Shown: piece by piece, positions 1 to 64,000 of the stretch | How positions within the stretch are numbered: position 1 is the first letter of the stretch | How the letters are laid out: every line of letters starts with the position of its first letter | From: Escherichia coli | GTDB taxonomy: Bacteria > Pseudomonadota > Gammaproteobacteria > Enterobacterales > Enterobacteriaceae | DNA: 64,000 nucleotides | Assembly: GCF_050920415.1 (NCBI RefSeq) | Contig: NZ_CP169309.1 | Reading direction: 5' to 3' (one strand) | Notes under the pieces: generated by a model | What the model was told of the DNA's origin: nothing | What the model saw: only the letters and a program-made list of their open reading frames with translations | Database searches by the model: none | Translations under genes and position numbers: made by a program

Positions 1-731
1 AAATCGCGGCGCATCTGTTGGTTTTTCTCCAGCGTGCTGGCGAGCTGGTTGAAGTCTTGCGCCAGTTTGCCCAATTCATCTTCGCTGGTGGGCGTCACGC
101 GAGTAGTGAAATCGCCCGCTGCCAGTTTGTGTGTACCGTCCACCAGTCGTTTGACCGGAGCCAGCAAACCGCGCGCCAGTGGGAATGTCGCCAGCGCCGC
201 TAACAAGGTAGATAAAGCGACAATCAGCCAACTGGTTTGCCTCTGTTGTCTGTCAAAATTGATGTCGGTATTGCGGGTCAGTCGTTCAACAGGGGAGGCG
301 ATCACCGCACCCACTTCCGCCCCATTGACCATAATGGGCCGCCGTGTGCCGTCTGGTGGAATCGGTGCTCGCGGGCCAACCAGCACTTTGTTGTTTTGAT
401 CAACCACCCAGAATTGCGTGCGCCAACCGTGTGGCGGCATACCGGGGCCGGGCTTATCTTCGTTGTTATCATGCTCCAGCGAACGTAGGATCTGAAATAC
501 AAAGCGATCGTTATTACGCAGGAAGCGCCAGTTCCCGTGCTGGGCGTACTGCTCACCAAGCGCATCGCCGAGCATTTGCAGCCGTTGTTCATTACCATGC
601 TTGATGTAATCGATAAAGCCGCGCTCAAAACTGATACGTACCGCCCAGTGCATCGTGATCAATAAGACAATGCAGGTGGCGAAAATCGCCAGAAACAGTT
701 TGCCGGTAATACCGGGTCGCCAGAACTTCAT
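1..731 (-). CDS. baeS: Envelope-stress sensor histidine kinase BaeS, N-terminal portion (gene continues beyond window start)
   Basis: Reverse complement of 661..731 translates [24 protein letters not shown]; ATG at complement(729..731) overlaps the mdtD stop (ATGA). Absent from ORF track because its stop lies outside the window. Confidence 0.85.
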
Positions 732-2143
732 TGCGCGCTCCTTTTTCGTCGCGAAATAGCGACATTTTGATGCGTATCGTTTGGCACTCTGGCAAAGACA
801 AACGCCGGAAGGGCGATGATAAACGCCATGCTAAGCCAGGTGTACATAAAGACGGTTTGTGTGGTGCTGCTGTCTACGCTGACATGCTGTGAACCAAAAA
901 GCCCCAGCAACAGCCCGGCGATGGTGACGCCGATACTCATCGATAATTGCATAATCATCGACAGCAGGCTGTTGCCGCTGCTCGCCAGATTGTCTGGTAG
1001 ATCTTTCAGCGTCAGGGTGTTCATGGAGGAGAAACGTGTCGAGTTGACCATTCCTTGTAAAAACAGGACGAACGGCAAAACGTAGTACCAGCCCAGCAGC
1101 GCGGTAGTCATAAACAGCAGGGTGACCAGCGACAGGCCCAGCGTGGTCGCCACCAGTACCCGACGATAACCAAAGCGATTCACCACCTGCACTACAATTC
1201 GCTTCATTCCCATGCTGCCGAGCACCATCGGGATCATCATCAATCCGGCATGAAACGGCGAGAAACCGAGGCCAATCTGTAAGAAAACCGGTGTCATAAA
1301 GGGCAACATGCCACTGCCGATACGTCCGGCAAAGCTCCCCGCCAGGCCCAGCGAAAAGGTACGAGTGCGGAACAGTTTCAGACTGAACAGGGCGCGGTTG
1401 TTGTTTCTGGCGTGCAGCAGATAAAGCACCAGTGCCACCACGCCAATCGCTGCCAGTCCGGCAATCGCCTGCGGTGAAAGTCCCGTGCCTTTACTGCCAT
1501 CCAGCGCCAGCGTTAATACCGCCATGCCGACCGCCAGCAACAAAAAACCGGAGAGATCGAAACGCCGCGTCTGCATGGTGTAGTTTGGCATTAACATCAG
1601 CGTGGCGATCGCACCGATAATCCCTACCGGAATGTTGATCAAAAAGATCCAGTGCCAGGACGCGTATTCCACCAGCAGGCCGCCGAGCGCCGGACCAAGC
1701 AGCGGACCGACTTGCCCGGGCAGCGTAACAAAGGTCATCGCCGCCATATATTGCTCGCGCGGTACAATTTTCATCACCGTCAACCTGCCAACCGGCACCA
1801 TCATCGCGCCGCCAACGCCCTGTAACGCGCGTGCCAGCAACAGTTCGTTTAGCGTGCCGGAAAGCGCGCAAAACAGTGAACCGAGAGTAAACAGTACGAT
1901 GGCGGTAAAGAAAATATTGCGCACGCCGACTTTGTCCGCCAGCCAGCCGCTGGCGGGCAGCATCACCGCCACGGTCAGTACATAAGAGACAATGACCATG
2001 TGCATATGCAACGGACTTTCCCCAAGGCTTTGCGCCATTGAGGGAAGGGCGGTGTTTACGATGGTGGTGTCCAGCGACTGCATAAAGAAGCCGAAAGCCA
2101 CAATCCACAATTGCCAGCGGGTGCTGTCGGGAAGATCTGTCAT
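728..2143 (-). CDS. mdtD: MFS-family putative multidrug transporter MdtD
   Basis: 471-aa ORF with many hydrophobic helices; last gene of the mdtABCD order, directly upstream of baeS. Confidence 0.9.
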
Positions 2144-5100
2144 TTACTCGGTTACCGTTTGTTTAGGTTTACGCGAAAAACGCAGCCGCAGACGGTCAAA
2201 AAAGAGATACACCACTGGCGTGGTATACAGCGTCAGAAGCTGGCTCATTACCAGACCTCCGACAATGGTGATCCCCAGGGGTTGGCGCAGCTCCGAGCCG
2301 TCACCGCCCGACAATACCAACGGCAGCGCACCAAACAGCGCCGCCAGGGTAGTCATCATAATCGGGCGAAAACGCAGCAGACAGGCCTGGAAAATAGCTT
2401 CCTGCGGCGTCAGGTTACCGTGCCGTTGGGCTTCGAGCGCAAAATCGACCATCATAATAGCGTTTTTCTTCACGATGCCGATTAATAGCATGATCCCTAT
2501 CAGGGCGATTAGGCTGAACGGGGCATTGAACAGCTCCAGCGCCAACAGCGCTCCAACGCCCGCCGAGGGCAGGGTGGAGAGAATCGTCAATGGATGTACG
2601 TAACTCTCGTAAAGGATACCCAGCACGATATACACCGTGGCGATGGCTGCGATAATCAGGATCACCTGCGAGTTCATCGTCTCCTGGAATACCTGCGCTG
2701 TTCCGGCAAAACTGCCGCGCACCGTCGAAGGCACACCTAGCTGGGTCATTGCGCGGTCAATCGCCGCACTGGCGTCCGAGAGCGATTTTCCGGTCGGCAA
2801 GTTGAACGAGATGGTCGAGGCCGCCGATAATCCCTGATGATTCACCGACAGCGGGGCATTCGCCGGTTGCCATTTAGCGAAATACGACAGCGGGATCGCT
2901 TTTCCTTCGTTATTAATGACGAACATTTTTTCCAGTGCACTGATGTCCTGGGTATAGCGTGGATCCACTTCCATCACCACTTTATACTGGTTCATGGGCT
3001 GGTAAATGGTCGAGATTTGCCGCTGCCCGAAGGCGTTATTCAACAGGCTGTTGGCGGCCTGCACGTCGATTCCCAGTCGTGCCATAGTGTCGCGGTCGTA
3101 AACCAGATTCATCTCCGCGCCGTTATCCTGCTGGTCGGAATTCACGTCCGCCAGTTCCGGTAACGTTGCCAGTTTTTTGCGGATTTTCGGCTCCCATTCG
3201 CGCAGCGCCGCCAGGTCGTCGGACAGCAACGTGTACTGATAACTGGCGTTCGACTGACGTCCGCCAACGCGAATATCTTGCACCGCCATCAGGAACAGAT
3301 TCGCTCCCGGTTCTTTCGCCAGCTTCACCCGTAGACGGTCGATAATTTGCTGCGCCGTTTCGCTGCGCTCGTCGCGTGGTTTGAGAGTGATAAACATCAT
3401 CCCACTGTTCACCCGCGAGCCACCGGTAAAGCCGGTGACATTATCCACTGCCGGATCGTCACGGATAATTTTCATGAAATCCTGCAACTTACCGCGCATC
3501 GCCTGAAACGAAATGCTCTGATCCGCCTGTATCCCGCCCATCAACACGCCGGTGTCCTGCTCCGGGAAGAAGGTTTTCGGGATCGAGATATACAGCCAGA
3601 TATTCAGCGCAATGGTGCCAAGCAGCACTACACCCACCAGACGGGTATGATTGAGCACCCATTTCAGCGACTTGCCGTAGCCTTGTTGCAGAGCAACCAA
3701 CATGCGACCAAAACCACGCAGACGCTTTTGCTCGCGCGGCTTGCTGGCTTTTAGCATCCAGCCGCACATCATCGGCGTTAACGTCAGGGAAACCAGCAAC
3801 GAAATACCAATGGCGACAGAAAGCGTCACGGCAAATTCGCGTAACAGTCGGCCCGGCAATCCGCCCATCAACAGCAGCGGCAGGAACACCGCCACCAGCG
3901 ACAGACTCATCGACAGCACCGTAAAGCCGACTTCGCGAGTACCTTGCAGCGCGGCTTGCAACGGTTTCATCCCCGCTTCCAGATGACGGGCAATGTTTTC
4001 CAGCACCACGATGGCATCATCCACCACAAAGCCAGTGGCGATGGTCAGCGCCATTAACGAAAGATTATTGAGACTGAAACCACACAGATACATCGCGGCA
4101 AACGTACCAATCAGCGAAACCGGCACCGCAACGGCGGGAATAGTAGTGGCGCGACCCGAGCGCAGGAATAAAAACACCACCAGAATCACCAGCGCCACCG
4201 AGATAATCAGCGTTTGCTCGACTTCCTCCAGTGAGGCGCGAATGGTGGGGGAGCGATCCTGGGCAATTTGCAGATCAATCGCCGCCGGAATGGTCTCCTG
4301 CAACTCCGGTAATTTTGCCCGGATGCTGTCAACCGTCTGGATAATATTGGCTTCCGGCAGCTTGCGGATCATCAGCAAAATAGCCGGTTTAGCGTTGGTC
4401 ATCCCGGCGTTGCGCACATCCTGCACCGAATCGGTCACCGTCGCCACATCGCCCAGACGAACCGCGCCGCCGTTGTTGTAATGAATAATCAGCGGTTGGT
4501 ATTCGGTAGCGGTTTTTAGCTCATCATTGGTCTGTATCTGCCAGCGGTGAGTGCCATCTTCCAGCGCCCCCTGCGGTTTACGCACGTTGGCATTGCTGAT
4601 GGCAGTGCGCACATCGTCCAGCGAGACGCCCTGATTAAACAGCGCCTGCGGGTTCAGCCCAACGCGCACGGCGGGCAACGAGCTGCCGCCGACATCGACA
4701 TCACCGACGCCGTCGATTTGCGAAATTGTCGGAGCCAGTTGCGTCGAGGCGAAATCGTACAGTTCACCTTGCGAATAAGTATCGGATGTCAGCGTGAGGA
4801 TCATAATTGGCGCATCCGAAGGATTCGCTTTGCGATAGGTCGGACGGCTTGGCATCCCACTGGGCAGCAAACTTTGCGCGGCGTTGATCGCCGCCTGCAC
4901 ATCGCGCGCCGCGCCGTTGATATCCCGGTCAAAATCAAACTGCAAAATAATACGCGTGCTGCCAAGCGAACTGCTGGAGGTCATTTCACTGACCCCGGCG
5001 ATGCGCCCAAGTGAGCGCTCCAGCGGCGTGGCGACGGAAGACGCCATTGTCTCCGGTGATGCACCGGGCAGCGAGGCGCTGACCATAATCACCGGAAAAT

Positions 5101-5221
5101 CGACCTGTGGCAGCGGGGCGACCGGCAGCATACGGAAACCCAGTATTCCGCACAGGGTAATGGCGACCGACAGTAAAATCGTCGCCACCGGGCGGTAAAT
5201 GAAGAGGGCAAAAAACTTCAC
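2144..5221 (-). CDS. mdtC: RND multidrug efflux pump subunit MdtC
   Basis: 1025-aa ORF with RND-type conserved segments (e.g. [30 protein letters not shown]); adjacent to mdtB. Confidence 0.95.
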
Positions 5222-8200
5222 TTACGCCTCCTCTTCATGACGGACAAAGCGACTTTTGGTCCACAATGCCAGGCGGTCGAACAGCAGATAAATCACCGGC
5301 GTGGTGAACAGCGTCAGCACCTGGCTAACAATCAGGCCGCCGACCATGCCGATGCCTAACGGACGACGTAGTTCCGCGCCGACTCCGGTGCTCAACATCA
5401 GCGGCAGCGCGCCAAGCAGTGCCGCCAGAGTGGTCATCAGGATCGGACGAAAACGCAGCAAACAGGCCTGGTAAATTGCATCGCGCGGCGACATGCCTTG
5501 CTCGCGCTCGGCAGCCAGCGCGAAGTCGATCATCATGATGGCGTTTTTCTTCACAATACCGATCAGCAAAATAATGCCGATGATGGCGATCACATCCAGC
5601 TCACTTCCGGCAATCATTAGCGCCAGCAGTGCGCCAACACCTGCCGTTGGCAACGTCGAGAGAATGGTGATCGGGTGGATAAAGCTCTCGTACAGAATGC
5701 CGAGCACGATATACATCGCCACCACCGCTGCGACAATCAGCCAGACAGTGCTGCCCAATGCCGACTGGAAGGCGAGGGTGCTGCCCTGGAATTGTGTGGT
5801 GATATCCACCGGCAGATTCAGTGTCTTTTCGGTATCCATAATTGCCTGCACCGCATCACCGAGAGAATAGTTATCCGGCACGTTAAAGGAGATGGTCGTT
5901 ACCGGGAACTGATCCAGATGGTTGATGGAGAGCGGCGCAAAACGCTGCTCAATTTTGGCAATTGAGCTTAACGGCACCACGCCACCGTCGCTGCTGGTCA
6001 GGCGAATGGTATCCAGCGCCGCAAGCCCTGGGGTATTTTCGGTATTGTGCTCCAGCACCACGCGATACTGGTTAGCCTGAGTATAAATAGTGGAAATCAG
6101 CCGCTGACCAAACGCGTTGTACAGGGCGTTATCGACGTCCGCCATGCTGATCCCCAGACGGCTGGCGCTGTCGCGATCAACATTGACATACGCCACCAGC
6201 CCTTTGTCCTGCCAATCGCTGGAGACATCAGAAAGCTGCGGCAGCTGCTGGAGTTTTTCCACGAGTTGCGGCACCCAGGTACTGAGCGCATCCAGCGATG
6301 TGGCCTGCAAGGTAAACTGGTACTGGGTGCGGCTGACCTGAGTATCGATAGTCAGATCCTGCGTTGGTTGCAGGAAGAGATCGACACCCGGCACTTTATC
6401 GACCGCCGATTGCAGACGGGAGATAACTTTTTGCACCCGGTCATCACGTTCATCCAACGGTTTGAGGTTGATCTGTAAACGCGCACTGTTCAGCGACGGG
6501 TTAGTGCCATCAACGCCAACAAACGAGGTCAGACTTTGCACTGCCGGATCCTGCAAAATCACATCCGCGACCTGGCGTTGCCGCTGGGCCATATTGGCAA
6601 AGGAGCTGGACTGCGGTGCCTGCAAAGTGCCCTGAATAATGCCGTTGTCCTGTACCGGGAAGAAACCTTTCGGAATGAACACCCACAATAGAACGCTCAG
6701 CAGCAGCGTGCTGAGCGCCACGCTTAAGGTCAGCCACGGATGATTCAGCACTTTCGCCAGTCCACGACCATAGGCGGCAATTATCCTGTCGAACATTTTT
6801 TCCGAGGCCCGGGAGAAGCGGTTCTGTTTACGCAGCGACTCCTGGCTGAGCATCCGCGCGCACATCATCGGTGTCAGGGTCAGCGACACCACGGCTGAGA
6901 TCAAAATCGCTACCGCCAGGGTAATGGCAAATTCGCGGAACAGTCGCCCGACGATATCGCCCATAAACAGCAGCGGGATCAGCACTGCAATCAGTGAGAA
7001 GGTCAGCGAGATTATGGTAAAGCCGATTTCACCCGCGCCCTTGAGCGCCGCCGCCAACGGTTTTTCGCCTTTTTCGATATAGCGGGAAATGTTTTCGATC
7101 ACCACGATGGCGTCATCGACCACGAATCCGGTGGCGATGGTTAACGCCATCAGCGTCAGGTTATTGATTGAAAAATCGAGAAACACCATAACCGCAAAGG
7201 TGCCAATTAACGACAGCGGCACCGCGACGCCAGGAATGATGGTCGCCGGAATATTGCGCAGAAACAGGTAGATAATCATGACTACCAGCGCGATAGCCAT
7301 CATCAGCTCAAACTGGGTATCGTCGACCGATGCGCGGATATTGGTAGTGCGATCGGAAAGTACCGTCACCTTCACCGATTTCGGCAGACTCTCGGTGAGC
7401 TGTGGCAGCATCTGCCGGATGCTGTCGGCGGTAGAGATAATGTTAGCACCGGGCTGGCGCTGAACATTCATCACAATGGCCTGTTCTTTGTTCGCCCATG
7501 CGCCAAGCCAACTGTTTTCTGCGCCTTGTTCAACGGTTGCGACATCACCAAGACGAATCGGCGCGCCGTTCTGGTAGGCGATAATCAACTGGCGATATTC
7601 ATCTGCAGATTGCATCTGGTCGTTCGCGGAAAGCGTGACCGCGCGGGAAGGGCCGTCGAGGCTACCTTTAGCCGAGTTAACGTTAGCGCCGGTAATGGCG
7701 GTGCGCACGGTTTCGCTGGTCAGGCCGAGGGCGGCAATCGCCTGGGCGTTAAGTTTGACGCGAACAGCCGGACGCTGACCGCCGGAAAGCGTCACCAGCC
7801 CGACGCCGGAAATCTGCGAGATCTTCTGCGCGACGCGGGTTTCCACCATGTCTTCCACTTGCGTCATCGGCATGGCGGTTGATGTGACGGCAAGCGTCAT
7901 GATCGGCGGATCTGCCGGGTTCACTTTGCTGTAAACCGGCGGGTTAGGCAGATCGCTCGGCAACAAGTTGGTCGCAGCGTTAATCGCGGCCTGCACTTCC
8001 TGCTCGGCGACATCCAGCGGTAATGTTAGCTGGAACTGCAAAGTGATAACTGACGCGCCGCCGGAACTTTGCGACGACATCTGTTTCAGGCCGGACATCT
8101 GCCCGAACTGGCGTTCGAGCGGTGCGGTAACGGCAGAGGTCATGACATCCGGGCTGGCACCTGGGTAGAGGGTGACCACCTGAATGGTTGGATAGTCCAC

Positions 8201-8344
8201 TTCCGGCAGCGCCGAAACGGGCAGGGCACGATAACCGATAATCCCGGCGAGTAAGATCGCCACCATCAGCAGCGTGGTGGCGACAGGACGCATAATAAAC
8301 AGGCGCGACGGGCCGCCTGTGCTGCTCGGGGGTAACACCTGCAT
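5222..8344 (-). CDS. mdtB: RND multidrug efflux pump subunit MdtB
   Basis: 1040-aa ORF paralogous to the mdtC product; stop/start overlap with mdtA. Confidence 0.95.
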
Positions 8345-9591
8345 CAGGAGCGTGCTCCTTTTTTCACGTATTCGCGGCTGGTGGCTTTCTCTTCCGAAGT
8401 GGTGGCGCTTTGAGCTTCAACCACTTCCACTTTCGCCCCTTCGGTCAGACGATCAATGCCATCCGTCACTACGCGGTCGCCTGCAGAAATACCTGCGCGG
8501 ATCACCACTTTCTGACTGTCCTGAATGCCCGGCGTCACCAGATGTTTGCTGACTTTGTTTTCGCTATTCAGCACCCAGACAAAATGGCCTTCGTTGCCCA
8601 TTTGCAGGGCGGCGGTGGGGATCACCACGGCGTTTTGTTCGGTGTCGACTAACATGCGAGCGTTAACAAACTGATTGGGAAACAGCGCATCATCCTGATT
8701 ATTAAAGCGTGCTTTCACTTTAATCGTACCGGTAGTGGCATCGATTTGGTTATCGAGACTTAACAGCGTGCCTTCACTTAATTTCTTCGAGTTGGTGCGA
8801 TCCCAGGCTTCAACAACCAGCGGTTTTCCGGCTTTTTGCGCCTGTACTACGGTAGTGATATCGCTTTCCGGCAGGGTAAAGAGCAAATCGATAGGATGCG
8901 TCTGGGTGATCACCACAATCCCGGTGGTATCACCACTGGAGATTTGGTTACCAACATCAACCTGCTTGAGACCAACGCGACCATCGACTGGTGCGGTGAT
9001 GCGGCTCCAGTCGAGTTGCAGCTGCGCACTGGCGACGCTCGCTTCATCAGCCTTAATGGTACCTTCGGTTTCACTGACCAGCGCCTGTTGGGCATCCAAT
9101 TCCTGACGGGAGACGAGATTGGTTTTTGCCAGTTGCTGATAACGCGCTAAATCACGGCGGGCGTTGGCTAGCGTGGCTTTATCTTTTGCCAGTTGCCCCT
9201 GAGCTTGTGCTAATGCAACTTTGAACTGGCTGGGGTCAATTTCTGCCAGTAAATCGCCTGCTTTGACCTGCTGACCCTCCTGGAAATGTAATGCCATCAG
9301 TTGACCATCTACGCGACTGCGCACCGTAACGGTGTTAGCAGCGGTAATCGTACCAAGCCCGGTGAGGTAACGCGGAACCGCCTGTTCCACGGCAGTTGCT
9401 GCCTGAACCGGGGCCAATGGGCCGGAACGCATACCACGGCGGCCACCGGCTGGCGACTGCTGTGCTTGCTTCGTCGCACCTGGCGCTGCGCTCTGGGATT
9501 CATTGCGGCCTTGCCAGAACCAGAAAGCGGCGATGGCGGCGATAACCACCACGATTACGATTACCCAACGGGATTTATAACTGCCTTTCAT
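8344..9591 (-). CDS. mdtA: Membrane fusion (periplasmic adaptor) protein MdtA
   Basis: ORF track gives a 464-aa frame; the likely start is the internal ATG at complement(9589..9591), giving [26 protein letters not shown]... (415 aa) with an N-terminal anchor helix. Confidence 0.88.
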
Positions 9592-9644
9592 CGTTAAGAG
9601 TTTCTCTTCCTGAAACGTTTCGCGGAATGATACTAGTGTAGCCA

Positions 9645-9662
9645 GCCAATAAGGGAGAAAAA
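9645..9662 (-). promoter_or_regulatory. Candidate BaeR response-regulator box in the mdtA promoter
   Basis: Minus strand reads TTTTTCTCCCTTATTGGC, a 17/18 match to my recalled BaeR consensus TTTTTCTCCATDATTGGC; ~55-70 nt upstream of the mdtA start. Confidence 0.45.
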
Positions 9663-9814
9663 TGGAGGAATTATGAAACACTGTCGGGAATCGTCTGAAT
9701 GACGGGCACTTTTGCGAGCACGCATCCAGTAATAACACAGGAAACTATTTTATCTACGCGTTAGCGATAGACTGCATTAAGGGCAAAAGGAGGTAGGCCG
9801 ACGATTTCAGCGGG

Positions 9815-9975
9815 ACGCTGAAACGGGAAAGCCCCTCCCGAGGAAGGGGCCTTAAATAAGGAAAGGGTCATGATGAAGTGGATCATCATCGTGGTGCTCT
9901 TAGTCGTTAGCTACCCAGCTTACTAAGACTACCAGGGCGGGGGAAACCCCGCTCTACCCTCACTCCTGAAAGTAT
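9815..9975 (-). ncRNA. Sib-family antisense sRNA (antitoxin), copy 1; boundaries approximate
   Basis: Inferred from the known Sib/Ibs geometry (sRNA fully overlaps the toxin ORF on the opposite strand); minus-strand hairpin GCCCCUUCC-UCG-GGAGGGGC followed by a U-containing tract near 9820-9845 could be its terminator. Confidence 0.4.
9870..9926 (+). CDS. Ibs-family type I toxin, copy 1 (18 aa: MMKWIIIVVLLVVSYPAY)
   Basis: ATG ATG AAG ... TAC TAA read directly; preceded by aaggaaagg Shine-Dalgarno; not in ORF track (below size cutoff). Resembles E. coli IbsA/IbsB peptides. Confidence 0.6.
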   Translation: MMKWIIIVVLLVVSYPAY

Positions 9976-10142
9976 GCCTTCACAATCAGATTGTCAATCC
10001 GCAGGCTTTGTAGTCTGCGATCCTGCCAGCAAATATTCTTTGCGAGACGTTACGCAATAATCACAGATGAAACTATTTTATCTACGCGTTAGCGATAGAC
10101 TGCATTCAGGGCAAAAGGAGGTAGGCCGCCGATTTCAGCGGG

Positions 10143-10303
10143 ACGCTGAAACGGGAAAGCCCCTCCCGAGGAAGGGGCCTTAAATAAGGAAAGGGTCATG
10201 ATGAAGATACTCATCATCGTGGTGCTCTTAGTCATTAGCTTACCGGCTTACTAAGACTACCAGGGCGGGGGAAACCCCGCTCTACCCTCACTCCTGAAAG
10301 TAT
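10143..10303 (-). ncRNA. Sib-family antisense sRNA, copy 2; boundaries approximate
   Basis: By position relative to Ibs copy 2, same repeat unit. Confidence 0.4.
10198..10254 (+). CDS. Ibs-family type I toxin, copy 2 (18 aa: MMKILIIVVLLVISLPAY)
   Basis: Same architecture as copy 1, 328 bp downstream. Confidence 0.6.
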   Translation: MMKILIIVVLLVISLPAY

Positions 10304-10470
10304 GCCTTCACAATCAGATTGTCAATCCGCAGGCTTTGTAGTCTGCGATCCTGCCAGCAAATATTCTTTGCGAGACGTTACGCAATAATCACATGTGAAA
10401 CTATTTTATCTGCAAGTTAGCGATAGACTGCTTGCATGGCGAAAGGAGGTAGGCCGCCGATTTCAGCGGG

Positions 10471-10631
10471 ACGCTGAAACGGGAAAGCCCCTCCCGAGGA
10501 AGGGGCCTTAAATAAGGAAAGGGTCATGATGAAGCTACTCATCATCGTGGTGCTCTTAGTTATTAGCTGGCCAGCTTACTAAGACTACCAGGGCGGGGGA
10601 AACCCCGCTCTACCCTCACTCCTGAAGTTAT
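10471..10631 (-). ncRNA. Sib-family antisense sRNA, copy 3; boundaries approximate
   Basis: By position relative to Ibs copy 3; the 5' flank of this unit is divergent so the sRNA may be altered. Confidence 0.3.
10526..10582 (+). CDS. Ibs-family type I toxin, copy 3 (18 aa: MMKLLIIVVLLVISWPAY)
   Basis: Same architecture; the distal part of this repeat unit diverges after the ORF. Confidence 0.55.
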   Translation: MMKLLIIVVLLVISWPAY

Positions 10632-10799
10632 GTTACTCCACCCTTATTGTCAATCTGTAAGTCCACGTTCTTGCGGGGCGAATAGCAAAACCCTCTGCGC
10701 TTATGGGCCGAATTCTGAAAGTTGCTTTGCCTGCTCTTATTTCATTATTGCAGTCGGTATGATACCGGACCTCAATAATTCTCTAAGAAAGGATTTCTT

Positions 10800-11459
10800 A
10801 TGAGCGAACAAATCACGTTTGCCACCAGCGATTTTGCCAGTAACCCGGAACCACGTTGCCCCTGCATTTTGCTGTTGGATGTTTCTGGTTCGATGAGTGG
10901 TAGACCTATTAATGAACTTAACGCCGGATTGGTTACCTTTCGCGATGAGCTGCTTGCCGATTCGCTGGCCTTAAAAAGAGTGGAACTCGGTATTGTGACG
11001 TTCGGCCCGGTGCATGTGGAACAACCATTTACCAGCGCCGCTAATTTTTTCCCGCCCATCCTGTTTGCCCAGGGCGATACACCAATGGGGGCCGCCATTA
11101 CCAAAGCCCTGAATATGGTTGAGGAGCGCAAACGTGAGTATCGCGCCAATGGTATTTCCTATTATCGTCCGTGGATTTTCCTGATTACCGATGGCGCACC
11201 AACCGATGAGTGGCAGGCTGCTGCCAACAAGGTGTTTCAGGGGGAAGAAGATAAGAAGTTTGCCTTCTTTTCCATCGGTGTTCAGGGGGCGGATATGAAG
11301 ACGCTGGCCCAAATCAGCGTTCGTCAGCCTTTGCCTCTTCAAGGATTACAATTCCGCGAACTGTTTAGCTGGTTATCCAGTTCGCTGCGTTCGGTTTCCC
11401 GCTCCACGCCGGGAATGGAAGTTGTACTGGAAGCGCCAAAAGGCTGGACGTCAGTGTGA
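10800..11459 (+). CDS. yegL: von Willebrand factor A (vWA) domain protein YegL
   Basis: 219 aa; MIDAS-like motif DVSGSMSG near the N-terminus and ITDGAPTD later. Confidence 0.85.
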
Positions 11460-12217
11460 GCTGGCGTCTGGTTTATGCATCAGCCGTTGGAACGTCGCAC
11501 ATCAGCGCTGACTTGTCTTGCCAGGATGCCTGCCAGATGCAGGTTGTCTGGCTAAATGACCAGCAGCCATTATTGACGGTATTTGTCGCTGATGGCGCAG
11601 GCAGCGTTTCGCAGGGTGGCGAAGGTGCGACGCTTGCCGTCAATGAAGCGATGGCTTATATGATGCAAAAAGTGCAGGGCGGGGAATTGGGGCTTAATGA
11701 TGTCCTCGCAACGGATATTGTGCTGACCGTTCGTCAGCGACTTTTTGCCGAGGCGGAAGCTAAAGAATTAGCAGTTCGTGATTTTGCCTGCACGTTTCTG
11801 GGACTGATTTCATCGCCTAACGGCACATTGATTATGCAGATTGGCGATGGCGGCGTGGTGGTAGATTTGGGTCACGATCTGCAATTGCCGCTCACGCCGA
11901 TGGTGGGTGAATATGCCAACATGACGCATTTCATTACCGATGAAGATGCCGTTTCCAGACTTGAAACTTTCACCAGCACTGAGCGTGCGCATAGAGTTGC
12001 AGCATTTACGGATGGTATTCAGAGACTGGCGTTAAATATGCTGGATAATTCTCCGCATGTGCCTTTCTTTACCCCGTTTTTCAATGGACTGGCGTCAGCA
12101 ACGCAGGAACAACTCGATTTATTACCTGAATTGTTAAAGCAGTTTTTGTCCAGCCCAGCGGTAAACGAGCGTACCGATGATGATAAAACGTTAGCACTGG
12201 CTATGTGGACAGAATGA
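11456..12217 (+). CDS. yegK: PP2C-family Ser/Thr protein phosphatase YegK (PphC)
   Basis: 253 aa; GTG start at 11456 overlaps the yegL stop (GTGA); metal-binding-like motifs FVADGAGS and IGDGGVVV. Confidence 0.8.
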
Positions 12218-12281
12218 ACATCGCATGGCGGTTGAAGACAACGGTTCAACCGCCAGTTTAAGCAATCAATATAATGGCTGG

Positions 12282-12743
12282 CTAGCGAACTAATTTTGCT
12301 CTTAGCTCGTCGGCTTCTTCTTTTGGATAGGTGACCAATAAAGGATCAATGGTATAACCACCGTAAATTTTATCCCCGCGCGTATACATCCAGTCTGAAA
12401 TATCTTCTTTCTTGATTTTCCACTCCTGGCCATATTCTACGTTTGTAACAATACCAGGGTCATTGCTTATTATACCAATAAACATGCCGTTAGAATAAGT
12501 GACATCCGTGAGCCAGAAATGCTCGGTTTCTCCGCGATCGGTTATCGGGGCTTTGACTGCGAAAGTATCAGCATCTTTTTTATTCATAACTTCGATGAAT
12601 TGATCGGTTTCTTTCCGCGCATGTTTAATCGCGTCAGACATCGCCTTTTTATCATAACCTCCTGTCACTAACGTATCCGAAATCTCACTAAAGCCCGCGG
12701 TAGTAAAAAATAGCAGACTCAACATAAGTAATATCTTTTTCAT
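12282..12743 (-). CDS. yegJ: Secreted small protein YegJ (DUF2314-like)
   Basis: 153 aa with N-terminal signal-peptide-like MKKILLMLSLLFFTTAGFS; divergent to yegI. Confidence 0.7.
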   Translation of the reverse strand: MKKILLMLSLLFFTTAGFSEISDTLVTGGYDKKAMSDAIKHARKETDQFIEVMNKKDADTFAVKAPITDRGETEHFWLTDVTYSNGMFIGIISNDPGIVTNVEYGQEWKIKKEDISDWMYTRGDKIYGGYTIDPLLVTYPKEEADELRAKLVR

Positions 12744-12943
12744 TTTTTCTCCAGAATCCCTGTGTAGTAAAAGTTAGCAAAAAACCTGTGGAAGTGAATC
12801 ATTATCAGGTTGGAATTGAATTGTATCCTGATGAAATTGCATTATCATTTTTATTCTTGAGTGGGACTCTTCCAATATAGAAATAATTATAATGGGCAGT
12901 GTTATTATTCATTGAAATATAATATGACTGCCCTTGAAACATT

Positions 12944-14890
12944 ATGAAGACAAATATAAAAGTATTTACATCGACAGGTGAATTGACCACTCTCGGGCGT
13001 GAACTGGGCAAAGGCGGCGAAGGCGCGGTTTATGATATCGAGGAGTTTGTCGATAGCGTTGCCAAGATTTATCACACACCTCCACCCGCCTTAAAACAGG
13101 ACAAACTTAGCTTTATGGCTGCGACAGCTGACGCGCAGTTGTTGAATTATGTCGCCTGGCCGCAGGCAACGCTTCATAGTGGACGAGGTGGGAAGGTTAT
13201 CGGTTTTATGATGCCAAAAGTTTCTGGTAAAGAACCGATTCATATGATCTATAGCCCGGCACATCGTCGTCAGAGTTACCCTCATTGCGCGTGGGATTTT
13301 CTCCTCTATGTTGCGCGCAATATTGCTTCATCTTTTGCTACGGTTCACGAGCACGGGCACGTCGTGGGTGACGTAAACCAGAACAGCTTTATGGTAGGCC
13401 GTGACAGCAAAGTGGTGTTGATTGATAGCGACTCCTTTCAGATTAACGCCACTGGAACGCTGCATTTATGCGAAGTCGGCGTGTCGCATTTTACGCCGCC
13501 AGAGCTGCAAACCTTGCCATCATTTGTCGGCTTTGAACGCACCGCGAATCACGATAATTTTGGCCTTGCGTTGCTGATTTTTCACGTATTGTTTGGTGGG
13601 CGGCATCCTTATTCTGGTGTGCCGCTTATCTCTGAGGCGGGTAATGCGCTGGAGACGGATATTGCCCATTTTCGTTATGCCTACGCGTCAGACAATCAGA
13701 GACGTGGCTTAAAACCGCCGCCACGATCGATTCCGCTATCGATGTTACCGGGTGATGTTGCAGCCATGTTTCAGCAGGCATTCACGGAAAGTGGCGTGGC
13801 AACCGGGCGTCCGACGGCAAAAGCGTGGGTTGCGGCACTTGATTTACTACGCCAACAATTAAAGAAATGTACCGTTTCAGCAATGCATGTTTACCCTTGT
13901 CATTTAACCGACTGCCCGTGGTGTGCGCTGGATAATCAAGGCGTTATCTATTTTATTGATCTCGGCGAAGAGGTCATTACCACCAGCGGTGATTTTGTGC
14001 TGGCGAAAGTCTGGGCGATGGTGATGGCGTCAGTAGCACCACCAGCATTGCAACTGCCATTACCCGATCATTTCCAACCAGCTGGCAGGCCGCTTCCTTT
14101 AGGCCTGTTACGGCGTGAATACATTATTCTGATTGAGATCACACTGTCAGCGTTATCGCTGTTGCTTTGCGGTCTTCAGGCAGAACCGCGTTATATTATT
14201 CTGGTGCCTGTGCTGGCGGCTATCTGGATTATTGGCAGTCTGACAAGCAAAGCTTACAAAGCAGAAGTCCAGCACCGTCGTGAGGTATTTAATCGTGCGA
14301 AAATGGACTATGACCATTTAGTCAGCCAGATCCAACAGTTGGGCGGGTTGGAAGGTTTTATCGCCAAACGGACGATGCTCGAAAAAATGAAGGACGAAAT
14401 TCTCGGTTTACCGGAAGAAGAAAAGCGCGCGGTGGCAGCACTTCACGACACCGCAAGGGAACGGCAGAAGCAGAAGTTTCTGGAGGGATTTTTTATTGAT
14501 GTTGCCTCTATTCCCGGCGTTGGCCCTGCGCGTAAAGCGGCGTTACGGTCTTTTGGTATTGAAACAGCAGCAGATGTTACCCGTCGTGGTGTTAAGCAAG
14601 TGAAAGGGTTTGGTGATCATCTGACACAGGCGGTTATCGACTGGAAAGCGAGTTGCGAACGCCGTTTTGTGTTCAGGCCGAATGAAGCGGTAACGCCAGC
14701 AGACAGACAAGCGGTAATGGCGAAAATGACCGCCAAACGACATCGGCTGGAATCGGCGCTGACTGTCGGCGCGACAGAGTTGCAGCGATTCCGCCTTCAT
14801 GCTCCTGCACGGACCATGCCGTTGATGGAACCATTACGTCAGGCAGCGGAGAAACTGGCTCAGGCGCAGGCTGATTTAAGCCGCTGCTGA
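12944..14890 (+). CDS. yegI: Eukaryotic-like Ser/Thr protein kinase-like membrane protein YegI
   Basis: 648 aa; Gly-rich loop GKGGEGAVY, VAKIY, catalytic-loop-like HGHVVGDVNQN, DSDSF; then CPWC, two hydrophobic helices, C-terminal HhH-like GVGPARKAALRSFGIETAADV. Confidence 0.85.
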   Translation: MKTNIKVFTSTGELTTLGRELGKGGEGAVYDIEEFVDSVAKIYHTPPPALKQDKLSFMAATADAQLLNYVAWPQATLHSGRGGKVIGFMMPKVSGKEPIHMIYSPAHRRQSYPHCAWDFLLYVARNIASSFATVHEHGHVVGDVNQNSFMVGRDSKVVLIDSDSFQINATGTLHLCEVGVSHFTPPELQTLPSFVGFERTANHDNFGLALLIFHVLFGGRHPYSGVPLISEAGNALETDIAHFRYAYASDNQRRGLKPPPRSIPLSMLPGDVAAMFQQAFTESGVATGRPTAKAWVAALDLLRQQLKKCTVSAMHVYPCHLTDCPWCALDNQGVIYFIDLGEEVITTSGDFVLAKVWAMVMASVAPPALQLPLPDHFQPAGRPLPLGLLRREYIILIEITLSALSLLLCGLQAEPRYIILVPVLAAIWIIGSLTSKAYKAEVQHRREVFNRAKMDYDHLVSQIQQLGGLEGFIAKRTMLEKMKDEILGLPEEEKRAVAALHDTARERQKQKFLEGFFIDVASIPGVGPARKAALRSFGIETAADVTRRGVKQVKGFGDHLTQAVIDWKASCERRFVFRPNEAVTPADRQAVMAKMTAKRHRLESALTVGATELQRFRLHAPARTMPLMEPLRQAAEKLAQAQADLSRC

Positions 14891-14902
14891 GCCATTTTTC
14901 AA

Positions 14903-16255
14903 TTAACGAAACACCACTTCTGCCCAACGTGCCAGCCCGGCGGTAACCGACCCAAAGTCATCGCCGCCTGCAATCGGAATGCCCGGCAACTGTTCTGCCA
15001 GCGCTTTTTTAATCAGCGGCGATCGGGCGCTACCACCAGTCAGATAGATGACATCCGGTTTTTCCTGGGCGTTATCCAGCGCCAGTTGCACCTGTTCCAG
15101 AATTCGCGCCAGCGGCTGACTGAGGGCGTTTTCCAGCCCTTGTTGGCTAATCAGTGTTGCCAGCTCATCGCTGATAAACGGCAGCGATGCGCGGGTTTCC
15201 GCTGCGCTGGAAAGGGCGATTTTGCTCTCTTCCGCGCTGCGTACCAGCCGATAACTTAAACGCTGACGCCAGACTTTCTGTAACAGGGCCACTTTCTCCG
15301 GTTCGCGGGCGTCGCGTACCAGATCGTTAAGCAGACGACCGTTAGCACTACTGTAGAAATCACTCTGCGCAGGTACATCGTTGATGGCAACTGCATTCCA
15401 CCACGGCAGGATCGGCAGGGCGATGCCTTTTTCAGTTTCGCCACCCATGCCCAGTAATGGCATCAGATTTTTAAACGCCAGTGCGATATCCAGATCGTTA
15501 CCGCCAATACGGCAACCACTGTGACCCAGCAGGCTGGCTTCACGATCGAGGCGCGAACGCCACTGTGGCCCCATTAGCAGTAAAGAACAGTCAGTCGTAC
15601 CACCGCCGATATCCACCACCAGTACGCGTTTTTCTTCCTGCAAGGTGGCTTCGTAATCCAGCCCAGCCGCCACCGGCTCGTACTGGAATACCACGTCCTT
15701 AAACCCGGCACGCTTCGCTGCACGCTCCAGAATCCCTTGTGCCTGGGCGTTTGCCTCATCGCCGCCCAGCCCCTGGAAGTTGATCGGGCGACCAATCACC
15801 GCCTGGGTAATCGCTTCTGGCAGCTGTGTCTGGGCCTGCTTGCGAATGTGCAACATCATTGCGCAGACCAGATCCTCAAACAGCGCCACCTGCTGCGGTT
15901 TTAAGCCGCTGGCACCGAGGAACGATTTTGGTGATTTAACAAACCACACTTCTTCCGGATCATCAATGTACTGCGCCAGTGAGGAAAGGCCGAACTGCAC
16001 GCTTTTCGCCGTGACATCGATATCTTCTTCGCGGTTATAACGAATCGCCCGACGTAATAGCGCCTGCGTTTCATTGTCGTCTGCCGGAACATCATGATGG
16101 CGGTACAGCCATTCGCTTACCGCTTCACGCGTTGGCGCGCAAAGCATTGAAGGCAGCAGCGTGCTGTCGTTTTCCATTTTCAGTAATTGCGGTTTACCGT
16201 CACGCATGACCGCCACTGAACAGTTTGCTGTACCGTAATCAAAACCAATAAACAC
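14903..16255 (-). CDS. yegD: Hsp70/actin-fold ATPase-like protein YegD
   Basis: ORF track frame is 471 aa; probable GTG start at complement(16253..16255) gives ~450 aa beginning (V/M)FIGFDYGTANCSVAV; motifs DYGTAN and DIGGGTTD. Confidence 0.8.
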   Translation of the reverse strand: MFIGFDYGTANCSVAVMRDGKPQLLKMENDSTLLPSMLCAPTREAVSEWLYRHHDVPADDNETQALLRRAIRYNREEDIDVTAKSVQFGLSSLAQYIDDPEEVWFVKSPKSFLGASGLKPQQVALFEDLVCAMMLHIRKQAQTQLPEAITQAVIGRPINFQGLGGDEANAQAQGILERAAKRAGFKDVVFQYEPVAAGLDYEATLQEEKRVLVVDIGGGTTDCSLLLMGPQWRSRLDREASLLGHSGCRIGGNDLDIALAFKNLMPLLGMGGETEKGIALPILPWWNAVAINDVPAQSDFYSSANGRLLNDLVRDAREPEKVALLQKVWRQRLSYRLVRSAEESKIALSSAAETRASLPFISDELATLISQQGLENALSQPLARILEQVQLALDNAQEKPDVIYLTGGSARSPLIKKALAEQLPGIPIAGGDDFGSVTAGLARWAEVVFR

Positions 16256-16388
16256 GAAATAATCCCCATGCCGGTGAAGAAGGGGCGTGACTTTAGCGAA
16301 ATGTTGCCGTCGCGACAACCGGAATATGAAAGCAAAGCGCAGCGTCTGAATAACGTTTATGCTGAAAGCGGATTAACAAGGAGATGCG

Positions 16389-17237
16389 ATGTATACCCTG
16401 AACTGGCAGCCGCCGTATGACTGGTCGTGGATGTTGGGTTTTCTCGCCGCCCGCGCGGTGAGCGGTGTGGAAACGGTCGCTGACGATTTTTATGCCCGTA
16501 GTCTGGCGGTGGGCGAATATCGCGGCGTGGTGACTGCTATTCCGGATATAGCCAGCCATACTCTGCACATAAATTTAAGTGCAGGTTTAGAACCTGTTGC
16601 CGCTGAGTGTCTGGCGAAAATGAGCCGCCTGTTTGATCTGCAATGTCACCCGCAGATTGTTAACGGTGCGTTGGGCAAGTTAGGCGCGGCGCGGCCCGGA
16701 TTGCGTTTACCTGGTTGTGTTGATGCTTTTGAGCAGGGCGTGCGGGCGATTTTAGGCCAACTGGTGAGCGTGGCGATGGCGGCAAAATTGACCGCCAGAG
16801 TGGCACAGCTTTATGGCGAACGGCTGGATGATTTTCCGGAGTATGTCTGCTTCCCCACGCCTCAGCGGCTGGCTGCAGCCGACCCGCAGGCATTAAAAGC
16901 GTTAGGTATGCCGTTGAAACGGGCAGAGGCGCTGATTCATCTGGCAAATGCGGCGCTGGAGGGCACCTTACCAATGATAATACCGGGCGACGTAGAACAA
17001 GCGATGAAAAAACTGCAAACTTTTCCGGGTATCGGGCGCTGGACGGCGAATTATTTCGCCTTGCGCGGCTGGCAGGCGAAAGATGTTTTCCTGCCGGATG
17101 ATTATCTGATTAAACAGCGATTTCCGGGAATGACACCGGCACAAATCCGCCGATATGCCGAGCGCTGGAAGCCTTGGCGTTCTTATGCGCTGTTGCATAT
17201 CTGGTATACGGAAGGCTGGCAACCAGACGAAGCATGA
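16389..17237 (+). CDS. alkA: 3-methyladenine DNA glycosylase II AlkA
   Basis: 282 aa; sequence matches AlkA as I recall it (MYTLNWQPPYDWSWMLGFLAARAV...). Confidence 0.9.
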   Translation: MYTLNWQPPYDWSWMLGFLAARAVSGVETVADDFYARSLAVGEYRGVVTAIPDIASHTLHINLSAGLEPVAAECLAKMSRLFDLQCHPQIVNGALGKLGAARPGLRLPGCVDAFEQGVRAILGQLVSVAMAAKLTARVAQLYGERLDDFPEYVCFPTPQRLAAADPQALKALGMPLKRAEALIHLANAALEGTLPMIIPGDVEQAMKKLQTFPGIGRWTANYFALRGWQAKDVFLPDDYLIKQRFPGMTPAQIRRYAERWKPWRSYALLHIWYTEGWQPDEA

Positions 17238-17244
17238 CGTTGGT

Positions 17245-17334
17245 CGCCGGATGCGGTGCGAGCGCCTTATCCGGCCTGGGGAATGAGCGATTTGTAGGCA
17301 TGATAAGACGCGTTAGCGTCGCATCAGGCAATGG
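17245..17334. repeat. REP/BIME palindromic elements between convergent alkA and dgcE
   Basis: gccggatgcggtgcgagcgccttatccggcc and aggcatgataagacgcgttagcgtcgcatcaggca are classic REP palindromes. Confidence 0.7.
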
Positions 17335-17346
17335 GCAAACGCTCCC

Positions 17347-20300
17347 TCAGTTAATCGCGAAATAACTGTTATTCACCAGCAAATCCAACGGTTGGGCATC
17401 GGCAATCACATCACCATAAATCAGATCAACGCCGATGCCAGAAAGCGTATCCATCACTAAGGGTAAAACAACTGGCCCGGCGATAGTCTTCACCCCGAGT
17501 CGCTGAGCGTGCCCCTGAATAATCGTAATCAGCATCTCATCCATCAAATTACCCTGCACGCTGGCGCATAGCTCACCGTCAAGTAGCAGGTAATCTGCCA
17601 TATTCGCTTTCAGCGTGTTGAAAATTTGCAGATCGCGACCCACCTGGCTGAGCACTATCCGACATCCCGCCAGCCGTAGTTTTTGCACGCTTTCTGCGTG
17701 ATCGAAAACCGCTTCTGCCGGAATAATCAGATGTAATAACCGTGGTGGTAGAGGGCTATTTTCCAGCTGCTCAATTAGTTCATTCACCAGCGAGGCGCTA
17801 CTCAAACCGGCAACAGAAAGGGGGAGGGCGATGCTTAAGCCTTTACTGGCAATCGCTTTTGCGGTCTGCTGGAAAAATTCATTGAGTACCCGGCGGTCAA
17901 GAGCATGGTTAAGCGCCGGATCACTGAAGCTACGACGAAATGTTTGTTCATCAAAAATCTCGCCTTCGCAACCCCAGAGTTTTAGTGATATCAACCACAA
18001 ATTACGCGCTTCCGGGATCCGTGGCGAAGCGACGCCGTGGGCGATCATCATCAACTGATTCTCTTTAATCATCCGCCACTGTTCATCAATCGACATCGCC
18101 GCCCGTTCGCTATGTGCGTCAGCATGCTGCGGTTCGTAAACTGTCACCCGGCCGCGGCCACCATTTTTGGAGGCATAACAGGCGATGTCAGCCTGCGACA
18201 TCACTTCAACCGCCTGATGATTGTTGTCATCAATCAAGGTAATCCCGGCACTGGCACCTACCCGATGTACACGTCCTTCCCATATAAAGTGATAGTCATT
18301 CACGGCACTGATAATGCGTGTAGCGATAAAACGCGCACTTTCGACATTACAATCTGGCAGCAGCAGACCAAATTCATCGCCACCGAGTCGCGCCAGCACG
18401 TCGCTGGAGCGCAGCATACTCAGCATCAATGACGCCAGTTCGCGCAACAAAGCGTCGCCAGCGGCGTGTCCGGCGCTGTCATTCACCGCTTTAAAGCGAT
18501 CAAGATCGATAAACACCAGTGCATGTCGCTGATGTGTACTGTTTACCGTTTGCAGCAGGATGCGTAGTTGCTTCTCAAAACTGGCGCGATTGGCGAGATG
18601 CGTCAGTGCATCATGGGAGGCGCTGTAGCTCAGCTGCCGTAACATTTTGCGTGATTCGGTGACGTCCTGAATCACCAGAACCGAACCAATATTGCTGCCA
18701 TCCAGAGTACTTAGCGGTGTAATACTGTAATGCACGTCGTAGCTGCCGCCGCTTCGACAGTGCAACACTACATCTTGTTCAATCGCGGAACGCGAGGTGT
18801 CGGCACTGTAAATGTTCTCCATTAATGGCCCGTTGTCGCCAAAAGTAATATGCAACACCGTCAGGAGCGGAACACCTAACGCTTCTTCCTGCGTCCAGCC
18901 GCTCATCTTCTCCGCCACTGGATTCATAAAGGTAATTTTCATCGCCATGTCAATACAGACCACGGCTTCGCCGATGGAGTCCAGCGTAATATGCAGGCGC
19001 TCTTTTTCCTGAAACAGTGCCTCGTTAAGCTGTTTCACTTCAGTCATATCCATATTGATGCCAAGCAGGCGTTCAACTTCGCCTTCTTTATTCAGTACCC
19101 GGTTGGCGAGGGCGCGGATATGGCGGATACCGTCTTTCACGGCAATGCGAAATTCCAGTTTAAAGGGAGAGCGCGATTGCAATGAATCGCGAATCACTTT
19201 TTCGGCGTGCTGGCGATCTTCCGGCAGCACGCATTCGTACCACACCTGCCAGTTCGGTTTGATATGCGGAGGAATTTCATACAGCTCGAACATCCGCTTA
19301 TCCCAGCTAAAAATATTCGGCTTTAGCTCCCACTCCCAGATGCCAATCCCGCCCGCTTCGTTAGCCAGCGTGATGCGCTCCATCAGTTGCTGGTTCACCT
19401 GTTCGGTGCGTTTTAGCTCGTTAATGTCTTCAATCTGAGCGATAAAATAGAGCGGCGTACCATCGGTGTGGCGCACCAGTGAGACGGCAAGCAACGCCCA
19501 GACAACATCGCCATTGCGGTTGTAGTAGCGTTTTTCCATTGAATAGGTGTTTATTTCACCGCTTATCAGCTTTTCAACCTGTTGCAGATCTTTATTGAGA
19601 TCCTCCGGCCAGGTCAGTTGCTGAAAGGTAAGTCCGCGCAGTTCTTCCTGACTGTAACCGAGAAACTGGCAGAGCGCTTTGTTGGATTGCAGCCATTGCC
19701 CCTCGGTGCCCACTAATGCCATGCCGATGGCGGAATATTCCATCGCGTTCCGAAAGCGGGTTTCGCTTTCGGAAATGTGTTTGCGTTCCGCACGAAAGGC
19801 ATACATCACCATCGTCATGATGTTGGCGGGCAGCAGGATCAGCAAAAACGGTAGCCACGGCATATGGCTCATCAGGTATGTACGCGGCGTAGCAAGCAGG
19901 GAGGGATCAGCGGCCATCATCAGTGACACCATCATCACCGTGGTAAGGAAGATCAAAAAGGCTTCCATTCGTGGCAGGCGCACGGCGCTCCACATCAACA
20001 GCACAATAATGAAAGTAAAAGGCCACGGCAGATACAGCATCGAAAGCCAGCTTAACGTCAGTGTGATGGCTAACGTGAGCAGCGACTCAAAAAGCAACCT
20101 TGGGTTGCGATGGCGCAGCAGATAGTGTGGTTTAAATAACAATCCCAGCGGCACCAGTGCCAGGGCGCCGATGGATTCTGACAGTACCCATATCAAAAAT
20201 GCCCTGAGAGGATCGTCTCCGGGCGTCAGCAGGATAACCAGAATACCCCCTAACAGAGGTGGAACAATGGCGCTGCCGAGTGCCAGACGCAGCCAGTCAG

Positions 20301-20664
20301 CCAGATTTTGCAAGGGGTTATACCACGGCAGCAATTTACGCAGTAGCACTGCCCCGACCACGGCTTCAACAATATTGATGGTCGTCCAGGTCATGTTCAG
20401 CGAGCTGGTGGAAAAAAGCAGGATGGATGCGGCGATATTTCCCAGCGAGCAGCTCAGCGCTATTCCCGGCCACATGCGCCCGGCATGGCGATAAAACGCC
20501 ACCATCATGATGGACGTCGGGAACCACAGTGGGGCGAGTTGGGTGCCAAACTGCGAAAGCTCAAGCGAGAAAAGGGTGAAGATAAACGAGACTAAACCTA
20601 AACTGACCAGGTGAAGCAGCGGGTGGGGCAGGGCAATTAATACATGCTGTGATTGTTTGCTCAT
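17347..20664 (-). CDS. dgcE: Multi-domain diguanylate cyclase DgcE (YegE): membrane MASE-like N-terminus, PAS domains, GGDEF, degenerate EAL-like C-terminus
   Basis: 1105 aa; intact RLGGDEFGLLL motif; N-terminal hydrophobic region; conserved position next to alkA. Confidence 0.88.
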   Translation of the reverse strand: MSKQSQHVLIALPHPLLHLVSLGLVSFIFTLFSLELSQFGTQLAPLWFPTSIMMVAFYRHAGRMWPGIALSCSLGNIAASILLFSTSSLNMTWTTINIVEAVVGAVLLRKLLPWYNPLQNLADWLRLALGSAIVPPLLGGILVILLTPGDDPLRAFLIWVLSESIGALALVPLGLLFKPHYLLRHRNPRLLFESLLTLAITLTLSWLSMLYLPWPFTFIIVLLMWSAVRLPRMEAFLIFLTTVMMVSLMMAADPSLLATPRTYLMSHMPWLPFLLILLPANIMTMVMYAFRAERKHISESETRFRNAMEYSAIGMALVGTEGQWLQSNKALCQFLGYSQEELRGLTFQQLTWPEDLNKDLQQVEKLISGEINTYSMEKRYYNRNGDVVWALLAVSLVRHTDGTPLYFIAQIEDINELKRTEQVNQQLMERITLANEAGGIGIWEWELKPNIFSWDKRMFELYEIPPHIKPNWQVWYECVLPEDRQHAEKVIRDSLQSRSPFKLEFRIAVKDGIRHIRALANRVLNKEGEVERLLGINMDMTEVKQLNEALFQEKERLHITLDSIGEAVVCIDMAMKITFMNPVAEKMSGWTQEEALGVPLLTVLHITFGDNGPLMENIYSADTSRSAIEQDVVLHCRSGGSYDVHYSITPLSTLDGSNIGSVLVIQDVTESRKMLRQLSYSASHDALTHLANRASFEKQLRILLQTVNSTHQRHALVFIDLDRFKAVNDSAGHAAGDALLRELASLMLSMLRSSDVLARLGGDEFGLLLPDCNVESARFIATRIISAVNDYHFIWEGRVHRVGASAGITLIDDNNHQAVEVMSQADIACYASKNGGRGRVTVYEPQHADAHSERAAMSIDEQWRMIKENQLMMIAHGVASPRIPEARNLWLISLKLWGCEGEIFDEQTFRRSFSDPALNHALDRRVLNEFFQQTAKAIASKGLSIALPLSVAGLSSASLVNELIEQLENSPLPPRLLHLIIPAEAVFDHAESVQKLRLAGCRIVLSQVGRDLQIFNTLKANMADYLLLDGELCASVQGNLMDEMLITIIQGHAQRLGVKTIAGPVVLPLVMDTLSGIGVDLIYGDVIADAQPLDLLVNNSYFAIN

Positions 20665-20982
20665 TACCGCTTTATCCGCAAGACCAGGTCGCCAGTATTC
20701 GTTTCTGTGTTTATGCTAGTACAAAAGTTTTACATTTTATATGCGAATTGCTCATAAAGTGACGTAAAGGCGGATAATTTGCGCAACGACGTATAACATT
20801 TTTTACCTTGCATTAAAACTGAACAACGTAATTTGCCACCGGGAATTCTTCGTCAACAATTAACTCTGAGCGCGCGGCAGCGCTATTCGACTGGTATCAG
20901 GCGGATGAAATCCCTATAATTGCCGCGTTTGGCGCTTCGTCGCCCCCTTCCTAACATCCAGGTTAATCAGGTCGCTAAATAT

Positions 20983-21624
20983 ATGACTGATCAGTCTCAT
21001 CAGTGCGTCATTATCGGTATCGCTGGCGCATCGGCTTCCGGCAAGAGTCTTATTGCCAGTACCCTTTATCGTGAATTACGTGAGCAAGTCGGTGATGAAC
21101 ACATCGGCGTAATTCCCGAAGACTGCTATTACAAAGATCAAAGCCATCTGTCGATGGAAGAACGCGTTAAGACCAACTACGACCATCCCAGCGCGATGGA
21201 TCACAGCCTGCTGCTTGAGCATTTACAAGCATTGAAACGCGGCTCGGCAATTGACCTGCCGGTTTACAGCTATGTTGAACATACGCGTATGAAAGAAACG
21301 GTAAAGGTTGAGCCGAAGAAGGTCATCATTCTCGAAGGCATTTTGCTGCTGACGGATGCGCGTTTGCGTGATGAACTTAACTTCTCAATTTTCGTTGATA
21401 CCCCGCTGGATATCTGCCTGATGCGCCGCATCAAGCGTGATGTTAACGAGCGTGGGCGTTCAATGGATTCCGTGATGGCGCAATATCAAAAAACTGTGCG
21501 CCCGATGTTCCTGCAATTCATTGAGCCATCTAAACAATATGCGGACATTATCGTGCCGCGCGGCGGGAAAAACCGCATCGCCATCGATATATTGAAAGCG
21601 AAAATAAGTCAGTTCTTTGAATAA
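20983..21624 (+). CDS. udk: Uridine/cytidine kinase
   Basis: ORF track frame starts at 20920; the likely start is ATG at 20983 giving [23 protein letters not shown] (P-loop), 213 aa. Confidence 0.9.
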
Positions 21625-21715
21625 GCTTGATAAATTGTGTACCGTTCAGTGATAACCTGGTATGCCCTTGACGTAATTGGCGTTAAGGGAGTGATGCGCG
21701 AAAGGAGAAAATGCC

Positions 21716-22297
21716 ATGCGTCTGTGTGACCGAGATATTGAAGCCTGGCTTGATGAAGGCCGTTTGTCGATCAACCCACGTCCGCCAGTGGAGCGTATTA
21801 ATGGCGCGACGGTGGATGTGCGCCTGGGCAATAAATTTCGTACCTTCCGTGGTCACACGGCAGCGTTTATCGATCTGAGCGGTCCCAAAGATGAAGTGAG
21901 CGCCGCGCTTGACCGCGTGATGAGCGATGAGATCGTACTCGATGAAAGCGAGGCGTTTTATCTTCACCCAGGAGAGCTGGCGCTGGCGGTGACGCTGGAG
22001 TCGGTGACGCTGCCAGCCGATCTGGTGGGATGGCTGGACGGTCGTTCCTCACTGGCGCGTCTGGGGCTTATGGTGCACGTCACCGCGCACCGTATCGATC
22101 CGGGCTGGTCTGGCTGCATTGTGCTGGAGTTCTACAACTCCGGTAAGCTGCCGCTGGCGTTGCGTCCGGGCATGTTAATTGGTGCGCTGAGCTTTGAGCC
22201 GCTTTCCGGCCCGGCGGCGCGACCTTACAACCGCCGTGAAGATGCGAAATATCGCAACCAGCAGGGCGCGGTAGCCAGCCGAATCGATAAAGACTAA
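21716..22297 (+). CDS. dcd: dCTP deaminase
   Basis: 193 aa, [23 protein letters not shown]...; conserved position downstream of udk. Confidence 0.9.
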
Positions 22298-22318
22298 TTC
22301 AGGCCCATTGAGGATACC

Positions 22319-24172
22319 ATGAGACGATTTCTGACGACGCTGATGATACTCCTGGTCGTGCTGGTGGCCGGGTTATCTGCGTTAGTGTTGCTGGTGAATC
22401 CGAATGATTTCCGCGACTATATGGTCAAGCAAGTTGCTGCACGTAGCGGTTATCAATTGCAGCTCGACGGGCCACTGCGTTGGCACGTCTGGCCGCAACT
22501 TAGTATCCTCTCCGGGCGAATGTCTCTCACTGCCCAGGGCGCGAGCCAGCCACTGGTTCGCGCAGACAACATGCGTCTGGACGTGGCGCTTTTACCACTG
22601 CTGAGTCATCAACTGAGCGTTAAGCAGGTGATGCTAAAAGGGGCAGTGATCCAACTGACGCCGCAGACGGAAGCGGTACGCAGCGAAGATGCCCCGGTTG
22701 CACCGCGCGACAATACCTTGCCGGATCTGTCAGACGATCGCGGATGGTCGTTTGATATATCCAGTCTTAAGGTGGCGGACAGCGTGCTGGTGTTCCAGCA
22801 TGAAGATGACGAGCAGGTGACAATCCGTAATATCCGCCTGCAAATGGAACAAGATCCCCAACATCGTGGTTCATTTGAGTTCTCCGGGCGGGTTAATCGC
22901 GATCAGCGCGATCTCACGATATCCCTTAACGGTACGGTAGATGCTTCTGATTATCCGCATGATTTAACGGCGGCTATTGAACAAATTAACTGGCAGTTGC
23001 AGGGTGCCGATTTACCAAAACAAGGTATTCAGGGGCAGGGGAGTTTCCAGGCCCAGTGGCAGGAGTCACATAAACGCCTTTCATTTAACCAAATTAGTTT
23101 GACCGCCAATGACAGTACGCTGAGCGGGCAAGCACAGGTCACGCTGACAGAGAAACCGGAATGGCAGCTGAGACTGCAATTCCCGCAACTGAATCTTGAC
23201 AACCTCATCCCGCTTAAAGAAACAGCGAACGGTGAAAACGGTGCCGCGCAGCAGGGGCAGAGCCAATCCACGTTGCCGCGCCCGGTCATTTCTTCGCGTA
23301 TTGATGAACCGGCCTATCAGGGATTGCAAGGCTTTACGGCTGATATTTTGTTGCAGGCCAGTAACGTGCGCTGGCGCGGAATGAATTTTACAGACGTTGC
23401 CACGCAAATGACCAACAAGTCGGGTTTGCTGGAAATTACTCAACTGCAGGGCAAGCTTAACGGTGGACAGGTTTCGCTGCCGGGCACGCTGGACGCGACA
23501 TCAATAAGTCCGCGGATAATCTTCCAGCCACGGCTGGAAAACGTTGAGATTGGCACCATTCTGAAGGCGTTTAACTATCCGATTTCGTTGACCGGAAAGA
23601 TGTCACTTGCGGGTGATTTCTCCGGTGCTGACATAGATGCCGACGCATTCCGCAACAACTGGCAAGGGCAGGCGCATGTTGAGATGACCGACACACGCAT
23701 GGAAGGGATGAACTTCCAGCAGATGATTCAGCAAGCGGTAGAGCGTAATGGTGGTGATGTGAAGGCCGCTGAAAACTTCGATAACGTGACGCGTCTTGAC
23801 CGCTTTACCACCGATTTGACGTTGAAGGATGGCGTCGTGACGTTAAACGACATGCAAGGTCAATCGCCTGTGCTGGCGCTGACAGGGGAAGGCATGTTGA
23901 ATTTGGCAGATCAAACCTGCGACACCCAGTTTGATATTCGGGTCGTGGGTGGCTGGAACGGGGAAAGCAAACTGATTGATTTCCTCAAAGAAACGCCAGT
24001 ACCGCTGCGGGTTTATGGCAACTGGCAGCAACTTAATTACAGCCTGCAAGTGGACCAGCTGCTACGCAAACATCTACAGGACGAAGCGAAACGTCGCCTG
24101 AATGACTGGGCCGAGCGGAATAAAGATTCCCGCAATGGCAAAGATGTGAAGAAGTTGCTGGAGAAGATGTAA
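22319..24172 (+). CDS. asmA: Outer-membrane assembly protein AsmA
   Basis: 617 aa with an N-terminal anchor helix (MRRFLTTLMILLVVLVAGLSALVLLV); conserved position. Confidence 0.85.
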   Translation: MRRFLTTLMILLVVLVAGLSALVLLVNPNDFRDYMVKQVAARSGYQLQLDGPLRWHVWPQLSILSGRMSLTAQGASQPLVRADNMRLDVALLPLLSHQLSVKQVMLKGAVIQLTPQTEAVRSEDAPVAPRDNTLPDLSDDRGWSFDISSLKVADSVLVFQHEDDEQVTIRNIRLQMEQDPQHRGSFEFSGRVNRDQRDLTISLNGTVDASDYPHDLTAAIEQINWQLQGADLPKQGIQGQGSFQAQWQESHKRLSFNQISLTANDSTLSGQAQVTLTEKPEWQLRLQFPQLNLDNLIPLKETANGENGAAQQGQSQSTLPRPVISSRIDEPAYQGLQGFTADILLQASNVRWRGMNFTDVATQMTNKSGLLEITQLQGKLNGGQVSLPGTLDATSISPRIIFQPRLENVEIGTILKAFNYPISLTGKMSLAGDFSGADIDADAFRNNWQGQAHVEMTDTRMEGMNFQQMIQQAVERNGGDVKAAENFDNVTRLDRFTTDLTLKDGVVTLNDMQGQSPVLALTGEGMLNLADQTCDTQFDIRVVGGWNGESKLIDFLKETPVPLRVYGNWQQLNYSLQVDQLLRKHLQDEAKRRLNDWAERNKDSRNGKDVKKLLEKM

Positions 24173-24193
24173 GTCATCCAGATGACATATGCT

Positions 24194-24231
24194 GTAGGCC
24201 TGATAAGACGCGTAAGCGTCGCATCAGGCAA
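24194..24231. repeat. REP element (left flank of asmA-yegH intergenic insert)
   Basis: aggcctgataagacgcgtaagcgtcgcatcaggca. Confidence 0.7.
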
Positions 24232-24588
24232 TCACGTAGATTACTTTCAGCAAAGATGAATCATCTGTATAAGTAAGATACTTCAGCGAGGGTGTTGGTC
24301 CGGCTGTAAATCGCCGAATCGTTTCCTGTAGGCCGGGGCAGCCCACATGGATGTGGGCTGAGGGCGCGTTTTACAGGGATGTTACCTCGCGCCCGTACCC
24401 GATAGCCGAAAGGAATAAGATGAGGGGACCGCGCTAGCGGCGATTTACCGCCGGGAGCCCGGGTTGCCAGGGTGGTGGCGATTGAGCCACCCTGGCACGT
24501 TCACCGGCTTGAGCGTTCCAAAGTAGCGAGGAACATAAAGTGAACGGAACAGCCTCTAATGTCACATACTCTCCCGGTTGAATGAAAC
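24232..24588. other. GC-rich structured intergenic segment of unknown nature, bounded by inverted REPs
   Basis: Perfect palindromes cccacatggatgtggg and ccagggtgg...ccaccctgg; no convincing ORF. Confidence 0.4.
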
Positions 24589-24625
24589 GCCTGATGCGAC
24601 GCTTACGCGTCTTATCAGGCCTACA
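24589..24625. repeat. REP element (right flank, inverted orientation)
   Basis: gcctgatgcgacgcttacgcgtcttatcaggcctaca, the inverse of the 24194 REP. Confidence 0.7.
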
Positions 24626-24630
24626 TGCCA

Positions 24631-26214
24631 TCACACCTCATACTCCATTTCGCCATCCTTATGCAGCGGAATAATCTGCACCTTCTGCACGCGATGGCTT
24701 TCCACCTGCAATGTTTTAAGCAAATAATCCCCCACCTGAACTTCTTCGCCAGGTTTTGGAATGCGCTGTAAATATTCCATCAGCAGCCCGGCAATGGTGT
24801 GATATTCACGTTTCTCATCCAGCGGCAGTGGTACATATTGCACCAGATCTTCCAGCGGCATATGACCATTCGCTGTCCAGGAACCGTCGGCATTTTTCTG
24901 AATATCATGACGGGCATCGATCTCTTCCACTTCGTTTGGCAAGTTACCAGCAATGGTTTCAGTGACGTCACTTAATGTCACAATCCCTTCCACCGAGCCA
25001 AACTCATCCACCACAAAAGCAAAGTGCGTGCGGGCATTACGGAACTGCTCCAGGGCAGGTAACAACGGTAAAGTTTCCGGGAACACCAGCGGCTGGCGAA
25101 TCAACACCCGCAGGTTGAGCGGTTCGCCACGCAGTGACTGTTGTAGCAGGTCGATAACGTGAACAACACCGAGCAAATCTTCTGCGTCATCGCCGTCGGT
25201 AACGACCAGACGCGTATGCTGATTTCGCTCCAGCAACTGGCGGATTTCTTCTTCCGGCGCGTTGAGATCGATATGCTCAATATCGTGGCGCGACGTCATA
25301 ATGCTGCTGACGGTACGCTGGTTAAGATTAAGTACCCGCTCAATCATCCGCCGTTCCTGCGGATTAAAGATCTGCTGGTTACCATAATCCACCAGCATGG
25401 ACGCGGTTTCGGCATCCAGTTCCGCATCTTCTTTTTGCCCGCTTAACAAGCGCATTACCGCTTCGGTAGTTCGCTGGCGCAGCGTCTGGTTAGCGGAGAG
25501 AAAACGTCGCCGGTTAAAGATGGCAAGTTGATTGAGCGCCTCGATCATTACCGAGAAACCAATGGCAGCATACAGATAGCCTTTCGGAATGACGAAGCCG
25601 AAACCTTCCGCCACCAGGCTAAAGCCAATCATCAACAGGAAACTTAGGCAGAGTATGACGATGGTCGGGTGACTGTTAACAAATTGCGTTAACGGCTTGC
25701 TGGCCATCAGCATCAGGCTGATCGCGATAACCACGGCGGCCATCATGACCAGTAAATGGTCGACCATCCCGACGGCAGTAATCACCGAGTCAAGTGAGAA
25801 GATGGCGTCCAGCACCACAATTTGCGTCACCACGCCCCAGAACTTCGCACCTTTGCGTTGCGTGGGGTTATTGCTGTCTTTCCCCTCCAGCCGTTCGTTC
25901 AACTCCATCGTGGCTTTGAACAGCAGGAAGAAACCACCAAACAGCATGATTAAGTCGCGGGCGCTAAAGGTAAACGAGCGGAAGCTGAACAGTGGTTGGG
26001 TCAGGGTGACCAGCCAGGAGATTGACGCCAGCAGTAACAGGCGCATTAACATTGCCAGCAGCAGCCCGGTAATCCGTGCGCGGTCGCGCTGCTTCGGCGG
26101 TAGTTTTTCGGCGAGGATGGCAATAAAGACCAGGTTATCAATGCCGAGGACCAGTTCGATCACAATCAGCGTGATTAACCCGGCCCAGATAGACGGATCG
26201 GCAATCCATTCCAT
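24631..26214 (-). CDS. yegH: TerC-family membrane protein with CBS and CorC/HlyC-type transporter-associated domains (YegH)
   Basis: ORF track frame is 549 aa; the likely start is complement(26212..26214) giving [18 protein letters not shown]... (~527 aa). Confidence 0.85.
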
Positions 26215-26420
26215 AGTAAGTACAAAACCTATTCGTTGTATGACAAATGTCACAATTCGATCATGGATAAATCGGGGCAAAAATGCAATGTTGCAGCACT
26301 ATTTATCTCATATAATTTGAGGGTTATAACCTCACATTATCCCTGAATTAAAAGTGGCAATAATAAAACATTATTTAAGAAATATCGCATATGGAGACAC
26401 TATATTAATTATTGTCAACC

Positions 26421-26434
26421 TAAAGAAATTCCTA
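26421..26434 (+). promoter_or_regulatory. Candidate RcsAB box upstream of the colanic acid operon
   Basis: taaagaaattccta is ~11/14 matches to my recalled RcsAB consensus TaAGaatatTCctA, ~450 bp upstream of wza. Confidence 0.35.
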
Positions 26435-26655
26435 AAAAACATATTGATTGACACTTAATATAATTCTTAAAAATAGCCAATTGCCGAATTGTTACCTTGC
26501 CTGCTATTCCGTTAGCTGTAACACTTCCTCCTGCATTATTGGAAGCCAATATTCAATTACCATAATGCCACCTTATATCTGGAAAATTAATTCACGGAAT
26601 AACGCTTTTTCATAATCAACTGCATGATGAAAGAGTTAGAAAATCTAAACTAAAT

Positions 26656-26694
26656 CAGTGTATTGGTAGCTAAAAAGCCAGGGGCGGTAGCGTG
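26656..26694 (+). promoter_or_regulatory. JUMPstart element with ops (GGCGGTAGCGTG) in the wza leader; RfaH recruitment site
   Basis: cagtgtattggtagctaaaaagccaggggcggtagcgtg; ops at 26683..26694. Confidence 0.75.
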
Positions 26695-26872
26695 TCTGGA
26701 CGCCTGAAAGACCAGTCTGAATTATTCTGTCAATAGCCTGCGGATGAAATCAATTTTTTTAGGACTGATGCCAGTTAAATTTTTATTCAATTAACTGCAA
26801 GGTAAATGTGCATGGCGACATTGCTATTAATAGTGCACAGGATAATTACTCTGCCAAAGTGATAAATAAACA

Positions 26873-28012
26873 ATGATGAAATCCAAAATGAAATTGATGC
26901 CATTATTGGTGTCAGTAACCTTGATAAGCGGTTGCACAGTACTTCCGGGCAGCAATATGTCGACGATGGGTAAAGACGTCATCAAACAGCAGGATGCTGA
27001 TTTCGATCTCGACAAAATGGTGAATGTTTATCCGCTGACCCCGCGCCTGATTGATCAATTACGCCCACGCCCGAACGTCGCGCGCCCCAATATGACGCTG
27101 GAAAGCGAGATTGCCAATTATCAATATCGTGTCGGGCCGGGCGACGTTCTTAATGTCACCGTCTGGGATCACCCGGAACTCACCACGCCAGCTGGTCAGT
27201 ACCGCAGCTCCAGCGACACCGGCAACTGGGTACAGCCTGACGGCACTATGTTCTACCCGTATATCGGCAAGGTTCACGTGGTGGGGAAAACGCTCGCTGA
27301 AATCCGCAGTGATATTACCGGGCGCTTAGCGACGTACATCGCTGACCCACAGGTGGACGTTAATATCGCCGCCTTCCGCTCGCAAAAGGCCTATATCTCC
27401 GGTCAGGTGAATAAATCCGGTCAACAGGCGATCACCAACGTACCATTGACCATTCTCGACGCCATTAACGCCGCAGGTGGCCTGACCGATACCGCTGACT
27501 GGCGCAACGTGGTGCTAACACACAATGGTCGTGAAGAACGCATTTCTTTGCAGGCGCTGATGCAAAACGGTGACCTCAATCAGAATCGACTGCTTTACCC
27601 CGGCGATATCCTCTACGTGCCGCGTAATGATGATCTGAAAGTGTTTGTGATGGGTGAAGTGAAGAAACAGAGCACCCTGAAAATGGACTTTAGCGGCATG
27701 ACCTTGACTGAAGCCCTGGGCAATGCCGAAGGTATCGACATGACCACCTCCAACGCCAGCGGCATCTTTGTCATTCGTCCGCTGAAAGGCGAGGGTGGGC
27801 GAAACGGCAAGATCGCCAATATCTACCAACTGGATATGTCCGATGCCACGTCGCTGGTGATGGCGACAGAATTCCGCCTGCAGCCTTATGACGTGGTGTA
27901 TGTCACCACCGCCCCGGTTTCCCGCTGGAACCGTCTGATCAATCAGTTGCTGCCAACTATTAGCGGTGTCCGTTACATGACGGATACAGCCAGCGACATT
28001 CATAACTGGTAA
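26873..28012 (+). CDS. wza: Outer-membrane polysaccharide export lipoprotein Wza
   Basis: 379 aa, lipobox-like LISGC near the N-terminus; first gene of the colanic acid cluster. Confidence 0.92.
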
Positions 28013-28017
28013 TCGTC

Positions 28018-28461
28018 ATGTTTAACAACATCTTAGTTGTCTGTGTCGGCAATATTTGCCGTTCCCCGACGGCGGAACGCTTACTGCAACGTTATCACCC
28101 TGAGCTGAAAGTAGAATCCGCTGGTCTCGGCGCACTGGTCGGTAAAGGGGCTGATCCTACTGCCATCAGTGTTGCTGCAGAACATCAACTGTCTCTGGAA
28201 GGTCACTGTGCCCGTCAAATCAGCCGCAGCCTGTGTCGCAACTACGACCTGATTTTGACCATGGAAAAGCGCCATATCGAACGCTTATGCGAGATGGCAC
28301 CTGAGATGCGCGGCAAAGTGATGCTGTTTGGTCACTGGGATAACGAATGTGAAATCCCCGATCCGTATCGCAAAAGCCGGGAAACGTTTGCAGCGGTGTA
28401 CACATTACTTGAACGGTCTGCCCGCCAGTGGGCGCAGGCATTGAACGCAGAGCAGGTATAA
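28018..28461 (+). CDS. wzb: Low-molecular-weight protein-tyrosine phosphatase Wzb
   Basis: 147 aa; N-terminal CVGNICRSP (CX5R P-loop). Confidence 0.92.
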   Translation: MFNNILVVCVGNICRSPTAERLLQRYHPELKVESAGLGALVGKGADPTAISVAAEHQLSLEGHCARQISRSLCRNYDLILTMEKRHIERLCEMAPEMRGKVMLFGHWDNECEIPDPYRKSRETFAAVYTLLERSARQWAQALNAEQV

Positions 28462-28463
28462 CA

Positions 28464-30626
28464 ATGACAGAAAAAGTAAAACAACATGCCGCTCCGGTAA
28501 CGGGCAGTGATGAAATCGATATTGGTCGCTTGGTCGGCACCGTCATTGAAGCGCGCTGGTGGGTAATTGGCATCACCGCCGTATTCGCCCTCTGTGCTGT
28601 GGTTTACACCTTCTTCGCTACGCCGATATACAGCGCCGACGCACTGGTACAAATCGAGCAAAGCAGCGGCAATTCGTTAGTGCAGGATATCGGCTCGGCA
28701 TTAGCCAACAAACCGCCAGCATCGGACGCCGAGATCCAGTTGATTCGCTCGCGTCTGGTGCTTGGTAAAACGGTGGACGATCTTGACCTCGATATTGCGG
28801 TGAGCAAAAACACGTTCCCCATTTTCGGTGCGGGCTGGGATCGCCTGATGGGACGTCAGAACGAGACAGTAAAAGTGACCACCTTTAACCGTCCAAAAGA
28901 GATGGTGGATCAGGTGTTTACGCTTAATGTGCTGGACAACAAAAATTACACTTTGAGCAGCGACGGTGGCTTTAGCGCTCGTGGGCAAGCGGGCCAGATG
29001 CTGAAAAAAGAAGGCGTCACACTGATGGTTGAAGCCATTCACGCCAGCCCGGGCAGTGAGTTTACCGTCACCAAATACTCCACGCTGGGGATGATCAACC
29101 AACTGCAAAACAGCCTGACGGTAACGGAGAACGGCAAAGACGCTGGCGTACTGAGCCTGACTTATACCGGTGAAGATCGCGAACAGATCCGCGACATTCT
29201 TAACAGTATCGCCCGTAACTATCAGGAACAAAATATTGAGCGCAAATCGGCGGAAGCGTCGAAAAGCCTCGCCTTCCTCGCGCAACAGTTACCAGAAGTA
29301 CGCAGCCGCCTTGATGTTGCTGAAAACAAACTGAATGCCTTCCGTCAGGATAAAGATTCTGTTGATCTGCCGCTGGAAGCGAAAGCGGTGCTCGATTCGA
29401 TGGTGAACATCGACGCGCAGTTGAACGAACTGACCTTTAAAGAGGCGGAAATCTCCAAGCTGTACACCAAAGTTCACCCGGCGTACCGCACGCTGCTGGA
29501 GAAACGTCAGGCGCTGGAAGAAGAGAAAGCCAAACTTAACGGTCGCGTAACGGCGATGCCGAAAACCCAGCAGGAAATTGTCCGTCTGACCCGCGATGTC
29601 GAGTCTGGTCAACAGGTCTATATGCAACTGCTGAATAAAGAGCAGGAGCTGAAAATCACCGAAGCCAGCACCGTCGGCGATGTGCGCATTGTTGACCCGG
29701 CAATCACCCAGCCTGGCGTGCTGAAACCGAAGAAAGGGCTGATTATCCTCGGCGCGATTATCCTTGGCCTGATGCTCTCTATCGTGGGTGTGCTGCTGCG
29801 CTCGTTGTTTAATCGCGGCATCGAAAGCCCGCAGGTGCTGGAAGAACACGGCATCAGCGTCTATGCCAGCATCCCGCTGTCGGAATGGCAAAAAGCGCGC
29901 GATAGCGTCAAAACCATCAAAGGGGTTAAACGCTATAAACAGAGCCAGCTACTGGCGGTGGGGAATCCAACCGATCTGGCGATTGAAGCCATCCGTAGTC
30001 TGCGTACCAGTTTGCACTTCGCGATGATGCAGGCACAGAACAATGTGTTGATGATGACCGGGGTTAGCCCGTCAATCGGTAAAACCTTTGTCTGCGCCAA
30101 CCTGGCGGCGGTCATTAGCCAGACCAATAAACGGGTGTTGTTGATCGACTGTGATATGCGCAAAGGCTACACCCACGAGCTGTTGGGCACCAATAACGTC
30201 AATGGCCTGTCGGAAATTCTGATTGGTCAGGGCGATATTACTACCGCTGCTAAACCGACCTCTATTGCCAAATTTGACCTGATCCCGCGCGGTGAGGTGC
30301 CGCCAAATCCTTCCGAACTGTTGATGAGCGAACGCTTTGCGGAACTGGTGAGCTGGGCGAGTAAAAACTATGACCTGGTGTTGATTGATACGCCGCCGAT
30401 TCTGGCAGTGACCGATGCCGCGATTGTCGGGCGGCATGTCGGAACCACGTTGATGGTGGCGCGTTATGCGGTCAACACCTTGAAAGAAGTGGAAACCAGT
30501 CTGAGCCGCTTTGAGCAAAACGGTATTCCGGTGAAAGGGGTGATTCTGAACTCTATCTTCCGCCGCGCCAGCGCGTATCAGGATTATGGCTATTACGAAT
30601 ACGAATATAAGTCGGACGCGAAATAA
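28464..30626 (+). CDS. wzc: Tyrosine autokinase / polysaccharide co-polymerase Wzc
   Basis: ORF track frame starts at 28428; the likely start is ATG at 28464 (MTEKVKQHAAP...), 720 aa; Walker A GVSPSIGKT; C-terminal tyrosine cluster YQDYGYYEYEY. Confidence 0.92.
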   Translation: MTEKVKQHAAPVTGSDEIDIGRLVGTVIEARWWVIGITAVFALCAVVYTFFATPIYSADALVQIEQSSGNSLVQDIGSALANKPPASDAEIQLIRSRLVLGKTVDDLDLDIAVSKNTFPIFGAGWDRLMGRQNETVKVTTFNRPKEMVDQVFTLNVLDNKNYTLSSDGGFSARGQAGQMLKKEGVTLMVEAIHASPGSEFTVTKYSTLGMINQLQNSLTVTENGKDAGVLSLTYTGEDREQIRDILNSIARNYQEQNIERKSAEASKSLAFLAQQLPEVRSRLDVAENKLNAFRQDKDSVDLPLEAKAVLDSMVNIDAQLNELTFKEAEISKLYTKVHPAYRTLLEKRQALEEEKAKLNGRVTAMPKTQQEIVRLTRDVESGQQVYMQLLNKEQELKITEASTVGDVRIVDPAITQPGVLKPKKGLIILGAIILGLMLSIVGVLLRSLFNRGIESPQVLEEHGISVYASIPLSEWQKARDSVKTIKGVKRYKQSQLLAVGNPTDLAIEAIRSLRTSLHFAMMQAQNNVLMMTGVSPSIGKTFVCANLAAVISQTNKRVLLIDCDMRKGYTHELLGTNNVNGLSEILIGQGDITTAAKPTSIAKFDLIPRGEVPPNPSELLMSERFAELVSWASKNYDLVLIDTPPILAVTDAAIVGRHVGTTLMVARYAVNTLKEVETSLSRFEQNGIPVKGVILNSIFRRASAYQDYGYYEYEYKSDAK

Positions 30627-30635
30627 CGAGATCCG

Positions 30636-30745
30636 CTGTCGGATGCGATGCTGACGCATCTTATCCGACCTACGTTCACGCCGCATCAGGCAAGCAAACC
30701 CGCTCCGTAGGCCGGATAAGGCGTTCACGCCGCATCCGGCAACAG
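30636..30745. repeat. BIME (several REP palindromes) between wzc and wcaA
   Basis: gtcggatgcgatgctgacgcatcttatccgacctacg ... cgtaggccggataaggcgttcacgccgcatccggc. Confidence 0.7.
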
Positions 30746-30803
30746 AACCTGTAAACCAGCTTATAAACCGGCAGAACATCTCGATACTCCGGGAGAACAA
30801 CCT

Positions 30804-31643
30804 ATGAAAGACAATCCGCTGATCTCAATCTATATGCCGACCTGGAACCGCCAACAACTGGCGATTCGGGCGATAAAATCGGTCCTGCGCCAGGACTACA
30901 GCAACTGGGAGATGATTATCGTGGATGATTGCTCCACCTCCTGGGAACAGTTGCAACAGTACGTCACCGCCCTCAACGACTCGCGCATTACGTACATTCA
31001 CAACGACATTAACAGCGGGGCGTGCGCGGTACGTAACCAGGCGATTATGCTGGCGCAAGGGGAATACATCACCGGGATCGATGACGATGATGAATGGACA
31101 CCCAACCGCCTGAGCGTCTTCCTCGCCCATAAACAGCAACTGGTCACACATGCGTTCTTGTACGCCAACGACTACGTTTGCCAGGGCGAAGTTTATTCCC
31201 AACCGGCAAGCTTGCCGCTGTATCCCAAATCGCCGTATTCACGCCGCCTGTTCTACAAACGCAATATCATTGGCAATCAGGTTTTTACCTGGGCGTGGCG
31301 TTTCAAAGAGTGTTTGTTCGATACCGAACTGAAAGCGGCACAGGATTACGACATCTTCCTGCGAATGGTGGTGGAGTACGGCGAACCGTGGAAAGTGGAA
31401 GAGGCGACGCAGATCCTGCATATCAATCACGGCGAAATGCAGATCACCTCGTCACCGAAAAAATTCTCCGGGTACTTCCACTTTTATCGTAAGCACAAAG
31501 ACAAATTCGACCGCGCCAGCAAGAAATATCAGTTGTTTACCCTCTACCAGATCCGCAATAAACGCATGACCTGGCGCACCTTGTTGACGCTGCTGTCGGT
31601 GCGTAACGGCAAACGTCTGGCTGATGGAATTCGGGGGCGCTAA
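30804..31643 (+). CDS. wcaA: Colanic acid glycosyltransferase WcaA (GT2)
   Basis: 279 aa; position and family motifs. Confidence 0.88.
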   Translation: MKDNPLISIYMPTWNRQQLAIRAIKSVLRQDYSNWEMIIVDDCSTSWEQLQQYVTALNDSRITYIHNDINSGACAVRNQAIMLAQGEYITGIDDDDEWTPNRLSVFLAHKQQLVTHAFLYANDYVCQGEVYSQPASLPLYPKSPYSRRLFYKRNIIGNQVFTWAWRFKECLFDTELKAAQDYDIFLRMVVEYGEPWKVEEATQILHINHGEMQITSSPKKFSGYFHFYRKHKDKFDRASKKYQLFTLYQIRNKRMTWRTLLTLLSVRNGKRLADGIRGR

Positions 31644-31645
31644 AG

Positions 31646-32134
31646 ATGCTGGAAGATCTGCGCGCCAACAGCTGGAGTTTACGCCCGTGCTGCATGGTTC
31701 TTGCCTATCGCGTTGCTCATTTTTGTTCAGTGTGGCGCAAAAAAAACGTCCTCAACAATCTGTGGGCGGCCCCGCTGCTGGTGCTGTATCGCATTATCAC
31801 CGAATGCTTTTTCGGTTATGAAATCCAGGCCGCCGCGACCATTGGCCGACGCTTTACTATCCATCACGGCTATGCCGTAGTGATCAATAAAAACGTGGTC
31901 GCGGGGGATGATTTCACCATTCGCCACGGCGTCACTATCGGCAATCGTGGTGCCGATAACATGGCATGTCCACACATTGGCAACGGCGTCGAACTTGGTG
32001 CCAACGTCATTATCCTTGGCGATATCACGATTGGTAACAACGTCACCGTGGGGGCGGGCAGCGTGGTGCTCGACGCAATCCCGGACAACGCGCTGGTGGT
32101 GGGAGAAAAAGCGCGAGTGAAGGTAATTAAATGA
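31646..32134 (+). CDS. wcaB: Colanic acid acetyltransferase WcaB (hexapeptide repeat)
   Basis: 162 aa; hexapeptide repeats (IGNRGADN..., IGNNVTVGAGSVV). Confidence 0.88.
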   Translation: MLEDLRANSWSLRPCCMVLAYRVAHFCSVWRKKNVLNNLWAAPLLVLYRIITECFFGYEIQAAATIGRRFTIHHGYAVVINKNVVAGDDFTIRHGVTIGNRGADNMACPHIGNGVELGANVIILGDITIGNNVTVGAGSVVLDAIPDNALVVGEKARVKVIK

Positions 32135-33348
32135 ATATTCTGCAATTTAATGTGCGACTGGCGGAAGGCGGGGCGGCAGGTGTGGCGTTAGATCTCCACC
32201 AGCGCGCGCTGCAACAGGGGCTGGCGTCACATTTTGTCTACGGCTACGGCAAAGGTGGCAAAGAGAGCGTCAGCCATCAGAACTATCCGCAGGTCATCAA
32301 ACATACGCCGCGGATGACCGCGATGGCGAACATTGCCCTGTTTCGTCTGTTTAATCGCGATCTGTTCGGCAATTTCAATGAGTTATATCGCACCATTACT
32401 CGCACACCGGGACCGGTAGTCCTGCATTTTCATGTGCTGCACAGCTACTGGTTGAATCTTAAGAGCGTGGTGCGCTTTTGCGAAAAGGTGAAAAACCACA
32501 AACCGGATGTCACTTTGGTCTGGACACTGCACGATCACTGGAGCGTTACCGGACGCTGTGCTTTTACCGACGGTTGCGAAGGCTGGAAAACGGGCTGCCA
32601 GAAATGCCCGACCTTAAATAACTATCCGCCGGTGAAGATTGATCGCGCGCACCAGCTGGTGGCGGGCAAACGGCAGTTATTTCGCGAGATGCTGGCGCTG
32701 GGCTGTCAGTTTATTTCCCCCAGCCAGCATGTGGCTGATGCTTTCAATAGTCTGTACGGTCCAGGGCGTTGCCGGATTATCAATAATGGCATTGATATGG
32801 CAACCGAAGCGATTCTGGCAGACTTGCCTCCGGTGCGCGAAACCCAGGGCAAGCCGAAAATCGCGGTGGTGGCGCATGACCTGCGTTACGACGGCAAAAC
32901 TAACCAGCAACTGGTGCGCGAGATGATGGCGCTGGGTGACAAAATCGAACTGCATACCTTTGGTAAGTTTTCGCCGTTCACCGCTGGTAACGTGGTTAAT
33001 CACGGCTTTGAAACTGACAAGCGCAAGTTGATGAGCGCGCTTAATCAGATGGATGCGCTGGTGTTCAGTTCTCGCGTCGATAACTACCCGCTGATTTTGT
33101 GTGAGGCGTTATCAATTGGTGTGCCGGTGATTGCCACCCATAGCGATGCGGCGCGGGAAGTGCTGCAAAAATCCGGCGGTAAAACCGTCAGCGAAGAAGA
33201 CGTGCTGAAACTGGTGCAGTTAAGCAAACCGGAAATCGCGCAGGCGATATTTGGTACCACGCTGGCTGAGTTCAGCCAACGCAGCCGCGCCGCCTACAGT
33301 GGACAACAGATGCTGGAGGAGTATGTCAACTTCTATCAGAATCTGTAG
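32131..33348 (+). CDS. wcaC: Colanic acid glycosyltransferase WcaC (GT1/GT4)
   Basis: 405 aa; position. Confidence 0.88.
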   Translation: MNILQFNVRLAEGGAAGVALDLHQRALQQGLASHFVYGYGKGGKESVSHQNYPQVIKHTPRMTAMANIALFRLFNRDLFGNFNELYRTITRTPGPVVLHFHVLHSYWLNLKSVVRFCEKVKNHKPDVTLVWTLHDHWSVTGRCAFTDGCEGWKTGCQKCPTLNNYPPVKIDRAHQLVAGKRQLFREMLALGCQFISPSQHVADAFNSLYGPGRCRIINNGIDMATEAILADLPPVRETQGKPKIAVVAHDLRYDGKTNQQLVREMMALGDKIELHTFGKFSPFTAGNVVNHGFETDKRKLMSALNQMDALVFSSRVDNYPLILCEALSIGVPVIATHSDAAREVLQKSGGKTVSEEDVLKLVQLSKPEIAQAIFGTTLAEFSQRSRAAYSGQQMLEEYVNFYQNL

Positions 33349-34543
33349 CTACCTGCTGCTGCCGCTGATTTACCTGCTGGTTAACGTCAAAATTGCCCAG
33401 CTTGGTGAAAGTTTCCCCATCACCATCGTCACTTTTTTACCTGTCTTGTTACTGCTGTTTTTAGAGCGCATCAGCGTTAAAAAATTGATGATTGCCTTAG
33501 GGATTGGTGCGGGACTCACGGCGTTTAACTACTTGTTTGGTCAGTCGTTGGATGCCAGTAAATACGTCACTTCAACCATGCTGTTTGTCTATATTGTGAT
33601 CATTATTGGCATGGTGTGGAGTATTCGCTTTAAAACGATTTCGCCACACAACCATCGCAAGATATTACGTTTCTTTTATCTGGTGGTGGGGCTGGTGGTG
33701 GCGCTGGCGGCGGTGGAGATGGCGCAAATTATCCTCACTGGCGGCAGCAGTATTATGGAGTCGATTTCGAAATATCTGATTTACAGCAACAGCTATGTGC
33801 TGAATTTCATTAAATTCGGCGGCAAGCGCACAACAGCACTTTATTTCGAACCGGCATTTTTCGCTCTGGCATTAATCTCAATTTGGCTCAGCATCAAACA
33901 GTTTGGTATCAAAACGCCTAAAACCGATGCTATGATTCTCGCAGGGATAATATTATCCGGATCGTTTTCAGGGGTTATGACCTTTATCCTGTTTTATTTG
34001 TTGGAGTGGGCGTTTCAATATCTGAACAAAGAGGCGATTAAGAAAAAGTTACCGTTAGCATTGATTTCTCTGGCTGTATTCCTGGTTGGTGTGGTAATCG
34101 CGTTTCCTTATATTTCCACCCGCTTGGGCGATTTAGGTACGGAAGGATCGTCATCGTATTATCGTATTGTCGGTCCACTGGTGATGGTCGGTTATTCTTT
34201 GAGCCATATTGACGGTGTAGTCAGATTTGGCTCACTTTATGAATATGTCGCATCATTCGGAATATTTAACGGTGCGGATGTCGGAAAAACCATAGACAAT
34301 GGTTTGTATCTGCTGATTATTTATTTTTCCTGGTTCGCAGTGCTTTTATCACTGTGGTACATGGGGAAAGTGATAAAAATGATGATCAACGCTTTTGGTG
34401 ATAATCGCAATTTTCGTGTGCAGCTCTATCTTTTTACTCCGGTGTCGCTGTTTTTTACCGGTTCGATATTTAGCCCGGAATATGCATTTTTAATCGTCTG
34501 TCCGTTTATTTTGCGAAAAGCGTTAAATATACACCCTAAATAA
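33323..34543 (+). CDS. wcaD: Colanic acid polymerase WcaD
   Basis: ORF track frame starts at 33251 inside wcaC; the likely start is ATG at 33323 (MSTSIRICSYLLLPLIYLL...); polytopic membrane protein. Confidence 0.85.
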   Translation: MSTSIRICSYLLLPLIYLLVNVKIAQLGESFPITIVTFLPVLLLLFLERISVKKLMIALGIGAGLTAFNYLFGQSLDASKYVTSTMLFVYIVIIIGMVWSIRFKTISPHNHRKILRFFYLVVGLVVALAAVEMAQIILTGGSSIMESISKYLIYSNSYVLNFIKFGGKRTTALYFEPAFFALALISIWLSIKQFGIKTPKTDAMILAGIILSGSFSGVMTFILFYLLEWAFQYLNKEAIKKKLPLALISLAVFLVGVVIAFPYISTRLGDLGTEGSSSYYRIVGPLVMVGYSLSHIDGVVRFGSLYEYVASFGIFNGADVGKTIDNGLYLLIIYFSWFAVLLSLWYMGKVIKMMINAFGDNRNFRVQLYLFTPVSLFFTGSIFSPEYAFLIVCPFILRKALNIHPK

Positions 34544-34547
34544 TTCG

Positions 34548-34665
<118 letters not shown>

Positions 34666-34669
34666 GAAC

Positions 34670-35416
34670 ATGTTGCTTAGCATAATCACCGTTGCGTTTC
34701 GTAACCTCGAAGGGATAGTCAAAACACACGCCTCGCTGGCGCATCTGGCGCAGGCTGACGATATCAGCTTCGAATGGATTGTTGTCGATGGCGGTTCCAA
34801 TGACGGCACCGGTGAGTATCTGGAAAATCTCAATGGTATCTATAACCTACGCTTTGTCAGTGAACCAGATAAGGGCATCTACGACGCCATGAACAAAGGC
34901 ATTGCGATGGCACAAGGCAAGTTTGCGCTGTTTCTCAACTCGGGCGATATTTTTCATCAGGATGCCGCAAATTTTGTCCGTAGGTTAAAAATGCAAAAAG
35001 ATAACGTGATGATCACCGGCGATGCGCTGCTGGATTTTGGCGACGGGCATAAAATTAAACGTCGCGCCAAACCTGGCTGGTATATTTATCACAGCCTGCC
35101 CGCCAGCCATCAGGCGATATTTTTCCCGGTATCCGGCTTGAAAAAATGGCGTTATGACCTGGAATATAAAGTTTCTTCCGATTATGCGCTGGCGGCCAAA
35201 ATGTATAAAGCCGGTTATGCATTTAAAAAACTCAATGGCCTGGTGTCTGAATTTTCTATGGGTGGGGTATCTACCACCAATAATATGGAATTGTGTGCTG
35301 ACGCGAAAAAAGTCCAACGACAAATATTACATGTGCCTGGCTTCTGGGCTGAATTATCCTGGCATTTACGCCAGCGCACGACGGGTAAGACCAAAGCCTT
35401 ATATAACAAAGTCTGA
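34670..35416 (+). CDS. wcaE: Colanic acid glycosyltransferase WcaE (GT2)
   Basis: 248 aa; position. Confidence 0.88.
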
Positions 35417-35431
35417 ATATAAGGAATACCA

Positions 35432-35980
35432 ATGCAAGATTTAAGCGGTTTCTCGGTGCCGAAAGGGTTCCGGGGCGGCAACTCTATTAAAGTGCAATTG
35501 TGGTGGGCAGTACAGGCAACATTATTTGCCTGGTCGCCACAAGTATTGTATCGCTGGCGGGCATTTTTATTACGTTTATTCGGCGCAAAAATAGGAAAAA
35601 ACGTAGTTATTCGTCCGTCAGTAAAAATTACCTATCCGTGGAAATTAACCTTAGGTGATTACGCGTGGGTCGGCGATGACGTCAATTTATATACCCTCGG
35701 TGAAATAACCATTGGCGCACATTCGGTGATATCGCAAAAAAGTTATTTATGCACCGGGAGCCACGACCATGCAAGTCGACATTTCACCATAAACGCCACG
35801 CCCATTGTGATTGGCGAGAAATGCTGGCTGGCAACCGATGTTTTTGTTGCTCCTGGCGTCACGATCGGCGACGGCACCGTCGTGGGTGCGCGAAGCAGTG
35901 TTTTTAAATCGCTTCCGGCAAATAGAGTTTGCCGGGGGAATCCCGCAGTGGTGATACGCGAACGCGTTGAAACTGAATAA
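35432..35980 (+). CDS. wcaF: Colanic acid acetyltransferase WcaF (hexapeptide repeat)
   Basis: 182 aa; position. Confidence 0.88.
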   Translation: MQDLSGFSVPKGFRGGNSIKVQLWWAVQATLFAWSPQVLYRWRAFLLRLFGAKIGKNVVIRPSVKITYPWKLTLGDYAWVGDDVNLYTLGEITIGAHSVISQKSYLCTGSHDHASRHFTINATPIVIGEKCWLATDVFVAPGVTIGDGTVVGARSSVFKSLPANRVCRGNPAVVIRERVETE

Positions 35981-36006
35981 ATTCAAAAAATACAGAGGAA
36001 TAAGAC

Positions 36007-37128
36007 ATGTCAAAAGTCGCTCTCATCACCGGTGTAACCGGACAAGACGGTTCTTACCTGGCAGAGTTTCTGCTGGAAAAAGGTTACGAGGTGCATGGTA
36101 TTAAGCGTCGTGCATCGTCATTCAACACCGAGCGCGTGGATCACATTTATCAGGATCCGCATACCTGTAACCCGAAATTCCATCTGCATTATGGCGACCT
36201 GAGTGATACCTCCAACCTGACGCGTATTTTGCGTGAAGTGCAGCCGGATGAAGTGTACAACCTGGGCGCAATGAGCCACGTTGCGGTTTCTTTTGAGTCA
36301 CCGGAATATACCGCAGACGTTGATGCGATGGGCACACTGCGTCTGCTGGAGGCGATCCGCTTCCTTGGTCTGGAAAAGAAAACCCGTTTCTATCAGGCTT
36401 CCACTTCTGAACTGTACGGTCTGGTGCAGGAAATTCCGCAGAAAGAAACCACGCCGTTCTATCCGCGATCTCCATATGCGGTCGCCAAACTGTATGCCTA
36501 CTGGATCACCGTTAACTACCGCGAATCCTACGGCATGTACGCTTGTAACGGCATTCTCTTTAACCATGAATCCCCACGCCGTGGCGAAACCTTCGTGACC
36601 CGCAAAATCACCCGCGCAATCGCCAATATCGCTCAAGGGCTGGAGTCGTGCCTGTACCTCGGCAATATGGATTCCCTGCGTGACTGGGGCCACGCCAAAG
36701 ACTACGTAAAAATGCAGTGGATGATGCTGCAACAGGAACAACCGGAAGATTTCGTTATTGCCACCGGCGTTCAGTACTCCGTGCGTCAGTTCGTGGAAAT
36801 GGCGGCGGCACAACTGGGCATCAAACTGCGCTTTGAAGGCACGGGTGTTGAAGAGAAGGGCATTGTGGTTTCCGTCACCGGGCATGACGCGCCGGGCGTT
36901 AAACCGGGTGATGTGATTATCGCCGTTGACCCGCGCTACTTCCGTCCGGCTGAAGTTGAAACGCTGCTCGGTGACCCGACCAAAGCGCACGAAAAACTGG
37001 GCTGGAAACCGGAAATCACCCTCAGAGAGATGGTGTCTGAAATGGTGGCTAATGACCTCGAAGCGGCGAAAAAACACTCTCTGCTGAAATCTCACGGCTA
37101 CGACGTGGCGATCGCGCTGGAGTCATAA
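36007..37128 (+). CDS. gmd: GDP-mannose 4,6-dehydratase
   Basis: 373 aa; N-terminal [27 protein letters not shown] (Rossmann motif). Confidence 0.93.
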
Positions 37129-37130
37129 GC

Positions 37131-38096
37131 ATGAGTAAACAACGTATTTTTATCGCTGGCCATCGCGGGATGGTCGGTTCTGCCATCAAGCGACAGCTCG
37201 AACAGCGCGGTGATGTGGAACTGGTATTACGCACCCGCGACGAACTGAACCTGCTGGACAGCCGCGCGGTGCATGATTTCTTTGCCAGCGAGCGCATTGA
37301 CCAGGTCTATCTGGCGGCGGCGAAAGTGGGCGGGATTGTCGCCAACAACACGTATCCGGCGGATTTCATCTACCAGAATATGATGATTGAGAGCAACATC
37401 ATTCACGCTGCGCATCAGAACGACGTGAACAAACTGCTGTTTCTCGGATCGTCCTGCATCTACCCAAAACTGGCAAAACAGCCGATGGCAGAAGGCGAGC
37501 TGTTACAGGGCACGCTGGAGCCGACCAACGAGCCATACGCCATTGCCAAAATCGCCGGGATCAAACTGTGCGAATCTTACAACCGCCAGTATGGACGCGA
37601 TTACCGCTCTGTCATGCCGACCAACCTGTACGGGCTGCACGACAACTTCCATCCGAATAATTCGCATGTGATCCCCGCATTGCTGCGCCGCTTCCACGAG
37701 GCGACGGCACAGAATGCACCGGACGTGGTGGTATGGGGCAGCGGTACGCCGATGCGCGAATTTCTGCATGTCGATGATATGGCGGCGGCAAGCATTCATG
37801 TCATGGAGCTGGCGCACGAAGTCTGGCTGGAGAACACCCAGCCGATGCTGTCGCACATTAACGTCGGCACGGGTGTTGACTGCACTATCCGCGAGCTGGC
37901 GCAAACCATCGCCAAAGTGGTGGGTTACAAAGGCCGGGTGGTTTTTGATGCCAGTAAACCGGATGGCACACCGCGCAAACTGCTGGATGTGACGCGCCTG
38001 CATCAGCTTGGCTGGTATCACGAAATCTCACTGGAAGCGGGGCTTGCCAGCACTTACCAGTGGTTCCTTGAGAATCAAGACCGCTTTCGGGGGTAA
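37131..38096 (+). CDS. fcl: GDP-L-fucose synthase (GDP-4-keto-6-deoxymannose 3,5-epimerase/4-reductase)
   Basis: 321 aa; [14 protein letters not shown]... Confidence 0.93.
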
Positions 38097-38578
38097 TGAT
38101 GTTTTTACGTCAGGAAGACTTTGCCACGGTAGTGCGCTCCACTCCGCTTGTCTCTCTCGACTTTATTGTCGAGAACAGCCGCGGCGAGTTTCTGCTTGGC
38201 AAAAGAACCAACCGCCCGGCACAGGGTTACTGGTTTGTGCCGGGAGGGCGCGTGCAGAAGGACGAAACGCTGGAAGCCGCATTTGAGCGGTTGACGATGG
38301 CGGAACTGGGGCTGCGTCTGCCGATAACAGCAGGCCAGTTTTACGGTGTCTGGCAGCACTTTTATGACGATAACTTCTCCGGCACGGATTTCACCACGCA
38401 CTATGTGGTGCTCGGTTTTCGCTTCAGAGTAGCGGAAGAAGAACTGTTACTGCCGGATGAGCAGCATGACGATTACCGCTGGCTGACGCCGGACGCACTG
38501 CTCGCCAGTGACAATGTTCACCCTAACAGCCGCGCCTATTTTCTCGCTGAGAAGCGTGCCGGAGTACCCGGATTATGA
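38096..38578 (+). CDS. gmm: GDP-mannose mannosyl hydrolase (Nudix)
   Basis: 160 aa; position between fcl and wcaI. Confidence 0.88.
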
Positions 38579-39798
38579 AAATACTGGTCTACGGCATTAA
38601 CTACTCGCCGGAGTTAACCGGCATCGGCAAATACACCGGCGAGATGGTGGAATGGCTTGCGGCACAAGGTCATGAGGTGCGGGTCATTACCGCACCGCCT
38701 TACTACCCGCAGTGGCAGGTGGGCGAGAACTATTCCGCCTGGCGGTACAAACGAGAAGAGGGGGCCGCCACGGTGTGGCGCTGCCCGCTGTACGTGCCAA
38801 AACAGCCGAGCACCCTGAAACGCCTGTTGCATCTCGGCAGTTTTGCCGTCAGCAGTTTTTTCCCGTTGATGGCGCAACGTCGCTGGAAGCCGGATCGCAT
38901 TATCGGCGTAGTGCCAACGCTGTTTTGCACGCCGGGAATGCGCCTGCTGGCGAAACTCTCTGGTGCGCGTACCGTGCTGCATATTCAGGATTACGAAGTA
39001 GATGCCATGCTGGGGCTGGGGCTTGCCGGAAAAGGCAAAGGCGGCAAAGTGGCACAGCTGGCGACAGCCTTCGAACGTAGCGGACTGCATAACGTCGATA
39101 ACGTCTCCACGATTTCGCGTTCGATGATGAATAAAGCCATCGAAAAAGGCGTGGCGGCAGAAAACGTCATCTTCTTCCCCAACTGGTCGGAAATCGCCCG
39201 TTTTCAATATGTTGCAGACGCCGATGTTGATGCCCTTCGTAACCAGCTTGGCCTGCCGGATAACAAAAAAATCATTCTTTACTCCGGCAATATTGGTGAA
39301 AAGCAGGGGCTGGAAAACGTTATTGAAGCTGCCGAACGCCTGCGCGATGAACCGCTGATTTTTGCCATTGTCGGGCAGGGCGGCGGCAAAGCGCGGCTGG
39401 AAAAAATGGCGCAGCAGCGCGGACTGCGCAATATGCAATTTTTCCCGCTGCAATCTTATGACGCCTTGCCTGCACTGCTGAAGATGGGCGACTGCCATCT
39501 GGTGGTGCAAAAACGCGGCGCGGCAGATGCCGTATTGCCGTCGAAACTGACCAATATTCTGGCGGTAGGCGGTAACGCGGTAATTACCGCAGAAGCTCAC
39601 ACAGAACTGGGGCAGCTTTGCGAAACCTTCCCAGGAATTGCGGTTTGCGTAGAACCGGAATCGGTCGAGGCGCTGGTGGCGGGGATTCGTCAGGCGCTCC
39701 TGCTACCCAAACACAACACGGTGGCACGTGAATATGCCGAACGCACGCTCGATAAAGAGAACGTGTTACGTCAATTTATACATGATATTCGGGGATAA
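38575..39798 (+). CDS. wcaI: Colanic acid glycosyltransferase WcaI
   Basis: 407 aa; position. Confidence 0.88.
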
Positions 39799-39800
39799 TT

Positions 39801-41237
39801 ATGTCGCAGTCGAAACTCTATCCAGTTGTGATGGCAGGTGGCTCCGGTAGCCGCTTATGGCCGCTTTCCCGCGTACTTTATCCCAAGCAGTTTTTATGCC
39901 TGAAAGGCGATCTTACCATGCTGCAAACCACCATCTGCCGCCTGAACGGCGTGGAGTGCGAAAGCCCGGTGGTGATTTGCAATGAGCAGCACCGCTTTAT
40001 TGTCGCGGAACAGCTGCGTCAACTGAACAAACTCACCGAGAACATTATTCTCGAACCGGCAGGGCGTAACACTGCACCTGCCATTGCGTTGGCGGCGCTG
40101 GCGGCAAAACGTCATAGTCCGGACAGCGATCCGTTAATGTTGGTCCTGGCGGCAGATCATGTGATTGCCGACGAAGACGCGTTCCGCGCCGCCGTGCGTA
40201 ATGCCATGCCGTATGCCGAAGCGGGCAAGCTGGTGACCTTCGGCATTGTGCCGGATCTACCTGAAACCGGATATGGCTATATTCGTCGCGGTGAAGTGTC
40301 GGCGGGTGAGCAGGATACGGTGGCCTTTGAAGTGGCGCAGTTTGTCGAAAAACCGAATCTGGAAACCGCTCAGGCCTATGTGGCAAGCGGCGAATATTAC
40401 TGGAACAGCGGTATGTTCCTGTTCCGTGCCGGACGTTATCTCGAAGAACTGAAAAAATATCGCCCGGATATTCTCGACGCCTGCGAAAAAGCGATGAGCG
40501 CCGTCGATCCGGATCTCGATTTTATTCGTGTGGATGAAGAGGCGTTTCTTGCCTGCCCGGAAGAGTCGGTGGATTACGCGGTTATGGAACGTACGGCAGA
40601 TGCCGTTGTGGTACCGATGGATGCGGGGTGGAGCGATGTCGGTTCCTGGTCCTCTTTATGGGAGATCAGCGCCCACACCGCGGAAGGCAACGTTTGCCAC
40701 GGCGATGTGATTAATCACAAAACCGAAAACAGCTACGTGTATGCCGAATCTGGCCTGGTCACCACCGTCGGGGTGAAAGATCTGGTAGTGGTGCAGACCA
40801 AAGACGCGGTGCTGATTGCCGACCGTAACGCGGTGCAGGATGTGAAAAAAGTGGTCGAGCAGATCAAAGCCGATGGTCGCCATGAGCATCGGGTGCATCG
40901 CGAAGTGTATCGCCCGTGGGGCAAATATGACTCTATCGACGCGGGCGACCGCTACCAGGTGAAACGTATCACCGTGAAACCGGGCGAGGGCTTGTCGGTA
41001 CAAATGCACCATCACCGCGCGGAACACTGGGTAGTGGTCGCGGGAACGGCAAAAGTCACCATTGACGGTGATATCAAACTGCTTGGTGAAAACGAGTCCA
41101 TTTATATTCCGCTGGGGGCAAAACACTGCCTGGAAAACCCGGGGAAAATTCCCCTCGATTTAATTGAAGTGCGCTCCGGCTCTTATCTCGAAGAGGATGA
41201 TGTGGTGCGCTTCGCGGATCGCTACGGACGGGTGTAG
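39801..41237 (+). CDS. cpsB: Mannose-1-phosphate guanylyltransferase (ManC/CpsB)
   Basis: 478 aa; [14 protein letters not shown] nucleotidyltransferase motif; C-terminal cupin. Confidence 0.92.
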
Positions 41238-41338
41238 TAGTTGAATAATCAACCGGAATAAATCTCCGGTAAATAATGACAAAAACAAAATTGGCCGTTT
41301 CGGTCAGGGCCAACTATTGCCTGAAAAAGGGTAACGAT

Positions 41339-42709
41339 ATGAAAAAATTAACCTGCTTTAAAGCCTATGATATTCGCGGAAAATTAGGCGAAGAACTGAA
41401 TGAAGATATCGCCTGGCGTATTGGGCGTGCCTATGGCGAATTTCTCAAACCGAAAACCATTGTTTTAGGCGGTGATGTCCGTCTCACCAGCGAAACCTTA
41501 AAACTGGCGCTGGCAAAAGGGTTACAGGATGCGGGCGTTGACGTGCTGGATATCGGCATGTCCGGCACCGAAGAGATCTATTTCGCCACGTTCCATCTCG
41601 GCGTGGATGGCGGCATCGAAGTTACCGCCAGCCATAATCCGATGGATTACAACGGCATGAAACTGGTGCGCGAAGGGGCTCGCCCGATCAGCGGTGATAC
41701 TGGACTGCGCGACGTCCAGCGTCTGGCAGAAGCCAACGATTTTCCTCCCGTCGATGAAACCAAACGCGGTCGCTATCAGCAAATCAACCTGCGCGACGCT
41801 TACGTTGATCATCTGTTCGGTTATATCAATGTCAAAAACCTTACGCCGCTCAAGCTGGTGATCAACTCCGGGAACGGCGCGGCGGGTCCGGTGGTGGACG
41901 CCATCGAAGCCCGCTTTAAAGCCCTCGGCGCACCCGTGGAATTGATCAAAGTACACAACACGCCGGACGGCAATTTCCCCAACGGTATTCCTAATCCATT
42001 GCTGCCGGAATGCCGCGACGATACCCGCAATGCGGTCATTAAACACGGCGCGGATATGGGTATTGCTTTTGATGGCGATTTTGACCGCTGTTTCCTGTTT
42101 GACGAAAAAGGACAGTTTATCGAGGGCTACTACATTGTCGGCCTGCTGGCAGAAGCGTTCCTCGAAAAAAATCCCGGCGCGAAGATCATCCACGATCCGC
42201 GTCTTTCCTGGAACACCGTTGATGTAGTGACTGCCGCAGGCGGCACCCCGGTGATGTCAAAAACCGGACACGCCTTTATTAAAGAACGTATGCGCAAGGA
42301 AGACGCCATCTACGGTGGCGAAATGAGCGCCCACCATTACTTCCGTGATTTCGCTTACTGCGACAGCGGCATGATCCCGTGGCTGCTGGTCGCCGAACTG
42401 GTGTGCATGAAAGGGAAAACGCTGGGCGAACTGGTGCGCGACCGCATGGCGGCATTCCCGGCAAGCGGTGAGATCAACAGCAAACTGGCGCAACCCGTTG
42501 AGGCGATTAATCGCGTCGAACAGCATTTTAGCCGCGAGGCGCTGGCGGTGGATCGCACCGATGGCATCAGCATGACCTTTGCCGACTGGCGCTTTAATCT
42601 GCGCTCCTCCAACACCGAACCGGTGGTGCGCCTGAATGTGGAATCGCGCGGTGATGTGCCGCTGATGGAAGCGCGAACGCGAACTCTGCTGACGTTGCTG
42701 AACGAGTAA
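41339..42709 (+). CDS. cpsG: Phosphomannomutase (ManB/CpsG)
   Basis: ORF track frame starts at 41276; the likely start is ATG at 41339 ([14 protein letters not shown]...), 456 aa; active-site TASHNP. Confidence 0.92.
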
Positions 42710-42763
42710 TGTCGGATCTTCCCTTACCCCATTGCGGGTAAGGGGCTAATAACAGGAACAACG

Positions 42764-44158
42764 ATGACAAATCTAAAAAAGCGCGAGCGAGCGAAAACCA
42801 ATGCATCGTTAATCTCTATGGTGCAACGCTTTTCAGATATCACCATCATGTTTGCCGGGCTATGGCTGGTTTGCGAAGTCAGCGGACTGTCATTCCTCTA
42901 CATGCACCTGTTGGTGGCGCTGATTACGCTGGTGGTGTTCCAGATGTTGGGCGGCATCACCGATTTTTATCGCTCATGGCGAGGTGTTCGGGCAACGACA
43001 GAATTTGCCCTGCTGCTGCAAAACTGGACCTTAAGCGTGATTTTTAGCGCCGGACTGGTGGCGTTCAACAATGATTTCGACACGCAACTGAAAATCTGGC
43101 TGGCGTGGTATGGGCTGACCAGCATCGGGTTGGTGGCGTGTCGTTCGTGTATTCGCATTGGTGCGGGCTGGTTGCGTAATCATGGCTATAACAAGCGTAT
43201 GGTTGCCGTAGCGGGGGATTTAGCTGCCGGGCAAATGCTGATGGAGAGCTTCCGTAATCAGCCGTGGTTAGGGTTTGAAGTGGTGGGCGTTTACCACGAC
43301 CCAAAACCGGGCGGCGTTTCTAACGACTGGGCGGGCAATCTGCAACAGCTGGTCGAGGATGCGAAAGCGGGCAAGATTCATAACGTCTATATCGCGATGC
43401 AAATGTGCGACGGCGCACGAGTGAAAAAACTGGTCCATCAACTGGCGGACACCACCTGTTCGGTGCTGCTGATCCCCGACGTCTTTACCTTCAACATTCT
43501 CCATTCACGCCTCGAAGAGATGAACGGCGTTCCGGTGGTGCCGCTGTACGACACGCCGCTTTCCGGGGTTAACCGCCTGATAAAACGTGCGGAAGACATT
43601 GTGCTGGCAACGCTGATCTTGCTGCTGATCTCCCCGGTGCTGTGCTGTATTGCGCTGGCGGTGAAACTCAGTTCACCAGGGCCGGTTATTTTCCGCCAGA
43701 CACGCTACGGCATGGATGGCAAGCCGATCAAAGTGTGGAAGTTCCGTTCCATGAAAGTGATGGAGAACGACAAAGTGGTGACCCAGGCGACGCAGAACGA
43801 TCCGCGCGTCACCAAAGTGGGGAACTTTCTGCGCCGCACCTCGCTGGATGAATTGCCGCAGTTTATCAATGTGCTGACTGGCGGGATGTCGATTGTGGGG
43901 CCACGTCCGCACGCCGTGGCGCATAACGAACAATATCGCCAGCTCATTGAAGGCTACATGCTGCGCCATAAGGTGAAACCGGGCATTACCGGCTGGGCGC
44001 AGATTAACGGCTGGCGCGGCGAAACCGACACGCTGGAGAAAATGGAAAAACGCGTCGAGTTCGACCTTGAGTACATCCGCGAATGGAGCGTCTGGTTCGA
44101 TATCAAAATCGTTTTCCTGACGGTATTCAAAGGCTTCGTTAACAAAGCGGCATATTGA
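42764..44158 (+). CDS. wcaJ: Undecaprenyl-phosphate glucose-1-phosphate transferase WcaJ (initiating transferase)
   Basis: 464 aa; N-terminal TM helices and C-terminal sugar-transferase domain (SIVGPRPHAV). Confidence 0.9.
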   Translation: MTNLKKRERAKTNASLISMVQRFSDITIMFAGLWLVCEVSGLSFLYMHLLVALITLVVFQMLGGITDFYRSWRGVRATTEFALLLQNWTLSVIFSAGLVAFNNDFDTQLKIWLAWYGLTSIGLVACRSCIRIGAGWLRNHGYNKRMVAVAGDLAAGQMLMESFRNQPWLGFEVVGVYHDPKPGGVSNDWAGNLQQLVEDAKAGKIHNVYIAMQMCDGARVKKLVHQLADTTCSVLLIPDVFTFNILHSRLEEMNGVPVVPLYDTPLSGVNRLIKRAEDIVLATLILLLISPVLCCIALAVKLSSPGPVIFRQTRYGMDGKPIKVWKFRSMKVMENDKVVTQATQNDPRVTKVGNFLRRTSLDELPQFINVLTGGMSIVGPRPHAVAHNEQYRQLIEGYMLRHKVKPGITGWAQINGWRGETDTLEKMEKRVEFDLEYIREWSVWFDIKIVFLTVFKGFVNKAAY

Positions 44159-44159
44159 T

Positions 44160-45638
44160 ATGAGCTTACGTGAAAAAACCATCAGCGGCGCGAAATGGTC
44201 GGCGATTGCCACAGTAATCATCATCGGCCTCGGGCTGGTGCAGATGACCGTGCTGGCGCGGATTATCGACAACCACCAGTTCGGTTTGCTTACCGTGTCG
44301 CTGGTGATTATCGCGCTGGCAGACACGCTTTCTGACTTCGGCATCGCTAACTCGATTATTCAGCGAAAAGAAATCAGCCATCTTGAACTCACCACGCTTT
44401 ACTGGCTGAACGTCGGGCTGGGGATCGTGGTGTGCGTGGCGGTGTTTTTGTTGAGTGATGCCATTGGTGACGTGCTGAATAACCCGGATCTGGCACCGTT
44501 GATTAAAACATTGTCGCTGGCGTTTGTGGTGATCCCCCACGGGCAACAGTTTCGCGCGTTGATGCAAAAGGAGCTGGAGTTCAACAAAATCGGCATGATC
44601 GAAACCAGCGCGGTGCTGGCGGGCTTTACTTTTACGGTGGTTAGCGCCCATTTCTGGCCGCTGGCGATGACCGCGATCCTCGGTTATCTGGTCAATAGTG
44701 CGGTAAGAACGCTGCTGTTTGGCTACTATGGTCGAAAAATTTATCGCCCCGGTCTGCATTTCTCGCTGGCGTCTGTTGCGCCGAACTTACGCTTTGGTGC
44801 CTGGCTGACGGCGGACAGCATCATCAACTATCTCAACACCAACCTTTCAACGCTGGTGCTGGCGCGTATTCTCGGCGCGGGCGTGGCAGGGGGGTACAAC
44901 CTGGCGTACAACGTGGCCGTTGTGCCGCCGATGAAACTGAACCCGATCATCACCCGCGTGTTGTTTCCGGCGTTTGCCAAAATTCAGGACGACACCGAAA
45001 AGCTGCGCGTTAACTTCTACAAGCTGCTATCGGTGGTGGGGATTATCAATTTTCCGGCGCTGCTGGGGCTGATGGTGGTGTCGAATAACTTTGTACCGCT
45101 GGTCTTTGGTGAGAAGTGGAACAGCATTATTCCGGTGCTGCAATTGCTGTGTATTGTGGGGCTACTGCGCTCAGTGGGTAACCCGATTGGCTCGCTGCTG
45201 ATGGCGAAAGCGCGGGTGGATATCAGCTTTAAATTCAATGTATTCAAAACCTTTCTGTTTATTCCGGCGATTGTTATTGGCGGGCAGATGGCGGGCGCAA
45301 TCGGCGTCACGCTTGGTTTCCTGCTGGTGCAGATTATCAACACCATTCTGAGTTATTTCGTGATGATTAAACCGGTGCTCGGTTCCAGTTATCGCCAGTA
45401 CATCCTGAGTTTATGGCTGCCGTTTTATCTCTCGCTACCGACGCTGGTGTTCAGTTATGCGCTGGGCATTGTGCTGAAAGGACAACTGACGCTGGGGACG
45501 CTGCTGGCGGTGCAAATAGTCGCGGGCGTGCTGGCATTTGTGGTGATGATTGTGCTGTCGCGCCATCCGCTGGTGGTGGAAGTGAAGCGTCAGTTTTGTC
45601 GCAGCGAAAAAATGAAAATGCTTTTGCGGGCCGGGTGA
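44160..45638 (+). CDS. wzxC: Colanic acid repeat-unit flippase WzxC
   Basis: 492 aa polytopic membrane protein; position. Confidence 0.88.
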   Translation: MSLREKTISGAKWSAIATVIIIGLGLVQMTVLARIIDNHQFGLLTVSLVIIALADTLSDFGIANSIIQRKEISHLELTTLYWLNVGLGIVVCVAVFLLSDAIGDVLNNPDLAPLIKTLSLAFVVIPHGQQFRALMQKELEFNKIGMIETSAVLAGFTFTVVSAHFWPLAMTAILGYLVNSAVRTLLFGYYGRKIYRPGLHFSLASVAPNLRFGAWLTADSIINYLNTNLSTLVLARILGAGVAGGYNLAYNVAVVPPMKLNPIITRVLFPAFAKIQDDTEKLRVNFYKLLSVVGIINFPALLGLMVVSNNFVPLVFGEKWNSIIPVLQLLCIVGLLRSVGNPIGSLLMAKARVDISFKFNVFKTFLFIPAIVIGGQMAGAIGVTLGFLLVQIINTILSYFVMIKPVLGSSYRQYILSLWLPFYLSLPTLVFSYALGIVLKGQLTLGTLLAVQIVAGVLAFVVMIVLSRHPLVVEVKRQFCRSEKMKMLLRAG

Positions 45639-45710
45639 ATGGTTGTTTTCGGTTCCGACAACGAACACAACAAACACAGCCTCACCTGGCATCAAATTTA
45701 TGAGGAAAAA

Positions 45711-46991
45711 ATGAAATTACTGATTCTGGGCAACCACACTTGCGGCAATCGCGGCGACAGCGCCATCTTGCGCGGCCTACTTGATGCCATCAACATCCTC
45801 AACCCTCACGCCGAAGTGGACGTAATGAGCCGCTATCCGGTCAGTTCTTCCTGGCTGCTCAACCGCCCGGTAATGGGTGATCCGCTGTTCCTGCAAATGA
45901 AACAACACAACAGCGCGGCGGGCGTTGTCGGGCGCGTAAAAAAAGTCCTCCGTCGCCGCTACCAGCACCAGGTATTGCTCTCACGCGTCACCGACACCGG
46001 CAAGTTGCGTAATATCGCCATTGCCCAGGGATTCACTGACTTTGTGCGCCTGCTGTCAGGTTACGACGCCATTATTCAGGTCGGCGGATCGTTTTTTGTC
46101 GATCTCTACGGCGTGCCGCAGTTTGAACACGCGCTTTGCACGTTTATGGCGAAAAAGCCGCTGTTTATGATTGGTCACAGCGTCGGCCCGTTCCAGGATG
46201 AGCAATTTAACCAACTGGCAAACTACGTATTCGGGCACTGCGACGCGCTGATCCTGCGCGAATCGGTCAGCCTGGATCTAATGAAACGCAGCAATATCAC
46301 TACCGCAAAAGTTGAACATGGCGTCGATACCGCGTGGCTGGTCGATCACCACACCGAAGACTTCACCGCCAGCTATGCTGTTCAACACTGGCTGGATGTA
46401 GCCGCACAGCAGAAAACGGTGGCCATTACCCTGCGCGAACTGGCACCGTTCGACAAACGTCTCGGCACCACTCAACAAGCGTATGAAAAAGCCTTTGCCG
46501 GGGTGGTCAATCGCATTCTCGACGAAGGCTATCAGGTCATTGCGCTCTCCACCTGTACGGGCATCGACAGTTATAACAAAGACGACCGCATGGTGGCGCT
46601 CAACCTGCGTCAGCACATCAGCGATCCTGCCCGTTATCACGTGGTGATGGATGAGCTCAACGATCTGGAAATGGGCAAAATCCTCGGTGCCTGTGAACTC
46701 ACCGTCGGTACGCGCCTGCACTCTGCCATTATCTCGATGAATTTCTCCACTCCGGCAATTGCCATCAACTACGAACACAAATCCGCCGGGATTATGCAGC
46801 AGCTTGGGCTACCTGAGATGGCGATTGATATCCGTCATTTATTAGACGGCAGCCTGCAAGCGATGGTTGCGGATACCTTAGGCCAGCTTCCGGAGCTGAA
46901 TACACGACTTAACGAAGCCGTCAGTCGCGAACGCCAGGCAGGAATGCAGATGGTGCAATCTGTGCTCGAGCGCATCGGGGAGGCGAAATGA
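45711..46991 (+). CDS. wcaK: Colanic acid pyruvyl transferase WcaK
   Basis: ORF track frame starts at 45639; the likely start is ATG at 45711 (MKLLILGNHTCGNRGD...), 426 aa. Confidence 0.88.
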   Translation: MKLLILGNHTCGNRGDSAILRGLLDAINILNPHAEVDVMSRYPVSSSWLLNRPVMGDPLFLQMKQHNSAAGVVGRVKKVLRRRYQHQVLLSRVTDTGKLRNIAIAQGFTDFVRLLSGYDAIIQVGGSFFVDLYGVPQFEHALCTFMAKKPLFMIGHSVGPFQDEQFNQLANYVFGHCDALILRESVSLDLMKRSNITTAKVEHGVDTAWLVDHHTEDFTASYAVQHWLDVAAQQKTVAITLRELAPFDKRLGTTQQAYEKAFAGVVNRILDEGYQVIALSTCTGIDSYNKDDRMVALNLRQHISDPARYHVVMDELNDLEMGKILGACELTVGTRLHSAIISMNFSTPAIAINYEHKSAGIMQQLGLPEMAIDIRHLLDGSLQAMVADTLGQLPELNTRLNEAVSRERQAGMQMVQSVLERIGEAK

Positions 46992-48208
46992 AGGTCGGCT
47001 TCTTCTTATTGAAATTTCCGCTGTCGTCGGAAACCTTCGTTCTCAACCAAATCACTGCGTTTATTGATATGGGCTTTGAGGTGGAGATTGTCGCACTGCA
47101 AAAAGGCGATACGCAAAACACCCACGCGGCATGGACGAAATATAACCTTGCCGCCAGAACTAGCTGGTTACAGGACGAACCACAAGGCAAAGTGGCGAAA
47201 CTGCGCCACCGCGCCAGCCAGACCTTACGCGGCATTCATCGTAAAAATACCTGGCAGGCGCTCAACCTCAAACGCTATAGTGCTGAGTCGCGGAACCTGA
47301 TTTTGTCTGCCATTTGTGGTCAGGTCGCAACACCGTTTCATGCTGATGTGTTTATCGCACATTTTGGCCCTGCGGGGGTAACCGCAGCAAAACTACGGGA
47401 ACTGGGTGTCATTCGCGGCAAAATTGCCACTATCTTCCACGGCATTGATATCTCCAGTCGGGAAGTGCTCAACCATTACACTCCCGAATATCAACAACTG
47501 TTTCGCCGTGGCGATTTGATGCTACCGATTAGCGATCTGTGGGCCGCAAGGCTGCAAAAAATGGGCTGCCCGAGGGAAAAAATTGCCGTATCGCGCATGG
47601 GTGTAGACATGACGCGCTTTAGCCCGCGTCCGGTAAAAGCGCCTGCAACGCCGCTGGAAATCATTTCCGTCGCACGCTTAACCGAGAAAAAAGGCCTGCA
47701 TGTGGCGATCGAAGCCTGCCGTCAGTTGAAAGAGCAGGGCGTGGCATTTCGCTATCGCATCCTCGGCATTGGCCCGTGGGAACGACGCCTGCGCACCCTC
47801 ATCGAACAATATCAACTGGAAGATGTGGTAGAGATGCCGGGCTTTAAACCAAGCCACGAAGTGAAGGCGATGCTCGACGACGCGGATGTCTTCCTGTTGC
47901 CTTCGGTAACGGGTGCTGACGGTGATATGGAAGGTATTCCGGTGGCGCTAATGGAAGCGATGGCAGTCGGTATTCCGGTTGTTTCTACTCTGCATAGCGG
48001 AATTCCGGAACTGGTGGAGGCCGATAAATCCGGCTGGCTGGTGCCTGAGAACGATGCTCGTGCACTGGCGCAACGTCTGGCGGCGTTTAGCCAGCTGGAC
48101 ACCGACGAACTTACTACGGTTGTCAAACGTGCGCGCGAAAAAGTCGAACACGATTTTAACCAGCAGGTGATTAACCGAGAACTCGCCAGCTTGTTGCAGG
48201 CTTTATAG
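46988..48208 (+). CDS. wcaL: Colanic acid glycosyltransferase WcaL
   Basis: 406 aa; GT1/GT4-like; position. Confidence 0.88.
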
Positions 48209-48218
48209 AGGAGAACGC

Positions 48219-49613
48219 ATGCCATTTAAAAAACTCTCCCGACGCACCTTCCTGACGGCAAGCTCGGTGCTTGCCTTCCTCCATACCCCTTTCGCTCGCG
48301 CACTTCCTGCCCGACAAAGCGTCAATATCAACGACTACAATCCACACGACTGGATCGCCTCATTTAAACAAGCCTTCAGCGAAGGGCAAACGGTCGTCGT
48401 GCCTGCCGGATTGGTTTGCGACAATATCAACACTGGCATCTTCATCCCCCCTGGCAAAACGTTACACATCCTGGGAAGCCTGCGCGGCAACGGCAGAGGG
48501 CGATTTGTCTTACAGGACGGCAGCCAGGTGACAGGGGAGAAGGGCGGCAGTATGCATAACATCACCCTGGATGTGCGCGGTTCTGACTGCACCATCAAAG
48601 GGCTGGCGATGAGCGGCTTTGGCCCGGTAACGCAGATTTATATCGGTGGCAAAAACAAACGGGTCATGCGCAACCTGACCATCAATAACCTCACCGTTAG
48701 CCACGCTAACTACGCTATCTTACGCCAGGGATTTCATAACCAGATTATCGGTGCCAACATCACCAACTGTAAGTTCAGCGACTTACAGGGCGACGCCATT
48801 GAATGGAACGTGGCAATTAACGACAGTGATATTTTGATCTCCGACCATGTCATCGAGCGCATCAACTGTACTAACGGCAAAATCAACTGGGGCATTGGCA
48901 TAGGCCTTGCGGGAAGCACTTACGATAATAATTACCCGGAAGATCAGGCAGTGAAAAACTTTGTCGTGGCGAATATCACGGGATCGGATTGTCGGCAGTT
49001 GATACATGTTGAAAATGGTAAACATTTTGTTATTCGTAATATCAAAGCCCGCAATATCACGCCGGATTTCAGTAAGAAAGCAGGCATTGATAACGCCACA
49101 GTCGCTATTTACGGTTGTGACAATTTCGTGATTGATAATATTGAAATGATTAATAGCGCCGGGATGTTAATCGGCTATGGGGTAATTAAAGGCAAATATC
49201 TCTCGATACCGCAAAATTTCCGAGTGAATAATATTCAGCTGGATAACACCTACCTTGCTTACAAATTGCGCGGCATCCAAATCTCTGCCGGGAATGCCGT
49301 CTCCTTTGTGGCACTGACTAACATTGAGATGAAGCGTGCGTCGCTTGAGCTACACAATAAACCGCAACACCTTTTTATGCGAAATATCAATGTGATGCAG
49401 GAATCCTCTGTTGGACCTGCATTGAGCATGAACTTCGACATGCGCAAAGACATTCGTGGCGTCTTTATGGCGAAAAAAGAAACACTGCTGTCTCTTGCAA
49501 ATGTTCATGCGGTGAATGAAAGAGGGCAAAGCTCCGTCGATATCGACAGGATAAATCACCATATTGTTAATGTGGAAAAGATTAACTTTAGATTGCCGGA
49601 ACGGAGGGAGTAG
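48219..49613 (+). CDS. wcaM: Colanic acid biosynthesis protein WcaM (secreted, beta-helix-like)
   Basis: 464 aa; signal-like N-terminus; position. Confidence 0.85.
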
Positions 49614-49787
49614 ATTTGCGACCATTCCTGGAAAAATGGAGCCATACTTAGGAACAATGCTACTGCAATCCACAACGAAGCGGCGTAACATCACAAGTAA
49701 TTCAGTAATCAATTCAGGGTAATTGATGCTGGCGAAAAAAATCGAACAAGCTATAATTCAGCAACCATTTTACAGGTGGATGAAATA

Positions 49788-50681
49788 ATGACGAATTTAA
49801 AAGCAGTTATTCCTGTAGCGGGTCTTGGGATGCATATGTTGCCTGCCACTAAGGCGATTCCCAAAGAGATGCTACCGATCGTCGACAAGCCAATGATTCA
49901 GTACATTGTTGACGAGATTGTGGCTGCAGGGATCAAAGAAATCCTCCTGGTAACTCACGCGTCCAAGAACGCGGTCGAAAACCACTTCGACACCTCGTAT
50001 GAATTAGAATCTCTCCTTGAGCAGCGCGTGAAGCGTCAACTGCTGGCGGAAGTTCAGTCCATCTGCCCGCCGGGCGTGACCATTATGAACGTGCGTCAGG
50101 GCGAACCTTTAGGTTTAGGCCACTCCATTTTATGTGCACGACCCGCCATTGGTGACAATCCATTTGTCGTGGTACTGCCAGACGTTGTGATCGACGACGC
50201 GAGTGCCGATCCGCTGCGTTACAACCTTGCTGCCATGATTGCGCGCTTCAATGAAACAGGCCGTAGCCAGGTGCTGGCAAAACGTATGCCGGGTGACCTC
50301 TCTGAATACTCGGTCATCCAGACCAAAGAACCGCTGGATCGCGAAGGTAAAGTCAGCCGCATTGTTGAATTCATCGAAAAACCGGATCAGCCGCAAACAC
50401 TGGACTCAGACATCATGGCCGTTGGTCGCTATGTGCTTTCTGCCGATATTTGGCCGGAACTTGAACGCACTCAGCCTGGTGCATGGGGACGTATTCAACT
50501 GACTGATGCCATCGCTGAACTGGCGAAAAAACAGTCCGTTGATGCCATGCTGATGACAGGTGACAGCTACGACTGCGGTAAAAAAATGGGTTATATGCAG
50601 GCATTTGTGAAGTATGGACTACGCAACCTCAAAGAAGGGGCGAAGTTCCGTAAAGGGATTGAGAAGCTGTTAAGCGAATAA
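49788..50681 (+). CDS. galF: UTP-glucose-1-phosphate uridylyltransferase paralog GalF
   Basis: ORF track frame starts at 49776; the likely start is ATG at 49788 ([30 protein letters not shown]), 297 aa. Confidence 0.92.
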
Positions 50682-50939
50682 TGAAAATCTGACCGGATGT
50701 AACGGTTGATAAGAAAATTATAACGGCAGTGAAGATTCGTGGCGAAAGTAATTTGTTGCGAATATTCCTGCCGTTGTTTTATATAAACAATCAGAATAAC
50801 AACGAGTTAGCAATAGGATTTTAGTCAAAGTTTTCCAGGATTTTCCTTGTTTCCAGAGCGGATTGGTAAGACAATTAGCGTTTGAATTTTTCGGGTTTAG
50901 CGCGAGTGGGTAACGCTCGTCACATCGTAGGCATGCATG

Positions 50940-50978
50940 CAGTACTCTGGTAGCTGTAAAGCCAGGGGCGGTAGCGTG
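50940..50978 (+). promoter_or_regulatory. JUMPstart element with ops (GGCGGTAGCGTG) upstream of the O-antigen operon
   Basis: cagtactctggtagctgtaaagccaggggcggtagcgtg; ops at 50967..50978; ~75 bp upstream of rmlB. Confidence 0.75.
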
Positions 50979-51052
50979 CATTAATACCTCTATTAATCAA
51001 ATCTGGAGCAGTCTATTTCACAGCATGCTCTCTGGCTATATGGAATAAAAAA

Positions 51053-52138
51053 GTGAAGATACTTGTTACTGGTGGCGCAGGATTTATTGGTTCTGCTGTT
51101 GTTCGTCACATAATAAATAATACGCAAGATAGTGTTGTTAATGTCGATAAATTAACCTACGCCGGAAATCTGGAATCGCTCGCTGAAATTTCTGATTCTG
51201 AACGTTATTCATTTGAGCATGCAGATATCTGTGATGCCGCAGCGATGGCTCGTATTTTTTCACAACACCAGCCAGATGCGGTAATGCACCTGGCGGCTGA
51301 GAGCCACGTTGACCGCTCAATAACTGGTCCGGCGGCATTCATTGAAACTAATATTGTAGGTACTTACGTACTTTTAGAAGCAGCGCGCAATTATTGGTCT
51401 GGTCTGGATGATGAAAAGAAAAAAAACTTTCGCTTTCATCATATTTCTACTGATGAAGTGTATGGTGACTTACCCCATCCGGATGAAGTAAATAGCAATG
51501 AAACATTGCCGTTATTTACGGAAACGACAGCATACGCGCCAAGTAGTCCATATTCTGCTTCTAAAGCGTCAAGCGATCATTTGGTTCGCGCATGGAAACG
51601 TACTTATGGTTTACCGACAATCGTGACTAATTGCTCGAACAACTATGGCCCTTATCATTTCCCGGAAAAGCTTATTCCACTGGTTATTCTTAATGCACTG
51701 GAAGGTAAGGCATTACCTATTTATGGCAAAGGAGATCAAATTCGCGACTGGTTGTATGTAGAGGATCATGCTCGTGCGCTATATACCGTAGTTACTGAAG
51801 GTAAAGCGGGTGAAACCTATAACATTGGCGGACACAACGAAAAGAAAAACATCGATGTTGTGCTGACTATTTGTGATTTGTTGGATGAGATAGTCCCGAA
51901 AGAGAAATCTTATCGTGAGCAAATTACTTATGTTGCTGATCGCCCAGGACACGATCGCCGTTATGCGATTGATGCTGAGAAGATTAGTCGCGAATTGGGT
52001 TGGAAACCACAGGAAACGTTTGAGAGCGGGATTCGGAAGACAGTAGAATGGTACCTGTCCAATACAAAATGGGTTGATAATGTGAAAAGTGGCGCCTATC
52101 AATCGTGGATTGAACAAAACTATGAGGGACGCCAGTAA
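51053..52138 (+). CDS. rmlB: dTDP-glucose 4,6-dehydratase
   Basis: 361 aa; [35 protein letters not shown]. Confidence 0.93.
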
Positions 52139-53037
52139 TGAATATCCTCCTATTCGGCAAAACAGGGCAGGTAGGTTGGGAACTACAGCGTGCTCTGGCA
52201 CCTCTGGGTAATTTGATTGCTCTTGATGTTCACTCCACTGATTATTGTGGTGATTTTAGTAATCCTGAAGGTGTAGCTGAAACCGTAAGAAGCATTCGGC
52301 CTGATATTATTGTCAACGCAGCCGCTCACACCGCAGTTGACAAAGCAGAATCAGAACCGGAGTTTGCACAATTACTTAACGCGACAAGTGTCGAAGCGAT
52401 TGCGAAAGCAGCCAATGAAGTCGGCTCCTGGGTTATTCACTACTCTACTGACTACGTATTTCCGGGAACCGGTGAAATACCATGGCAGGAGGCGGATGCA
52501 ACCGCACCGCTAAATGTTTACGGTGAAACCAAGTTAGCCGGAGAAAAAGCATTACAAGAGCATTGTGTGAAGCACCTTATTTTCCGGACCAGCTGGGTCT
52601 ATGCAGGTAAAGGAAATAACTTCGCCAAAACGATGTTACGTCTGGCAAAAGAGCGTGAAGAATTGGCCGTTATTAACGATCAGTTTGGTGCGCCAACAGG
52701 TGCTGAGCTGCTGGCTGATTGTACAGCACATGCCATTCGTGTCGCACTGAATAAACCAGAAGTCGCAGGCTTGTACCATTTGGTAGCCAGTGGTACCACA
52801 ACCTGGCACGATTATGCTGCGCTGGTTTTTGAAGAGGCGCGCAAAGCAGGCATTCCCCTCGCACTCAACAAACTCAATGCGGTACCAACAACAGCCTATC
52901 CTACACCAGCTCGTCGTCCACATAACTCTCGCCTTAATACAGAAAAATTTCAGCAGAACTTTGCGCTTGTCTTGCCTGACTGGCAGGTTGGCGTGAAACG
53001 CATGCTCAACGAATTATTTACGACTACAGCAATTTAA
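52138..53037 (+). CDS. rmlD: dTDP-4-dehydrorhamnose reductase
   Basis: 299 aa; [20 protein letters not shown]. Confidence 0.92.
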   Translation: MNILLFGKTGQVGWELQRALAPLGNLIALDVHSTDYCGDFSNPEGVAETVRSIRPDIIVNAAAHTAVDKAESEPEFAQLLNATSVEAIAKAANEVGSWVIHYSTDYVFPGTGEIPWQEADATAPLNVYGETKLAGEKALQEHCVKHLIFRTSWVYAGKGNNFAKTMLRLAKEREELAVINDQFGAPTGAELLADCTAHAIRVALNKPEVAGLYHLVASGTTTWHDYAALVFEEARKAGIPLALNKLNAVPTTAYPTPARRPHNSRLNTEKFQQNFALVLPDWQVGVKRMLNELFTTTAI

Positions 53038-53094
53038 TAGTTTTTGCATCTTGTTCGTGATGGTGGAACAAGATGAATTAAAAGGAATGATGAA

Positions 53095-53970
53095 ATGAAA
53101 ACGCGTAAAGGTATTATTTTAGCAGGTGGTTCTGGTACTCGTCTTTATCCTGTGACTATGGCAGTCAGTAAACAGCTGTTACCTATTTATGATAAACCGA
53201 TGATCTATTACCCGCTCTCTACACTGATGTTGGCGGGTATTCGCGATATTCTAATTATAAGTACGCCACAGGATACTCCTCGTTTTCAACAACTGCTGGG
53301 TGACGGGAGTCAGTGGGGCCTTAATCTTCAGTACAAAGTGCAACCGAGCCCAGATGGTCTTGCGCAGGCATTTATCATCGGTAAAGAGTTTATCGGTAGT
53401 GATGATTGTGCTCTGGTTCTCGGTGATAATATCTTCTACGGTCACGATCTGCCGAAGTTAATGGATGCCGCTGTTAACAAAGAAAGTGGTGCAACGGTAT
53501 TTGCCTATCACGTTAATGATCCTGAACGCTATGGTGTCGTTGAGTTTGACAAAAACGGTACGGCAATTAGCCTGGAAGAAAAACCGCTACAGCCAAAAAG
53601 TAATTATGCGGTAACTGGGCTTTATTTCTATGATAACGACGTTGTAGAAATGGCAAAAAATCTTAAGCCATCTGCCCGAGGTGAACTGGAAATTACCGAT
53701 ATTAATCGTATCTATATGGAACAGGGGCGTTTGTCTGTCGCTATGATGGGGCGTGGTTATGCATGGCTGGATACAGGGACGCATCAAAGCCTTATTGAAG
53801 CAAGTAACTTCATTGCCACCATTGAAGAGCGTCAGGGATTAAAAGTATCTTGCCCGGAAGAGATTGCTTATCGTAAAGGGTTTATTGATGCTGAGCAGGT
53901 AAAAGTATTAGCCGAACCGCTTATCAAGAATCAATATGGTCAATATTTGCTGAAAATGATCAGCGAATAG
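53095..53970 (+). CDS. rmlA: Glucose-1-phosphate thymidylyltransferase
   Basis: 291 aa; [16 protein letters not shown]. Confidence 0.93.
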
Positions 53971-53984
53971 TATGTGGGAACTCA

Positions 53985-54398
53985 ATGATGGATATTAAAT
54001 TAATCTCTTTGCAAAAACATGGGGATGAGCGTGGTGCATTAATTGCTCTTGAAGAGCAACGAAATATACCTTTCGAAGTCAAAAGAATATATTACATACT
54101 CGAGACTCTTAAGGGAGTAAGACGCGGATTTCATGCGCACAAGGTTACTCGTCAGTTAGCTATTGTAGTCAAGGGAGCTTGTAAATTTCATCTGGATAAT
54201 GGTAAAGAAACAAAGCAGGTGGAACTTAATGATCCAACAATTGCGTTGCTGATAGAACCCTATATATGGCATGAAATGTATGATTTTAGTGATGATTGTG
54301 TGCTGCTTGTAATTGCGGATGATTTCTATAAAGAGTCTGATTATATACGCAATTATGATGATTTTATTAGAAGAGTAAATTCAATTGAGAATTCATAA
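53985..54398 (+). CDS. fdtA: dTDP-4-keto-6-deoxyglucose 3,4-isomerase (FdtA/QdtA-type, WxcM-like cupin)
   Basis: 137 aa; [13 protein letters not shown]...[11 protein letters not shown]...RGFHAHK is typical of FdtA-type isomerases. FdtA versus QdtA cannot be separated by eye. Confidence 0.7.
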
Positions 54399-54852
54399 GC
54401 TAAGTGACGTCCAGACAACATCAATTGGTGATGGAACAACTATCTGGCAGTTTGTTGTAATACTAAAAGGTGCTGTAATTGGTAATAATTGCAACATCTG
54501 TGCAAATACCTTGATTGAAAATAACGTTGTAATTGGTAACAATGTCACAGTCAAAAGCGGTGTGTATATTTGGGATGGCGTTAAAATAGAGGATAATGTT
54601 TTTATTGGTCCTTGTGTAGCATTTACAAATGATAAGTATCCTCGCTCTAAAGTCTATCCTGATGAATTTTTGCACACAATAATACGCAAAGGAGCATCAA
54701 TAGGTGCTAATGCAACCATCCTGCCAGGAATTGAAATTGGTGAAAAAGCAATCGTTGGTGCGGGGAGTGTCGTAACCAAAAATGTACCGCCATGCGCAAT
54801 AGTAGTAGGTAATCCAGCTCGATTTATTAAATGGGTAGAGGATAATGAATAA
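54385..54852 (+). CDS. fdtC: dTDP-3-amino-3,6-dideoxyhexose N-acetyltransferase (hexapeptide repeat, FdtC-like)
   Basis: 155 aa; hexapeptide repeats (IGNNCNI..., IGNNVTV..., IGANATI...); lies between the isomerase and the aminotransferase. Confidence 0.65.
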
Positions 54853-55951
54853 AATTGATTTTTTAGATCTTTTTGCAATTAACCAGCGACAGCACAAAGA
54901 ATTAGTCTCTGCGTTTAGTAGGGTGCTAGATTCTGGTTGGTATATCATGGGCGAAGAACTTGAGCAGTTCGAGAAAGAGTTCGCAGAATACTGTGGAGTT
55001 AAGTATTGCATTGGTGTAGCAAATGGCCTTGATGCGTTGATACTAGTATTGAGGGCATGGAAAGAACTCGGCTATCTAGAAGACGGTGACGAGGTATTAG
55101 TACCGGCAAATACATATATTGCTTCTATTCTTGCTATAACAGAGAACAAACTTGTTCCTGTTCTTGTTGAACCAGATATAGAAACTTATAATATTAATCC
55201 TGCTTTAATTGAAAATTACATTACGGAAAAAACTAAAGCAATATTACCGGTTCACTTATATGGTCTATTGTGCAATATGCCAGAAATTAGTGCAATCGCA
55301 AGAAAATATAATCTGTTGATTCTTGAAGATTGTGCACAAGCACATGGTGCAATACGTGATGGTCGCAAAGCTGGAGCTTGGGGGGATGCTGCAGGATTTA
55401 GTTTTTATCCAGGAAAAAACCTTGGAGCTTTGGGGGATGCGGGAGCTGTTACTACAAATAATGCAGAATTATCCTCAACTATAAAAGCTTTGCGAAATTA
55501 TGGGTCACATAAGAAATATGAAAATATTTATCAGGGATTGAATAGTCGATTGGATGAACTGCAAGCAGCCTTATTGCGTGTAAAAATCCATACATTACCG
55601 GAAGATACTGCGATTCGGCAAAGGATTGCTGAAAAATATATTCGTGAAATAAAAAACCCTGCGATTACGTTACCAGTGTACGAAGGCCAAGGTGCGCACG
55701 TTTGGCATTTATTTGTAGTAAGAATCGCTAATCGTGAAAAATTCCAGTCATACTTATCAGAGAAGGGTATCCAAACCTTAATTCACTATCCATTACCACC
55801 CCATAAGCAGCAAGCATATCAAAATATGTCTAGTCTTAGCCTTCCAATTACTGAGCAAATTCATGATGAAGTCATTTCTTTACCTATAAGTCCGGTAATG
55901 AGTGAAGATGATGTCAATTATGTAATCAAAGTGGTCAATGATTACAAGTAA
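54845..55951 (+). CDS. fdtB: dTDP-3-keto-6-deoxyhexose 3-aminotransferase (DegT/DnrJ/EryC1 family, FdtB-like)
   Basis: 368 aa; PLP-aminotransferase family features; gene context. Confidence 0.7.
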
Positions 55952-57213
55952 TGAAAAAATTTCTTCAGGTAACTATATTATCCGCTATCTATACATTCAT
56001 TAAAATGATTGCGGGTTTTATCATCGGTAAGGTAGTAGCAATTTATACAGGGCCATCAGGGGTAGCAATGCTTGGCCAAGTGCAAAGTTTAATCACAATA
56101 GTTGCAGGTACTACTTCTGCACCTGTAAGCACCGGTCTTGTTCGATATACTGCGGAAAATTGGCAAGAAGGACAGGAAGCATGCGCGCCATGGTGGCGCG
56201 CATGCTTAAGGGTTACTCTGTTTTTATTCTTGCTTATTATTCCCGTTGTTATTTTATTGTCGAAAAATATTAGCGAGTTACTTTTTAGCGATGGACAATA
56301 CACATGGTTAATCATTTTCGCATGTTGTATATTGCCATTCTCCATTTTAAATACATTGATCGCTTCAGTTTTAAATGGTCAACAATTCTATAAGCAATAT
56401 ATATTGGTTGGGATGTTTTCTGTATTCATTTCTACTATGTTTATGATTTTGTTGATTGTAGCTTATAATCTTAAAGGTGCATTGATTGCCACGGCTATAA
56501 ATAGTGCTATTGCTGGTCTTGTATTAGTTTTATTTTGTCTCAATAAATCTTGGTTTAGATTTAAATATTGGTGGGGTAAAACGGATAAAGACAAAATTAT
56601 AAAAATTATTCATTATACTCTGATGGCTTTGGTTTCTGTTATCTCCATGCCTACAGCATTGATGTGTATTAGAAAAATATTGATTGCTAAAACTGGTTGG
56701 GAGGATGCAGGGCAATGGCAGGCCGTATGGAAGATATCTGAGGTCTATCTTGGTGTTGTGACAATTGCTTTGTCAACATATTTCTTACCAAGATTGACAA
56801 TTATAAAAACAAGTTTCCTTATAAAAAAAGAGGTAAATAGTACTATATTATACATAGTATCTATTACTTCATTCATGGCGTTGAGTATCTATTTATTCCG
56901 CGATTTGGTAATAACAGTTTTATTTACTGAACAGTTTCGCTCAGCTCGTGAATTATTTTTGTTACAACTCGTAGGGGATGTAATAAAAATTGCTGGTTTT
57001 CTTTATGCATACCCTCTTCAAAGTCAGGGGCATACTAAACTATTCATCAGTTCAGAAGTGATTTTTTCTATGCTCTTTATCGTTACCACCTATATTTTTG
57101 TTGTAAATTATGGAGTACATGGTGCTAACATAAGTTATGTCATTACATATAGTTTATATTTTGTGTTTGCATTTGTGTTTACTAATTTTATTAATGTCAG
57201 AAGAATTAATTAA
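55951..57213 (+). CDS. wzx: O-antigen flippase Wzx
   Basis: 420 aa with ~12 predicted TM segments; AT-rich codon usage; position in the O-antigen cluster. Confidence 0.8.
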   Translation: MKKFLQVTILSAIYTFIKMIAGFIIGKVVAIYTGPSGVAMLGQVQSLITIVAGTTSAPVSTGLVRYTAENWQEGQEACAPWWRACLRVTLFLFLLIIPVVILLSKNISELLFSDGQYTWLIIFACCILPFSILNTLIASVLNGQQFYKQYILVGMFSVFISTMFMILLIVAYNLKGALIATAINSAIAGLVLVLFCLNKSWFRFKYWWGKTDKDKIIKIIHYTLMALVSVISMPTALMCIRKILIAKTGWEDAGQWQAVWKISEVYLGVVTIALSTYFLPRLTIIKTSFLIKKEVNSTILYIVSITSFMALSIYLFRDLVITVLFTEQFRSARELFLLQLVGDVIKIAGFLYAYPLQSQGHTKLFISSEVIFSMLFIVTTYIFVVNYGVHGANISYVITYSLYFVFAFVFTNFINVRRIN

Positions 57214-57222
57214 AAACAGAGG

Positions 57223-58278
57223 TTGAAATTGAAAATAATTATACCTGTCTTAGGATTTGGCAGGGCTGGTGGTGAAAGAGTTCTTTCTAAGCTGGCAACT
57301 GAATTGATGAATTATGGACATGATGTAAGTTTTGTTGTTCCAGATAATAGAACTAATCCATATTATGCTACCACAGCAAAAATCGTCACGAGTAAATCTA
57401 GTCAAAACCGTGTAAAAATATTGAGAATCATTAAAAATTACTATAATCTGTGGCGTAAATGCATAGAATTAAATCCTGATGCTGTAGTTGCTAGTTTTCA
57501 TTTGACTGCCTATCTTGTCGCATTATTACCAATCACCCGTCGTAAGAAATATTATTATATTCAGGCGTATGAAGTTAATTTTTTTGATAATATAATATGG
57601 AAATTAATAGCGGGTTTAACATATTATTTACCGCTTAAAAAAATACTAAATAGTCCTAATTTGCTTCCTCATAAACATGATGATTTTATAGGAGTAGTTC
57701 CTGCAGGAGTAGATTTAAACGTTTTCTATCCGAAACCATCAAATAGGTTATTAAATGGTCACACATCAATAGGGATTATTGGTAGAAAAGAGAAGCACAA
57801 AGGAACTAGCGAAATTATTTCAGTATTGTGTTCACTGGAAAATAAAGTTGGAATTATAATTAATATTGCGATCTATCTTGAAGAAGTTGATAAGGAGCGT
57901 TTAATTGCTGCCGGGTTTCAGGTTAATTTTTTTCCGATTACTTCTGATTTAGAATTGGCATCTTTTTATCGAAGCAATGACATCATGATTGCAGCTGGGT
58001 TAATTGAAGATGGCGCTTTCCATTATCCTTGTGCTGAATCAATGGCTTGTGGTTGTCTTGTTATTTCAAATTATGCGCCACTTACTGAAACTAACAGTGT
58101 ACTTAAATTAGTCAAGTTTGATGCTTGCAAACTTGGTAAAGCAATTAATCTTTGTCTCAATCTTGACCTAGAAGAAAAAAGCAAAGAAATCCAATCTAAT
58201 ATTTCTGTGTTGAATAAATATGACTGGAAAATTGTTGGTGAAACTTTCAATAGTTTATTGTTAGATGCAAATAAATAG
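57223..58278 (+). CDS. O-antigen glycosyltransferase (GT4-like)
   Basis: 351 aa; E-x7-E-like region EDGAFHYPCAESMACGCLVI. The track start is TTG at 57223; a second TTG at 57229 has better spacing from the agagg Shine-Dalgarno. Confidence 0.7.
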   Translation: MKLKIIIPVLGFGRAGGERVLSKLATELMNYGHDVSFVVPDNRTNPYYATTAKIVTSKSSQNRVKILRIIKNYYNLWRKCIELNPDAVVASFHLTAYLVALLPITRRKKYYYIQAYEVNFFDNIIWKLIAGLTYYLPLKKILNSPNLLPHKHDDFIGVVPAGVDLNVFYPKPSNRLLNGHTSIGIIGRKEKHKGTSEIISVLCSLENKVGIIINIAIYLEEVDKERLIAAGFQVNFFPITSDLELASFYRSNDIMIAAGLIEDGAFHYPCAESMACGCLVISNYAPLTETNSVLKLVKFDACKLGKAINLCLNLDLEEKSKEIQSNISVLNKYDWKIVGETFNSLLLDANK

Positions 58279-58298
58279 TATACGTTGATGGGGAAAAT

Positions 58299-58856
58299 AT
58301 GAATATTGTTAAAACTGATATTCCAGATCTGATCGTTCTTGAACCAAAAGTGTTTAGTGATGAACGCGGCTTTTTTATGGAGAGTTATAATCAGATTGAA
58401 TTTGAGAAGACAATAGGAAGGCACGTAAATTTTGTTCAGGATAATCATTCAAAATCTAGTAAAGGCGTACTACGTGGGTTACATTATCAATTAGCACCGT
58501 ATGCACAGGCTAAATTAGTTCGATGTGTTGTAGGTCAGGTATTTGATGTTGCTGTTGATCTTAGAAAAAATTCACCAACGTTCAAAAAATGGTTTGGAAT
58601 AACCCTTTCCGCAGAAAATAAACGACAATTATGGATACCTGAAGGATTTGCTCATGGTTTCTTGGTGACCAGTGATGAAGCTGAGTTCATTTATAAAACA
58701 ACGAACTACTATGCTCCTGGTCATCAGCAAGCAATTATTTACAATGATCCTATTTTAAACATCGATTGGCCTTTCTGCAGTAGTGCTCTGTCATTATCGC
58801 AAAAAGATCAAGAAGCAAAATTATTTTCAGAATTATTGGACAGTGAACTGTTCTAA
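58299..58856 (+). CDS. rmlC: dTDP-4-dehydrorhamnose 3,5-epimerase
   Basis: 185 aa; FSDERGFFMESY...LRGLHYQ...IPEGFAHGF; separated from rmlBDA by other genes. Confidence 0.9.
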   Translation: MNIVKTDIPDLIVLEPKVFSDERGFFMESYNQIEFEKTIGRHVNFVQDNHSKSSKGVLRGLHYQLAPYAQAKLVRCVVGQVFDVAVDLRKNSPTFKKWFGITLSAENKRQLWIPEGFAHGFLVTSDEAEFIYKTTNYYAPGHQQAIIYNDPILNIDWPFCSSALSLSQKDQEAKLFSELLDSELF

Positions 58857-58923
58857 TAAAGTGTGCCACCTTATCCGTCTGAAGGATAGGTGGTTGCTTA
58901 TATTTTTTGAGTATGTTTGTATA

Positions 58924-59886
58924 ATGACAGAAAATAGTCCGAAATATAAACACGATAAAAGCTTAATAAGTTTTATCTACTTATTTTTTATATTTACACT
59001 TATTGTAGGCTTCATTATCGCAAATACCCAGTTTTTGGGGCGAAGTAGAGACTATGATAATTATATACAGATCTTTTCTGGTGAAGAAGGGGAGGGGGTT
59101 CTTGAATTATTTTATCGCGGATTGATGTTAATAACGACCAGCTATGAAATTATCATTTTTATAATTTTAACATGTTCTTTTTTTATAAAGGCAAGGTTTC
59201 TTGCTAACTATTCGCGTAATTTTTCAGGCTTGACCTTATTCTTTGTTTATTATGCAAGCGTTGCACTTTGGGTTTTAGATTATACTCAATTCAGAAATGG
59301 TCTATGTATTTCCATTTTAATGTTTTCCGTATACTATTTATTTATAAATAAACCGACTTATTTTTATTTCTCGCTATTATGTGCAATTGCAACTCATTGG
59401 TCTGCTTTGCCTTTTTTGCTTTTATATCCTTTTGTCTATTCAAAAAAAATAAGACACCTTGGTTATTTTTGTTTCAGTATTCTTGTTTTGATTGCGATCT
59501 CAGGAGAAGGAAAAGAGATCATTTCTTTTATAAGAAATTTTGGAGTGGGACAAAAAATAGGAAACGAAGCTGGTGTAAATTTAATAAATTCATTATCCCT
59601 TACCGCTATTTTCTGGTTTGTTATTAGTTACATATCAAGCATTGGAAATGAAAGGAGAAATTTAAGACTTTTCTTTTGTTATGGTGTCATGCAATACGTG
59701 ACTTTTAGCCTTTTCTCTCTACCTGTTATGGCTTTCCGTATTTTGGAAATGTATTTTTTCCTTATGTTAACCATTGGGGTGTTTATTAAGCAAAAAAAGA
59801 ATTATTATTTTGTTTTTTGCAAAGTGTTAATTTTATTGTATCTAACATACTATTATCATATGGTTTTTGGAGTGATTAATGTGTAA
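58924..59886 (+). CDS. wzy: O-antigen polymerase Wzy (candidate)
   Basis: Polytopic membrane protein. The ORF track frame (58783) overlaps rmlC; the internal ATG at 58924 (MTENSPKYKHD...) avoids the overlap. Very AT-rich. Confidence 0.6.
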   Translation: MTENSPKYKHDKSLISFIYLFFIFTLIVGFIIANTQFLGRSRDYDNYIQIFSGEEGEGVLELFYRGLMLITTSYEIIIFIILTCSFFIKARFLANYSRNFSGLTLFFVYYASVALWVLDYTQFRNGLCISILMFSVYYLFINKPTYFYFSLLCAIATHWSALPFLLLYPFVYSKKIRHLGYFCFSILVLIAISGEGKEIISFIRNFGVGQKIGNEAGVNLINSLSLTAIFWFVISYISSIGNERRNLRLFFCYGVMQYVTFSLFSLPVMAFRILEMYFFLMLTIGVFIKQKKNYYFVFCKVLILLYLTYYYHMVFGVINV

Positions 59887-60766
59887 GGCTAAGGTGTTGG
59901 CTATAATTGTTACTTACAACCCGGAAATTATTCGTTTGACGGAATGTATTAACTCTTTAGCCCCACAAGTTGAGAGAATAATTCTTGTAGATAATGGCTC
60001 AAATAATAGTCATTTGATAAAAAATATCATTATTAATAACCTTGAAATTATTTTGCTTTCGGAAAACAAAGGCATTGCATTTGCTCAGAACCATTGTGTT
60101 AAGAAGGGTCTGGAAGCAAAAGAGTTTGACTATTTATTTTTCTCAGATCAGGATACTTGCTTTCCTAGCGATGTTATTGAAAAACTTAAGAGTACATTTA
60201 CGAAAAATAATAAAAAAGGTAAAAATGTTGCTTGTGCTTCTCCTTTTTTTAAAGACCATCGTTCAAATTATATGCATCCGTCAGTCAGCCTAAATATTTT
60301 TACGAGTACAAAAGTTATATGTAGTGAAGTAGACGATGATCTTTATCCCTCGCATGTTATTGCTTCTGGGATGTTAATGTCTCGCGAGGCATGGCGCGTC
60401 GTCGGACCATTTTGTGAAAAACTCTTTATAGACTGGGTTGATACAGAATGGTGTTGGCGTGCATTAGCTAATAGTATGATTATTGTTCAGACACCATCAG
60501 TCATCATTTCTCATGAACTTGGGTATGGGCAGAAAATTTTTGCTGGTCGATCTGTTACAATACATAATTCTTTCAGAAATTTTTATAAAATACGTAATGC
60601 AATATACTTAATGCTGCATTCAAATTATAGCTTCAAGTATCGTTATCATGCTTTTTTTCATGCGACAAAGAATATTGTATTTGAAATTTTATATTCGAAA
60701 GAAAAATTAAATTCACTGAAGGTTTGTTTTAAAGCTGTACGTGATGGTATGTTCAATAATTTTTAA
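59879..60766 (+). CDS. O-antigen glycosyltransferase (GT2; rhamnosyltransferase-like)
   Basis: 295 aa; IIVTYNPE...VDNGSNNS...FSDQDTCF (GT2 DxD-type motifs). Confidence 0.7.
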   Translation: MCKAKVLAIIVTYNPEIIRLTECINSLAPQVERIILVDNGSNNSHLIKNIIINNLEIILLSENKGIAFAQNHCVKKGLEAKEFDYLFFSDQDTCFPSDVIEKLKSTFTKNNKKGKNVACASPFFKDHRSNYMHPSVSLNIFTSTKVICSEVDDDLYPSHVIASGMLMSREAWRVVGPFCEKLFIDWVDTEWCWRALANSMIIVQTPSVIISHELGYGQKIFAGRSVTIHNSFRNFYKIRNAIYLMLHSNYSFKYRYHAFFHATKNIVFEILYSKEKLNSLKVCFKAVRDGMFNNF

Positions 60767-60796
60767 TACAAAAATAGTTAGGCTCAAGGTGTTTAA

Positions 60797-61873
60797 ATGG
60801 AAGAAAATAATATGAAGACGGTCGCTGTAGTTGGCACAGTGGGTGTTCCTGCTTGTTATGGTGGGTTTGAATCACTTGTTCAGAATCTAATTGATTATCA
60901 ATCTGATGGTATACAATATCAGATATTTTGCTCTTCAAAAAAATATAATAAAAAATTAAAAAATTATAAAAATGCAGAATTAATCTATTTGCCGATAAAT
61001 GCCAATGGCGTCTCTAGCATAATTTATGACATTATGTGTTTAATTATTTGTTTATTCAAAAGGCCAGATGTTGTTTTAATATTGGGGGTATCTGGTTGTT
61101 TATTTCTACCAATTTATAAACTATTTTCAAAATCAAAGATCATTGTCAACATCGATGGGCTTGAATGGCGTAGAAATAAATGGGGAACGTTTGCTAAGAA
61201 ATTTCTCAAAATATCTGAGGCGATATCTATTAGAATAGCTGATATTATCATTTCAGATAATCAAGCAATAGCTGATTATGTGGAAAATAAGTACAATAAA
61301 AAAAGCGTAGTTATAGCTTATGGGGGAGATCATGCTACTAATCTTAGTACACCGATAGACGATGATCAAAAAAAAGATGGTTATTATTTGGGGCTTTGTA
61401 GGATAGAGCCTGAGAATAATATAGAAATGATTTTGAATGCCTTCATTAATACAGATAAAAAAATTAAATTTATGGGTAATTGGGATAATAGCGAGTATGG
61501 GCGCCAGCTAAAAAAATATTATTCAAACTATCCAAATATCACACTACTAGAACCTAACTATAATATCGAAGAACTTTATAAACTAAGAAAAAATTGCCTT
61601 GCATACATTCATGGACACTCGGCTGGTGGAACAAACCCTTCTTTAGTTGAAGCGATGCATTTTAATATTCCTATTTTTGCTTTCGATTGTGACTTTAATC
61701 GTTACACAACTAATAATTTAGCTCATTACTTTAATGATTCTGAACAACTGACCTCATTAGCAGACAGTTTGTCTTTTGGAAATCTTAAATGTCAAGTATT
61801 AGATTTAAAAAAATATGCTGAAGATATGTATAACTGGAGGCATATAGCTGCTATGTATGAATCTATTTATTAA
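60797..61873 (+). CDS. O-antigen glycosyltransferase (GT4-like with N-terminal DUF1972-like region)
   Basis: 358 aa; E-x7-E-like NPSLVEAMHFNIPIFA. Confidence 0.7.
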   Translation: MEENNMKTVAVVGTVGVPACYGGFESLVQNLIDYQSDGIQYQIFCSSKKYNKKLKNYKNAELIYLPINANGVSSIIYDIMCLIICLFKRPDVVLILGVSGCLFLPIYKLFSKSKIIVNIDGLEWRRNKWGTFAKKFLKISEAISIRIADIIISDNQAIADYVENKYNKKSVVIAYGGDHATNLSTPIDDDQKKDGYYLGLCRIEPENNIEMILNAFINTDKKIKFMGNWDNSEYGRQLKKYYSNYPNITLLEPNYNIEELYKLRKNCLAYIHGHSAGGTNPSLVEAMHFNIPIFAFDCDFNRYTTNNLAHYFNDSEQLTSLADSLSFGNLKCQVLDLKKYAEDMYNWRHIAAMYESIY

Positions 61874-62054
61874 ACGCATTAACAATAATATAATTGACCT
61901 TATATAGCTATCAGAGTAAAAATGTAACGCTGATTTTTTTGTTAAATGATGCGCATTATATATTTAATGATTAAAATACTCTTGATCAAATAAAACTATT
62001 TAATTAATAATGTAAAATTTCATTATGCTATTTAAGATGTGAAAAATAACTTAA

Positions 62055-62125
62055 ATAAATGATGGGATATATTTATATTATCCCGGTTATAGACAAGCCC
62101 AGGGAAAGATCATCAGAAGTACACT
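62055..62125 (+). mobile_element. Fossil fragment homologous to the 5' end of the ISAs1/H-repeat transposase gene
   Basis: tgatgggatatatttatattatcccggttatagacaagcccagggaaag is ~83% identical to 62258..62306 of the downstream transposase gene. Confidence 0.55.
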
Positions 62126-62244
62126 TTTTGTACTAAATAATTCGCATTTTATGTTTAAAAATATGAGATATTCCTCATTACCTGAAGCTGTTTTTTATTG
62201 CTTATACATGATCAAATACTCCTTACATAATTAAGGAGAACAAA

Positions 62245-63381
62245 ATGGAACTTAAAAAATTGATGGAACATATTTCTATTATCCCCGATTACAGACAAGC
62301 CTGGAAAGTGGAACATAAATTATCGGATATTCTACTGTTGACTATTTGTGCCGTCATTTCTGGTGCAGAAGGCTGGGAAGATATAGAGGATTTTGGAGAA
62401 ACACATCTCGATTTTTTGAAGCAATATGGTGATTTTGAAAATGGTATTCCTGTTCACGATACCATTGCCAGAGTTGTATCCTGTATCAGTCCTGCAAAAT
62501 TTCACGAGTGCTTTATTAACTGGATGCGAGATTGCCATACTTCAGATGATAAAGACGTCATCGCAATTGATGGAAAAACACTCCGGCATTCTTATGACAA
62601 GAGTCGCCGTAAGGGAGCGATTCATGTCATTAGTGCGTTCTCAACAATGCACAGTCTGGTCATCGGACAGATCAAGACGGATGAGAAATCCAATGAGATT
62701 ACAGCCATCCCTGAACTTCTTAACATGTTGGATATTAAAGGGAAAATTATCACAACTGATGCGATGGGTTGCCAGAAAGATATTGCAGAGAAGATACAAA
62801 AACAGGGAGGTGATTATTTATTCGCTGTAAAAGGAAATCAGCGTCGGCTTAATAAAGCCTTTGAAGAAAAATTCCCACTGAAAGAATTAAATAATCCAGA
62901 GCATGACAGTTATGCAATTAGTGAAAAGAGTCACGGCAGAGAAGATATCCGTCTTCATATTGTTTGCGATGACCCTGATGAACTTATTGATTTCACGTTT
63001 GAATGGAAAGGACTGAAAAAATTATGCGTGGCAGTCTCCTTTCGCTCAATAATAGCAGAGCAAAAGAAAGAGCCCGAAATGATGGTCAGATATTATATCA
63101 GTTCTGCTGATTTAACCGCTGAGAAGTTTGCGACAGCGATTTGAAATCACTGGCACGTGGAGAATAAGCTGCACTGGCGTCTGGACGTGGTAATGAATGA
63201 AGACGATTGTAAAATAAGAAGAGGAAATGCAGCAGAATTATTTTCTGGGATACGGCACATTGCTATTAATATTTTGACGAATGATAAGGTATTCAAGACA
63301 GGATTAAGACGTAAGATGCGAAAAGCAGCCATGGACAGAAACTATCTCGCGTCAGTCCTTGCGGGGAGCGGGCTTTACTAG
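62245..63381 (+). pseudogene. ISAs1-family (H-repeat-associated) transposase gene interrupted by a single in-frame TGA at 63142..63144
   Basis: ORF track shows 62245..63144 and 63157..63381 in the same frame. Read through the stop they give ~378 codons, typical of H-repeat/ISAs1 transposases (...[29 protein letters not shown]...). Confidence 0.8.
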
Positions 63382-63453
63382 TCCTTCCTCGCTCAGTGAC
63401 AGAATATTGAATGAATAGCATTAAAATTATTAAATAATATGGTTTAATTCGAC

Positions 63454-64000
63454 ATGAACTTTAAGAATATAATTAGAATAATACTACCTTTTTTTATTTT
63501 CTTGAGTATTTTACTTTACTCAGGAAGGGCGGATAGTGTTTTGTTATTTACTATCGAATACACACTTGCAAGTATGGCAATCTTTCTGATAAAAAGAAAG
63601 TTTATAAGCAATATCTTGTGGGGGATTTATCTCTCAATTTTAGGTGTACAGGCAGCATCGCTATTTAGTTCAGGACAATATTTGATGCCTCTTGCCTTGT
63701 CGAATGCTGCAGAAGTTGAATCGCTAGGCATTGGCGAGGTAATCAAGGTTTTTTCTATTTTTATTTTATTTGTTATAGTTTCATTCGTTACGATGCCTTC
63801 TGGTGCTCTAGTCGGCCGTATTAAATATTATAAATTTAATTTTTTCTGTATAGTATTATTGCTTGTGTGTTCTTTCATAAGCACGGGACCGGTATATGCT
63901 TTTTATGAAACAGCAAAATTGTACTATTTACAGCAAACCTTTAAGCCTAGTGAGAAGATCGGTGATGCCGGGAAATCTTTTTTAAAAACAAGTGTTTTTA
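63454..64000 (+). CDS. 3'-truncated ORF encoding a polytopic membrane protein of unknown function
   Basis: ATG at 63454, open to the window end (182 codons, no stop), so absent from the ORF track. MNFKNIIRIILPFFIFLSILLYSG... with >=4 hydrophobic helices; AT-rich. Confidence 0.55.
   Translation, partial: MNFKNIIRIILPFFIFLSILLYSGRADSVLLFTIEYTLASMAIFLIKRKFISNILWGIYLSILGVQAASLFSSGQYLMPLALSNAAEVESLGIGEVIKVFSIFILFVIVSFVTMPSGALVGRIKYYKFNFFCIVLLLVCSFISTGPVYAFYETAKLYYLQQTFKPSEKIGDAGKSFLKTSVF

Follow-up and report, generated by a model that had tools for sequence, protein, structure and literature searches.

The analysed window, a 64 kb stretch of Escherichia coli DNA, begins within the mdtABCD–baeSR drug-efflux operon, the first gene of which, mdtA (8344..9591, minus strand; 415 aa), was assigned from the RefSeq annotation of an identical genome. 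It is followed contiguously on the same strand by mdtB (5222-8344), mdtC (2144-5221) and mdtD (728-2143), and then by the 5' part of baeS (1..731, minus strand), the translation of which gives the first 243 codons before the gene is cut by the window edge. The mdtA and mdtB genes overlap, mdtB and mdtC abut, as do mdtC and mdtD, and mdtD overlaps baeS; because the genes abut or overlap, there is no room for terminators from mdtA through baeS. The baeR gene lies outside the window, and the order of baeS and baeR was read in NZ_CP169399.1 (E. coli MFDS1022581), which shows no difference from the window in the 10,157 nt compared and in which the same open reading frame is annotated as mdtA by RefSeq. 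In this genome baeR comes directly after baeS, with overlapping stop and start codons. The order mdtA, mdtB, mdtC, mdtD, baeS, baeR is thus co-directional and contiguous, its baeR end being taken from NZ_CP169399.1 only. The BaeR encoded there is full length and differs from that of K-12 by two substitutions, S214A and A217E, which fall just after the predicted recognition helix (baeR at positions 1753-2475 of the NZ_CP169399.1 locus, L004); the BaeS of the same genome differs from K-12 at 15 positions.

An alternative start of mdtA at a GTG at 9738, which appears in the open-reading-frame list and would lengthen the protein to 464 aa (extension 9592-9738, minus strand), was rejected in favour of the ATG at 9591, because the conserved promoter and operator lie inside the extension and because RefSeq annotates the ATG.

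Between yegL and mdtA the strain carries three tandem Sib/Ibs type I toxin–antitoxin modules, where K-12 has two (sibA/ibsA and sibB/ibsB). The Sib RNAs (9855-9997, 10183-10325 and 10511-10653, all on the minus strand) match Rfam SIB_RNA with 138-140 bits each, and the ibs open reading frames of these modules are encoded by the plus strand, with 9871 as the start of the first. The proximal Sib RNA is co-directional with mdtA and, when aligned to sibB of K-12, ends ~235 nt before the start codon of mdtA.

The BaeR box, the stress regulator BaeR and the autoregulatory loop are already known. Their description in E. coli K-12 is reported to date from 2002 to 2005, and the footprint, EMSA and primer-extension work is said to be that of Baranova & Nikaido in 2002, Nishino in 2005, Hirakawa in 2005 and Yamamoto in 2008. 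The reported BaeR sites are four in number, namely spy, mdt-bae, acrD and ycaC (PMC2731931).

The BaeR box of the mdtA promoter

The original prediction was that a near-perfect BaeR recognition sequence is located on the minus strand about 55-70 nt upstream of the mdtA start. When the sequence was re-read, the minus strand from 9662 to 9645 indeed ran TTTTTCTCCCTTATTGGC, and this 18-mer occupies -71 to -54 relative to the mdtA ATG (9591, minus strand). The consensus behind the prediction proved to be accurate, since TTTTTCTCCATDATTGGC (Nishino et al., 2005) is the sequence quoted in PMC3799227, PMC3915751 and PMC11644481. The two sequences agree at 17 of 18 positions, the sole mismatch being C for A at position 10. 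On the basis of this match, of identity to K-12 and of the ChIP-exo peak described below, the 18-mer (9645..9662, minus strand) is the published BaeR box of mdtA, and it stands upstream of a gene of the BaeR regulon.

A search of all 64 kb for the consensus, with ≤1 mismatch allowed, found the 18-mer and nothing else, and 100 dinucleotide-preserving shuffles of this DNA yielded no match at the same threshold. The only other match at ≤3 mismatches (18812-18829, three mismatches) lies inside an open reading frame of 1,105 aa and was rejected as chance. A chance resemblance without a regulatory role might also be considered for the box itself, since short motifs can arise randomly; nothing else speaks in its favour. 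However, this reading is effectively refuted, and its probability is negligible, given the empty shuffles and an element that lies in the expected promoter, is identical to an experimentally studied K-12 site, is located under a ChIP-exo peak and is invariant across E. coli.

Base for base, the window and K-12 MG1655 agree from -94 to +7 of mdtA in an ungapped, ATG-anchored comparison, and the nearest promoter differences are at -95 and -119. The 18-mer is identical to MG1655 2153945-2153962. The consensus match is in part circular, because the same 18-mer occurs in K-12 mdtA, which is one of the few sequences behind the consensus; what had been noticed is a re-identified known site and no new instance. 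Furthermore, of the 5,417 matching E. coli records, 5,291 (~98%) carry an exact copy of the 54-mer at 9680-9627, which extends from the repeats through the box to the -10 region, so that nothing about it is strain-specific. The surrounding 801 bp are only ~93% identical in most E. coli genomes. Most of this ~7% divergence from typical E. coli is in the Sib/Ibs region and not in the promoter core.

Occupancy and expression in K-12

The functional evidence consists of K-12 data, which are carried over to this strain by sequence identity. In MG1655, the region upstream of mdtA contains two BaeR ChIP-exo peaks (PMC7657598 Data Set S2). The first, peak_5 (MG1655 2153931-2153967; S/N 10.96), corresponds to 9640..9676 on the minus strand of the window, the mapping and the identity having been checked, and it contains the 18-mer and reaches 14 nt upstream of it (PMC7657598). 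The prediction had named comparison with published binding as its check, and in this comparison the box and the in vivo signal coincide. The second, peak_6 (MG1655 2153972-2153998; S/N 14.99), maps to 9635-9609 and begins at the -10-like TAGTAT (PMC7657598). Occupancy of the promoter in the present strain would follow by transfer from K-12 only, through the identical sequence inside peak_5.

In the same K-12 study, deletion of baeR under ethanol stress lowered mdtA by log2 4.0 (~16-fold) and baeS by log2 4.6, and mdtA, mdtB, mdtC, iceT (mdtD) and baeS were all down by log2 3.4-4.6 (PMC7657598). In vivo occupancy by BaeR and BaeR-dependent expression have thus been shown for K-12 in the cited data. 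Autoregulation of mdtABCD-baeSR, which the original prediction took the box to support 'in this strain', is itself stated in the literature (PMC2731931; PMC3219618), and the reference to this strain adds nothing to it.

At K-12 spy (NC_000913.3), the ChIP-exo peaks at 1825677-1825711 and 1825823-1825843 flank the published box (1825764-1825781) by ~40-50 bp on each side, in contrast to mdtA, where one peak covers the box precisely. Because both spy peaks flank the published box rather than cover it, the dataset lacks base-pair accuracy.

Direct repeats around the box

Dimers of the OmpR/PhoB family require two direct repeats. The 18-mer consists of a T-tract, one CTCC-type core and the ATTGGC that comes after this core. 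In the promoter as a whole the layout is TTTCAT-N5-CTCCAT-N4-CTCCCT, that is, direct repeats of the OmpR/PhoB type with a spacing of 10-11 bp. The putative distal half-site, HS1 (TTTCAT; 9673..9678, minus strand), lies 11 bp upstream of the central one, HS2 (CTCCAT; 9662..9667, minus strand), which has a perfect CTNCA core; the proximal one, HS3 (CTCCCT; 9652..9657, minus strand), follows HS2 at 10 bp and forms the core of the 18-mer. In the same region TTCCTCCATT (9670-9661), just upstream of the 18-mer, and TTTCTCCCTT (9660-9651) are direct repeats with a 10-bp period.

The K-12 BaeR boxes of spy (TTTTTCTCCATAATTGGC) and acrD (TTTTTCTCCACGATTGGC) can be compared directly, HS3 aligning with the CTCCAT of the former and the CTCCAC of the latter. 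The half-site layouts are CTCCAT-N5-TTTCTT-N5-CTCCATAATTGGC at spy, CTCCTT-N5-CTCCACGATTGGC at acrD and TTTCAT-N5-CTCCAT-N4-CTCCCTTATTGGC at mdtA. Like mdtA, both of the other promoters combine the 18-mer layout with an extra CTCCnT 10-11 bp upstream and outside the 18-mer; in spy and acrD the upstream CTCCnT is followed by five bases and then by CTCCAY-nATTGGC. The half-site spacing is 11 bp in spy and acrD, whereas it is 10 bp for the proximal pair of mdtA, and the proximal core is CTCCAY in the former and CTCCCT in the latter. The distance to the gene also differs, the spy box being ~140-156 nt from the ATG and the mdtA box 54-71 nt. Judged from these alignments, the published 18-mer would be a proximal half-site plus T-tract. 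The occurrence of CTCCnn-nATTGGC in three unrelated K-12 promoters is an argument for a functional proximal element in E. coli, although at mdtA it is lineage-specific, as described below.

The simplest reading, which underlay the original prediction, is that the BaeR site is complete in the 18-mer, to which one dimer binds, the upstream repeats being irrelevant. It agrees with the description of the published 18-mer consensus as dimer-bound (PMC11644481), with the single BaeR site at its own promoter that is listed in one compilation (PMC3219618), and with the fact that the 18-mer is common to K-12 mdtA, spy and acrD. However, a second CTCCnT is found 10-11 bp upstream, outside the 18-mer, in all three K-12 promoters, and peak_5 extends beyond the 18-mer on that side. 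Furthermore, the 18-mer contains one CTCC core only, while a dimer of this family needs two repeats, and it is the upstream repeats that are conserved among species, 13 of the 18 bases of the 18-mer not being so. We regard this reading as very unlikely. Instead, the operator would comprise three repeats, of which the 18-mer covers only the promoter-proximal part.

Conservation across Enterobacteriaceae

One genome per species was sampled across Enterobacteriaceae, giving 80 mdtA loci, and 79 of these promoters reached far enough upstream to enter a gapless alignment with the window that was anchored on the conserved TAGTAT. Two near-invariant blocks emerged, at 9678-9658 (TTTCATAATTCCTCCATTTTT) and at 9644-9626 (T..CTAnACTAGTATCATT), and there are no indels between HS1, HS2 and the -10 block among the 79 species. 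The first block (9658..9678, minus strand; 21 nt) comprises HS1, HS2 and the T-tract; over 75 distinct promoters, 19 of the 21 columns reach at least 1.5 bits, and the 58 species outside Escherichia and Citrobacter have a mean identity of 0.92 to the window in this block. HS2 is exact in 74 of the 79 species, and HS1 is TTTCAT in 50 and TTCCAT in 18.

The 13 positions between the two blocks (9657-9645; CTCCCTTATTGGC), the greater part of the 18-mer, form a poorly conserved gap with 0.1-0.96 bits per column. HS3 is present in 19 of the 79 species, the carriers being labelled Escherichia or Citrobacter, with the exception of one Citrobacter-like MAG labelled Raoultella. In the 58 species outside these two genera the identity of HS3 is 0.32, which is near random, and 57 of them depart from the consensus at 5-11 positions of the orthologous 18-mer. 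This divergence is no alignment artefact, because both flanking blocks are in register in all sequences. Outside Escherichia and Citrobacter, the 18-mer is the least conserved part of the operator.

These data bear on a second alternative, in which BaeR binds the distal pair TTTCAT-N5-CTCCAT only, while CTCCCTTATTGGC, the 3' two-thirds of the 18-mer, is -35 or spacer DNA or the site of another factor and resembles the consensus through circularity. The near-random HS3 and the mismatched orthologous 18-mers outside Escherichia and Citrobacter favour it, as does the position of the one mismatch of the box, which sits in the CTNCA core, while the core of HS2 is perfect; moreover, two repeats 11 bp apart suffice for DzrR and AdeR (PMC10052836; PMC5766154). 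However, the unrelated K-12 promoters spy and acrD carry CTCCAY-nATTGGC, at spy at a quite different distance from the gene, which is hard to explain unless this element is recognised, and ~98% of E. coli genomes have the 18-mer unchanged, although the sequence close to it is variable. We therefore consider binding to the distal pair only to be rather unlikely. The three-repeat operator is preferred; the lack of conservation of HS3 and ATTGGC outside Escherichia and Citrobacter, their role in binding being putative, counts against it.

As a modest addition, the alignment suggests that across Enterobacteriaceae the operator of mdtA has its conserved core in the distal TTYCAT-N5-CTCCAT pair and not in the E. 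coli 18-mer. Whether the conserved BaeR operator at mdtA is this distal pair, with the 11-bp spacing of the AdeR/DzrR type, and the 18-mer a third half-site confined to Escherichia and Citrobacter, is in our estimation evenly balanced. If so, the published consensus is centred on E. coli, and in most other Enterobacteriaceae the orthologous site barely matches it, the best match lying 10 bp upstream, on the distal repeats.

Putative core promoter and flanking motifs

The second invariant block (9626..9644, minus strand; T..CTACACTAGTATCATT), recognised from the cross-species conservation and overlapped by peak_6, is the presumed core promoter. It contains three overlapping -10-like hexamers read from the sequence, all on the minus strand, namely TACACT (9640-9635), which lies within a sigmaS-like CTACACT, TAGTAT (9635-9630) and TATCAT (9632-9627), and depending on the hexamer chosen the -10-like element starts 8-21 nt downstream of HS3. 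The -10 assignment and the corresponding transcription start are putative. The mdt operon is listed as sigmaS-dependent in EcoCyc, according to PMC2731931. A sigma70 consensus scan found no promoter at the invariant block and no good -35. The sole promoter-like match of the sigma70/terminator scan, a weak TTCAGA-18-CATAAT (9699-9670), was rejected as the main promoter, because it is no more than chance expects and its start would fall inside the operator.

With regard to other regulators, none of the 91 matches to the CpxR consensus (GTAAA-N5-GTAAA) at ≤2 mismatches is within 9592-9760, and the action of CpxR at mdtA has been reported to be BaeR-dependent (PMC2731931). Upstream of the repeats, the minus strand at 9700-9680 shows semi-conserved patches, cAGAC..ATTCC..GACAGt, with ~1.0-1.5 bits over the 75 promoters. 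They overlap the sigma70-like TTCAGA-18-CATAAT, the -10 of which lies over HS1, and could be the site of a second regulator or a basal promoter. On the other side, GTTTCAGGAnGAGA (9616-9602, minus strand), in the presumed mdtA leader, is conserved across genera; its purine-rich part is 12-20 nt before the ATG, beyond typical Shine–Dalgarno spacing.

Discussion

The element is very probably the known BaeR operator of the E. coli mdtABCD–baeSR promoter, for which a three-repeat site, PhoB-like activation and autoregulation offer the best explanation. Phosphorylated BaeR (BaeR-P) would bind head-to-tail to the CTCCAT-like direct repeats, 10-11 bp apart, at 9678-9673, 9667-9662 and 9657-9652, which are directly upstream of the invariant -10 block (9644-9626) and would overlap the -35 position. 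Because of this presumed placement of the repeats, and because there is no good -35, BaeR would most likely recruit RNA polymerase, as PhoB does. Transcription would continue through mdtA, mdtB, mdtC, mdtD, baeS and baeR, and a transcript that runs through to baeR would allow BaeR to raise its own level, in a positive autoregulation. In this scheme the assignment of the half-sites, their position relative to the transcription start and a contact between BaeR and sigma are what we infer from the arrangement of the promoter.

The observation that led to this analysis is correct but ordinary, since the site is published and is identical to that of K-12 and of ~98% of E. coli genomes. For discovery it matters little, the promoter being the same as in K-12. 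Its practical value is one of annotation, in that an intact MdtABC efflux operon under BaeSR control can be assigned to the strain. The cross-genus footprint is the only added value, and it suggests that searches for BaeR sites beyond E. coli should use tandem ~11-bp CTCCAT-like repeats and not the 18-mer.

Comparison with known systems

The closest system is the BaeR box of K-12 mdtA, which has the same 18-mer, the same promoter from -94 to +7, the same distance to the ATG and the same downstream operon, with no difference in the element; the strain differs from K-12 in the number of Sib/Ibs modules upstream.

Similar operators are known for AdeR and DzrR, which are different regulators from BaeR. 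The DNase I footprint of DzrR (Dickeya/Burkholderia) contains two CTCCAT repeats 11 bp apart (PMC10052836). AdeR (Acinetobacter) binds AAGTGTGGAG-N-AAGTGTGGAG, the other strand of which reads CTCCACACTT, repeated at 11 bp, and in the AdeR–DNA crystal structure two DNA-binding domains are located on the two repeats (PMC5766154). These operators share with HS1 and HS2 of mdtA the CTCCAC/CTCCAT hexamer core, the arrangement as 11-bp direct repeats and the position upstream of RND efflux operons. The possibility that AdeR is an especially close relative of BaeR was rejected by sequence comparison, and the parallel is therefore limited to the DNA motif.

Among well characterised solved domains, the DNA-binding domain of BaeR is closest to that of PhoB, with CpxR and AdeR next. 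The PhoB matches include the tandem PhoB–DNA complex 1GXP and the PhoB–sigma4–DNA complex 3T72, and the only BaeR structure found, 4B09, is without DNA. PhoB activates transcription by recruiting RNA polymerase, the tandem repeats of the pho box replacing the -35. The recognition sequence of the pho box differs from that of BaeR; nevertheless, it resembles the mdtA operator in being bound by a regulator of the OmpR/PhoB family, in consisting of direct repeats with a period of ~11 bp and, as presumed for mdtA from the putative -10, in being placed next to or across the -35 region where a good -35 is missing.

Follow-up and report, generated by a model that had tools for sequence, protein, structure and literature searches.

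The stretch of E. coli DNA analysed here (contig NZ_CP169309.1, 64,000 nucleotides; hereafter the window) very probably carries three neighbouring Ibs/Sib type I toxin-antitoxin modules, all apparently intact, which belong to an array between mdtA and yegL that is polymorphic across E. coli. We base this reading on sequence, homology, intact signals and distribution in the population, and infer from these the transcription, toxicity and cognate repression of the modules. The family, its mechanism, its presence at mdtA-yegL and its variable copy number are already known.

Tandem ibs/sib array between mdtA and yegL

The array consists of three tandem 328-bp units (9711-10666, with no single strand assigned to the array as a whole) in the intergenic region between mdtA (8344-9591, minus strand) and yegL (10800-11459, plus strand). 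A repeat search found a 300-nt unit three times, starting at 9711, 10039 and 10367 with spacings of 328 and 328 bp, the other two units being 93% and 84% identical to copy 1 over the 300 nt, and TRF reported a repeat at 9730-10626 with a period of 328, 2.7 copies, 95% matches and a score of 1612. Such an array is far beyond chance. The initial annotation had read these repeats of about 328 bp as ibs/sib type I toxin-antitoxin loci, and the three Rfam SIB_RNA matches, the open reading frames and the alignment with K-12 sibB agree with it.

On the plus strand, each unit carries an 18-aa hydrophobic ORF preceded by a Shine-Dalgarno (SD) sequence, as originally described, and the peptides match those given then exactly. 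Copy 1 (9870-9926) encodes MMKWIIIVVLLVVSYPAY (WP_100733666.1), which is identical to K-12 IbsB at 14 of 18 residues; copy 2 (10198-10254) encodes MMKILIIVVLLVISLPAY (WP_100733667.1; 16 of 18); and copy 3 (10526-10582) encodes MMKLLIIVVLLVISWPAY (WP_100249772.1; 17 of 18), a protein that is also encoded in strains MP1, 2013C-4282 and M160133. The peptides thus share 14-17 of 18 residues with K-12 IbsB and differ from it in their loop-patch alleles (codons 4-5 and 13-16). All three ORFs are preceded by AAGGAAAGGGTC, and the SD of copy 1, AAGGAAAGGG, lies at 9858-9867 on the plus strand. The features typical of Ibs are all present: a hydrophobic core, an MMK... start, a ...S.PAY end, an SD, and a position on the strand opposite to a Sib RNA. 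The peptides are shorter than 20 aa, and their assignment to the Ibs toxins is by direct alignment and by PGAP name. K-12 IbsB is itself annotated only as a 'putative toxic peptide'. The ibs genes read toward yegL and away from mdtA, an arrangement that is the same in 10 strains. A search by eye for an ibs promoter gave the candidate TAGACT (9768-9773), whose -35 is weak.

The window shares 100% identity with E. coli MFDS1022581 (NZ_CP169399.1), and in that record PGAP names all three ORFs 'type I toxin-antitoxin system Ibs family toxin'. The toxin ORFs had been described as hidden; RefSeq already holds all three for exactly these letters, and to that extent finding them here is of little importance.

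On the minus strand, a scan of the whole window with the Rfam model RF00113 (SIB_RNA) gave three full-length matches (model positions 1-147) at 9855-9997, 10183-10325 and 10511-10653, scoring 138.3-139.9 bits (E about 1e-28) where the gathering score is 56. Because the model covers the promoter from the -35 box (UUGACA) onward but leaves out the terminator, the Rfam coordinates are not transcript ends. Each match extends about 36 nt beyond the mapped Sib 5' end on the promoter side and misses about 31 nt of the 3' end; at the K-12 locus, the SIB_RNA match covers 1276-1424 and the annotated sibA 1312-1455. We instead placed the Sib ends by alignment with the annotated K-12 sibA, sibB and sibC RNAs. 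Between the Sib bodies and K-12 sibB the alignment is base for base, from the 5' end GAGGGTAGAGCGGGG through the terminator, and it gives predicted 136-nt transcripts, all on the minus strand, at 9826-9961 (Sib-1), 10154-10289 (Sib-2) and 10482-10617 (Sib-3), which the Rfam matches and the folds support. By these coordinates each predicted transcript spans its ibs ORF and SD entirely. The Rfam matches and the K-12 alignment therefore uphold the earlier proposal that an antisense sRNA gene on the minus strand fully overlaps each ORF.

The three Sib RNAs are predicted to fold into one common architecture, with a closing stem P1, P2, P5, P6, a single-stranded J1/7 and a terminator. The predicted fold of Sib-1 has an energy of -61 kcal/mol (z = -4.7), Sib-2 and Sib-3 each have z = -4.4, and at energies of about -60 kcal/mol none of 200 shuffles folds as well.

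Each Sib is preceded by a candidate promoter on the minus strand. That of Sib-1, read from the sequence, is TTGACA, a 17-nt spacer and TACTTT (9969-9997), with +1 seven nt downstream; that of Sib-2 has the same elements (10297-10325) and is supported by conservation across strains; and that of Sib-3 is TTGACA, a 17-nt spacer and TAACTT (10625-10653), homologous to the K-12 sibA promoter. Every internal unit of the 10 strains compared has the TTGACA-17-TACTTT arrangement, and the Sib promoters as a whole are conserved across 30/30 units of these ten strains. The predicted terminator, an 11-bp GC-rich hairpin followed by UUUCC, is conserved in the 30 units as well; for Sib-1, the fold places its hairpin at 9830-9853 (minus strand). 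A generic scan for consensus promoters and terminators, whose threshold was 4/6 in the -10 hexamer, called neither the promoters nor the terminators of the Sibs, since the -10 hexamers agree with the consensus at 3/6 positions only and the U-tract is short. These signals were placed instead by homology to the annotated K-12 ends and by conservation across strains.

The window modules share much with K-12 ibsB/sibB (QUAD1b, ryeD), including the locus and the orientation relative to mdtA. K-12 sibB, like the window Sibs, is 136 nt long, its 5' and 3' ends are identical to theirs, and it has the same TTGACA-17-TACTTT promoter as the internal units; the number of IbsB-like units at the locus differs, being three in the window and one in K-12. 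At the yegL-proximal end K-12 has ibsA/sibA (QUAD1a, ryeC). Copy 3 occupies the same terminal position in the window and has a homologous promoter and flank, whereas the K-12 IbsA-type unit (19 aa, MMKHVIILVILLVISFQAY) is absent; copy 3 has an IbsB-like body, which is also the case in B2 strains.

By analogy with the work on K-12 SibC/ibsC, from which the mechanism of repression is taken, the plus strand of each unit would encode a hydrophobic, IbsB-like membrane peptide of 18 aa acting as a toxin, and the minus-strand promoter (TTGACA, 17-nt spacer, TACTTT or TAACTT) would be expected to drive the 136-nt Sib constitutively, giving an abundant antisense RNA that would normally keep the toxin from being made. 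The predicted Sib is perfectly complementary to the ribosome-binding site and ORF of its own ibs. Pairing would begin at the loops, with the P5 loop serving as TRD1 and the single-stranded J1/7 as TRD2, assisted by the P6 loop; the ibs mRNA would then no longer be translated and would decay. In the published system, Ibs overexpression is described as lethal through envelope damage, the cognate Sib represses ibs and promotes decay of its mRNA (PMC2943612), and the P6 loop is needed for TRD2 function (Han et al. 2010, PMC2943612). For Salmonella IbsA, inhibition of ATP synthase at its Fo sector has been reported (bioRxiv 10.1101/2025.05.26.656083).

Several other elements were seen in the window. 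A 22-nt imperfect palindrome was found by the repeat search at 9599-9634. Upstream of mdtA, at about 9646-9663, the minus strand reads TTTTTCTCCCTTATTGGC, which resembles the BaeR-box consensus. Rfam also reported two JUMPstart elements (26656-26694 and 50940-50978, plus strand) and an algC RNA motif (41285-41334, plus strand), which fit with gene clusters for polysaccharides (colanic acid, O-antigen) lying downstream in the window.

Copy number of the array in E. coli

We took 60 records at even steps down a ranking of 5,425 matching complete-genome records and counted the annotated ibs genes at mdtA-yegL. Three were annotated in 26 records, two in 24 and four or more in 6, the remaining 4 having one copy or a partial match only; a sample of 40 rows agreed with this. 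Judged by these samples, three is the commonest copy number among complete E. coli genomes. The arrays at this locus range from one to five copies, all with the same period: one copy in strain 639, two in K-12 (IbsB and IbsA) and in B2 strains (two IbsB-like), three in MA11, four in TUM1880 and MP1, and five in E20. The E20 array lies at 1211-2583 of the E20 locus, and two adjacent units of its five encode WP_100792650.1. Ibs numbers were already known to depend on the strain, with for example seven in O157:H7 Sakai (Fozo et al. 2010, PMC2887945).

The arrays of MA11, TUM1880, MP1 and E20 have the 328-bp period, the flanks and the pool of loop-patch alleles in common with the window, and differ from it in how the alleles are combined. 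The arrangement of the window, with three copies and no ibsA, is rarer, being found in nine complete genomes at at least 97.8% identity over the array; it is built from the same parts as the other arrays. Among its carriers, 2013C-4282 and M160133 are 97.8-98.7% identical to the window over the array and combine the patches differently.

The initial annotation stated that K-12 holds two copies at this position, and sibA/ibsA and sibB/ibsB are indeed found there. It went on to suggest that the third copy reflects expansion of the locus, a proposal that the population data do not support. In its full form, two copies would be ancestral and the third would have been gained by a recent, lineage-specific unequal crossover, making the window an unusual expansion. 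K-12 and the B2 strains do carry two copies, and unequal recombination clearly acts at the locus, as the two adjacent E20 units with the same protein illustrate, but the modal count of three leaves nothing unusual about the copy number of the window. A recent duplicate is rejected on the sequences of the units as well. The TRD1 alleles VSYP, at position 1, and ISWP, at position 3, stand at the same positions in the four-copy array of MP1, so these units are old and not fresh duplicates, and copies 1 and 2 differ at 8/57 ORF positions. We consider a recent expansion quite unlikely.

The K-12 array itself points the other way. Its ibsB unit looks like a chimera: the flank on the mdtA side corresponds to that of position 1 in four-copy arrays, and the ORF with its downstream flank to those of position 3 (units 1 and 3 of TUM1880). 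This structure suggests that K-12 is a contracted form; the two-copy state of K-12 may plausibly be a deletion derivative of a longer array. On our main reading, unequal recombination between the 328-bp units changes the copy number at the locus.

Predicted promoter and flank of the terminal unit

From 10627, a point inside the -10 hexamer, copy 3 no longer follows copies 1 and 2, and the divergent distal flank noted earlier for this copy is real. The accompanying suggestion that its antitoxin may be altered does not hold for the RNA, as the predicted 136-nt transcript differs from the others only in the recognition loops. The point of divergence lies 10 nt upstream of the predicted Sib-3 +1 (10617), so the Sib-3 transcript should be unaffected and of full length, and all of it falls within the stretch of unit 3 that is conserved.

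Past the last unit, the sequence is homologous in every strain examined, including at K-12 sibA (TTGACA-17-TAATTT) and in the B2 strain Ecol_244, and the terminal Sib promoter of copy 3 is identical in 2013C-4282 and M160133. In the core elements, the Sib-3 promoter differs from its homologues at one -10 base only (TAACTT against TAATTT). By these comparisons, what appeared to be a divergent flank is the conserved, predicted Sib promoter of the array end, not a lesion.

Were copy 3 crippled, its Sib would be altered or poorly expressed because of this flank, and ibs-3 would be left unrepressed or repressed in trans only. The -10 TAACTT does carry one substitution relative to the TAATTT of K-12 sibA and the B2 terminal unit, with TACTTT in the internal copies, and upstream of the -35 box the sequence is unrelated to that of the internal units. 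However, the divergence lies upstream of +1 and the full-length transcript is predicted to fold like Sib-1 and Sib-2; the consensus -35 TTGACA and the 17-nt spacer are kept, as are the key bases of the -10 (T, A and the final T); and 2013C-4282 and M160133 share both the promoter and the Ibs protein. Selection would moreover act against a chromosomal toxin that lacks its antitoxin, and Sib-1 and Sib-2, which have an identical TRD2, could back up Sib-3. A crippled copy 3 therefore seems very unlikely to us, and the useful outcome for both this copy and the copy number is a negative one: there is no expansion worth pursuing, and the copy 3 antitoxin does not appear compromised.

The older 'QUAD' view, that the repeats are non-functional intergenic DNA with coincidental small ORFs, has in its favour that the ORFs are very short and is extremely improbable, as are decaying repeats in general, because the ORF, SD, promoter and terminator are intact in 30/30 units of 10 strains, variation is limited to the recognition loops and 4 codons and never disrupts the frame, and the family has been characterised experimentally for toxicity and Sib repression (PMC2943612), with Salmonella IbsA reported to act on ATP synthase (bioRxiv 10.1101/2025.05.26.656083).

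Sequence variation in the recognition loops

Within the 136-nt Sib bodies, the three copies vary at nine positions only: +45, 48, 49, 56 and 57 in the apical part of P5, and +80-83 in the P6 loop. On the ibs strand, these sites fall in codons 13-16 and 4-5, respectively. In SibC numbering, the first patch lies in TRD1 (+46 to +68, with its target inside the ORF) and the second is the P6 loop, so that the variable sites of the window coincide with TRD1 and with the TRD2-assisting P6 loop of the SibC/ibsC model (Han et al. 2010, PMC2943612). The predicted fold leaves eight of the nine unpaired, compared with 44 of 136 positions overall (hypergeometric P = 5e-4). This is the fairer of two loop tests; the other, nine sites in 23 loop positions, gives P = 2e-8 for a region chosen post hoc and is descriptive only. 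Differences between copies are clustered in the ORF relative to the rest of the unit for copies 1 and 2 (P = 8e-4) and marginally for copies 1 and 3 (0.046), and clustering is not significant by this comparison for copies 2 and 3 (0.15); further differences of copy 3 lie upstream of -84.

The TIR/TRD2 segment, TTAAATAAGGAAAGGGTC, is identical in the three copies (9852-9869, 10180-10197 and 10508-10525), whereas TRD2/TIR has been described as varying among K-12 SibA-E. In the window, a Sib and a non-cognate ibs remain complementary over an unbroken 53 nt, which runs from Sib +84 to the 3' end. For K-12 SibB-E, strict one-to-one cognate pairing has been described; given the shared TRD2/TIR and the 53 nt of non-cognate complementarity, such pairing may not hold here. 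Partial cross-repression among the three modules is possible, because the published model lets either TRD suffice. Discrimination between modules, if any, would have to come from the P5 and P6 loops alone.

The two patches behave differently when strains are compared. Writing the P6 patch (codons 4-5) before the TRD1 allele, the window reads WI+VSYP, IL+ISLP and LL+ISWP; 2013C-4282 reads IL+VSYP, WI+ISLP and LL+ISWP; M160133 reads WI+VSYP, LL+ISLP and LL+ISWP; and MP1 reads IL+VSYP, WI+ISFP and LL+ISWP, followed by IbsA. The TRD1 alleles stay in position, and it is the 6-nt P6 patch that moves. Compared with 2013C-4282, its nearest relative, the window has the P6 patches of copies 1 and 2 (9879-9884 and 10207-10212) exactly exchanged, and copy 2 of M160133 has the P6 patch of copy 3. 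These patterns suggest that short gene-conversion tracts between neighbouring units best explain the movement, and loop patches would be carried from copy to copy in this way. Since a Sib and its ibs are encoded on opposite strands of one DNA segment, every chimera stays self-complementary.

A further reading, which we put forward tentatively and think somewhat doubtful, is that the array acts as a combinatorial 'specificity barcode', in which P5/TRD1 and P6 alleles would be shuffled independently by gene conversion while the rest, including TRD2, stays constant, and in which the modules may be cross-protecting. If this were true, neighbouring modules may be only partly insulated from one another and cross-protect, and the array would depart from the picture of one Sib for one ibs that was derived from K-12.

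In itself the shuffling of loop patches is a minor evolutionary curiosity. The reassortment also provides a natural data set on how far the sequences of paralogous cis-antisense pairs must differ for the pairs to stay insulated.

Follow-up and report, generated by a model that had tools for sequence, protein, structure and literature searches.

The window, a 64,000-nucleotide stretch of Escherichia coli DNA, contains the five adjoining genes yegL, yegK (pphC), yegJ, yegI and yegD. All five open reading frames were present as described in the first-pass annotation. The genes and the features within them are listed below.

10800-11459, plus strand: yegL, 219 aa, TerY-type von Willebrand A (vWA) protein
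11456-12217, plus strand: yegK (pphC), 253 aa, Mn-dependent PP2C phosphatase, GTG start
12209-12994, no strand: low-GC segment with yegJ, limits set by alignment to yegJ-less Escherichia loci
12282-12743, minus strand: yegJ, 153 aa, DUF2314, N-terminal signal-like sequence
12944-14890, plus strand: yegI, 648 aa, atypical Hanks-type Ser/Thr kinase
12944-13852, plus strand: yegI residues 1-303, kinase domain with invariant catalytic residues
13859-13936, plus strand: yegI residues 306-331, small beta Zn-ribbon-like element (invariant C/H columns, AF2 strands)
14114-14263, plus strand: yegI residues ~391-440, transmembrane helical hairpin (AF2 helices, published topology)
14264-14890, plus strand: yegI residues 441-648, helices and coiled coil on the cytoplasmic side, with an (HhH)2-type motif (AF2)
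14903-16255, minus strand: yegD, Hsp70/actin-fold protein, convergent with yegI

The yegD gene (NCBIfam PRK11678, 809 bits) had originally been extended to position 16318, where a longest-ORF TTG start is found, but the K-12-annotated start is at 16255. These gene names recur at one fixed site in the annotation of 5417 of 5426 complete E. coli genomes (99.8%). Comparison of the window with K-12 revealed purifying selection on all genes; dN/dS was 0.06 for yegL, 0.18 for yegK and 0.08 for yegI, and from this range of 0.06-0.18 the three are judged to be functional genes. A divergent allele of the locus was first suspected from its 90-95% identity to most E. coli genomes, but identity to K-12 is 94-95% across the entire window and the divergence was ascribed to a lineage effect. 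A scan of the locus for consensus promoters and terminators gave results no better than shuffled sequence.

The vWA and PP2C assignments made in the first pass were upheld by profile searches, in which YegL matched Pfam VWA with an E-value of 1.2e-9 and YegK matched PP2C_2 with 1.3e-50. YegL contains the sequence DVSGSMSG, and its MIDAS residues D27, S29, S31, T94 and D131 are present and conserved among 42 orthologues. Of the three proteins YegL, YegK and YegI, YegL is the best conserved. A Ser-rich motif at the C-terminus of YegL is conserved in the same orthologues. The motif was considered as a phospho-acceptor and this was retained as speculation only; the motif probably runs into the final helix of the vWA fold, and structural constraints may account for its conservation. 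The GTG start of yegK overlaps the yegL stop by 4 nt as GTGA, which bears out the proposed translational coupling of the two genes.

Each of the motifs GKGGEGAVY, VAKIY, HGHVVGDVNQN, DSDSF and CPWC was found in YegI as reported. No Pkinase match was obtained in a Pfam search of YegI itself, and homologues 32-33% identical to it did match Pkinase, with E-values of 1e-6 to 1e-9. The kinase assignment was confirmed by profile and fold matches to kinases and by the retained catalytic Lys and Asp, K41 and D143, which together with D161-S-D163 are invariant across the orthologue alignment. The catalytic motifs deviate from the usual ones: HRD is replaced by VGD (VGDVNQN) and DFG by DSD. In published work YegI is an inner-membrane Ser kinase with a preference for Mn, which phosphorylates itself in the activation segment, following second-order (dimer-like) kinetics (10.1101/303594, 10.1101/819920), and loses activity upon the substitutions K39D and D141N, numbered for a 646-aa protein (10.1101/819920). 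PphC was characterized as a Mn-dependent PP2C that dephosphorylates YegI (10.1101/303594). As PphC removes the phosphate from autophosphorylating YegI, the two are seen here as a resettable phospho-switch.

Downstream of the kinase domain, the Zn-ribbon-like element of YegI has invariant residues C309, H315, C324 and C327 (CPWC) and modelled strands at 306-308 and 316-318 (AF2). The two hydrophobic helices noticed at first inspection were modelled at about residues 391-440, one spanning 391-411 and the other running from 417 on (AF2). [quoted passage not shown] The cytoplasmic residues 441-648 were modelled as a helical/HhH region with a pLDDT of 93. An (HhH)2 unit is defined by two G-hydrophobic-G hairpins in a compact five-helix unit that binds DNA. 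A putative motif of this type lies at residues 517-573 of YegI (IPGVGPARKAALRSFGIETAADV...VKGFGDHLT), with a long C-terminal helix after it, and both hairpins, GVGPARK and KGFGDHL, are conserved among orthologues. The earlier recognition of an HhH-like motif agrees with a match to Pfam HHH_5 (residues 517-552, E=0.0025). Matches to HhH sequences from the PDB were marginal (E=0.05-0.5), and Foldseek returned the Rad51 N-terminal domain with a probability of 0.95 but an E-value of 0.63. One distant homologue of YegI ends in an additional C4 zinc finger of the Top1 type. No OB-fold was found in the YegI C-terminus, either in Pfam or in the model.

In 44 of the 45 related loci that included the upstream DNA, yegL, yegK and yegI lay side by side on the same strand, so that the co-occurrence of the three genes across genomes, which a gene-neighbourhood check was to establish, was seen in several phyla. 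The loci span Proteobacteria, Planctomycetota, Bacteroidota, Verrucomicrobiota and Deinococcota and extend to many megaplasmids, and the vWA-PP2C-kinase order is kept on plasmids of Sphingobium, Deinococcus, Rhizobium and Pseudomonas. The YegI-like kinase family is large, with 5782 clusters at 50% identity (E<=1e-30). All-against-all clustering of the flanking ORFs gave no conserved fourth gene beside the three, no recurring NTPase, no T6SS or FHA genes and no conserved McrBC/CnuH genes. The functional unit, in both identity and boundaries, is thus almost certainly yegL-yegK(pphC)-yegI only, as judged from this conservation.

The first-pass annotation had drawn a wider boundary, in which the secreted DUF2314 protein YegJ and the Hsp70-like YegD would be working parts of a five-gene system with YegL, YegK and YegI. 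All five genes do adjoin in the window, and overexpression of YegJ, which binds the N-terminal domain of RNase E, strongly induces yegD in K-12, leading the authors to speculate on a common pathway (PMC13232886). The distribution of the two additional genes makes such a system highly improbable. The identification of YegJ as a DUF2314 protein with a signal-like N-terminus was sound (Pfam, E=3e-25), but yegJ was found in only 1924 of 5426 E. coli genomes (35%) and was absent from all 49 related loci examined. It resides on a segment of 37-42% GC in the GC profile, which breaks the operon and has replaced ~50 bp at the ancestral junction of yegK and yegI; in yegJ-less Escherichia both junctions of the operon are 4-nt overlaps. 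No terminal direct or inverted repeats were found around the segment. From these comparisons yegJ is regarded as a strain-variable passenger interrupting the operon, outside the conserved module. The yegD gene adjoins yegI in Escherichia only, among the related loci examined. Its orthologues in Salmonella and Citrobacter encode proteins 88-91% identical to YegD and occur in the order alkA-yegD-ibs-mdtA, with the three genes missing (an empty site). yegD is accordingly read as an ancestral neighbour, vertically inherited in Enterobacteriaceae without the three genes and also outside the module. As a conserved system, the five-gene arrangement is largely refuted.

The closest YegI outside Escherichia is ~62% identical and is found at another locus. 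Because of this low identity compared to the 88-91% of YegD in relatives, and because of the empty site in Salmonella and Citrobacter, yegLKI is concluded to have been acquired horizontally by the Escherichia ancestor, between yegD and sib/ibs. A phage origin was considered on account of near-identical PHROGs families for YegL, YegK and YegI, yet no deposited phage genome encodes YegI and these families were read as prophage-boundary artefacts.

The vWA-PP2C-kinase combination had been put forward as a candidate for an under-described system. It is the published TerY-P (TerY-phosphorylation) triad, known from the plasmid/O-island tellurite-resistance (ter) cluster and attributed to Anantharaman, Iyer & Aravind 2012 in the passages of PMC11090510 and PMC4978471 that cite that work, and the enzymology of PphC and YegI was itself published in 2018 and 2020 (10.1101/303594, 10.1101/819920). 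In itself the module is no discovery: it was known before, though under-characterised. By sequence comparison yegLKI is a member of the TerY-P family, since each of its proteins is homologous to its counterpart among the vWA, PP2C and kinase genes of the ter cluster, which follow one another in that order too. BLASTP of YegL against the ter-cluster TerY vWA proteins gave 4e-25 and 7e-19 with a common F-x-W-[LIV]-[ST]-x-S motif, and the YegL family profile matched all three ter TerY paralogues (1e-23 to 1e-28). YegK matched the ter-cluster PP2C at 6e-5 by BLASTP and at 1.6e-15 with its family profile. YegI aligned with the ter-cluster kinase by hhalign (probability 97.7%, E=1.4e-12), with the Zn-ribbon-like element inside the alignment and opposite a CPYC element of that kinase. 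The features of the family were all found at the locus: a MIDAS vWA protein, an adjacent PP2C, a kinase followed by a zinc ribbon and a co-oriented vWA-PP2C-kinase cassette, the same cassette as in the ter archetype locus.

In components and order (vWA, PP2C, Hanks kinase followed by a CPxC Zn-ribbon) yegLKI is the same as the ter-cluster triad. It differs in having one vWA gene instead of three, a PP2C of 253 aa compared to 545 aa, and a membrane hairpin and (HhH)2/coiled-coil C-terminus added to the kinase. yegLKI belongs to a TerY-P subtype whose kinase combines the Zn-ribbon with a membrane hairpin and a C-terminus of the (HhH)2/coiled-coil kind. The triad is also found in type II/III-A CoCoNuT systems (McrBC-related), where vWA-PP2C-kinase(ZnR) serves as an accessory signalling cassette (PMC11090510), whereas yegLKI is free-standing. 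A TerY-P relative protective against T7-like phages was reported by Gao 2020, according to the passages of PMC7699616 and PMC11090510 citing it. As described there, it is a stand-alone cassette of vWA, PP2C and Ser/Thr kinase in defence-island contexts, like yegLKI, but the tested kinase ends in an OB-fold (PMC11090510) and YegI in TM and HhH segments. PADLOC models filed the locus under no defence system: YegL matched TerY at E=0.012 over 80 residues, YegK had no match, and YegI matched only PD-T4-6 and MkoA, weakly, and no TerY-P-named model. The similarity to PD-T4-6 was confined to the kinase domain and fell below the membership threshold (E=5.9e-5).

Other systems combine some of the same parts. 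In single-gene kinase defences of the PD-T4-6 and Stk2 types, which are without vWA and PP2C partners, an infection-triggered kinase phosphorylates many targets, a logic possibly common with YegI. The PpkA/PppA pathway of the T6SS uses a Hanks kinase, a PP2C and a vWA as a post-translational on/off switch, like yegLKI; in PpkA the kinase carries the vWA as a fused domain in the periplasm, and the pathway acts on Fha1 and T6SS assembly. The vWA-MoxR and NTPase-dependent 'ternary' conflict systems of Kaur et al. (2020) reportedly pair a vWA protein with an AAA+/STAND NTPase.

The role, substrates and trigger of the module had been called undefined, and no paper in the literature searched defines any of them; a paper from May 2026 states that no inducing condition is known. 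YegI/PphC is one of the few eukaryotic-like Ser/Thr kinase/phosphatase pairs of E. coli. The present analysis places the pair firmly in the TerY-P family and trims the unit to three genes. The overall explanation that fits best, which we hold at about even chances, is a horizontally acquired TerY-P operon acting as a phospho-switch with a DNA-sensing and defence role, DNA sensing and defence being hypotheses. The (HhH)2/coiled-coil module would let the membrane-tethered YegI bind DNA without sequence specificity, and the activating cue or site of action would likely be membrane-located or damaged DNA. A link to nucleic acids is suggested by the HHH_5 match, the confident helical/HhH model and the Top1-type finger of the distant homologue. 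It is also suggested by a published screen in which overproduction of YegI increased DNA damage, with YegI listed among proteins giving an increase of at least 5-fold, and overproduction of YegL also increased it, YegL being listed among the strong phenotypes (10.1101/354589). Through its intact MIDAS, YegL may be the third partner, either as a kinase substrate or adaptor or as a reader of a phosphorylated or acidic ligand. The most likely role would be in conflict with invading DNA or phages (defence/abortive infection), or else in mobile-element control, and the module would be transcriptionally silent in the laboratory. A conflict or defence role is favoured because of the DNA-binding-type C-terminus of the kinase and the neighbourhoods of the triad outside Escherichia, where the cassette accompanies defence islands, transposons and megaplasmids. 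By raw count, defence or mobile-element genes were found within 10 kb in seven of ten Pfam-annotated non-Escherichia neighbourhoods. They included type I RM, Mrr, GmrSD, AbiH, KAP NTPase, BrxR and JetB, as well as a dCTP-deaminase-family gene (DCD), Prok-E2/ThiF-JAB, a Tn7-like transposon and a P4-type integrase. The remaining three neighbourhoods were housekeeping or ambiguous.

YegI/PphC is treated as an eSTK/eSTP pair in the published view (10.1101/303594, 10.1101/819920), and the two, with YegL, could instead be a domesticated pair for housekeeping Ser/Thr phospho-regulation like PrkC/PrpC or PknB/PstP, for example in stationary-phase exit, dormancy or membrane/nucleoid-associated processes. 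Such a role would fit the fixation of the locus in E. coli, a purifying selection equal to that on flanking housekeeping genes and one metagenomic context that is housekeeping throughout. We consider it unlikely. YegI has no PASTA or other extracellular sensor, and the triad has a mobile-element-like distribution, patchy over many phyla and including megaplasmids, integrase islands and a Tn7-like element. YegI also differs from those kinases in having VGD/DSD and not HRD/DFG, and in its obligatory vWA partner. Further, Salmonella and Citrobacter do without the triad at the syntenic site, and expression under standard conditions is very low or undetectable according to the literature. Quite improbable is a sensor of metal/oxyanion or xenobiotic stress built from a MIDAS vWA and Mn-dependent enzymes, as proposed for TerY. 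The homology of all three proteins to the ter-cluster triad, the intact MIDAS site of YegL and the Mn preference of both YegI and PphC agree with such a sensor, as does the role first proposed, a phospho-switch that senses metals, as far as it is cited in PMC11090510. However, TerD/TerZ homologues were present in no YegI-family locus examined, phmmer matches being limited to the ter archetype plasmid, and the genes nearby belong to RM, Abi and mobile elements, not to metal resistance.

Returning to the conflict reading, a more specific form of it is doubtful and is offered tentatively. In nearly all E. coli, yegLKI might be a silent, membrane-anchored DNA-sensing kinase switch with anti-phage or anti-plasmid activity, for example abortive infection via mass phosphorylation or DNA damage, that is missed by defence-annotation tools.

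Several observations speak against defence. The PADLOC defence models did not recognise the triad. The triad occupies one fixed site in 99.8% of E. coli, and defence systems are normally strain-variable. K-12, the standard phage host, carries yegLKI, although in a yegJ-interrupted and essentially unexpressed form, and no report of phage resistance from yegLKI was found in the literature searched. Experiments in K-12 thus use the yegJ-interrupted allele. If the tentative anti-phage reading were true, uncoupling of the operon by the yegJ insertion in K-12-like strains could explain why the defence went unnoticed in the laboratory host.

The first-pass annotation had described a five-gene module reaching from yegL to yegD, and each of its open reading frames was found in the window:

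10800-11459, + strand, yegL: vWA protein; Pfam VWA, E=1.2e-9
11456-12217, + strand, yegK (pphC): PP2C; Pfam PP2C_2, E=1.3e-50
12282-12743, - strand, yegJ: Pfam DUF2314, E=3e-25
12944-14890, + strand, yegI: kinase; sole Pfam match HHH_5, residues 517-552, E=0.0025
14903-16255, - strand, yegD: convergent with yegI; NCBIfam PRK11678, 809 bits

The claimed overlap of yegL and yegK was seen in the sequence, the GTG start of yegK and the yegL stop together reading GTGA. yegD is convergent with yegI as stated, but the end placed at 16318 belongs to a TTG start of the longest open reading frame; the annotated start is 16255. RefSeq names the genes yegL (vWA), pphC (PP2C), yegJ, "protein kinase YegI" and yegD. 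The locus was detected by megablast in 5417 of 5426 complete E. coli genomes, at 99% identity or more in just two of them. Since the entire window, all flanks included, is 94-95% identical to K-12 MG1655, the divergence is that of the strain's lineage and is not specific to the locus. Judged by this divergence, the source strain is a divergent Escherichia lineage under the E. coli label. Three full-length copies of SIB RNA (sib/ibs type I toxin-antitoxin; Rfam RF00113, about 139 bits each) lie between mdtA and yegL:

9855-9997, - strand, SIB RNA
10183-10325, - strand, SIB RNA
10511-10653, - strand, SIB RNA

The same mdtA-side site carries two SIB copies (sibA, sibB) in K-12 and one Ibs toxin gene in Salmonella and Citrobacter, so copy number is variable here.

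The boundaries of the module were examined in 49 loci, obtained by using conserved peptides of YegI to search a set with a single genome for each species. YegL and YegK homologues were located directly upstream of YegI on the same strand in 44 of the 45 loci with upstream DNA, in agreement with the predicted co-occurrence of vWA, PP2C and kinase genes. Hosts included beta-, gamma- and deltaproteobacteria, Planctomycetota, Flavobacteriales, Akkermansiaceae and Tanganyikabacteria. YegD adjoined the triad solely in four Escherichia loci and YegJ in none of the 49, and all-against-all clustering of flanking open reading frames in the surveyed loci gave no fourth recurrent gene. The five-gene module was therefore replaced by a triad, yegLKI. 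The sole locus with upstream DNA (3.4 kb) but no vWA or PP2C gene, even with family profiles, was L049, a Deinococcus MAG with a YegI-like kinase of 26% identity; yet a Deinococcus plasmid (L059) has a complete triad. In a Candidatus Methylophosphatis MAG (L028) the triad looks broken, with yegL fragments about 6.6 kb apart and an additional yegI fragment about 4.6 kb downstream, which could be due to insertions or misassembly.

YegD orthologues of 88-91% identity are present in Salmonella, Citrobacter and Enterobacter. The gene order in Salmonella and Citrobacter is dgcE-alkA-yegD-ibs-mdtABC, with no gene separating yegD from ibs, and the triad is therefore an Escherichia-lineage insertion beside a resident yegD. 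The nearest non-Escherichia YegI, about 62% identical and at a different locus, is consistent with this. dN/dS values of 0.06-0.18 between window and K-12 indicate purifying selection on the triad genes, which are therefore kept for function, despite their barely detectable laboratory expression (10.1101/819920; PMC13232886).

yegJ is carried on a segment of its own:

12209-12994, yegJ segment: 786 bp, GC 37-42%

Alignment to yegJ-less Escherichia showed that the segment, present in 1924 of 5426 E. coli genomes, stands in for about 50 bp of the ancestral yegK/yegI junction and swaps two codons at the 3' end of yegK and ~16 at the 5' end of yegI. In yegJ-less Escherichia the yegI start is overlapped by the yegK stop, and the ancestral state was therefore a single translationally coupled three-gene operon. 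By this comparison, K-12-type strains have an interrupted triad operon. No repeats were found flanking 12209-12994. The yegI N-terminus reads MKTNIKVFTSTGELTTLG in the window and VKLTLYTAAGDCVTPG in yegJ-less Escherichia, and the still similar pattern suggests recombination with a diverged allele, not a clean insertion. At 12226-12255, where yegK and yegJ end convergently, a perfect 11-nt inverted repeat (TGGCGGTTGAA ... TTCAACCGCCA, loop 8 nt) between their stops could terminate transcription in both directions.

The classical ter cluster on an IncHI plasmid has the order terW, vWA, TerD-family, vWA, vWA with TerY-C domain, PP2C, kinase, and each triad protein was found to be homologous to its counterpart there. 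YegL matched the TerY vWA proteins by BLASTP (4e-25 and 7e-19) and has a C-terminal F-x-W-x-S-x-S motif in common with them. The YegK family profile matched the ter PP2C at 1.6e-15 (pairwise BLASTP 6e-5), and the YegI family was aligned to the ter kinase by hhalign over 321 columns including the CPxC zinc element (probability 97.7%, E=1.4e-12). By homology, yegLKI is thus a "TerY-P triad" in the sense of Anantharaman et al. 2012, which PMC11090510 and PMC4978471 describe as a TerY-like vWA protein, a PP2C and a zinc-ribbon-fused kinase forming a proposed phosphorylation switch. For a related version, stand-alone protection from T7-like phages is reported (Gao et al. 2020, cited in PMC11090510 and PMC7699616). 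Unlike the ter cluster, yegLKI had no TerD or TerZ genes beside it in any locus examined. The C-terminal end of its kinase consists of a TM hairpin and HhH, whereas an OB-fold end is described for the phage-tested TerY-P kinase in accounts of that system, and yegLKI is not recognised by PADLOC defence-system models. The YegI kinase family comprises 5782 clusters (50% identity) matching at E<=1e-30, and an architecture of about 645 aa is common to most of the best 150 of these. YegL is the most conserved triad protein, with E=1e-94 to 1e-108 even in the farthest triads. In the ter plasmid the TerY genes are closely preceded by a gene for a DUF4236 protein (L062:6838-8046), and such a gene also lies near a yegLKI-type triad on a metagenomic contig (L063:3962-5182); DUF4236 could be a recurrent companion of TerY-P triads.

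The vWA, PP2C and kinase assignments held in profile searches, the first two through Pfam VWA and PP2C_2. A Pfam search of YegI gave no kinase match. A profile from 41 YegI family members matched the solved kinases TTK (E=1.7e-5) and PknE (E=1.7e-3) across the P-loop, catalytic loop, DSD (DFG) and FTPPE (APE) regions, and YegI homologues at 32-33% identity matched Pfam Pkinase at 1e-6 to 1e-9. K41, D143, D161, D163 and S164 are invariant across the family alignment. On these profiles the kinase assignment is considered sound, and it is further backed by agreement with published biochemistry: YegI autophosphorylates on Ser, prefers Mn and requires K39, D141 (646-aa numbering) and the DSD motif (10.1101/819920). 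It crosses the inner membrane twice, with both termini cytoplasmic (10.1101/819920), and is dephosphorylated by PphC, an active Mn-dependent PP2C (10.1101/303594). Beyond the kinase domain, the YegI model contains a small beta element with invariant C309, H315, C324 and C327, a helical hairpin at about residues 391-440 followed by long helices, and, before a C-terminal pair of helices, an HhH region (residues 517-573). One YegI-like relative has a Top1-type zinc finger as an additional nucleic-acid-binding module.

Published work presents YegI and PphC as a resettable switch (10.1101/819920, 10.1101/303594). In a published screen, DNA damage rose when either YegL or YegI was overproduced, YegI being on the at least 5-fold list and YegL on the strong-phenotype list (10.1101/354589). 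The hairpin would hold YegI at the inner membrane with its (HhH)2/coiled-coil module facing the cytoplasm. The most economical reading is that YegI may be a kinase that associates with DNA or is triggered by it and that PphC resets, with YegL as a putative MIDAS-dependent third partner.

Defence against phages or plasmids is our preferred hypothesis for the role of yegLKI, held at about an even chance. Ten non-Escherichia triad neighbourhoods carried Pfam annotation. In Piscinibacter, an SLFN-type helicase, MazG-like, ScoMcrA_N/NOV_C, HIT and SNase genes are upstream of the triad and BrxR and JetB downstream. The Chromobacterium triad lies within a Tn7-like element adjoining AbiH and a KAP NTPase; Klebsiella spallanzanii has GmrSD, SymE and type I RM within 10 kb; and Serratia has a P4-type integrase immediately 5' and IS66 downstream. 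On three metagenomic contigs the triad is accompanied by type I RM and Mrr directly next to it, by BrxR, DUF499, DUF1156 and an SNF2 helicase, and by Prok-E2/ThiF-JAB, M78+HTH, a dCTP-deaminase-family gene and a resolvase, respectively. The remaining three of the ten contexts were housekeeping or ambiguous. Triads were also present on plasmids of Pseudomonas (pQBR103 among them), Cupriavidus, Ralstonia, Rhizobium, Sinorhizobium, Sphingobium and Deinococcus. As raw counts, these neighbourhoods suggest a conflict role but do not amount to statistical evidence. The main rival is domestication of the triad as an endogenous signalling module, favoured by its near-universal presence at a fixed site in E. 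coli (5417/5426 genomes). No deposited phage genome encodes YegI or the triad. The PHROGs phrog_28389, phrog_37072 and phrog_37888 are near-identical to E. coli YegL, YegK and YegI (505, 483 and 1502 bits) and are probably prophage-boundary prediction artefacts.

The first-pass annotation had called the system under-described. This stands for its role, trigger and substrates, which a May 2026 paper (PMC13232886) still gives as undefined, but not for the locus, the gene names, the enzymology of two proteins or the triad concept, all published. Added here are the corrected boundaries (three genes rather than five), direct confirmation of TerY-P membership, sequence evidence of horizontal acquisition and of a mobile, defence-island lifestyle elsewhere, and the interrupted operon in K-12-type strains.

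Several betaproteobacterial loci encode, next to the triad, a very conserved basic protein of about 68 aa (MKFGMRKPS...APRGWGWLTNPKRAAYNRVYSRTTFS...). Among the loci compared, its gene is upstream of the vWA gene in L051 (7719-8474), L009, L056, L063 and L065, and downstream of the kinase gene in L015 (11933-12154). The only matches of this small protein are to the N-terminal parts of PHROG families without an assigned function. In L051, L063 and L065 it is followed by a gene for an SNase-family nuclease, and the two may form a lineage-specific accessory or effector pair. On the Rhizobium rhizogenes plasmid pColt5.8b (L060:1401-8575), an HxsB/HxsC/HxsA His-Xaa-Ser radical-SAM cluster directly precedes the triad; on the other side of the triad come an SH3-domain gene and, after it, a DUF262 (GmrSD-like) gene.

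Follow-up and report, generated by a model that had tools for sequence, protein, structure and literature searches.

The genes yegL and pphC (yegK) of Escherichia coli share four nucleotides, the GTG start codon of the phosphatase gene pphC being laid over the TGA stop codon of yegL. From the sequence features of this junction, their conservation and the positions of the starts, we infer that the two genes are translationally coupled, most likely by termination-reinitiation. The junction lies within a 64,000-nucleotide stretch of E. coli strain MFDS1022581 (the window), which is 100% identical to NZ_CP169399.1 positions 1889144-1953143. Starts and overlaps of this kind are already known from the RefSeq/PGAP and curated K-12 annotation and are a textbook operon feature; mildly new are the deep conservation of the NTGA overlap within a vWA-PP2C-kinase cassette, the preference for GUG in that cassette and a predicted E. 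coli hairpin that loops out the overlap itself.

According to the PGAP annotation, the window carries baeS-mdtDCBA (minus strand), three copies of the Ibs/Sib toxin-antitoxin, yegL-pphC (+), yegJ (-), yegI (+) and yegD (-), the further genes alkA, dgcE, udk, dcd, asmA and yegH, the colanic-acid cluster from wza to wcaM, then galF, and an O2/O50 O-antigen cluster (rfbBDA, fdtA, fdtC, fdtB, wzx, a GT4 glycosyltransferase gene, rfbC, wzy, GT2 and DUF1972). JUMPstart elements lie upstream of wza and rfbB, and an Rfam scan of the whole window returned nothing beyond known elements. Coordinates of the junctions, starts and predicted structure discussed below are collected in Table 1.

Table 1 Junctions, start codons and predicted hairpin in the window.
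Feature	Position	Strand	Details and source
yegL CDS, vWA-domain protein, 219 aa	10800..11459	+	PGAP; stop TGA 11457-11459; Pfam VWA E=5e-10; same in K-12
pphC (yegK) CDS, PP2C-like Ser/Thr phosphatase, 253 aa, GTG start	11456..12217	+	PGAP, K-12
yegL/pphC GTGA stop/start overlap	11456..11459	+	pphC GTG 11456-58 and yegL TGA 11457-59; sequence
Predicted 15-bp RNA hairpin	11441..11474	+	arms 11441-55/11460-74; tetraloop is the GUGA overlap
mdtD/baeS ATGA, 4-nt overlap	728..731	-	same in K-12
wcaB/wcaC ATGA, 4-nt overlap	32131..32134	+	junction table
gmm/wcaI ATGA, 4-nt overlap	38575..38578	+	junction table
wcaK/wcaL ATGA, 4-nt overlap	46988..46991	+	junction table
mdtA/mdtB TGATG, 1-nt overlap at 8344	8342..8346	-	same in K-12
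rfbB/rfbD TAATG, 1-nt overlap at 52138	52136..52140	+	same in K-12
fdtB (aminotransferase)/wzx TAATG, 1-nt overlap at 55951	55949..55953	+	PGAP, junction table
fcl/gmm TAATGATG	38094..38101	+	annotated gmm start 38099, 2-nt gap
mdtB/mdtC TAAGTG, zero gap, mdtC GTG start	5219..5224	-	junction table
mdtC/mdtD TAAATG, zero gap	2141..2146	-	junction table
+2 nt junctions: wzb/wzc, wcaA/wcaB, gmd/fcl, wcaI/cpsB			
wcaJ/wzxC, +1			
fdtC/fdtB and wzy/GT2, -8			
fdtA/fdtC, -14			
wcaC/wcaD, -26			
yegD GTG start	16253..16255 (start 16255)	-	PGAP, K-12
mdtC GTG start	5221	-	K-12 comparison
rfbB GTG start	51053..51055	+	K-12 rfbB likewise GTG
fdtC TTG start	54385..54387	+	intact 155-aa ORF 54385-54852
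GT4 glycosyltransferase TTG start	57229..57231	+	PGAP; SD; A32; homologues

The yegL/pphC junction and the start of PphC

The yegL frame ends with TCA GTG TGA and pphC begins with GTG AGC TGG CGT, the 4-nt overlap placing the G of the pphC start codon at the wobble position of the last Val codon of YegL. An earlier note on this DNA had recorded the GTGA overlap and its GTG start at 11456-11459, and the sequence, PGAP (NZ_CP169399.1) and the curated K-12 record, which annotate the overlap identically, agree on it. Upstream, the pphC frame is closed by a stop at 11366-68, and no other ATG, GTG or TTG lies between this stop and the PP2C_2 domain (Pfam match to PphC residues 11-220, E=1.2e-50), which leaves GTG 11456 as the only canonical pphC start. 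Residues 2-4 of PphC (x-W-R) are conserved across phyla, and comparative evidence supports an N-terminus at GTG 11456. The enzyme has been characterised with a construct in which the annotated 762-bp ORF carried an N-terminal His tag, native expression not being robustly detected (bioRxiv 10.1101/303594), and PphC abundance is given as 0.004 ppm (PMC9841429). The TetRP start-site supplement (PMC4909307) contains no entries for yegD, yegK, yegL, mdtC, wcaH or baeS.

With pphC lying in the -1 frame, a YegL-PphC fusion made by -1 frameshifting was considered and rejected. Inspection of the 3' end of yegL (CTG GAA GCG CCA AAA GGC TGG ACG TCA GTG TGA) found no canonical X XXY YYZ heptamer in the last 30 nt of the gene, and such a fusion is also opposed by the pphC-frame stop 30 codons upstream.

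Conservation in the vWA-PP2C-kinase cassette

A single scan of species-representative genomes with PphC as the query yielded 79 loci, from Escherichia, Klebsiella, many Burkholderiales, Pseudomonas, Frankia, Planctomycetes, Myxococcota, Chloroflexota, Bacteroidota, Paenibacillus and others. Nearly all of them have a YegL homologue directly upstream of PphC and a YegI homologue directly downstream, most in the order vWA, PP2C, kinase; these loci represent an old cassette for a vWA protein, PP2C phosphatase and Ser/Thr kinase that has spread horizontally, with yegL and pphC as its first two genes. Both here and in K-12, yegJ lies in opposite orientation between pphC and the kinase gene; in the ancestral layout of the cassette, a tight junction also joins the kinase gene to pphC.

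Junction types were counted in the 76 loci whose gene ends are intact (Proteobacteria, Actinobacteria, Planctomycetes, Bacteroidetes, Firmicutes and others). An NTGA overlap is present in 53 of these (39 GTGA, 8 ATGA and 6 TTGA); the genes overlap by 1 nt in 5 more, and the remaining 18 show other short spacings. The GTGA, ATGA and TTGA variants correspond to the synonymous last Val codons GTG, GTA and GTT of YegL, and the NTGA joint is kept down to ~35% PphC identity. A silent change from GTG to GTA in the last YegL codon would give pphC an AUG start.

The wobble base of this terminal Val codon was compared with that of all other Val codons in these genes. Across the 59 loci in which YegL ends in Val, the counts were G42/A9/T7/C1, against an expectation of 20.9/9.1/13.9/15.1. 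The only base that destroys the start codon, C, is depleted 15-fold (1 against 15.1 expected; binomial P = 5.7e-7), and G is enriched while A is not (chi-square P = 5e-4); both tests ignore kinship among loci, and because the 76 loci are phylogenetically related these P values overstate the significance and are indicative only. With this relatedness in mind, the yegL/pphC overlap appears to have been kept beyond neutral drift. The TGG-CG (Trp-Arg) immediately after the TGA is also conserved, and the PphC frame alone accounts for this. Within the species, 5413 of 5426 complete E. coli genomes carry the 54-nt junction, at 94-100% identity.

Initiation signals and a predicted hairpin at pphC

Upstream of pphC, a single SD-like element is present, AAGG (11440-43), with a predicted aSD duplex of -5.6 kcal/mol, and pphC is listed by Kohl et al. 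with a gtGTG start, the SD AAGG, a DtoStart of 17 and 'predicted ambiguity: yes' (PMC9841429). The 5' arm of the predicted hairpin consists of the last 15 nt of yegL preceding the overlap, and its base takes in AGG 11441-43 of the weak SD. Folding of the segment 11436-11479 gave an MFE of -21 kcal/mol and z = -4.49, with none of 200 shuffles equally stable. This was the most extreme value among the 11 tight junctions folded, the next strongest being mdtB/mdtC (z = -2.9) and gmm/wcaI (z = -2.2), and the other eight were unremarkable. At mdtB/mdtC, a strong SD (GAGGAGG, aSD duplex -12 kcal/mol) is predicted to pair with the downstream CCCUCUUC, leaving the GUG in the loop (-14.4 kcal/mol, z = -2.88).

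An NUGA tetraloop closed by at least 4 pairs was found at only 3 of 54 junctions with a -4 overlap. The GUGA-loop hairpin is also present in E. coli E69, and an altered near-version occurs in cryptic Escherichia and in Klebsiella spallanzanii; it is absent from distant homologues, and no compensatory changes or covariation were seen. The hairpin is not conserved beyond Escherichia and Klebsiella, and a claim of structural conservation is not warranted. Since both arms are protein-coding, the stability of the hairpin could be partly a by-product. It is safest to regard the predicted structure as specific to this lineage and of uncertain significance.

Mode of initiation at pphC

Under termination-reinitiation, a ribosome finishing yegL would terminate on the UGA at 11457-59, and the same ribosome would restart one base upstream, on the GUG at 11456-58. 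Independent initiation of pphC is expected to be poor because of its GUG start, the weak and distant AAGG as the sole SD-like element and the hairpin that buries it; in E. coli the 15-bp stem would hide this element and would be opened only by a ribosome translating the end of yegL. Among native E. coli pairs with a -4 overlap, 4 of 5 were found to be coupled and one, bioBF, was initiated de novo (PMC6728339); coupling collapses at a gap of ~20 nt, and the role of the SD in coupled pairs ranges from essential to none (PMC6728339, PMC10666635). As -4 and -1 overlaps are coupled in most of the native E. coli pairs tested, coupling is a reasonable expectation for the window pairs, and for yegL/pphC we consider termination-reinitiation probable.

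The alternative that survives best is de novo initiation, with each downstream gene, pphC included, using a ribosome-binding site of its own and the overlaps being compact packing without effect on expression. Several genes in the window suit this description, as properly spaced and good SDs precede baeS (AAGGAG, -7.9 kcal/mol), mdtC (GAGGAGG, -12.0 kcal/mol), wcaL (GGGAGG, -11.0 kcal/mol) and gmm (-9.9 kcal/mol), all four of which may therefore initiate independently, and bioBF provides a precedent for a native -4 pair (PMC6728339). For pphC itself, Kohl et al. predict SD-directed, ambiguous initiation at the GUGUG (PMC9841429), but this gene combines a GUG start with a long-spaced AAGG and has its SD-like element within the predicted -21 kcal/mol stem. 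Packing also does not demand that the start sit at the stop, whereas the NTGA overlap and the avoidance of wobble C across phyla indicate that it must, and the tested E. coli -4 pairs were coupled in four cases out of five. Taken over all the junctions, this explanation is unlikely.

A considerably less probable route is offered by the hexamer GTGTGA at 11454-11459, the 5' GUG of which (11454-56) is in the yegL frame. In a start-stop mode as described for narQ, ribosomes would initiate de novo on this 5' GUG, meet the UGA and reinitiate on the 3' GUG, independently of yegL translation. RF2-dependent reinitiation at GUGUGA has been demonstrated for narQ, and pphC is among the gtGTG starts with predicted ambiguity (PMC9841429). 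At pphC, however, the 5' GUG encodes a Val within the translated yegL, so that elongating ribosomes already reach the UGA; the AAGG that would have to direct initiation is weak and predicted to be base-paired, and distant homologues have GTATGA or GTTTGA, which lack a 5' start codon.

That the overlaps are neutral mutational accidents, produced for example by stop-codon loss with 3' extension or by AT-rich start and stop composition with nothing selected, is highly improbable: -4 and -1 are the only options for a stop and a start to share bases, so sequence constraints by themselves should produce some excess, and the junction type does drift among homologues (other spacings in 18 of 76 cassettes), but NTGA persists in 53 of 76 cassettes to ~35% PphC identity, the start-destroying wobble base is depleted 15-fold, and all junctions shared by this strain and K-12 are identical.

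Tight junctions across the window

Tight stop/start junctions are the commonest gene-pair layout in bacteria, and the yegL/pphC overlap is therefore ordinary as such. In the window, 19 of 45 co-directional pairs lie within -8 to +6 nt of each other, significantly more than expected from the genome-wide frequency in E. coli (binomial P = 0.0045), an excess explained by the operon-rich nature of the stretch, in which three long operons dominate. The genome-wide figure is 707 of 2,987 pairs, and the commonest co-directional distance in E. coli is -4, followed by -1 and -8 (PMC10666635). The other junctions listed in the earlier note, and several that it lacks, are likewise ordinary features of operons (mdtABCD-baeS, colanic-acid and O-antigen), at distances of -4, -1, 0 or +2 nt, and each junction common to the window and K-12 is identical in both. 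The overlapping pairs presumably share one transcript, there being no space for a terminator or promoter between them.

Six of these junctions had been described in the earlier note as 4-nt overlaps, a description that holds for two of them, yegL/pphC and mdtD/baeS (Table 1). The other four were mis-described: mdtA/mdtB is a TGATG, and rfbB/rfbD (rmlB/rmlD) and fdtB/wzx are TAATG junctions, each with a 1-nt overlap, although the last two do contain the letters ATGA, with the TGA out of the frame of the upstream gene. The fourth, fcl/gmm (TAATGATG), has a 2-nt gap as annotated, the gmm start being placed by PGAP and K-12 (NP_416555.2) at 38099, the second of two ATGs. A start at the first (38096) would instead give a 1-nt overlap, and this is the one used in the constructs of PDB entries 1RYA, 2GT2 and 2GT4, in which the chains begin MMFLRQ; gmm is the only genuinely ambiguous N-terminus among the starts examined. 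The same list left out the ATGA overlaps of wcaB/wcaC, gmm/wcaI and wcaK/wcaL and the zero-gap junctions of mdtB/mdtC and mdtC/mdtD.

Non-ATG starts

Six genes of the window have annotated non-ATG starts, namely pphC, yegD, mdtC and rfbB (GTG) and the GT4 glycosyltransferase gene and fdtC (TTG); those of mdtC, rfbB and fdtC were absent from the earlier note, which named the other three. The GTG start proposed for yegD is borne out by several comparisons. The Pfam HSP70 profile aligns from its position 2 with YegD residue 3, orthologues in Citrobacter, Salmonella and Enterobacter are nearly all 450 aa long, and when the DNA is aligned, E. coli, Salmonella and Citrobacter have GTG at the start and Enterobacter has ATG. 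Just upstream, 1-nt indels interrupt any extended frame, and an SD of the form GGGG(A/G) has been retained near -8. An extended yegD ORF beginning at TTG 16318 was rejected, as it has no SD and the indels break the upstream frame in Citrobacter and Enterobacter.

For the GT4 glycosyltransferase, two TTG codons had been offered as the start, 57223 or 57229, and only the second is upheld. The frame opens at the wzx stop (57211-13), and these two TTGs are the only ones preceding the conserved N-terminus. The SD AGAGG at 57218-22 stands 6 nt from 57229 and 0 nt from 57223, and the N-terminal MKI(I/V)IPV of homologues in Enterobacter, Pectobacterium, Shewanella and others lines up with a start at 57229. 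TTG 57223-25 was rejected because it abuts the SD and because strain A32 carries a 1-nt insertion between the two TTGs that puts the upstream one out of frame. The fdtC ORF, which overlaps fdtA by 14 nt and fdtB by 8 nt, is treated by PGAP as two pseudogene fragments.

Comparison with curated orthologues had been suggested as a check, and the curated K-12 record showed agreement in annotated starts and shared junctions. The impact on annotation is small, as the comparative checks support the starts already given for pphC (GTG), yegD (GTG) and GT4 (TTG 57229).

Relation to known systems

[quoted passage not shown] 2019, 2023), which are likewise co-directional and overlap by ATGA/GTGA or TGATG/TAATG. 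Overlaps of the TeRe form (NTGA or TGATG/TAATG) were found at yegL/pphC, mdtD/baeS, wcaB/wcaC, gmm/wcaI and wcaK/wcaL and, with a distance of -1, at mdtA/mdtB, rfbB/rfbD and fdtB/wzx. Features shared with TeRe pairs include an SD-like motif inside the upstream gene and local RNA structure, which has been proposed to suppress de novo initiation, and the TeRe layout is enriched in operons encoding interacting proteins. Compared with the known TeRe pairs, pphC is distinguished by combining a GUG start with an SD at poor spacing and a predicted 15-bp hairpin that loops out the overlap itself.

In classical structure-dependent coupling (trpB-trpA, atpHA; PMC6728339), the downstream ribosome-binding site is masked because it pairs with coding sequence of the upstream gene, and a ribosome translating that gene exposes it. 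Similar masking is predicted for yegL/pphC and mdtB/mdtC, as a thermodynamic prediction only and from hairpins that show no covariation.

The likeness to narQ (Kohl et al. 2022) lies in the hexamer: pphC has the same GUGUGA, its 3' GUG being the annotated start and the UGA closing the frame of the 5' GUG, and the gene is entered in Table 3 of PMC9841429. Unlike in narQ, a translated upstream gene has this 5' GUG as its final sense codon, and the UGA would be fed by elongating ribosomes rather than by mis-initiation alone. RF2-dependent reinitiation at a dual GUG has been shown only for narQ and synthetic constructs (PMC9841429).

At the level of gene content, the yeg cassette has the same domains in the same order (vWA, PP2C, kinase) as the TerY-P triad (Anantharaman et al. 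2012), of which a defence version has been described (Gao et al. 2020). In both, the genes are tightly linked, occur patchily but widely among phyla, and encode a phosphatase that has the kinase as a substrate; YegI has been reported to be a kinase (10.1101/303594, 10.1101/819920). The adjacent YegL and PphC match Pfam VWA and PP2C_2. PADLOC, however, assigned no family to YegL or PphC and gave only weak kinase-type matches for YegI (PD-T4-6, MkoA). The TerY-P kinase also has a C-terminal zinc ribbon (an OB fold in the defence version); at the C-terminus of YegI Pfam picked up neither, the only match being a weak one to HHH_5 at residues 517-552 (E = 0.00097, 20 bits, under the 27-bit cut-off). 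The cassette thus resembles TerY-P in domain content and order, membership not being established.

Implications for the cassette and for operon expression

Overlapping stops and starts in the window had also been taken to suggest stoichiometric co-expression within modules, which goes too far, since pairs differ in how efficiently they are coupled. PphC has the very low reported abundance given above, and the complex of MdtB and MdtC is B2C1, not 1:1 (PMC7015380); the mdtB/mdtC pair, with its GUG start and predicted masked SD at mdtC, cautions against equating coupling with 1:1 stoichiometry.

The yegL/pphC junction is a clean natural candidate for termination-reinitiation coupling, with a GUG start, a poor SD, a strong predicted hairpin and a deeply conserved overlap, and it is part of a vWA-PP2C-kinase cassette that has been transferred widely. 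We tentatively raise the possibility, which we hold to be somewhat doubtful, that the conserved NTGA overlap, with its preference for the weak GUG, keeps synthesis of the phosphatase strictly dependent on and sub-stoichiometric to that of the vWA protein, with the hairpin acting as a lock, specific to Escherichia, against independent initiation. The overlap would then be an expression-ratio device of a signalling or defence-like module rather than mere packing.

Distribution and divergence of the vWA–PP2C–kinase cassette

None of the loci inspected in Salmonella, Citrobacter and Enterobacter (L085–L087) carries the yegL–pphC–yegJ–yegI block; the gene immediately after yegD there encodes an Ibs toxin (Salmonella and Citrobacter) or is mdtA (Enterobacter). 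The nearest PphC homologues outside Escherichia are encoded by Klebsiella spallanzanii and by Burkholderiales such as Piscinibacter, with 62–65% identity. This distribution suggests that Escherichia gained the cassette as an island by horizontal transfer. The 8.5-kb stretch at 9000–17500 has a best match of 90–95% identity in 5388 of the 5437 E. coli records, which is far below the usual core-genome identity. Divergent yegL–pphC–yegI alleles were described by Rajagopalan and Dworkin, with PphC approximately 92% identical between K-12 and REL606 (bioRxiv 10.1101/303594), and the low identity of this stretch is consistent with such alleles; PphC of the window shares 83% identity with that of E. 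coli strain E69.

The yegJ gene, with a GC content of 40.5% compared with ~51% in neighbouring genes, sets pphC and yegI apart in the window, as it does in K-12. Most other genomes, E. coli E69, cryptic Escherichia and Klebsiella among them (loci including L004–L006, L008 and L028), have yegI directly 3′ of pphC, the two genes either overlapping at ATGA or GTGA or lying no more than ~9 nt apart. The difference in yegJ layout between K-12 and B strains was already known (bioRxiv 10.1101/303594). No Shine–Dalgarno sequence (SD) was detected for yegI in the yegJ-containing layout (anti-SD duplex +0.4 kcal/mol). Upstream of yegL, the window carries three Sib/Ibs copies after mdtA, whereas K-12 carries two (sibA/ibsA and sibB/ibsB).

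Table. Features of the window outside the yegL/pphC junction
Feature	Position	Strand	Remarks
mdtB/mdtC junction, TAAGTG and predicted hairpin	5200–5243	-	
Sib antitoxin RNA/Ibs toxin (type I toxin–antitoxin)	9855–9997, 10183–10325, 10511–10653		three tandem copies between mdtA and yegL
yegL–pphC–yegJ–yegI block	10800–14890		
yegJ (DUF2314)	12282–12743	-	
yegD 5′ leader	16256–16300	-	upstream of yegD
JUMPstart (ops) element	26656–26694		upstream of wza
algC RNA motif	41285–41334		upstream of cpsG
JUMPstart (ops) element	50940–50978		upstream of rfbB
fdtC (hexapeptide-repeat acetyltransferase, dTDP-Fuc3NAc pathway)	54385–54852		intact 155-aa ORF, TTG start
ISAs1-family transposase gene	62245–63381		internal stop; annotated pseudogene
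Sulfatase-like/LTA-synthase-family gene	63454–64000		next after ISAs1-family gene, distal end of O2/O50 cluster

Surface polysaccharide clusters

The PGAP annotation presents fdtC as two pseudogene fragments, both in the window and in the comparison strain A32, which is probably an annotation artefact arising from comparison against longer family members. The ISAs1-family transposase gene is intact in strain A32. The JUMPstart (ops) elements and the algC RNA motif are known cis-regulatory elements.

Candidate regulatory structures at yegD and mdtC

The leader of the Hsp70-family gene yegD, TAAAGTCACGCCCCTTCTTCACCGGCATGGGGA, is near-invariant across E. coli, Salmonella, Citrobacter and Enterobacter, and may represent a regulatory element or part of a promoter. 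It contains a potential CCCC/GGGG stem of only four pairs that might sequester the SD by pairing, for which no covariation was seen in an alignment of these four groups. At the mdtB/mdtC junction, the strong SD of mdtC (GAGGAGG) is predicted to pair with CCCUCUUC, located just inside mdtC (−14.4 kcal/mol; fold stability against shuffles, z = −2.9), with the GUG start held in the loop of the predicted hairpin. MdtB and MdtC form a B2C1 complex (PMC7015380), and we speculate that a weak, structure-gated mdtC start may help to set the 2:1 MdtB:MdtC ratio.

Follow-up and report, generated by a model that had tools for sequence, protein, structure and literature searches.

The window analysed here is a 64,000-nucleotide stretch of Escherichia coli DNA. 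It contains two convergent genes, asmA (22319..24172, plus strand) and yegH (24631..26214, minus strand, a TerC-family membrane protein), which were placed from the open reading frame list and from the RefSeq annotation of an identical record, where their arrangement is the same. In the RefSeq records examined, no annotated feature lies under the element between the two genes. The intergenic segment opens with an asmA-proximal REP palindrome (24193..24229, no strand assigned) and closes with an exact inverted copy of it next to yegH (24589..24625, no strand assigned). The earlier note on this DNA had recognized the two inverted REPs, and essentially the same positions were obtained here. The repeat search returned them as one inverted pair of 37 nt with 100% complementarity and a spacing of 359 nt, and their 32-nt core occurs three times in the window, compared with zero expected occurrences in 100 shuffles. 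Both arms also gave sub-threshold matches to Rfam naRNA4, a model built on REP sequence; these matches represent the REPs only, and a small RNA call based on them was rejected.

Between the REPs lie an AT-rich leader (24230..24283, plus strand), a conserved core of approximately 273–276 nt (24284..24556, plus strand), and a tail (24557..24588, plus strand) that has diverged from its counterpart in the common allele at this junction. The segment had been described as GC-rich and poor in open reading frames. Both descriptions hold: the GC content of the core is 0.59–0.65 against 0.43–0.53 in the flanks (60.5% for the core overall), and the only overlapping frames are short ones of 40 and 66 amino acids on the minus strand. 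These frames (24227-24346 and 24437-24634) have no NCBIfam match. Because the indels in the family alignment are not multiples of three, and because compensatory changes were observed, a coding role was rejected. A short frame following AAGGAG in the subtype B copies was also rejected, as it differs between copies when compared by eye.

As RNA, the plus strand of the core is predicted to fold into two multi-branched domains with a minimum free energy (MFE) of −132.1 kcal/mol (z = −5.15). The minus strand folds to −119.3 kcal/mol (z = −5.38), 13 kcal/mol less favorably, and both strands are thus stable beyond chance. The plus strand folded as DNA reaches −75.6 kcal/mol (z = −7.18). The 5′ domain (24307..24447, plus strand) is closed by a long stem, P1, formed by a 17-nt inverted repeat (24300-24316 / 24438-24454). 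It holds two adjacent hairpins. Hairpin 1 (24339..24360) has a 9-bp stem and a UGGA loop within ACAUGGAUGU, with its GGA at 24349-24351. Hairpin 2 (24362..24394) has a GGGCGCG/CGCGCCC stem and an apical UUACAGGGAUGUUAC, with its GGA at 24377-24379. In the 3′ domain, a hairpin GCCAGGGUGGUGG...CCACCACCCUGGC (24465..24497) is followed by a long-range helix, CGUUCAC / GUGAACG, which surrounds a variable region (24498..24544). Both perfect hairpins reported earlier fall within this architecture, cccacatggatgtggg at 24342-24357 and ccagggtgg...ccaccctgg at 24467-24475 / 24487-24495. All helices and both loops of the family fold described below are preserved, and the window copy is intact in this respect.

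The core belongs to TRIP1, a published repeat family of E. coli (Rudd 1999; Li et al. 2024, PMC10888264). TRIP1 has been catalogued at aqpZ-ybjE, putP-ycdN, yohI-yohG, alx-sstT, and copA-ybaP, with five types that are 84–94% identical, a unit of 146–273 bp with 62–65% GC, and a predicted "double-Y" RNA structure of −131 to −150 kcal/mol (PMC10888264). The window core is collinear with the full 266 bp of K-12 TRIP1a (L004:1978-2243), with 82.5% identity over 257 aligned columns and 74% over the alignment length, and its GC content, folding energy, and two multi-branched domains are those of a TRIP1 unit. The paralogues at lysO-aqpZ, efeU-putP, and alx-sstT correspond to TRIP1a, b, and d of the published set. 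TRIP1-family places were found in 5,425 of 5,426 complete E. coli genomes, at 1–10 per genome. Like the published members, the window copy is GC-rich and intergenic; TRIP1 usually lies just downstream of a gene, is repeated several times in a genome at fixed positions, and is prone to internal deletion (TRIP1b). It differs in being a distinct subtype (GGTCCGGCTGT..., subtype A), in its REP bracket, and in its flipped orientation in this strain. The same GGTCCGGCTGT... subtype predominates among the non-E. coli metagenome contigs. The taxonomic breadth of the family was judged from such contigs and from Mb-scale, probably chromosomal records of a plasmid collection (Klebsiella, Citrobacter).

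The asmA-yegH junction is outside the five catalogued loci, and neither "asmA" nor "yegH" occurs in the text of PMC10888264; the missing locus is a property of the catalogue and not of the TRIP1 family. A copy on the proX side also lies outside the five published loci. The earlier note could not assign the segment to a known gene or IS, and had named a match with a described repeat class as an outcome that would count against its reading. A described class does exist for this element, and that outcome has come about in part; the locus and the subtype are not among the five TRIP1 types. An origin as an IS fragment was rejected. We are highly confident that the asmA-yegH insert is an intact, divergent member of the TRIP1 family with a TwoAYGGAY-like fold.

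The earlier note also considered a composite BIME/boxC-type cluster of palindromic units. The segment is indeed flanked by two genuine REPs, and boxC-like units stand beside family members in other genera. However, canonical REPs are confined to the bracketing arms. The distance between these is 359 nt instead of tens of nucleotides, far beyond the spacers of BIMEs or REPINs, and the interior has no similarity to REP sequence but is part of another, longer repeat family of 265 nt with its own fold. Moreover, the common allele of the junction has the same interior with one intact REP only. The alignments thus refute a palindromic cluster of this kind, which we regard as very improbable.

The fold of approximately 265 nt was examined in an alignment of 27 non-redundant family copies. 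The consensus contains 59 predicted pairs, 21 of which show compensatory changes. Pairing is maintained in 97.4% of the cells, compared with 37–45% when the partners are slid, and the covariation score is 0.254 compared with at most 0.061 for slid partners; none of 500 shuffles reached the observed values. Compensatory changes occur at four of the eight pairs of helix 7 (hairpin 1), at six of the nine pairs of helix 12 (the 3′-domain hairpin), and at three of the seven pairs of helix 13 (CGUUCAC / GUGAACG). The P1 stem (helices 1–3) also covaries, while hairpin 2 corresponds to helices 8–9. The stems covary around loops that do not vary, and the UGGA loop of hairpin 1 is the same in all 27 copies. 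The earlier suggestion of an unannotated structured RNA or element thus gains a conserved fold with compensatory changes, which the RefSeq annotation does not cover. The strand that folds is less clearly marked: G-U occurs at 16 pairs and A-C at 10 (33 and 21 cells, respectively), which is a weak strand test, and single-stranded DNA folding fits the covariation equally well for this reason. The window copy is a divergent TRIP1 subtype that retains the whole secondary structure of the family without the G-quadruplex (G4) tract of the RRS repeats, which are discussed below.

The earlier note raised the possibility of presence/absence polymorphism at this junction, and a survey of 5,426 complete E. 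coli genomes revealed several structural alleles. The commonest is a 5′-truncated element, as in K-12. A full element in the orientation opposite to that in the window, co-oriented with yegH, is present in 1,425 genomes (strain AVS0543 has a full copy), and other alleles are empty or carry a toxin-antitoxin pair in place of the element. The window form, flipped and with two REPs, was found in 41 of the 5,426 genomes, CV839-06 among them, and its element points the same way as asmA, opposite to its direction in the common allele. The view of the segment as a strain-specific insertion must therefore be divided: the element itself is widespread, full-length in 1,425 genomes and truncated in most others, whereas the combination of its orientation with a second REP is rare. 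The presence of the element at the asmA-yegH junction is both old and common. In most genomes this copy is absent, replaced, or deprived of its 5′ domain by one of at least two independent deletions, and the truncation eliminates both GGA hairpins.

The left REP occupies the same place and orientation in all of the junction alleles compared, except for the toxin-antitoxin allele of O157:H7, and is kept even in the "empty" allele of CFT073. The right REP is missing from the common, K-12, and CFT073 alleles among the junction sequences compared; on its yegH side, the common allele retains no more than a degenerate remnant of a REP. Between the window core and the common asmA-yegH copy, identity is 97.4%. 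The leader is only approximately 65% alike by eye, and megablast homology begins at query position 112. Identity of at least 99% over the 300-nt gene flanks was limited to 91 genomes. We rejected a simple, recent inversion with the two REPs as its ends, because the leader, the tail, and the asmA-proximal 20 nt differ from the common allele, which has one intact REP and the degenerate remnant. We infer that the window allele is an old, divergent haplotype and not a recent REP-to-REP flip. Two contigs, L059 and L090, resemble reciprocal recombinants of the asmA-yegH copy and TRIP1a. The yegH|aqpZ junction of L090 was found in none of the complete E. coli genomes at a coverage of at least 80%; therefore, both contigs are probably chimeric assemblies and were set aside as true recombinants.

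The diversity of alleles invites another explanation, in which the element is a functionless relic, that is, a decaying repeat that was formerly mobile or spread by recombination, with a fold inherited from functional paralogues and a locus that matters only as a substrate for deletion or rearrangement. The asmA-yegH copy is absent, replaced by the toxin-antitoxin pair, or 5′-deleted in most genomes, the copy number of the family varies from 1 to 10 per genome, and TRIP1 copies mediate chromosomal rearrangements (PMC10888264). However, the helices and both loops of the window copy are preserved, and its core has kept 97.4% identity to the common allele where the leader and tail have fallen to approximately 65%, a pattern that resembles purifying selection on the core. 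Neither terminal inverted repeats of its own, nor a target-site duplication, nor a transposase was found when the element was compared with IS and MITE features. The only terminal inverted repeats are the host REPs, which are missing from other alleles. There were no phage matches, and the "plasmid" matches were mostly Mb-scale records resembling chromosomes or pieces of them, all typed as non-mobilizable. A mobile element was rejected on these grounds, and we regard the relic explanation as improbable.

A search of the window against Rfam, which the earlier note had proposed, gave a local match to RF01731 (TwoAYGGAY) at 24333-24401 in the core, in addition to the naRNA4 matches at the REPs. 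Its score of 29.1 bits does not reach the gathering threshold of 43. The paralogues aligned with RF01731 over its full length at 30.6, 31.5, and 36.6 bits, which are also below this threshold. A motif-pattern scan of genome contigs returned three loci from Thalassotalea/Thalassomonas, and the Thalassotalea and Thalassomonas RNAs are above the Rfam threshold (55.1 and 49.5 bits; L009 and L010). The window and these RNAs have in common an invariant core, CAUGGAUG..GAGG..UUUACA.GGAUGUUACCUC, and hairpin 2 includes a 20-nt stretch identical to bona fide TwoAYGGAY RNAs. The relationship was also recovered in the reverse direction. A covariance model built from 25 TRIP1 5′ domains only (R1), which scores 154.5 bits on the window domain, was used to search 178 kb and found L009, L010, and L008 at full length (E = 3.2e-5, 1.1e-4, and 3.5e-4, respectively). 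The same model had no match at the csrB locus, and the CsrB and CsrC models had no match in the element.

The 5′ domain is a TwoAYGGAY-type module with a long closing stem, two adjacent hairpins, and the invariant loops ACAUGGAUGU and UACAGGGAUGU. Loop 1 is AUGGAU and loop 2 is AGGGAU, both invariant in the 27 copies, and they are enclosed by the covarying P1 stem. The AGGGAU variant of the loop is also present in TwoAYGGAY seed members, such as Psychromonas ACAGGGACGU. The described motif (RF01731; Weinberg et al. 2010) shares the long closing stem, the two AYGGAY-type hairpins, and the linker with the window element, and both families have several copies per genome, as in Psychromonas; the covariance-model matches are reciprocal. 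In contrast, the window element is below the threshold and GC-rich, its second loop is of the form ARGGAY, and it has an additional conserved 3′ domain of approximately 110 nt that is not in the Rfam model. The part of the published TwoAYGGAY alignment that was available contains no E. coli or Salmonella accession, and no link to TwoAYGGAY or CsrA was made in the TRIP1 and RRS papers (PMC10888264, PMC11194060).

TwoAYGGAY and CsrB are members of the same Rfam clan (CL00106, Csr/Rsm). The SELEX consensus of CsrA is RUACARGGAUGU, and one CsrA dimer would bind two sites that lie within its reach. UACAGGGAUGU matches this consensus and ACAUGGAUGU nearly does, with the two GGA motifs 28 nt apart. 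TwoAYGGAY has been predicted to be a CsrA-binding sRNA (Gardner & Eldai 2015, PMC4333381). The element may bind CsrA, to which we give less than an even chance. In the available part of the gene tables of an E. coli CsrA CLIP-seq study, ybjE (lysO) and dusC are non-targets (PMC5694010 supplement). These genes are the neighbors of TRIP1a and TRIP1c; the tables are gene-based, and hence they weigh only lightly against binding to TRIP1 itself. The CsrB/CsrC/Rsm sponges resemble the element in their GGA hairpin loops near the CsrA consensus and in the clan that they share with TwoAYGGAY. However, they have 9–22 such hairpins, whereas the window element has two, a rigid multi-helix fold, and no terminator of its own. 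An RNA with two GGA sites is a poor sponge compared with CsrB.

TRIP1a and TRIP1c, at 915016-915281 and 2229122-2229394 of the MG1655 chromosome, have been studied as Replication Risk Sequences (RRS; Pham et al. 2024, PMC11194060). Experiments on RRS demonstrated polymerase blockage, post-replication gaps, and supercoiling changes, which are effects at the DNA level, and RRS were reported to be conditionally essential and to shape chromosome topology via a G-quadruplex (PMC11194060). A role of this kind, as folded DNA, is a serious rival to action as RNA. The G-rich sense strand, when unwound, would fold on the lagging-strand template and block the polymerase, and a transient post-replication gap would alter the local topology; the RNA-like fold would then be a fold of single-stranded DNA. 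The close relatives behave in this way experimentally (PMC11194060), and the window copy has the same overall fold as these RRS. It is very stable as DNA, and the covariation is equally compatible with DNA hairpins. Its sense strand, which is the asmA strand, has a positive cumulative GC skew and is placed on the lagging-strand template by synteny with K-12, and RRS are active in this orientation. The K-12 asmA gene lies at 2.14 Mb on the minus strand, which we take to be in the left replichore.

However, the activity of RRS has been attributed to a G4-forming tract (PMC11194060), and this tract, GGGGGTGCAGGGGGCGGCGG, is absent from the whole window. The G4Hunter(25) maximum falls to 1.04, compared with 1.84 in TRIP1a and TRIP1d. 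The counterpart of the tract is the 3′-domain hairpin at 24465..24497, where the G-runs have been lost. Subtype A thus loses the G-runs yet keeps the hairpin, and the G4 tract forms one arm of a hairpin that covaries. The G-quadruplex is not the conserved feature of the family. A G4 model leaves unexplained both the covariation of the C-rich partner arm with the tract and the invariant AYGGAY loops, also found in the AT-rich TwoAYGGAY RNAs of distant bacteria. In the 1,425 genomes with the opposite orientation, the sense strand would be on the leading-strand template, as judged from K-12 synteny and GC skew. In addition, the window copy is not at a position symmetric about dif, as RRS are, and is dispensable across strains. 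Taking these points together, we consider an RRS-like role as folded DNA possible but rather unlikely for this copy.

As the best explanation we take TRIP1-family identity together with action as a structured RNA, to which we assign an even chance, and the chance that the element acts as RNA at all is judged the same. Eighteen of 25 copies lie 44–419 nt downstream of a co-oriented gene. A terminator scan of 23900-24900 found no terminator-like site, and thus none between the asmA stop codon and the element. A sequence scan of the asmA-yegH intergenic region found neither a sigma-70-like promoter nor an intrinsic terminator. By eye, many copies give the impression of an AT-rich, −10-like stretch upstream. 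Because no terminator-like site follows the asmA stop codon, we propose that the element may be transcribed by read-through within the asmA 3′ region. The transcript would fold into the conserved two-domain structure, and its two GGA hairpins, 28 nt apart, would fit one CsrA dimer under the spacing rule given above. Binding might titrate CsrA slightly, or it might make the fate of the host transcript depend on CsrA. On either side, the REP hairpins may protect or delimit the ends of the RNA. The two REPs, each the exact inverse of the other, could also anneal with one another, and the resulting 37-bp duplex would seal off the entire element. Family members in other genera are flanked instead by a boxC-like palindromic unit, which suggests that the end hairpins matter. 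A functional RNA has to be weighed against the observation that the asmA-yegH copy is dispensable, being truncated or absent in most E. coli.

Taken alone, the window locus is of modest interest, being a rare flipped and REP-bracketed allele at a polymorphic junction, and the greater importance lies in the link between families. TRIP1/RRS repeats received no attention for 25 years, until a report that they are conditionally essential. A copy without the G4 tract is otherwise fully conserved, and the fold covaries in 27 copies; these results indicate that selection preserves the whole fold and the two invariant GGA loops. Through these features, TRIP1/RRS is tied to TwoAYGGAY, which is an orphan RNA motif in the Csr/Rsm clan. 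A bolder and speculative proposal, which we think unlikely as it stands, is that the TRIP1/RRS repeats are genes for a structured RNA of approximately 265 nt whose 5′ TwoAYGGAY module docks a CsrA dimer. The G4 tract would then be incidental, and the subfamily of asmA-yegH, proX, and Klebsiella-type copies has lost it. If this is true, part of the RRS phenotype would be mediated by RNA or by CsrA. Setting the loops against the G4 tract gives a direct handle on whether the mode of action of RRS is that of DNA, of RNA, or of both, and TwoAYGGAY would gain its first genetically tractable host.

The spacer between asmA and yegH in the window is 458 nt long (24173–24630). A repeat search found a single perfect 37-nt inverted pair, at 24193–24229 and 24589–24625, with 359 nt between the arms. 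The 32-nt core of the arms is a REP sequence with three occurrences in the window and none in 100 shuffles, and both arms account for the sub-threshold naRNA4 matches in Rfam. The earlier note had described inverted REPs around a GC-rich, ORF-poor segment with hairpins, and this description holds: GC content is 59–65% in the interior and 43–53% in the flanks, both quoted hairpins are present, and the ORFs are short, with no family matched in an NCBIfam search. Folding of both strands, proposed in the same note, gave RNA energies of −132.1 kcal/mol (plus strand, z = −5.15) and −119.3 kcal/mol (minus strand, z = −5.38) and a DNA energy of −75.6 kcal/mol (plus strand, z = −7.18), all much more stable than in shuffled controls.

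The note could assign the segment to no known gene or insertion sequence. Judging from sequence comparison, it is a divergent copy of the TRIP1/RRS family, absent from the published catalogue and in a rare arrangement. TRIP1 repeats were first listed by Rudd (1999). Li et al. 2024 (PMC10888264) describe units of 146–273 bp with 62–65% GC and a predicted "double-Y" RNA fold, catalogue five types (aqpZ-ybjE, putP-ycdN, yohI-yohG, alx-sstT, and copA-ybaP), and report that large inversions use them as substrates. TRIP1a and TRIP1c are the "Replication Risk Sequences" (RRS) of Pham et al. 2024 (PMC11194060); on the lagging-strand template, polymerases are blocked at a G4 tract (GGGGGTGCAGGGGGCGGCGG) and post-replication gaps arise. 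RRS are conditionally essential and affect supercoiling (PMC11194060). Across the whole unit, the window element and TRIP1a are collinear, with an identity of 82.5% when only aligned columns are counted and of 74% over the full alignment; this is lower than for any of the five published types. Neither "asmA" nor "yegH" was found in Li et al. 2024 (PMC10888264), which places the locus outside the catalogue. The element belongs to a second subtype, here named A, in which GGTCCGGCTGT precedes P1, the stem closing the 5′ domain; subtype A is also that of the copy next to proX and of most metagenome contigs from outside E. coli. The family extends to Klebsiella pneumoniae, with 12 places in a single 5.37-Mb record that is labelled a plasmid, and to K. 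aerogenes, K. variicola, and Citrobacter freundii. A search of phage sequences gave no match. Two members (L075 and L117) carry an insertion of ~75 nt (AAAATTNCCGGGAGCAATTTTGGACAGCGCTTGCGCTGGCCCCGAAGGGG...) within the 5′ domain.

Of 5,426 complete E. coli genomes searched by BLAST with the element interior, 5,425 hold related sequence, at 1–10 places each (median 3); paralogues lie at lysO-aqpZ, efeU-putP, alx-sstT, and proX-MFS. The suggestion of a strain-specific insertion is supported in part: the element is widespread at the junction, and its arrangement in the window is rare (41 genomes). To survey the alleles of the junction, a split query made of both gene ends was combined with allele-specific queries and direct reading of examples. 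The empty allele of CFT073 has a 67-nt spacer with a lone REP and nothing else. In the common full-length allele (451 nt; 1,425 genomes), the sense strand is co-oriented with yegH, with one REP intact next to asmA and another reduced to a degenerate remnant next to yegH. The K-12 type (273 nt; L001, 1486–1758) is the most common, with roughly 2,900 genomes as inferred from identity bands; having lost 178 nt between CCCAAT and CCCGAT, it lacks the leader and both GGA hairpins. In a 291-nt type (L134, 201–491), the 5′ domain was cut out between the P1 arms. Because these two independent deletions both remove the TwoAYGGAY domain, and K-12 TRIP1b is an internal deletion too, the comparison suggests that the 5′ domain is lost recurrently in this way. 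In 951 genomes the gene ends are >650 nt apart. Among these is the O157:H7 type, in which a RelE/ParE-family toxin and an HTH antitoxin stand in place of any TRIP1-like element (strain F8798; L132, 3703–4321); therefore, the junction is a hotspot for alternative cargo.

In the window type, the element is flipped, co-oriented with asmA, and accompanied by a second identical REP. In its core, identity to the common allele is 97.4%, but there is strong divergence in the leader, in the tail, and over the 20 nt that follow the asmA stop codon, and the 300-nt coding flanks reach at least 99% identity in only 91 genomes. A fresh flip of the common allele was rejected on these grounds, and the window allele seems to be a haplotype that is either old or imported. 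Immediately after the asmA stop codon, the window has a small perfect hairpin, GTCATC-CA-GATGAC (24173–24186); in the common allele, another hairpin-like sequence (GTTACCAGGTGACC) occupies the corresponding position. The aqpZ-lysO site is a second orthologous locus with opposite orientations: aqpZ, the element, and lysO lie in order on one strand of contig L112 (4448–4737), whereas the E. coli element (L004/L037) is antisense to both genes. Two metagenome contigs join lysO to asmA (L059, 8728–9017, minus strand) and yegH to aqpZ (L090, 183–472, minus strand) via hybrid elements, as would be expected of the two reciprocal products if the asmA-yegH copy had recombined with TRIP1a. However, the junction searched for, yegH-aqpZ of L090, was found in no complete E. 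coli genome, and therefore both are probably assembly chimeras.

Elsewhere in the window, three tandem Sib antitoxin RNA genes (SIB_RNA) lie on the minus strand (9855–9997, 10183–10325, and 10511–10653; ~139 bits each). K-12 has two at the matching locus, and the window may thus hold an extra Ibs/Sib unit. An algC RNA motif (41285–41334) and two JUMPstart elements (26656–26694, just upstream of wza, and 50940–50978, farther along), all on the plus strand, are expected for a colanic-acid/O-antigen region. The segment 52000–64000, with GC content down to 0.33–0.37 and strongly positive GC skew, is probably the O-antigen gene cluster.

A pattern scan of metagenome contigs yielded 120 loci, which were clustered into 27 non-redundant copies and aligned. 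RNAalifold predicted 59 pairs, and compensatory double changes occur in 21. Paired cells amounted to 97.4%, compared with 37–45% when partners were slid by 1–3 columns, and the covariation score was 0.254 against at most 0.061 in the slid controls; none of 500 shuffles reached the observed values. Stems vary (e.g., GCAGCCCACA...UGUGGGCUG versus GCGACGCGCA...UGCGCGGCG), while no change is seen in the two apical loops or at several junction residues. Of the three options in the earlier note, a structured RNA or element is the best, given this conserved fold with its compensatory pairs. Helix 12 (alignment columns 194–226; window 24465–24497; about 2150–2190 in L004) has six compensatory pairs, and its 5′ arm is the stretch holding the G4 tract, which Pham et al. 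2024 (PMC11194060) held responsible for RRS activity. Subtype A keeps this hairpin without the G-runs: the G4Hunter score falls from 1.84 to 1.04 in the window copy, and the RRS G4 motif was not found anywhere in the window. Therefore, what the family conserves is base pairing and not the G-tract.

This bears on whether the element is an RRS-like DNA device, which we consider possible but rather doubtful. In the sole experiments made on family members, the effect was at the DNA level. As DNA, the plus strand has a very significant fold, and its positive GC skew together with K-12 synteny places the sense strand on the template of the lagging strand, the orientation in which RRS are active. However, a G4 is absent from the window copy, and the element is oppositely oriented in the common allele of the same junction.

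A structured RNA with a CsrA-type module ranks before this reading. In Rfam, the window gives a local 29.1-bit match to TwoAYGGAY (RF01731) across the two hairpins, and three other copies match full-length at 30.6–36.6 bits; all are below the gathering score of 43 yet consistent, so the Rfam check raised in the note returned sub-threshold hits only. A pattern scan of genome contigs retrieved three Thalassotalea/Thalassomonas loci, two of which are bona fide TwoAYGGAY RNAs (55.1 and 49.5 bits). They share with the window CAUGGAUG, a GAGG linker, and a 20-nt run, UUUACA(G/U)GGAUGUUACCUC. A covariance model (R1) built from 25 TRIP1 5′ domains only recovered all three loci full-length (E = 3e-5 to 3.5e-4; 178 kb searched). 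It scored the window at 154.5 bits, Klebsiella at 128.5 bits, and the K-12 remnant at only 15.8 bits, with no match to the csrB locus or the empty, toxin-antitoxin, and 291-nt alleles. A more divergent full-length match to R1, of lower GC (0.49), in L054 (1586–1719, minus strand; 47 bits) may bridge TRIP1 and the classical TwoAYGGAY families.

The CsrA SELEX consensus is RUACARGGAUGU; the window loops ACAUGGAUGU and UACAGGGAUGU resemble it, and the two GGA motifs are spaced 28 nt apart. TwoAYGGAY was predicted to be a CsrA-binding sRNA (Gardner & Eldai 2015, PMC4333381), and Rfam clan CL00106 includes both TwoAYGGAY and CsrB. The term CsrA was found in neither Li et al. 2024 nor Pham et al. 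2024, neither paper is among the 12 found to contain the word "TwoAYGGAY", and the portion of the Weinberg TwoAYGGAY alignment available held no E. coli or Salmonella accessions.

That the element would act as a structured RNA seems to us about evenly balanced; binding of CsrA through the module is a more tentative proposal. The RNA reading is favored because the invariant, protein-site-like loops also occur in AT-rich relatives, a co-oriented gene ends shortly upstream of 18 of 25 copies, a scan found no terminator-like site between asmA and the element, the plus strand is the more stable as RNA, and G-U pairs slightly exceed A-C pairs (16 versus 10). It is also favored because the palindromes on either side of the element come from two different families, depending on the genus, as though hairpins at its ends had a use: mirroring the REPs of the window, inverted boxC-like units (CCCTCTCCC..GGGAGAGGG / GAGGGATCCCC) flank both sides in six non-E. 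coli, Klebsiella-like contigs (L053, L074, L109, L115, L122, and L128). Against both RNA action and CsrA binding, a promoter scan of the asmA-yegH intergenic region found none, genes neighboring family copies were negative in the part of the CsrA CLIP gene tables available, and the window copy is clearly dispensable across strains. A decaying relic ranks third and seems improbable. The locus alone is of moderate interest; the part worth pursuing is the link at the family level between TRIP1/RRS, TwoAYGGAY, and the Csr clan.
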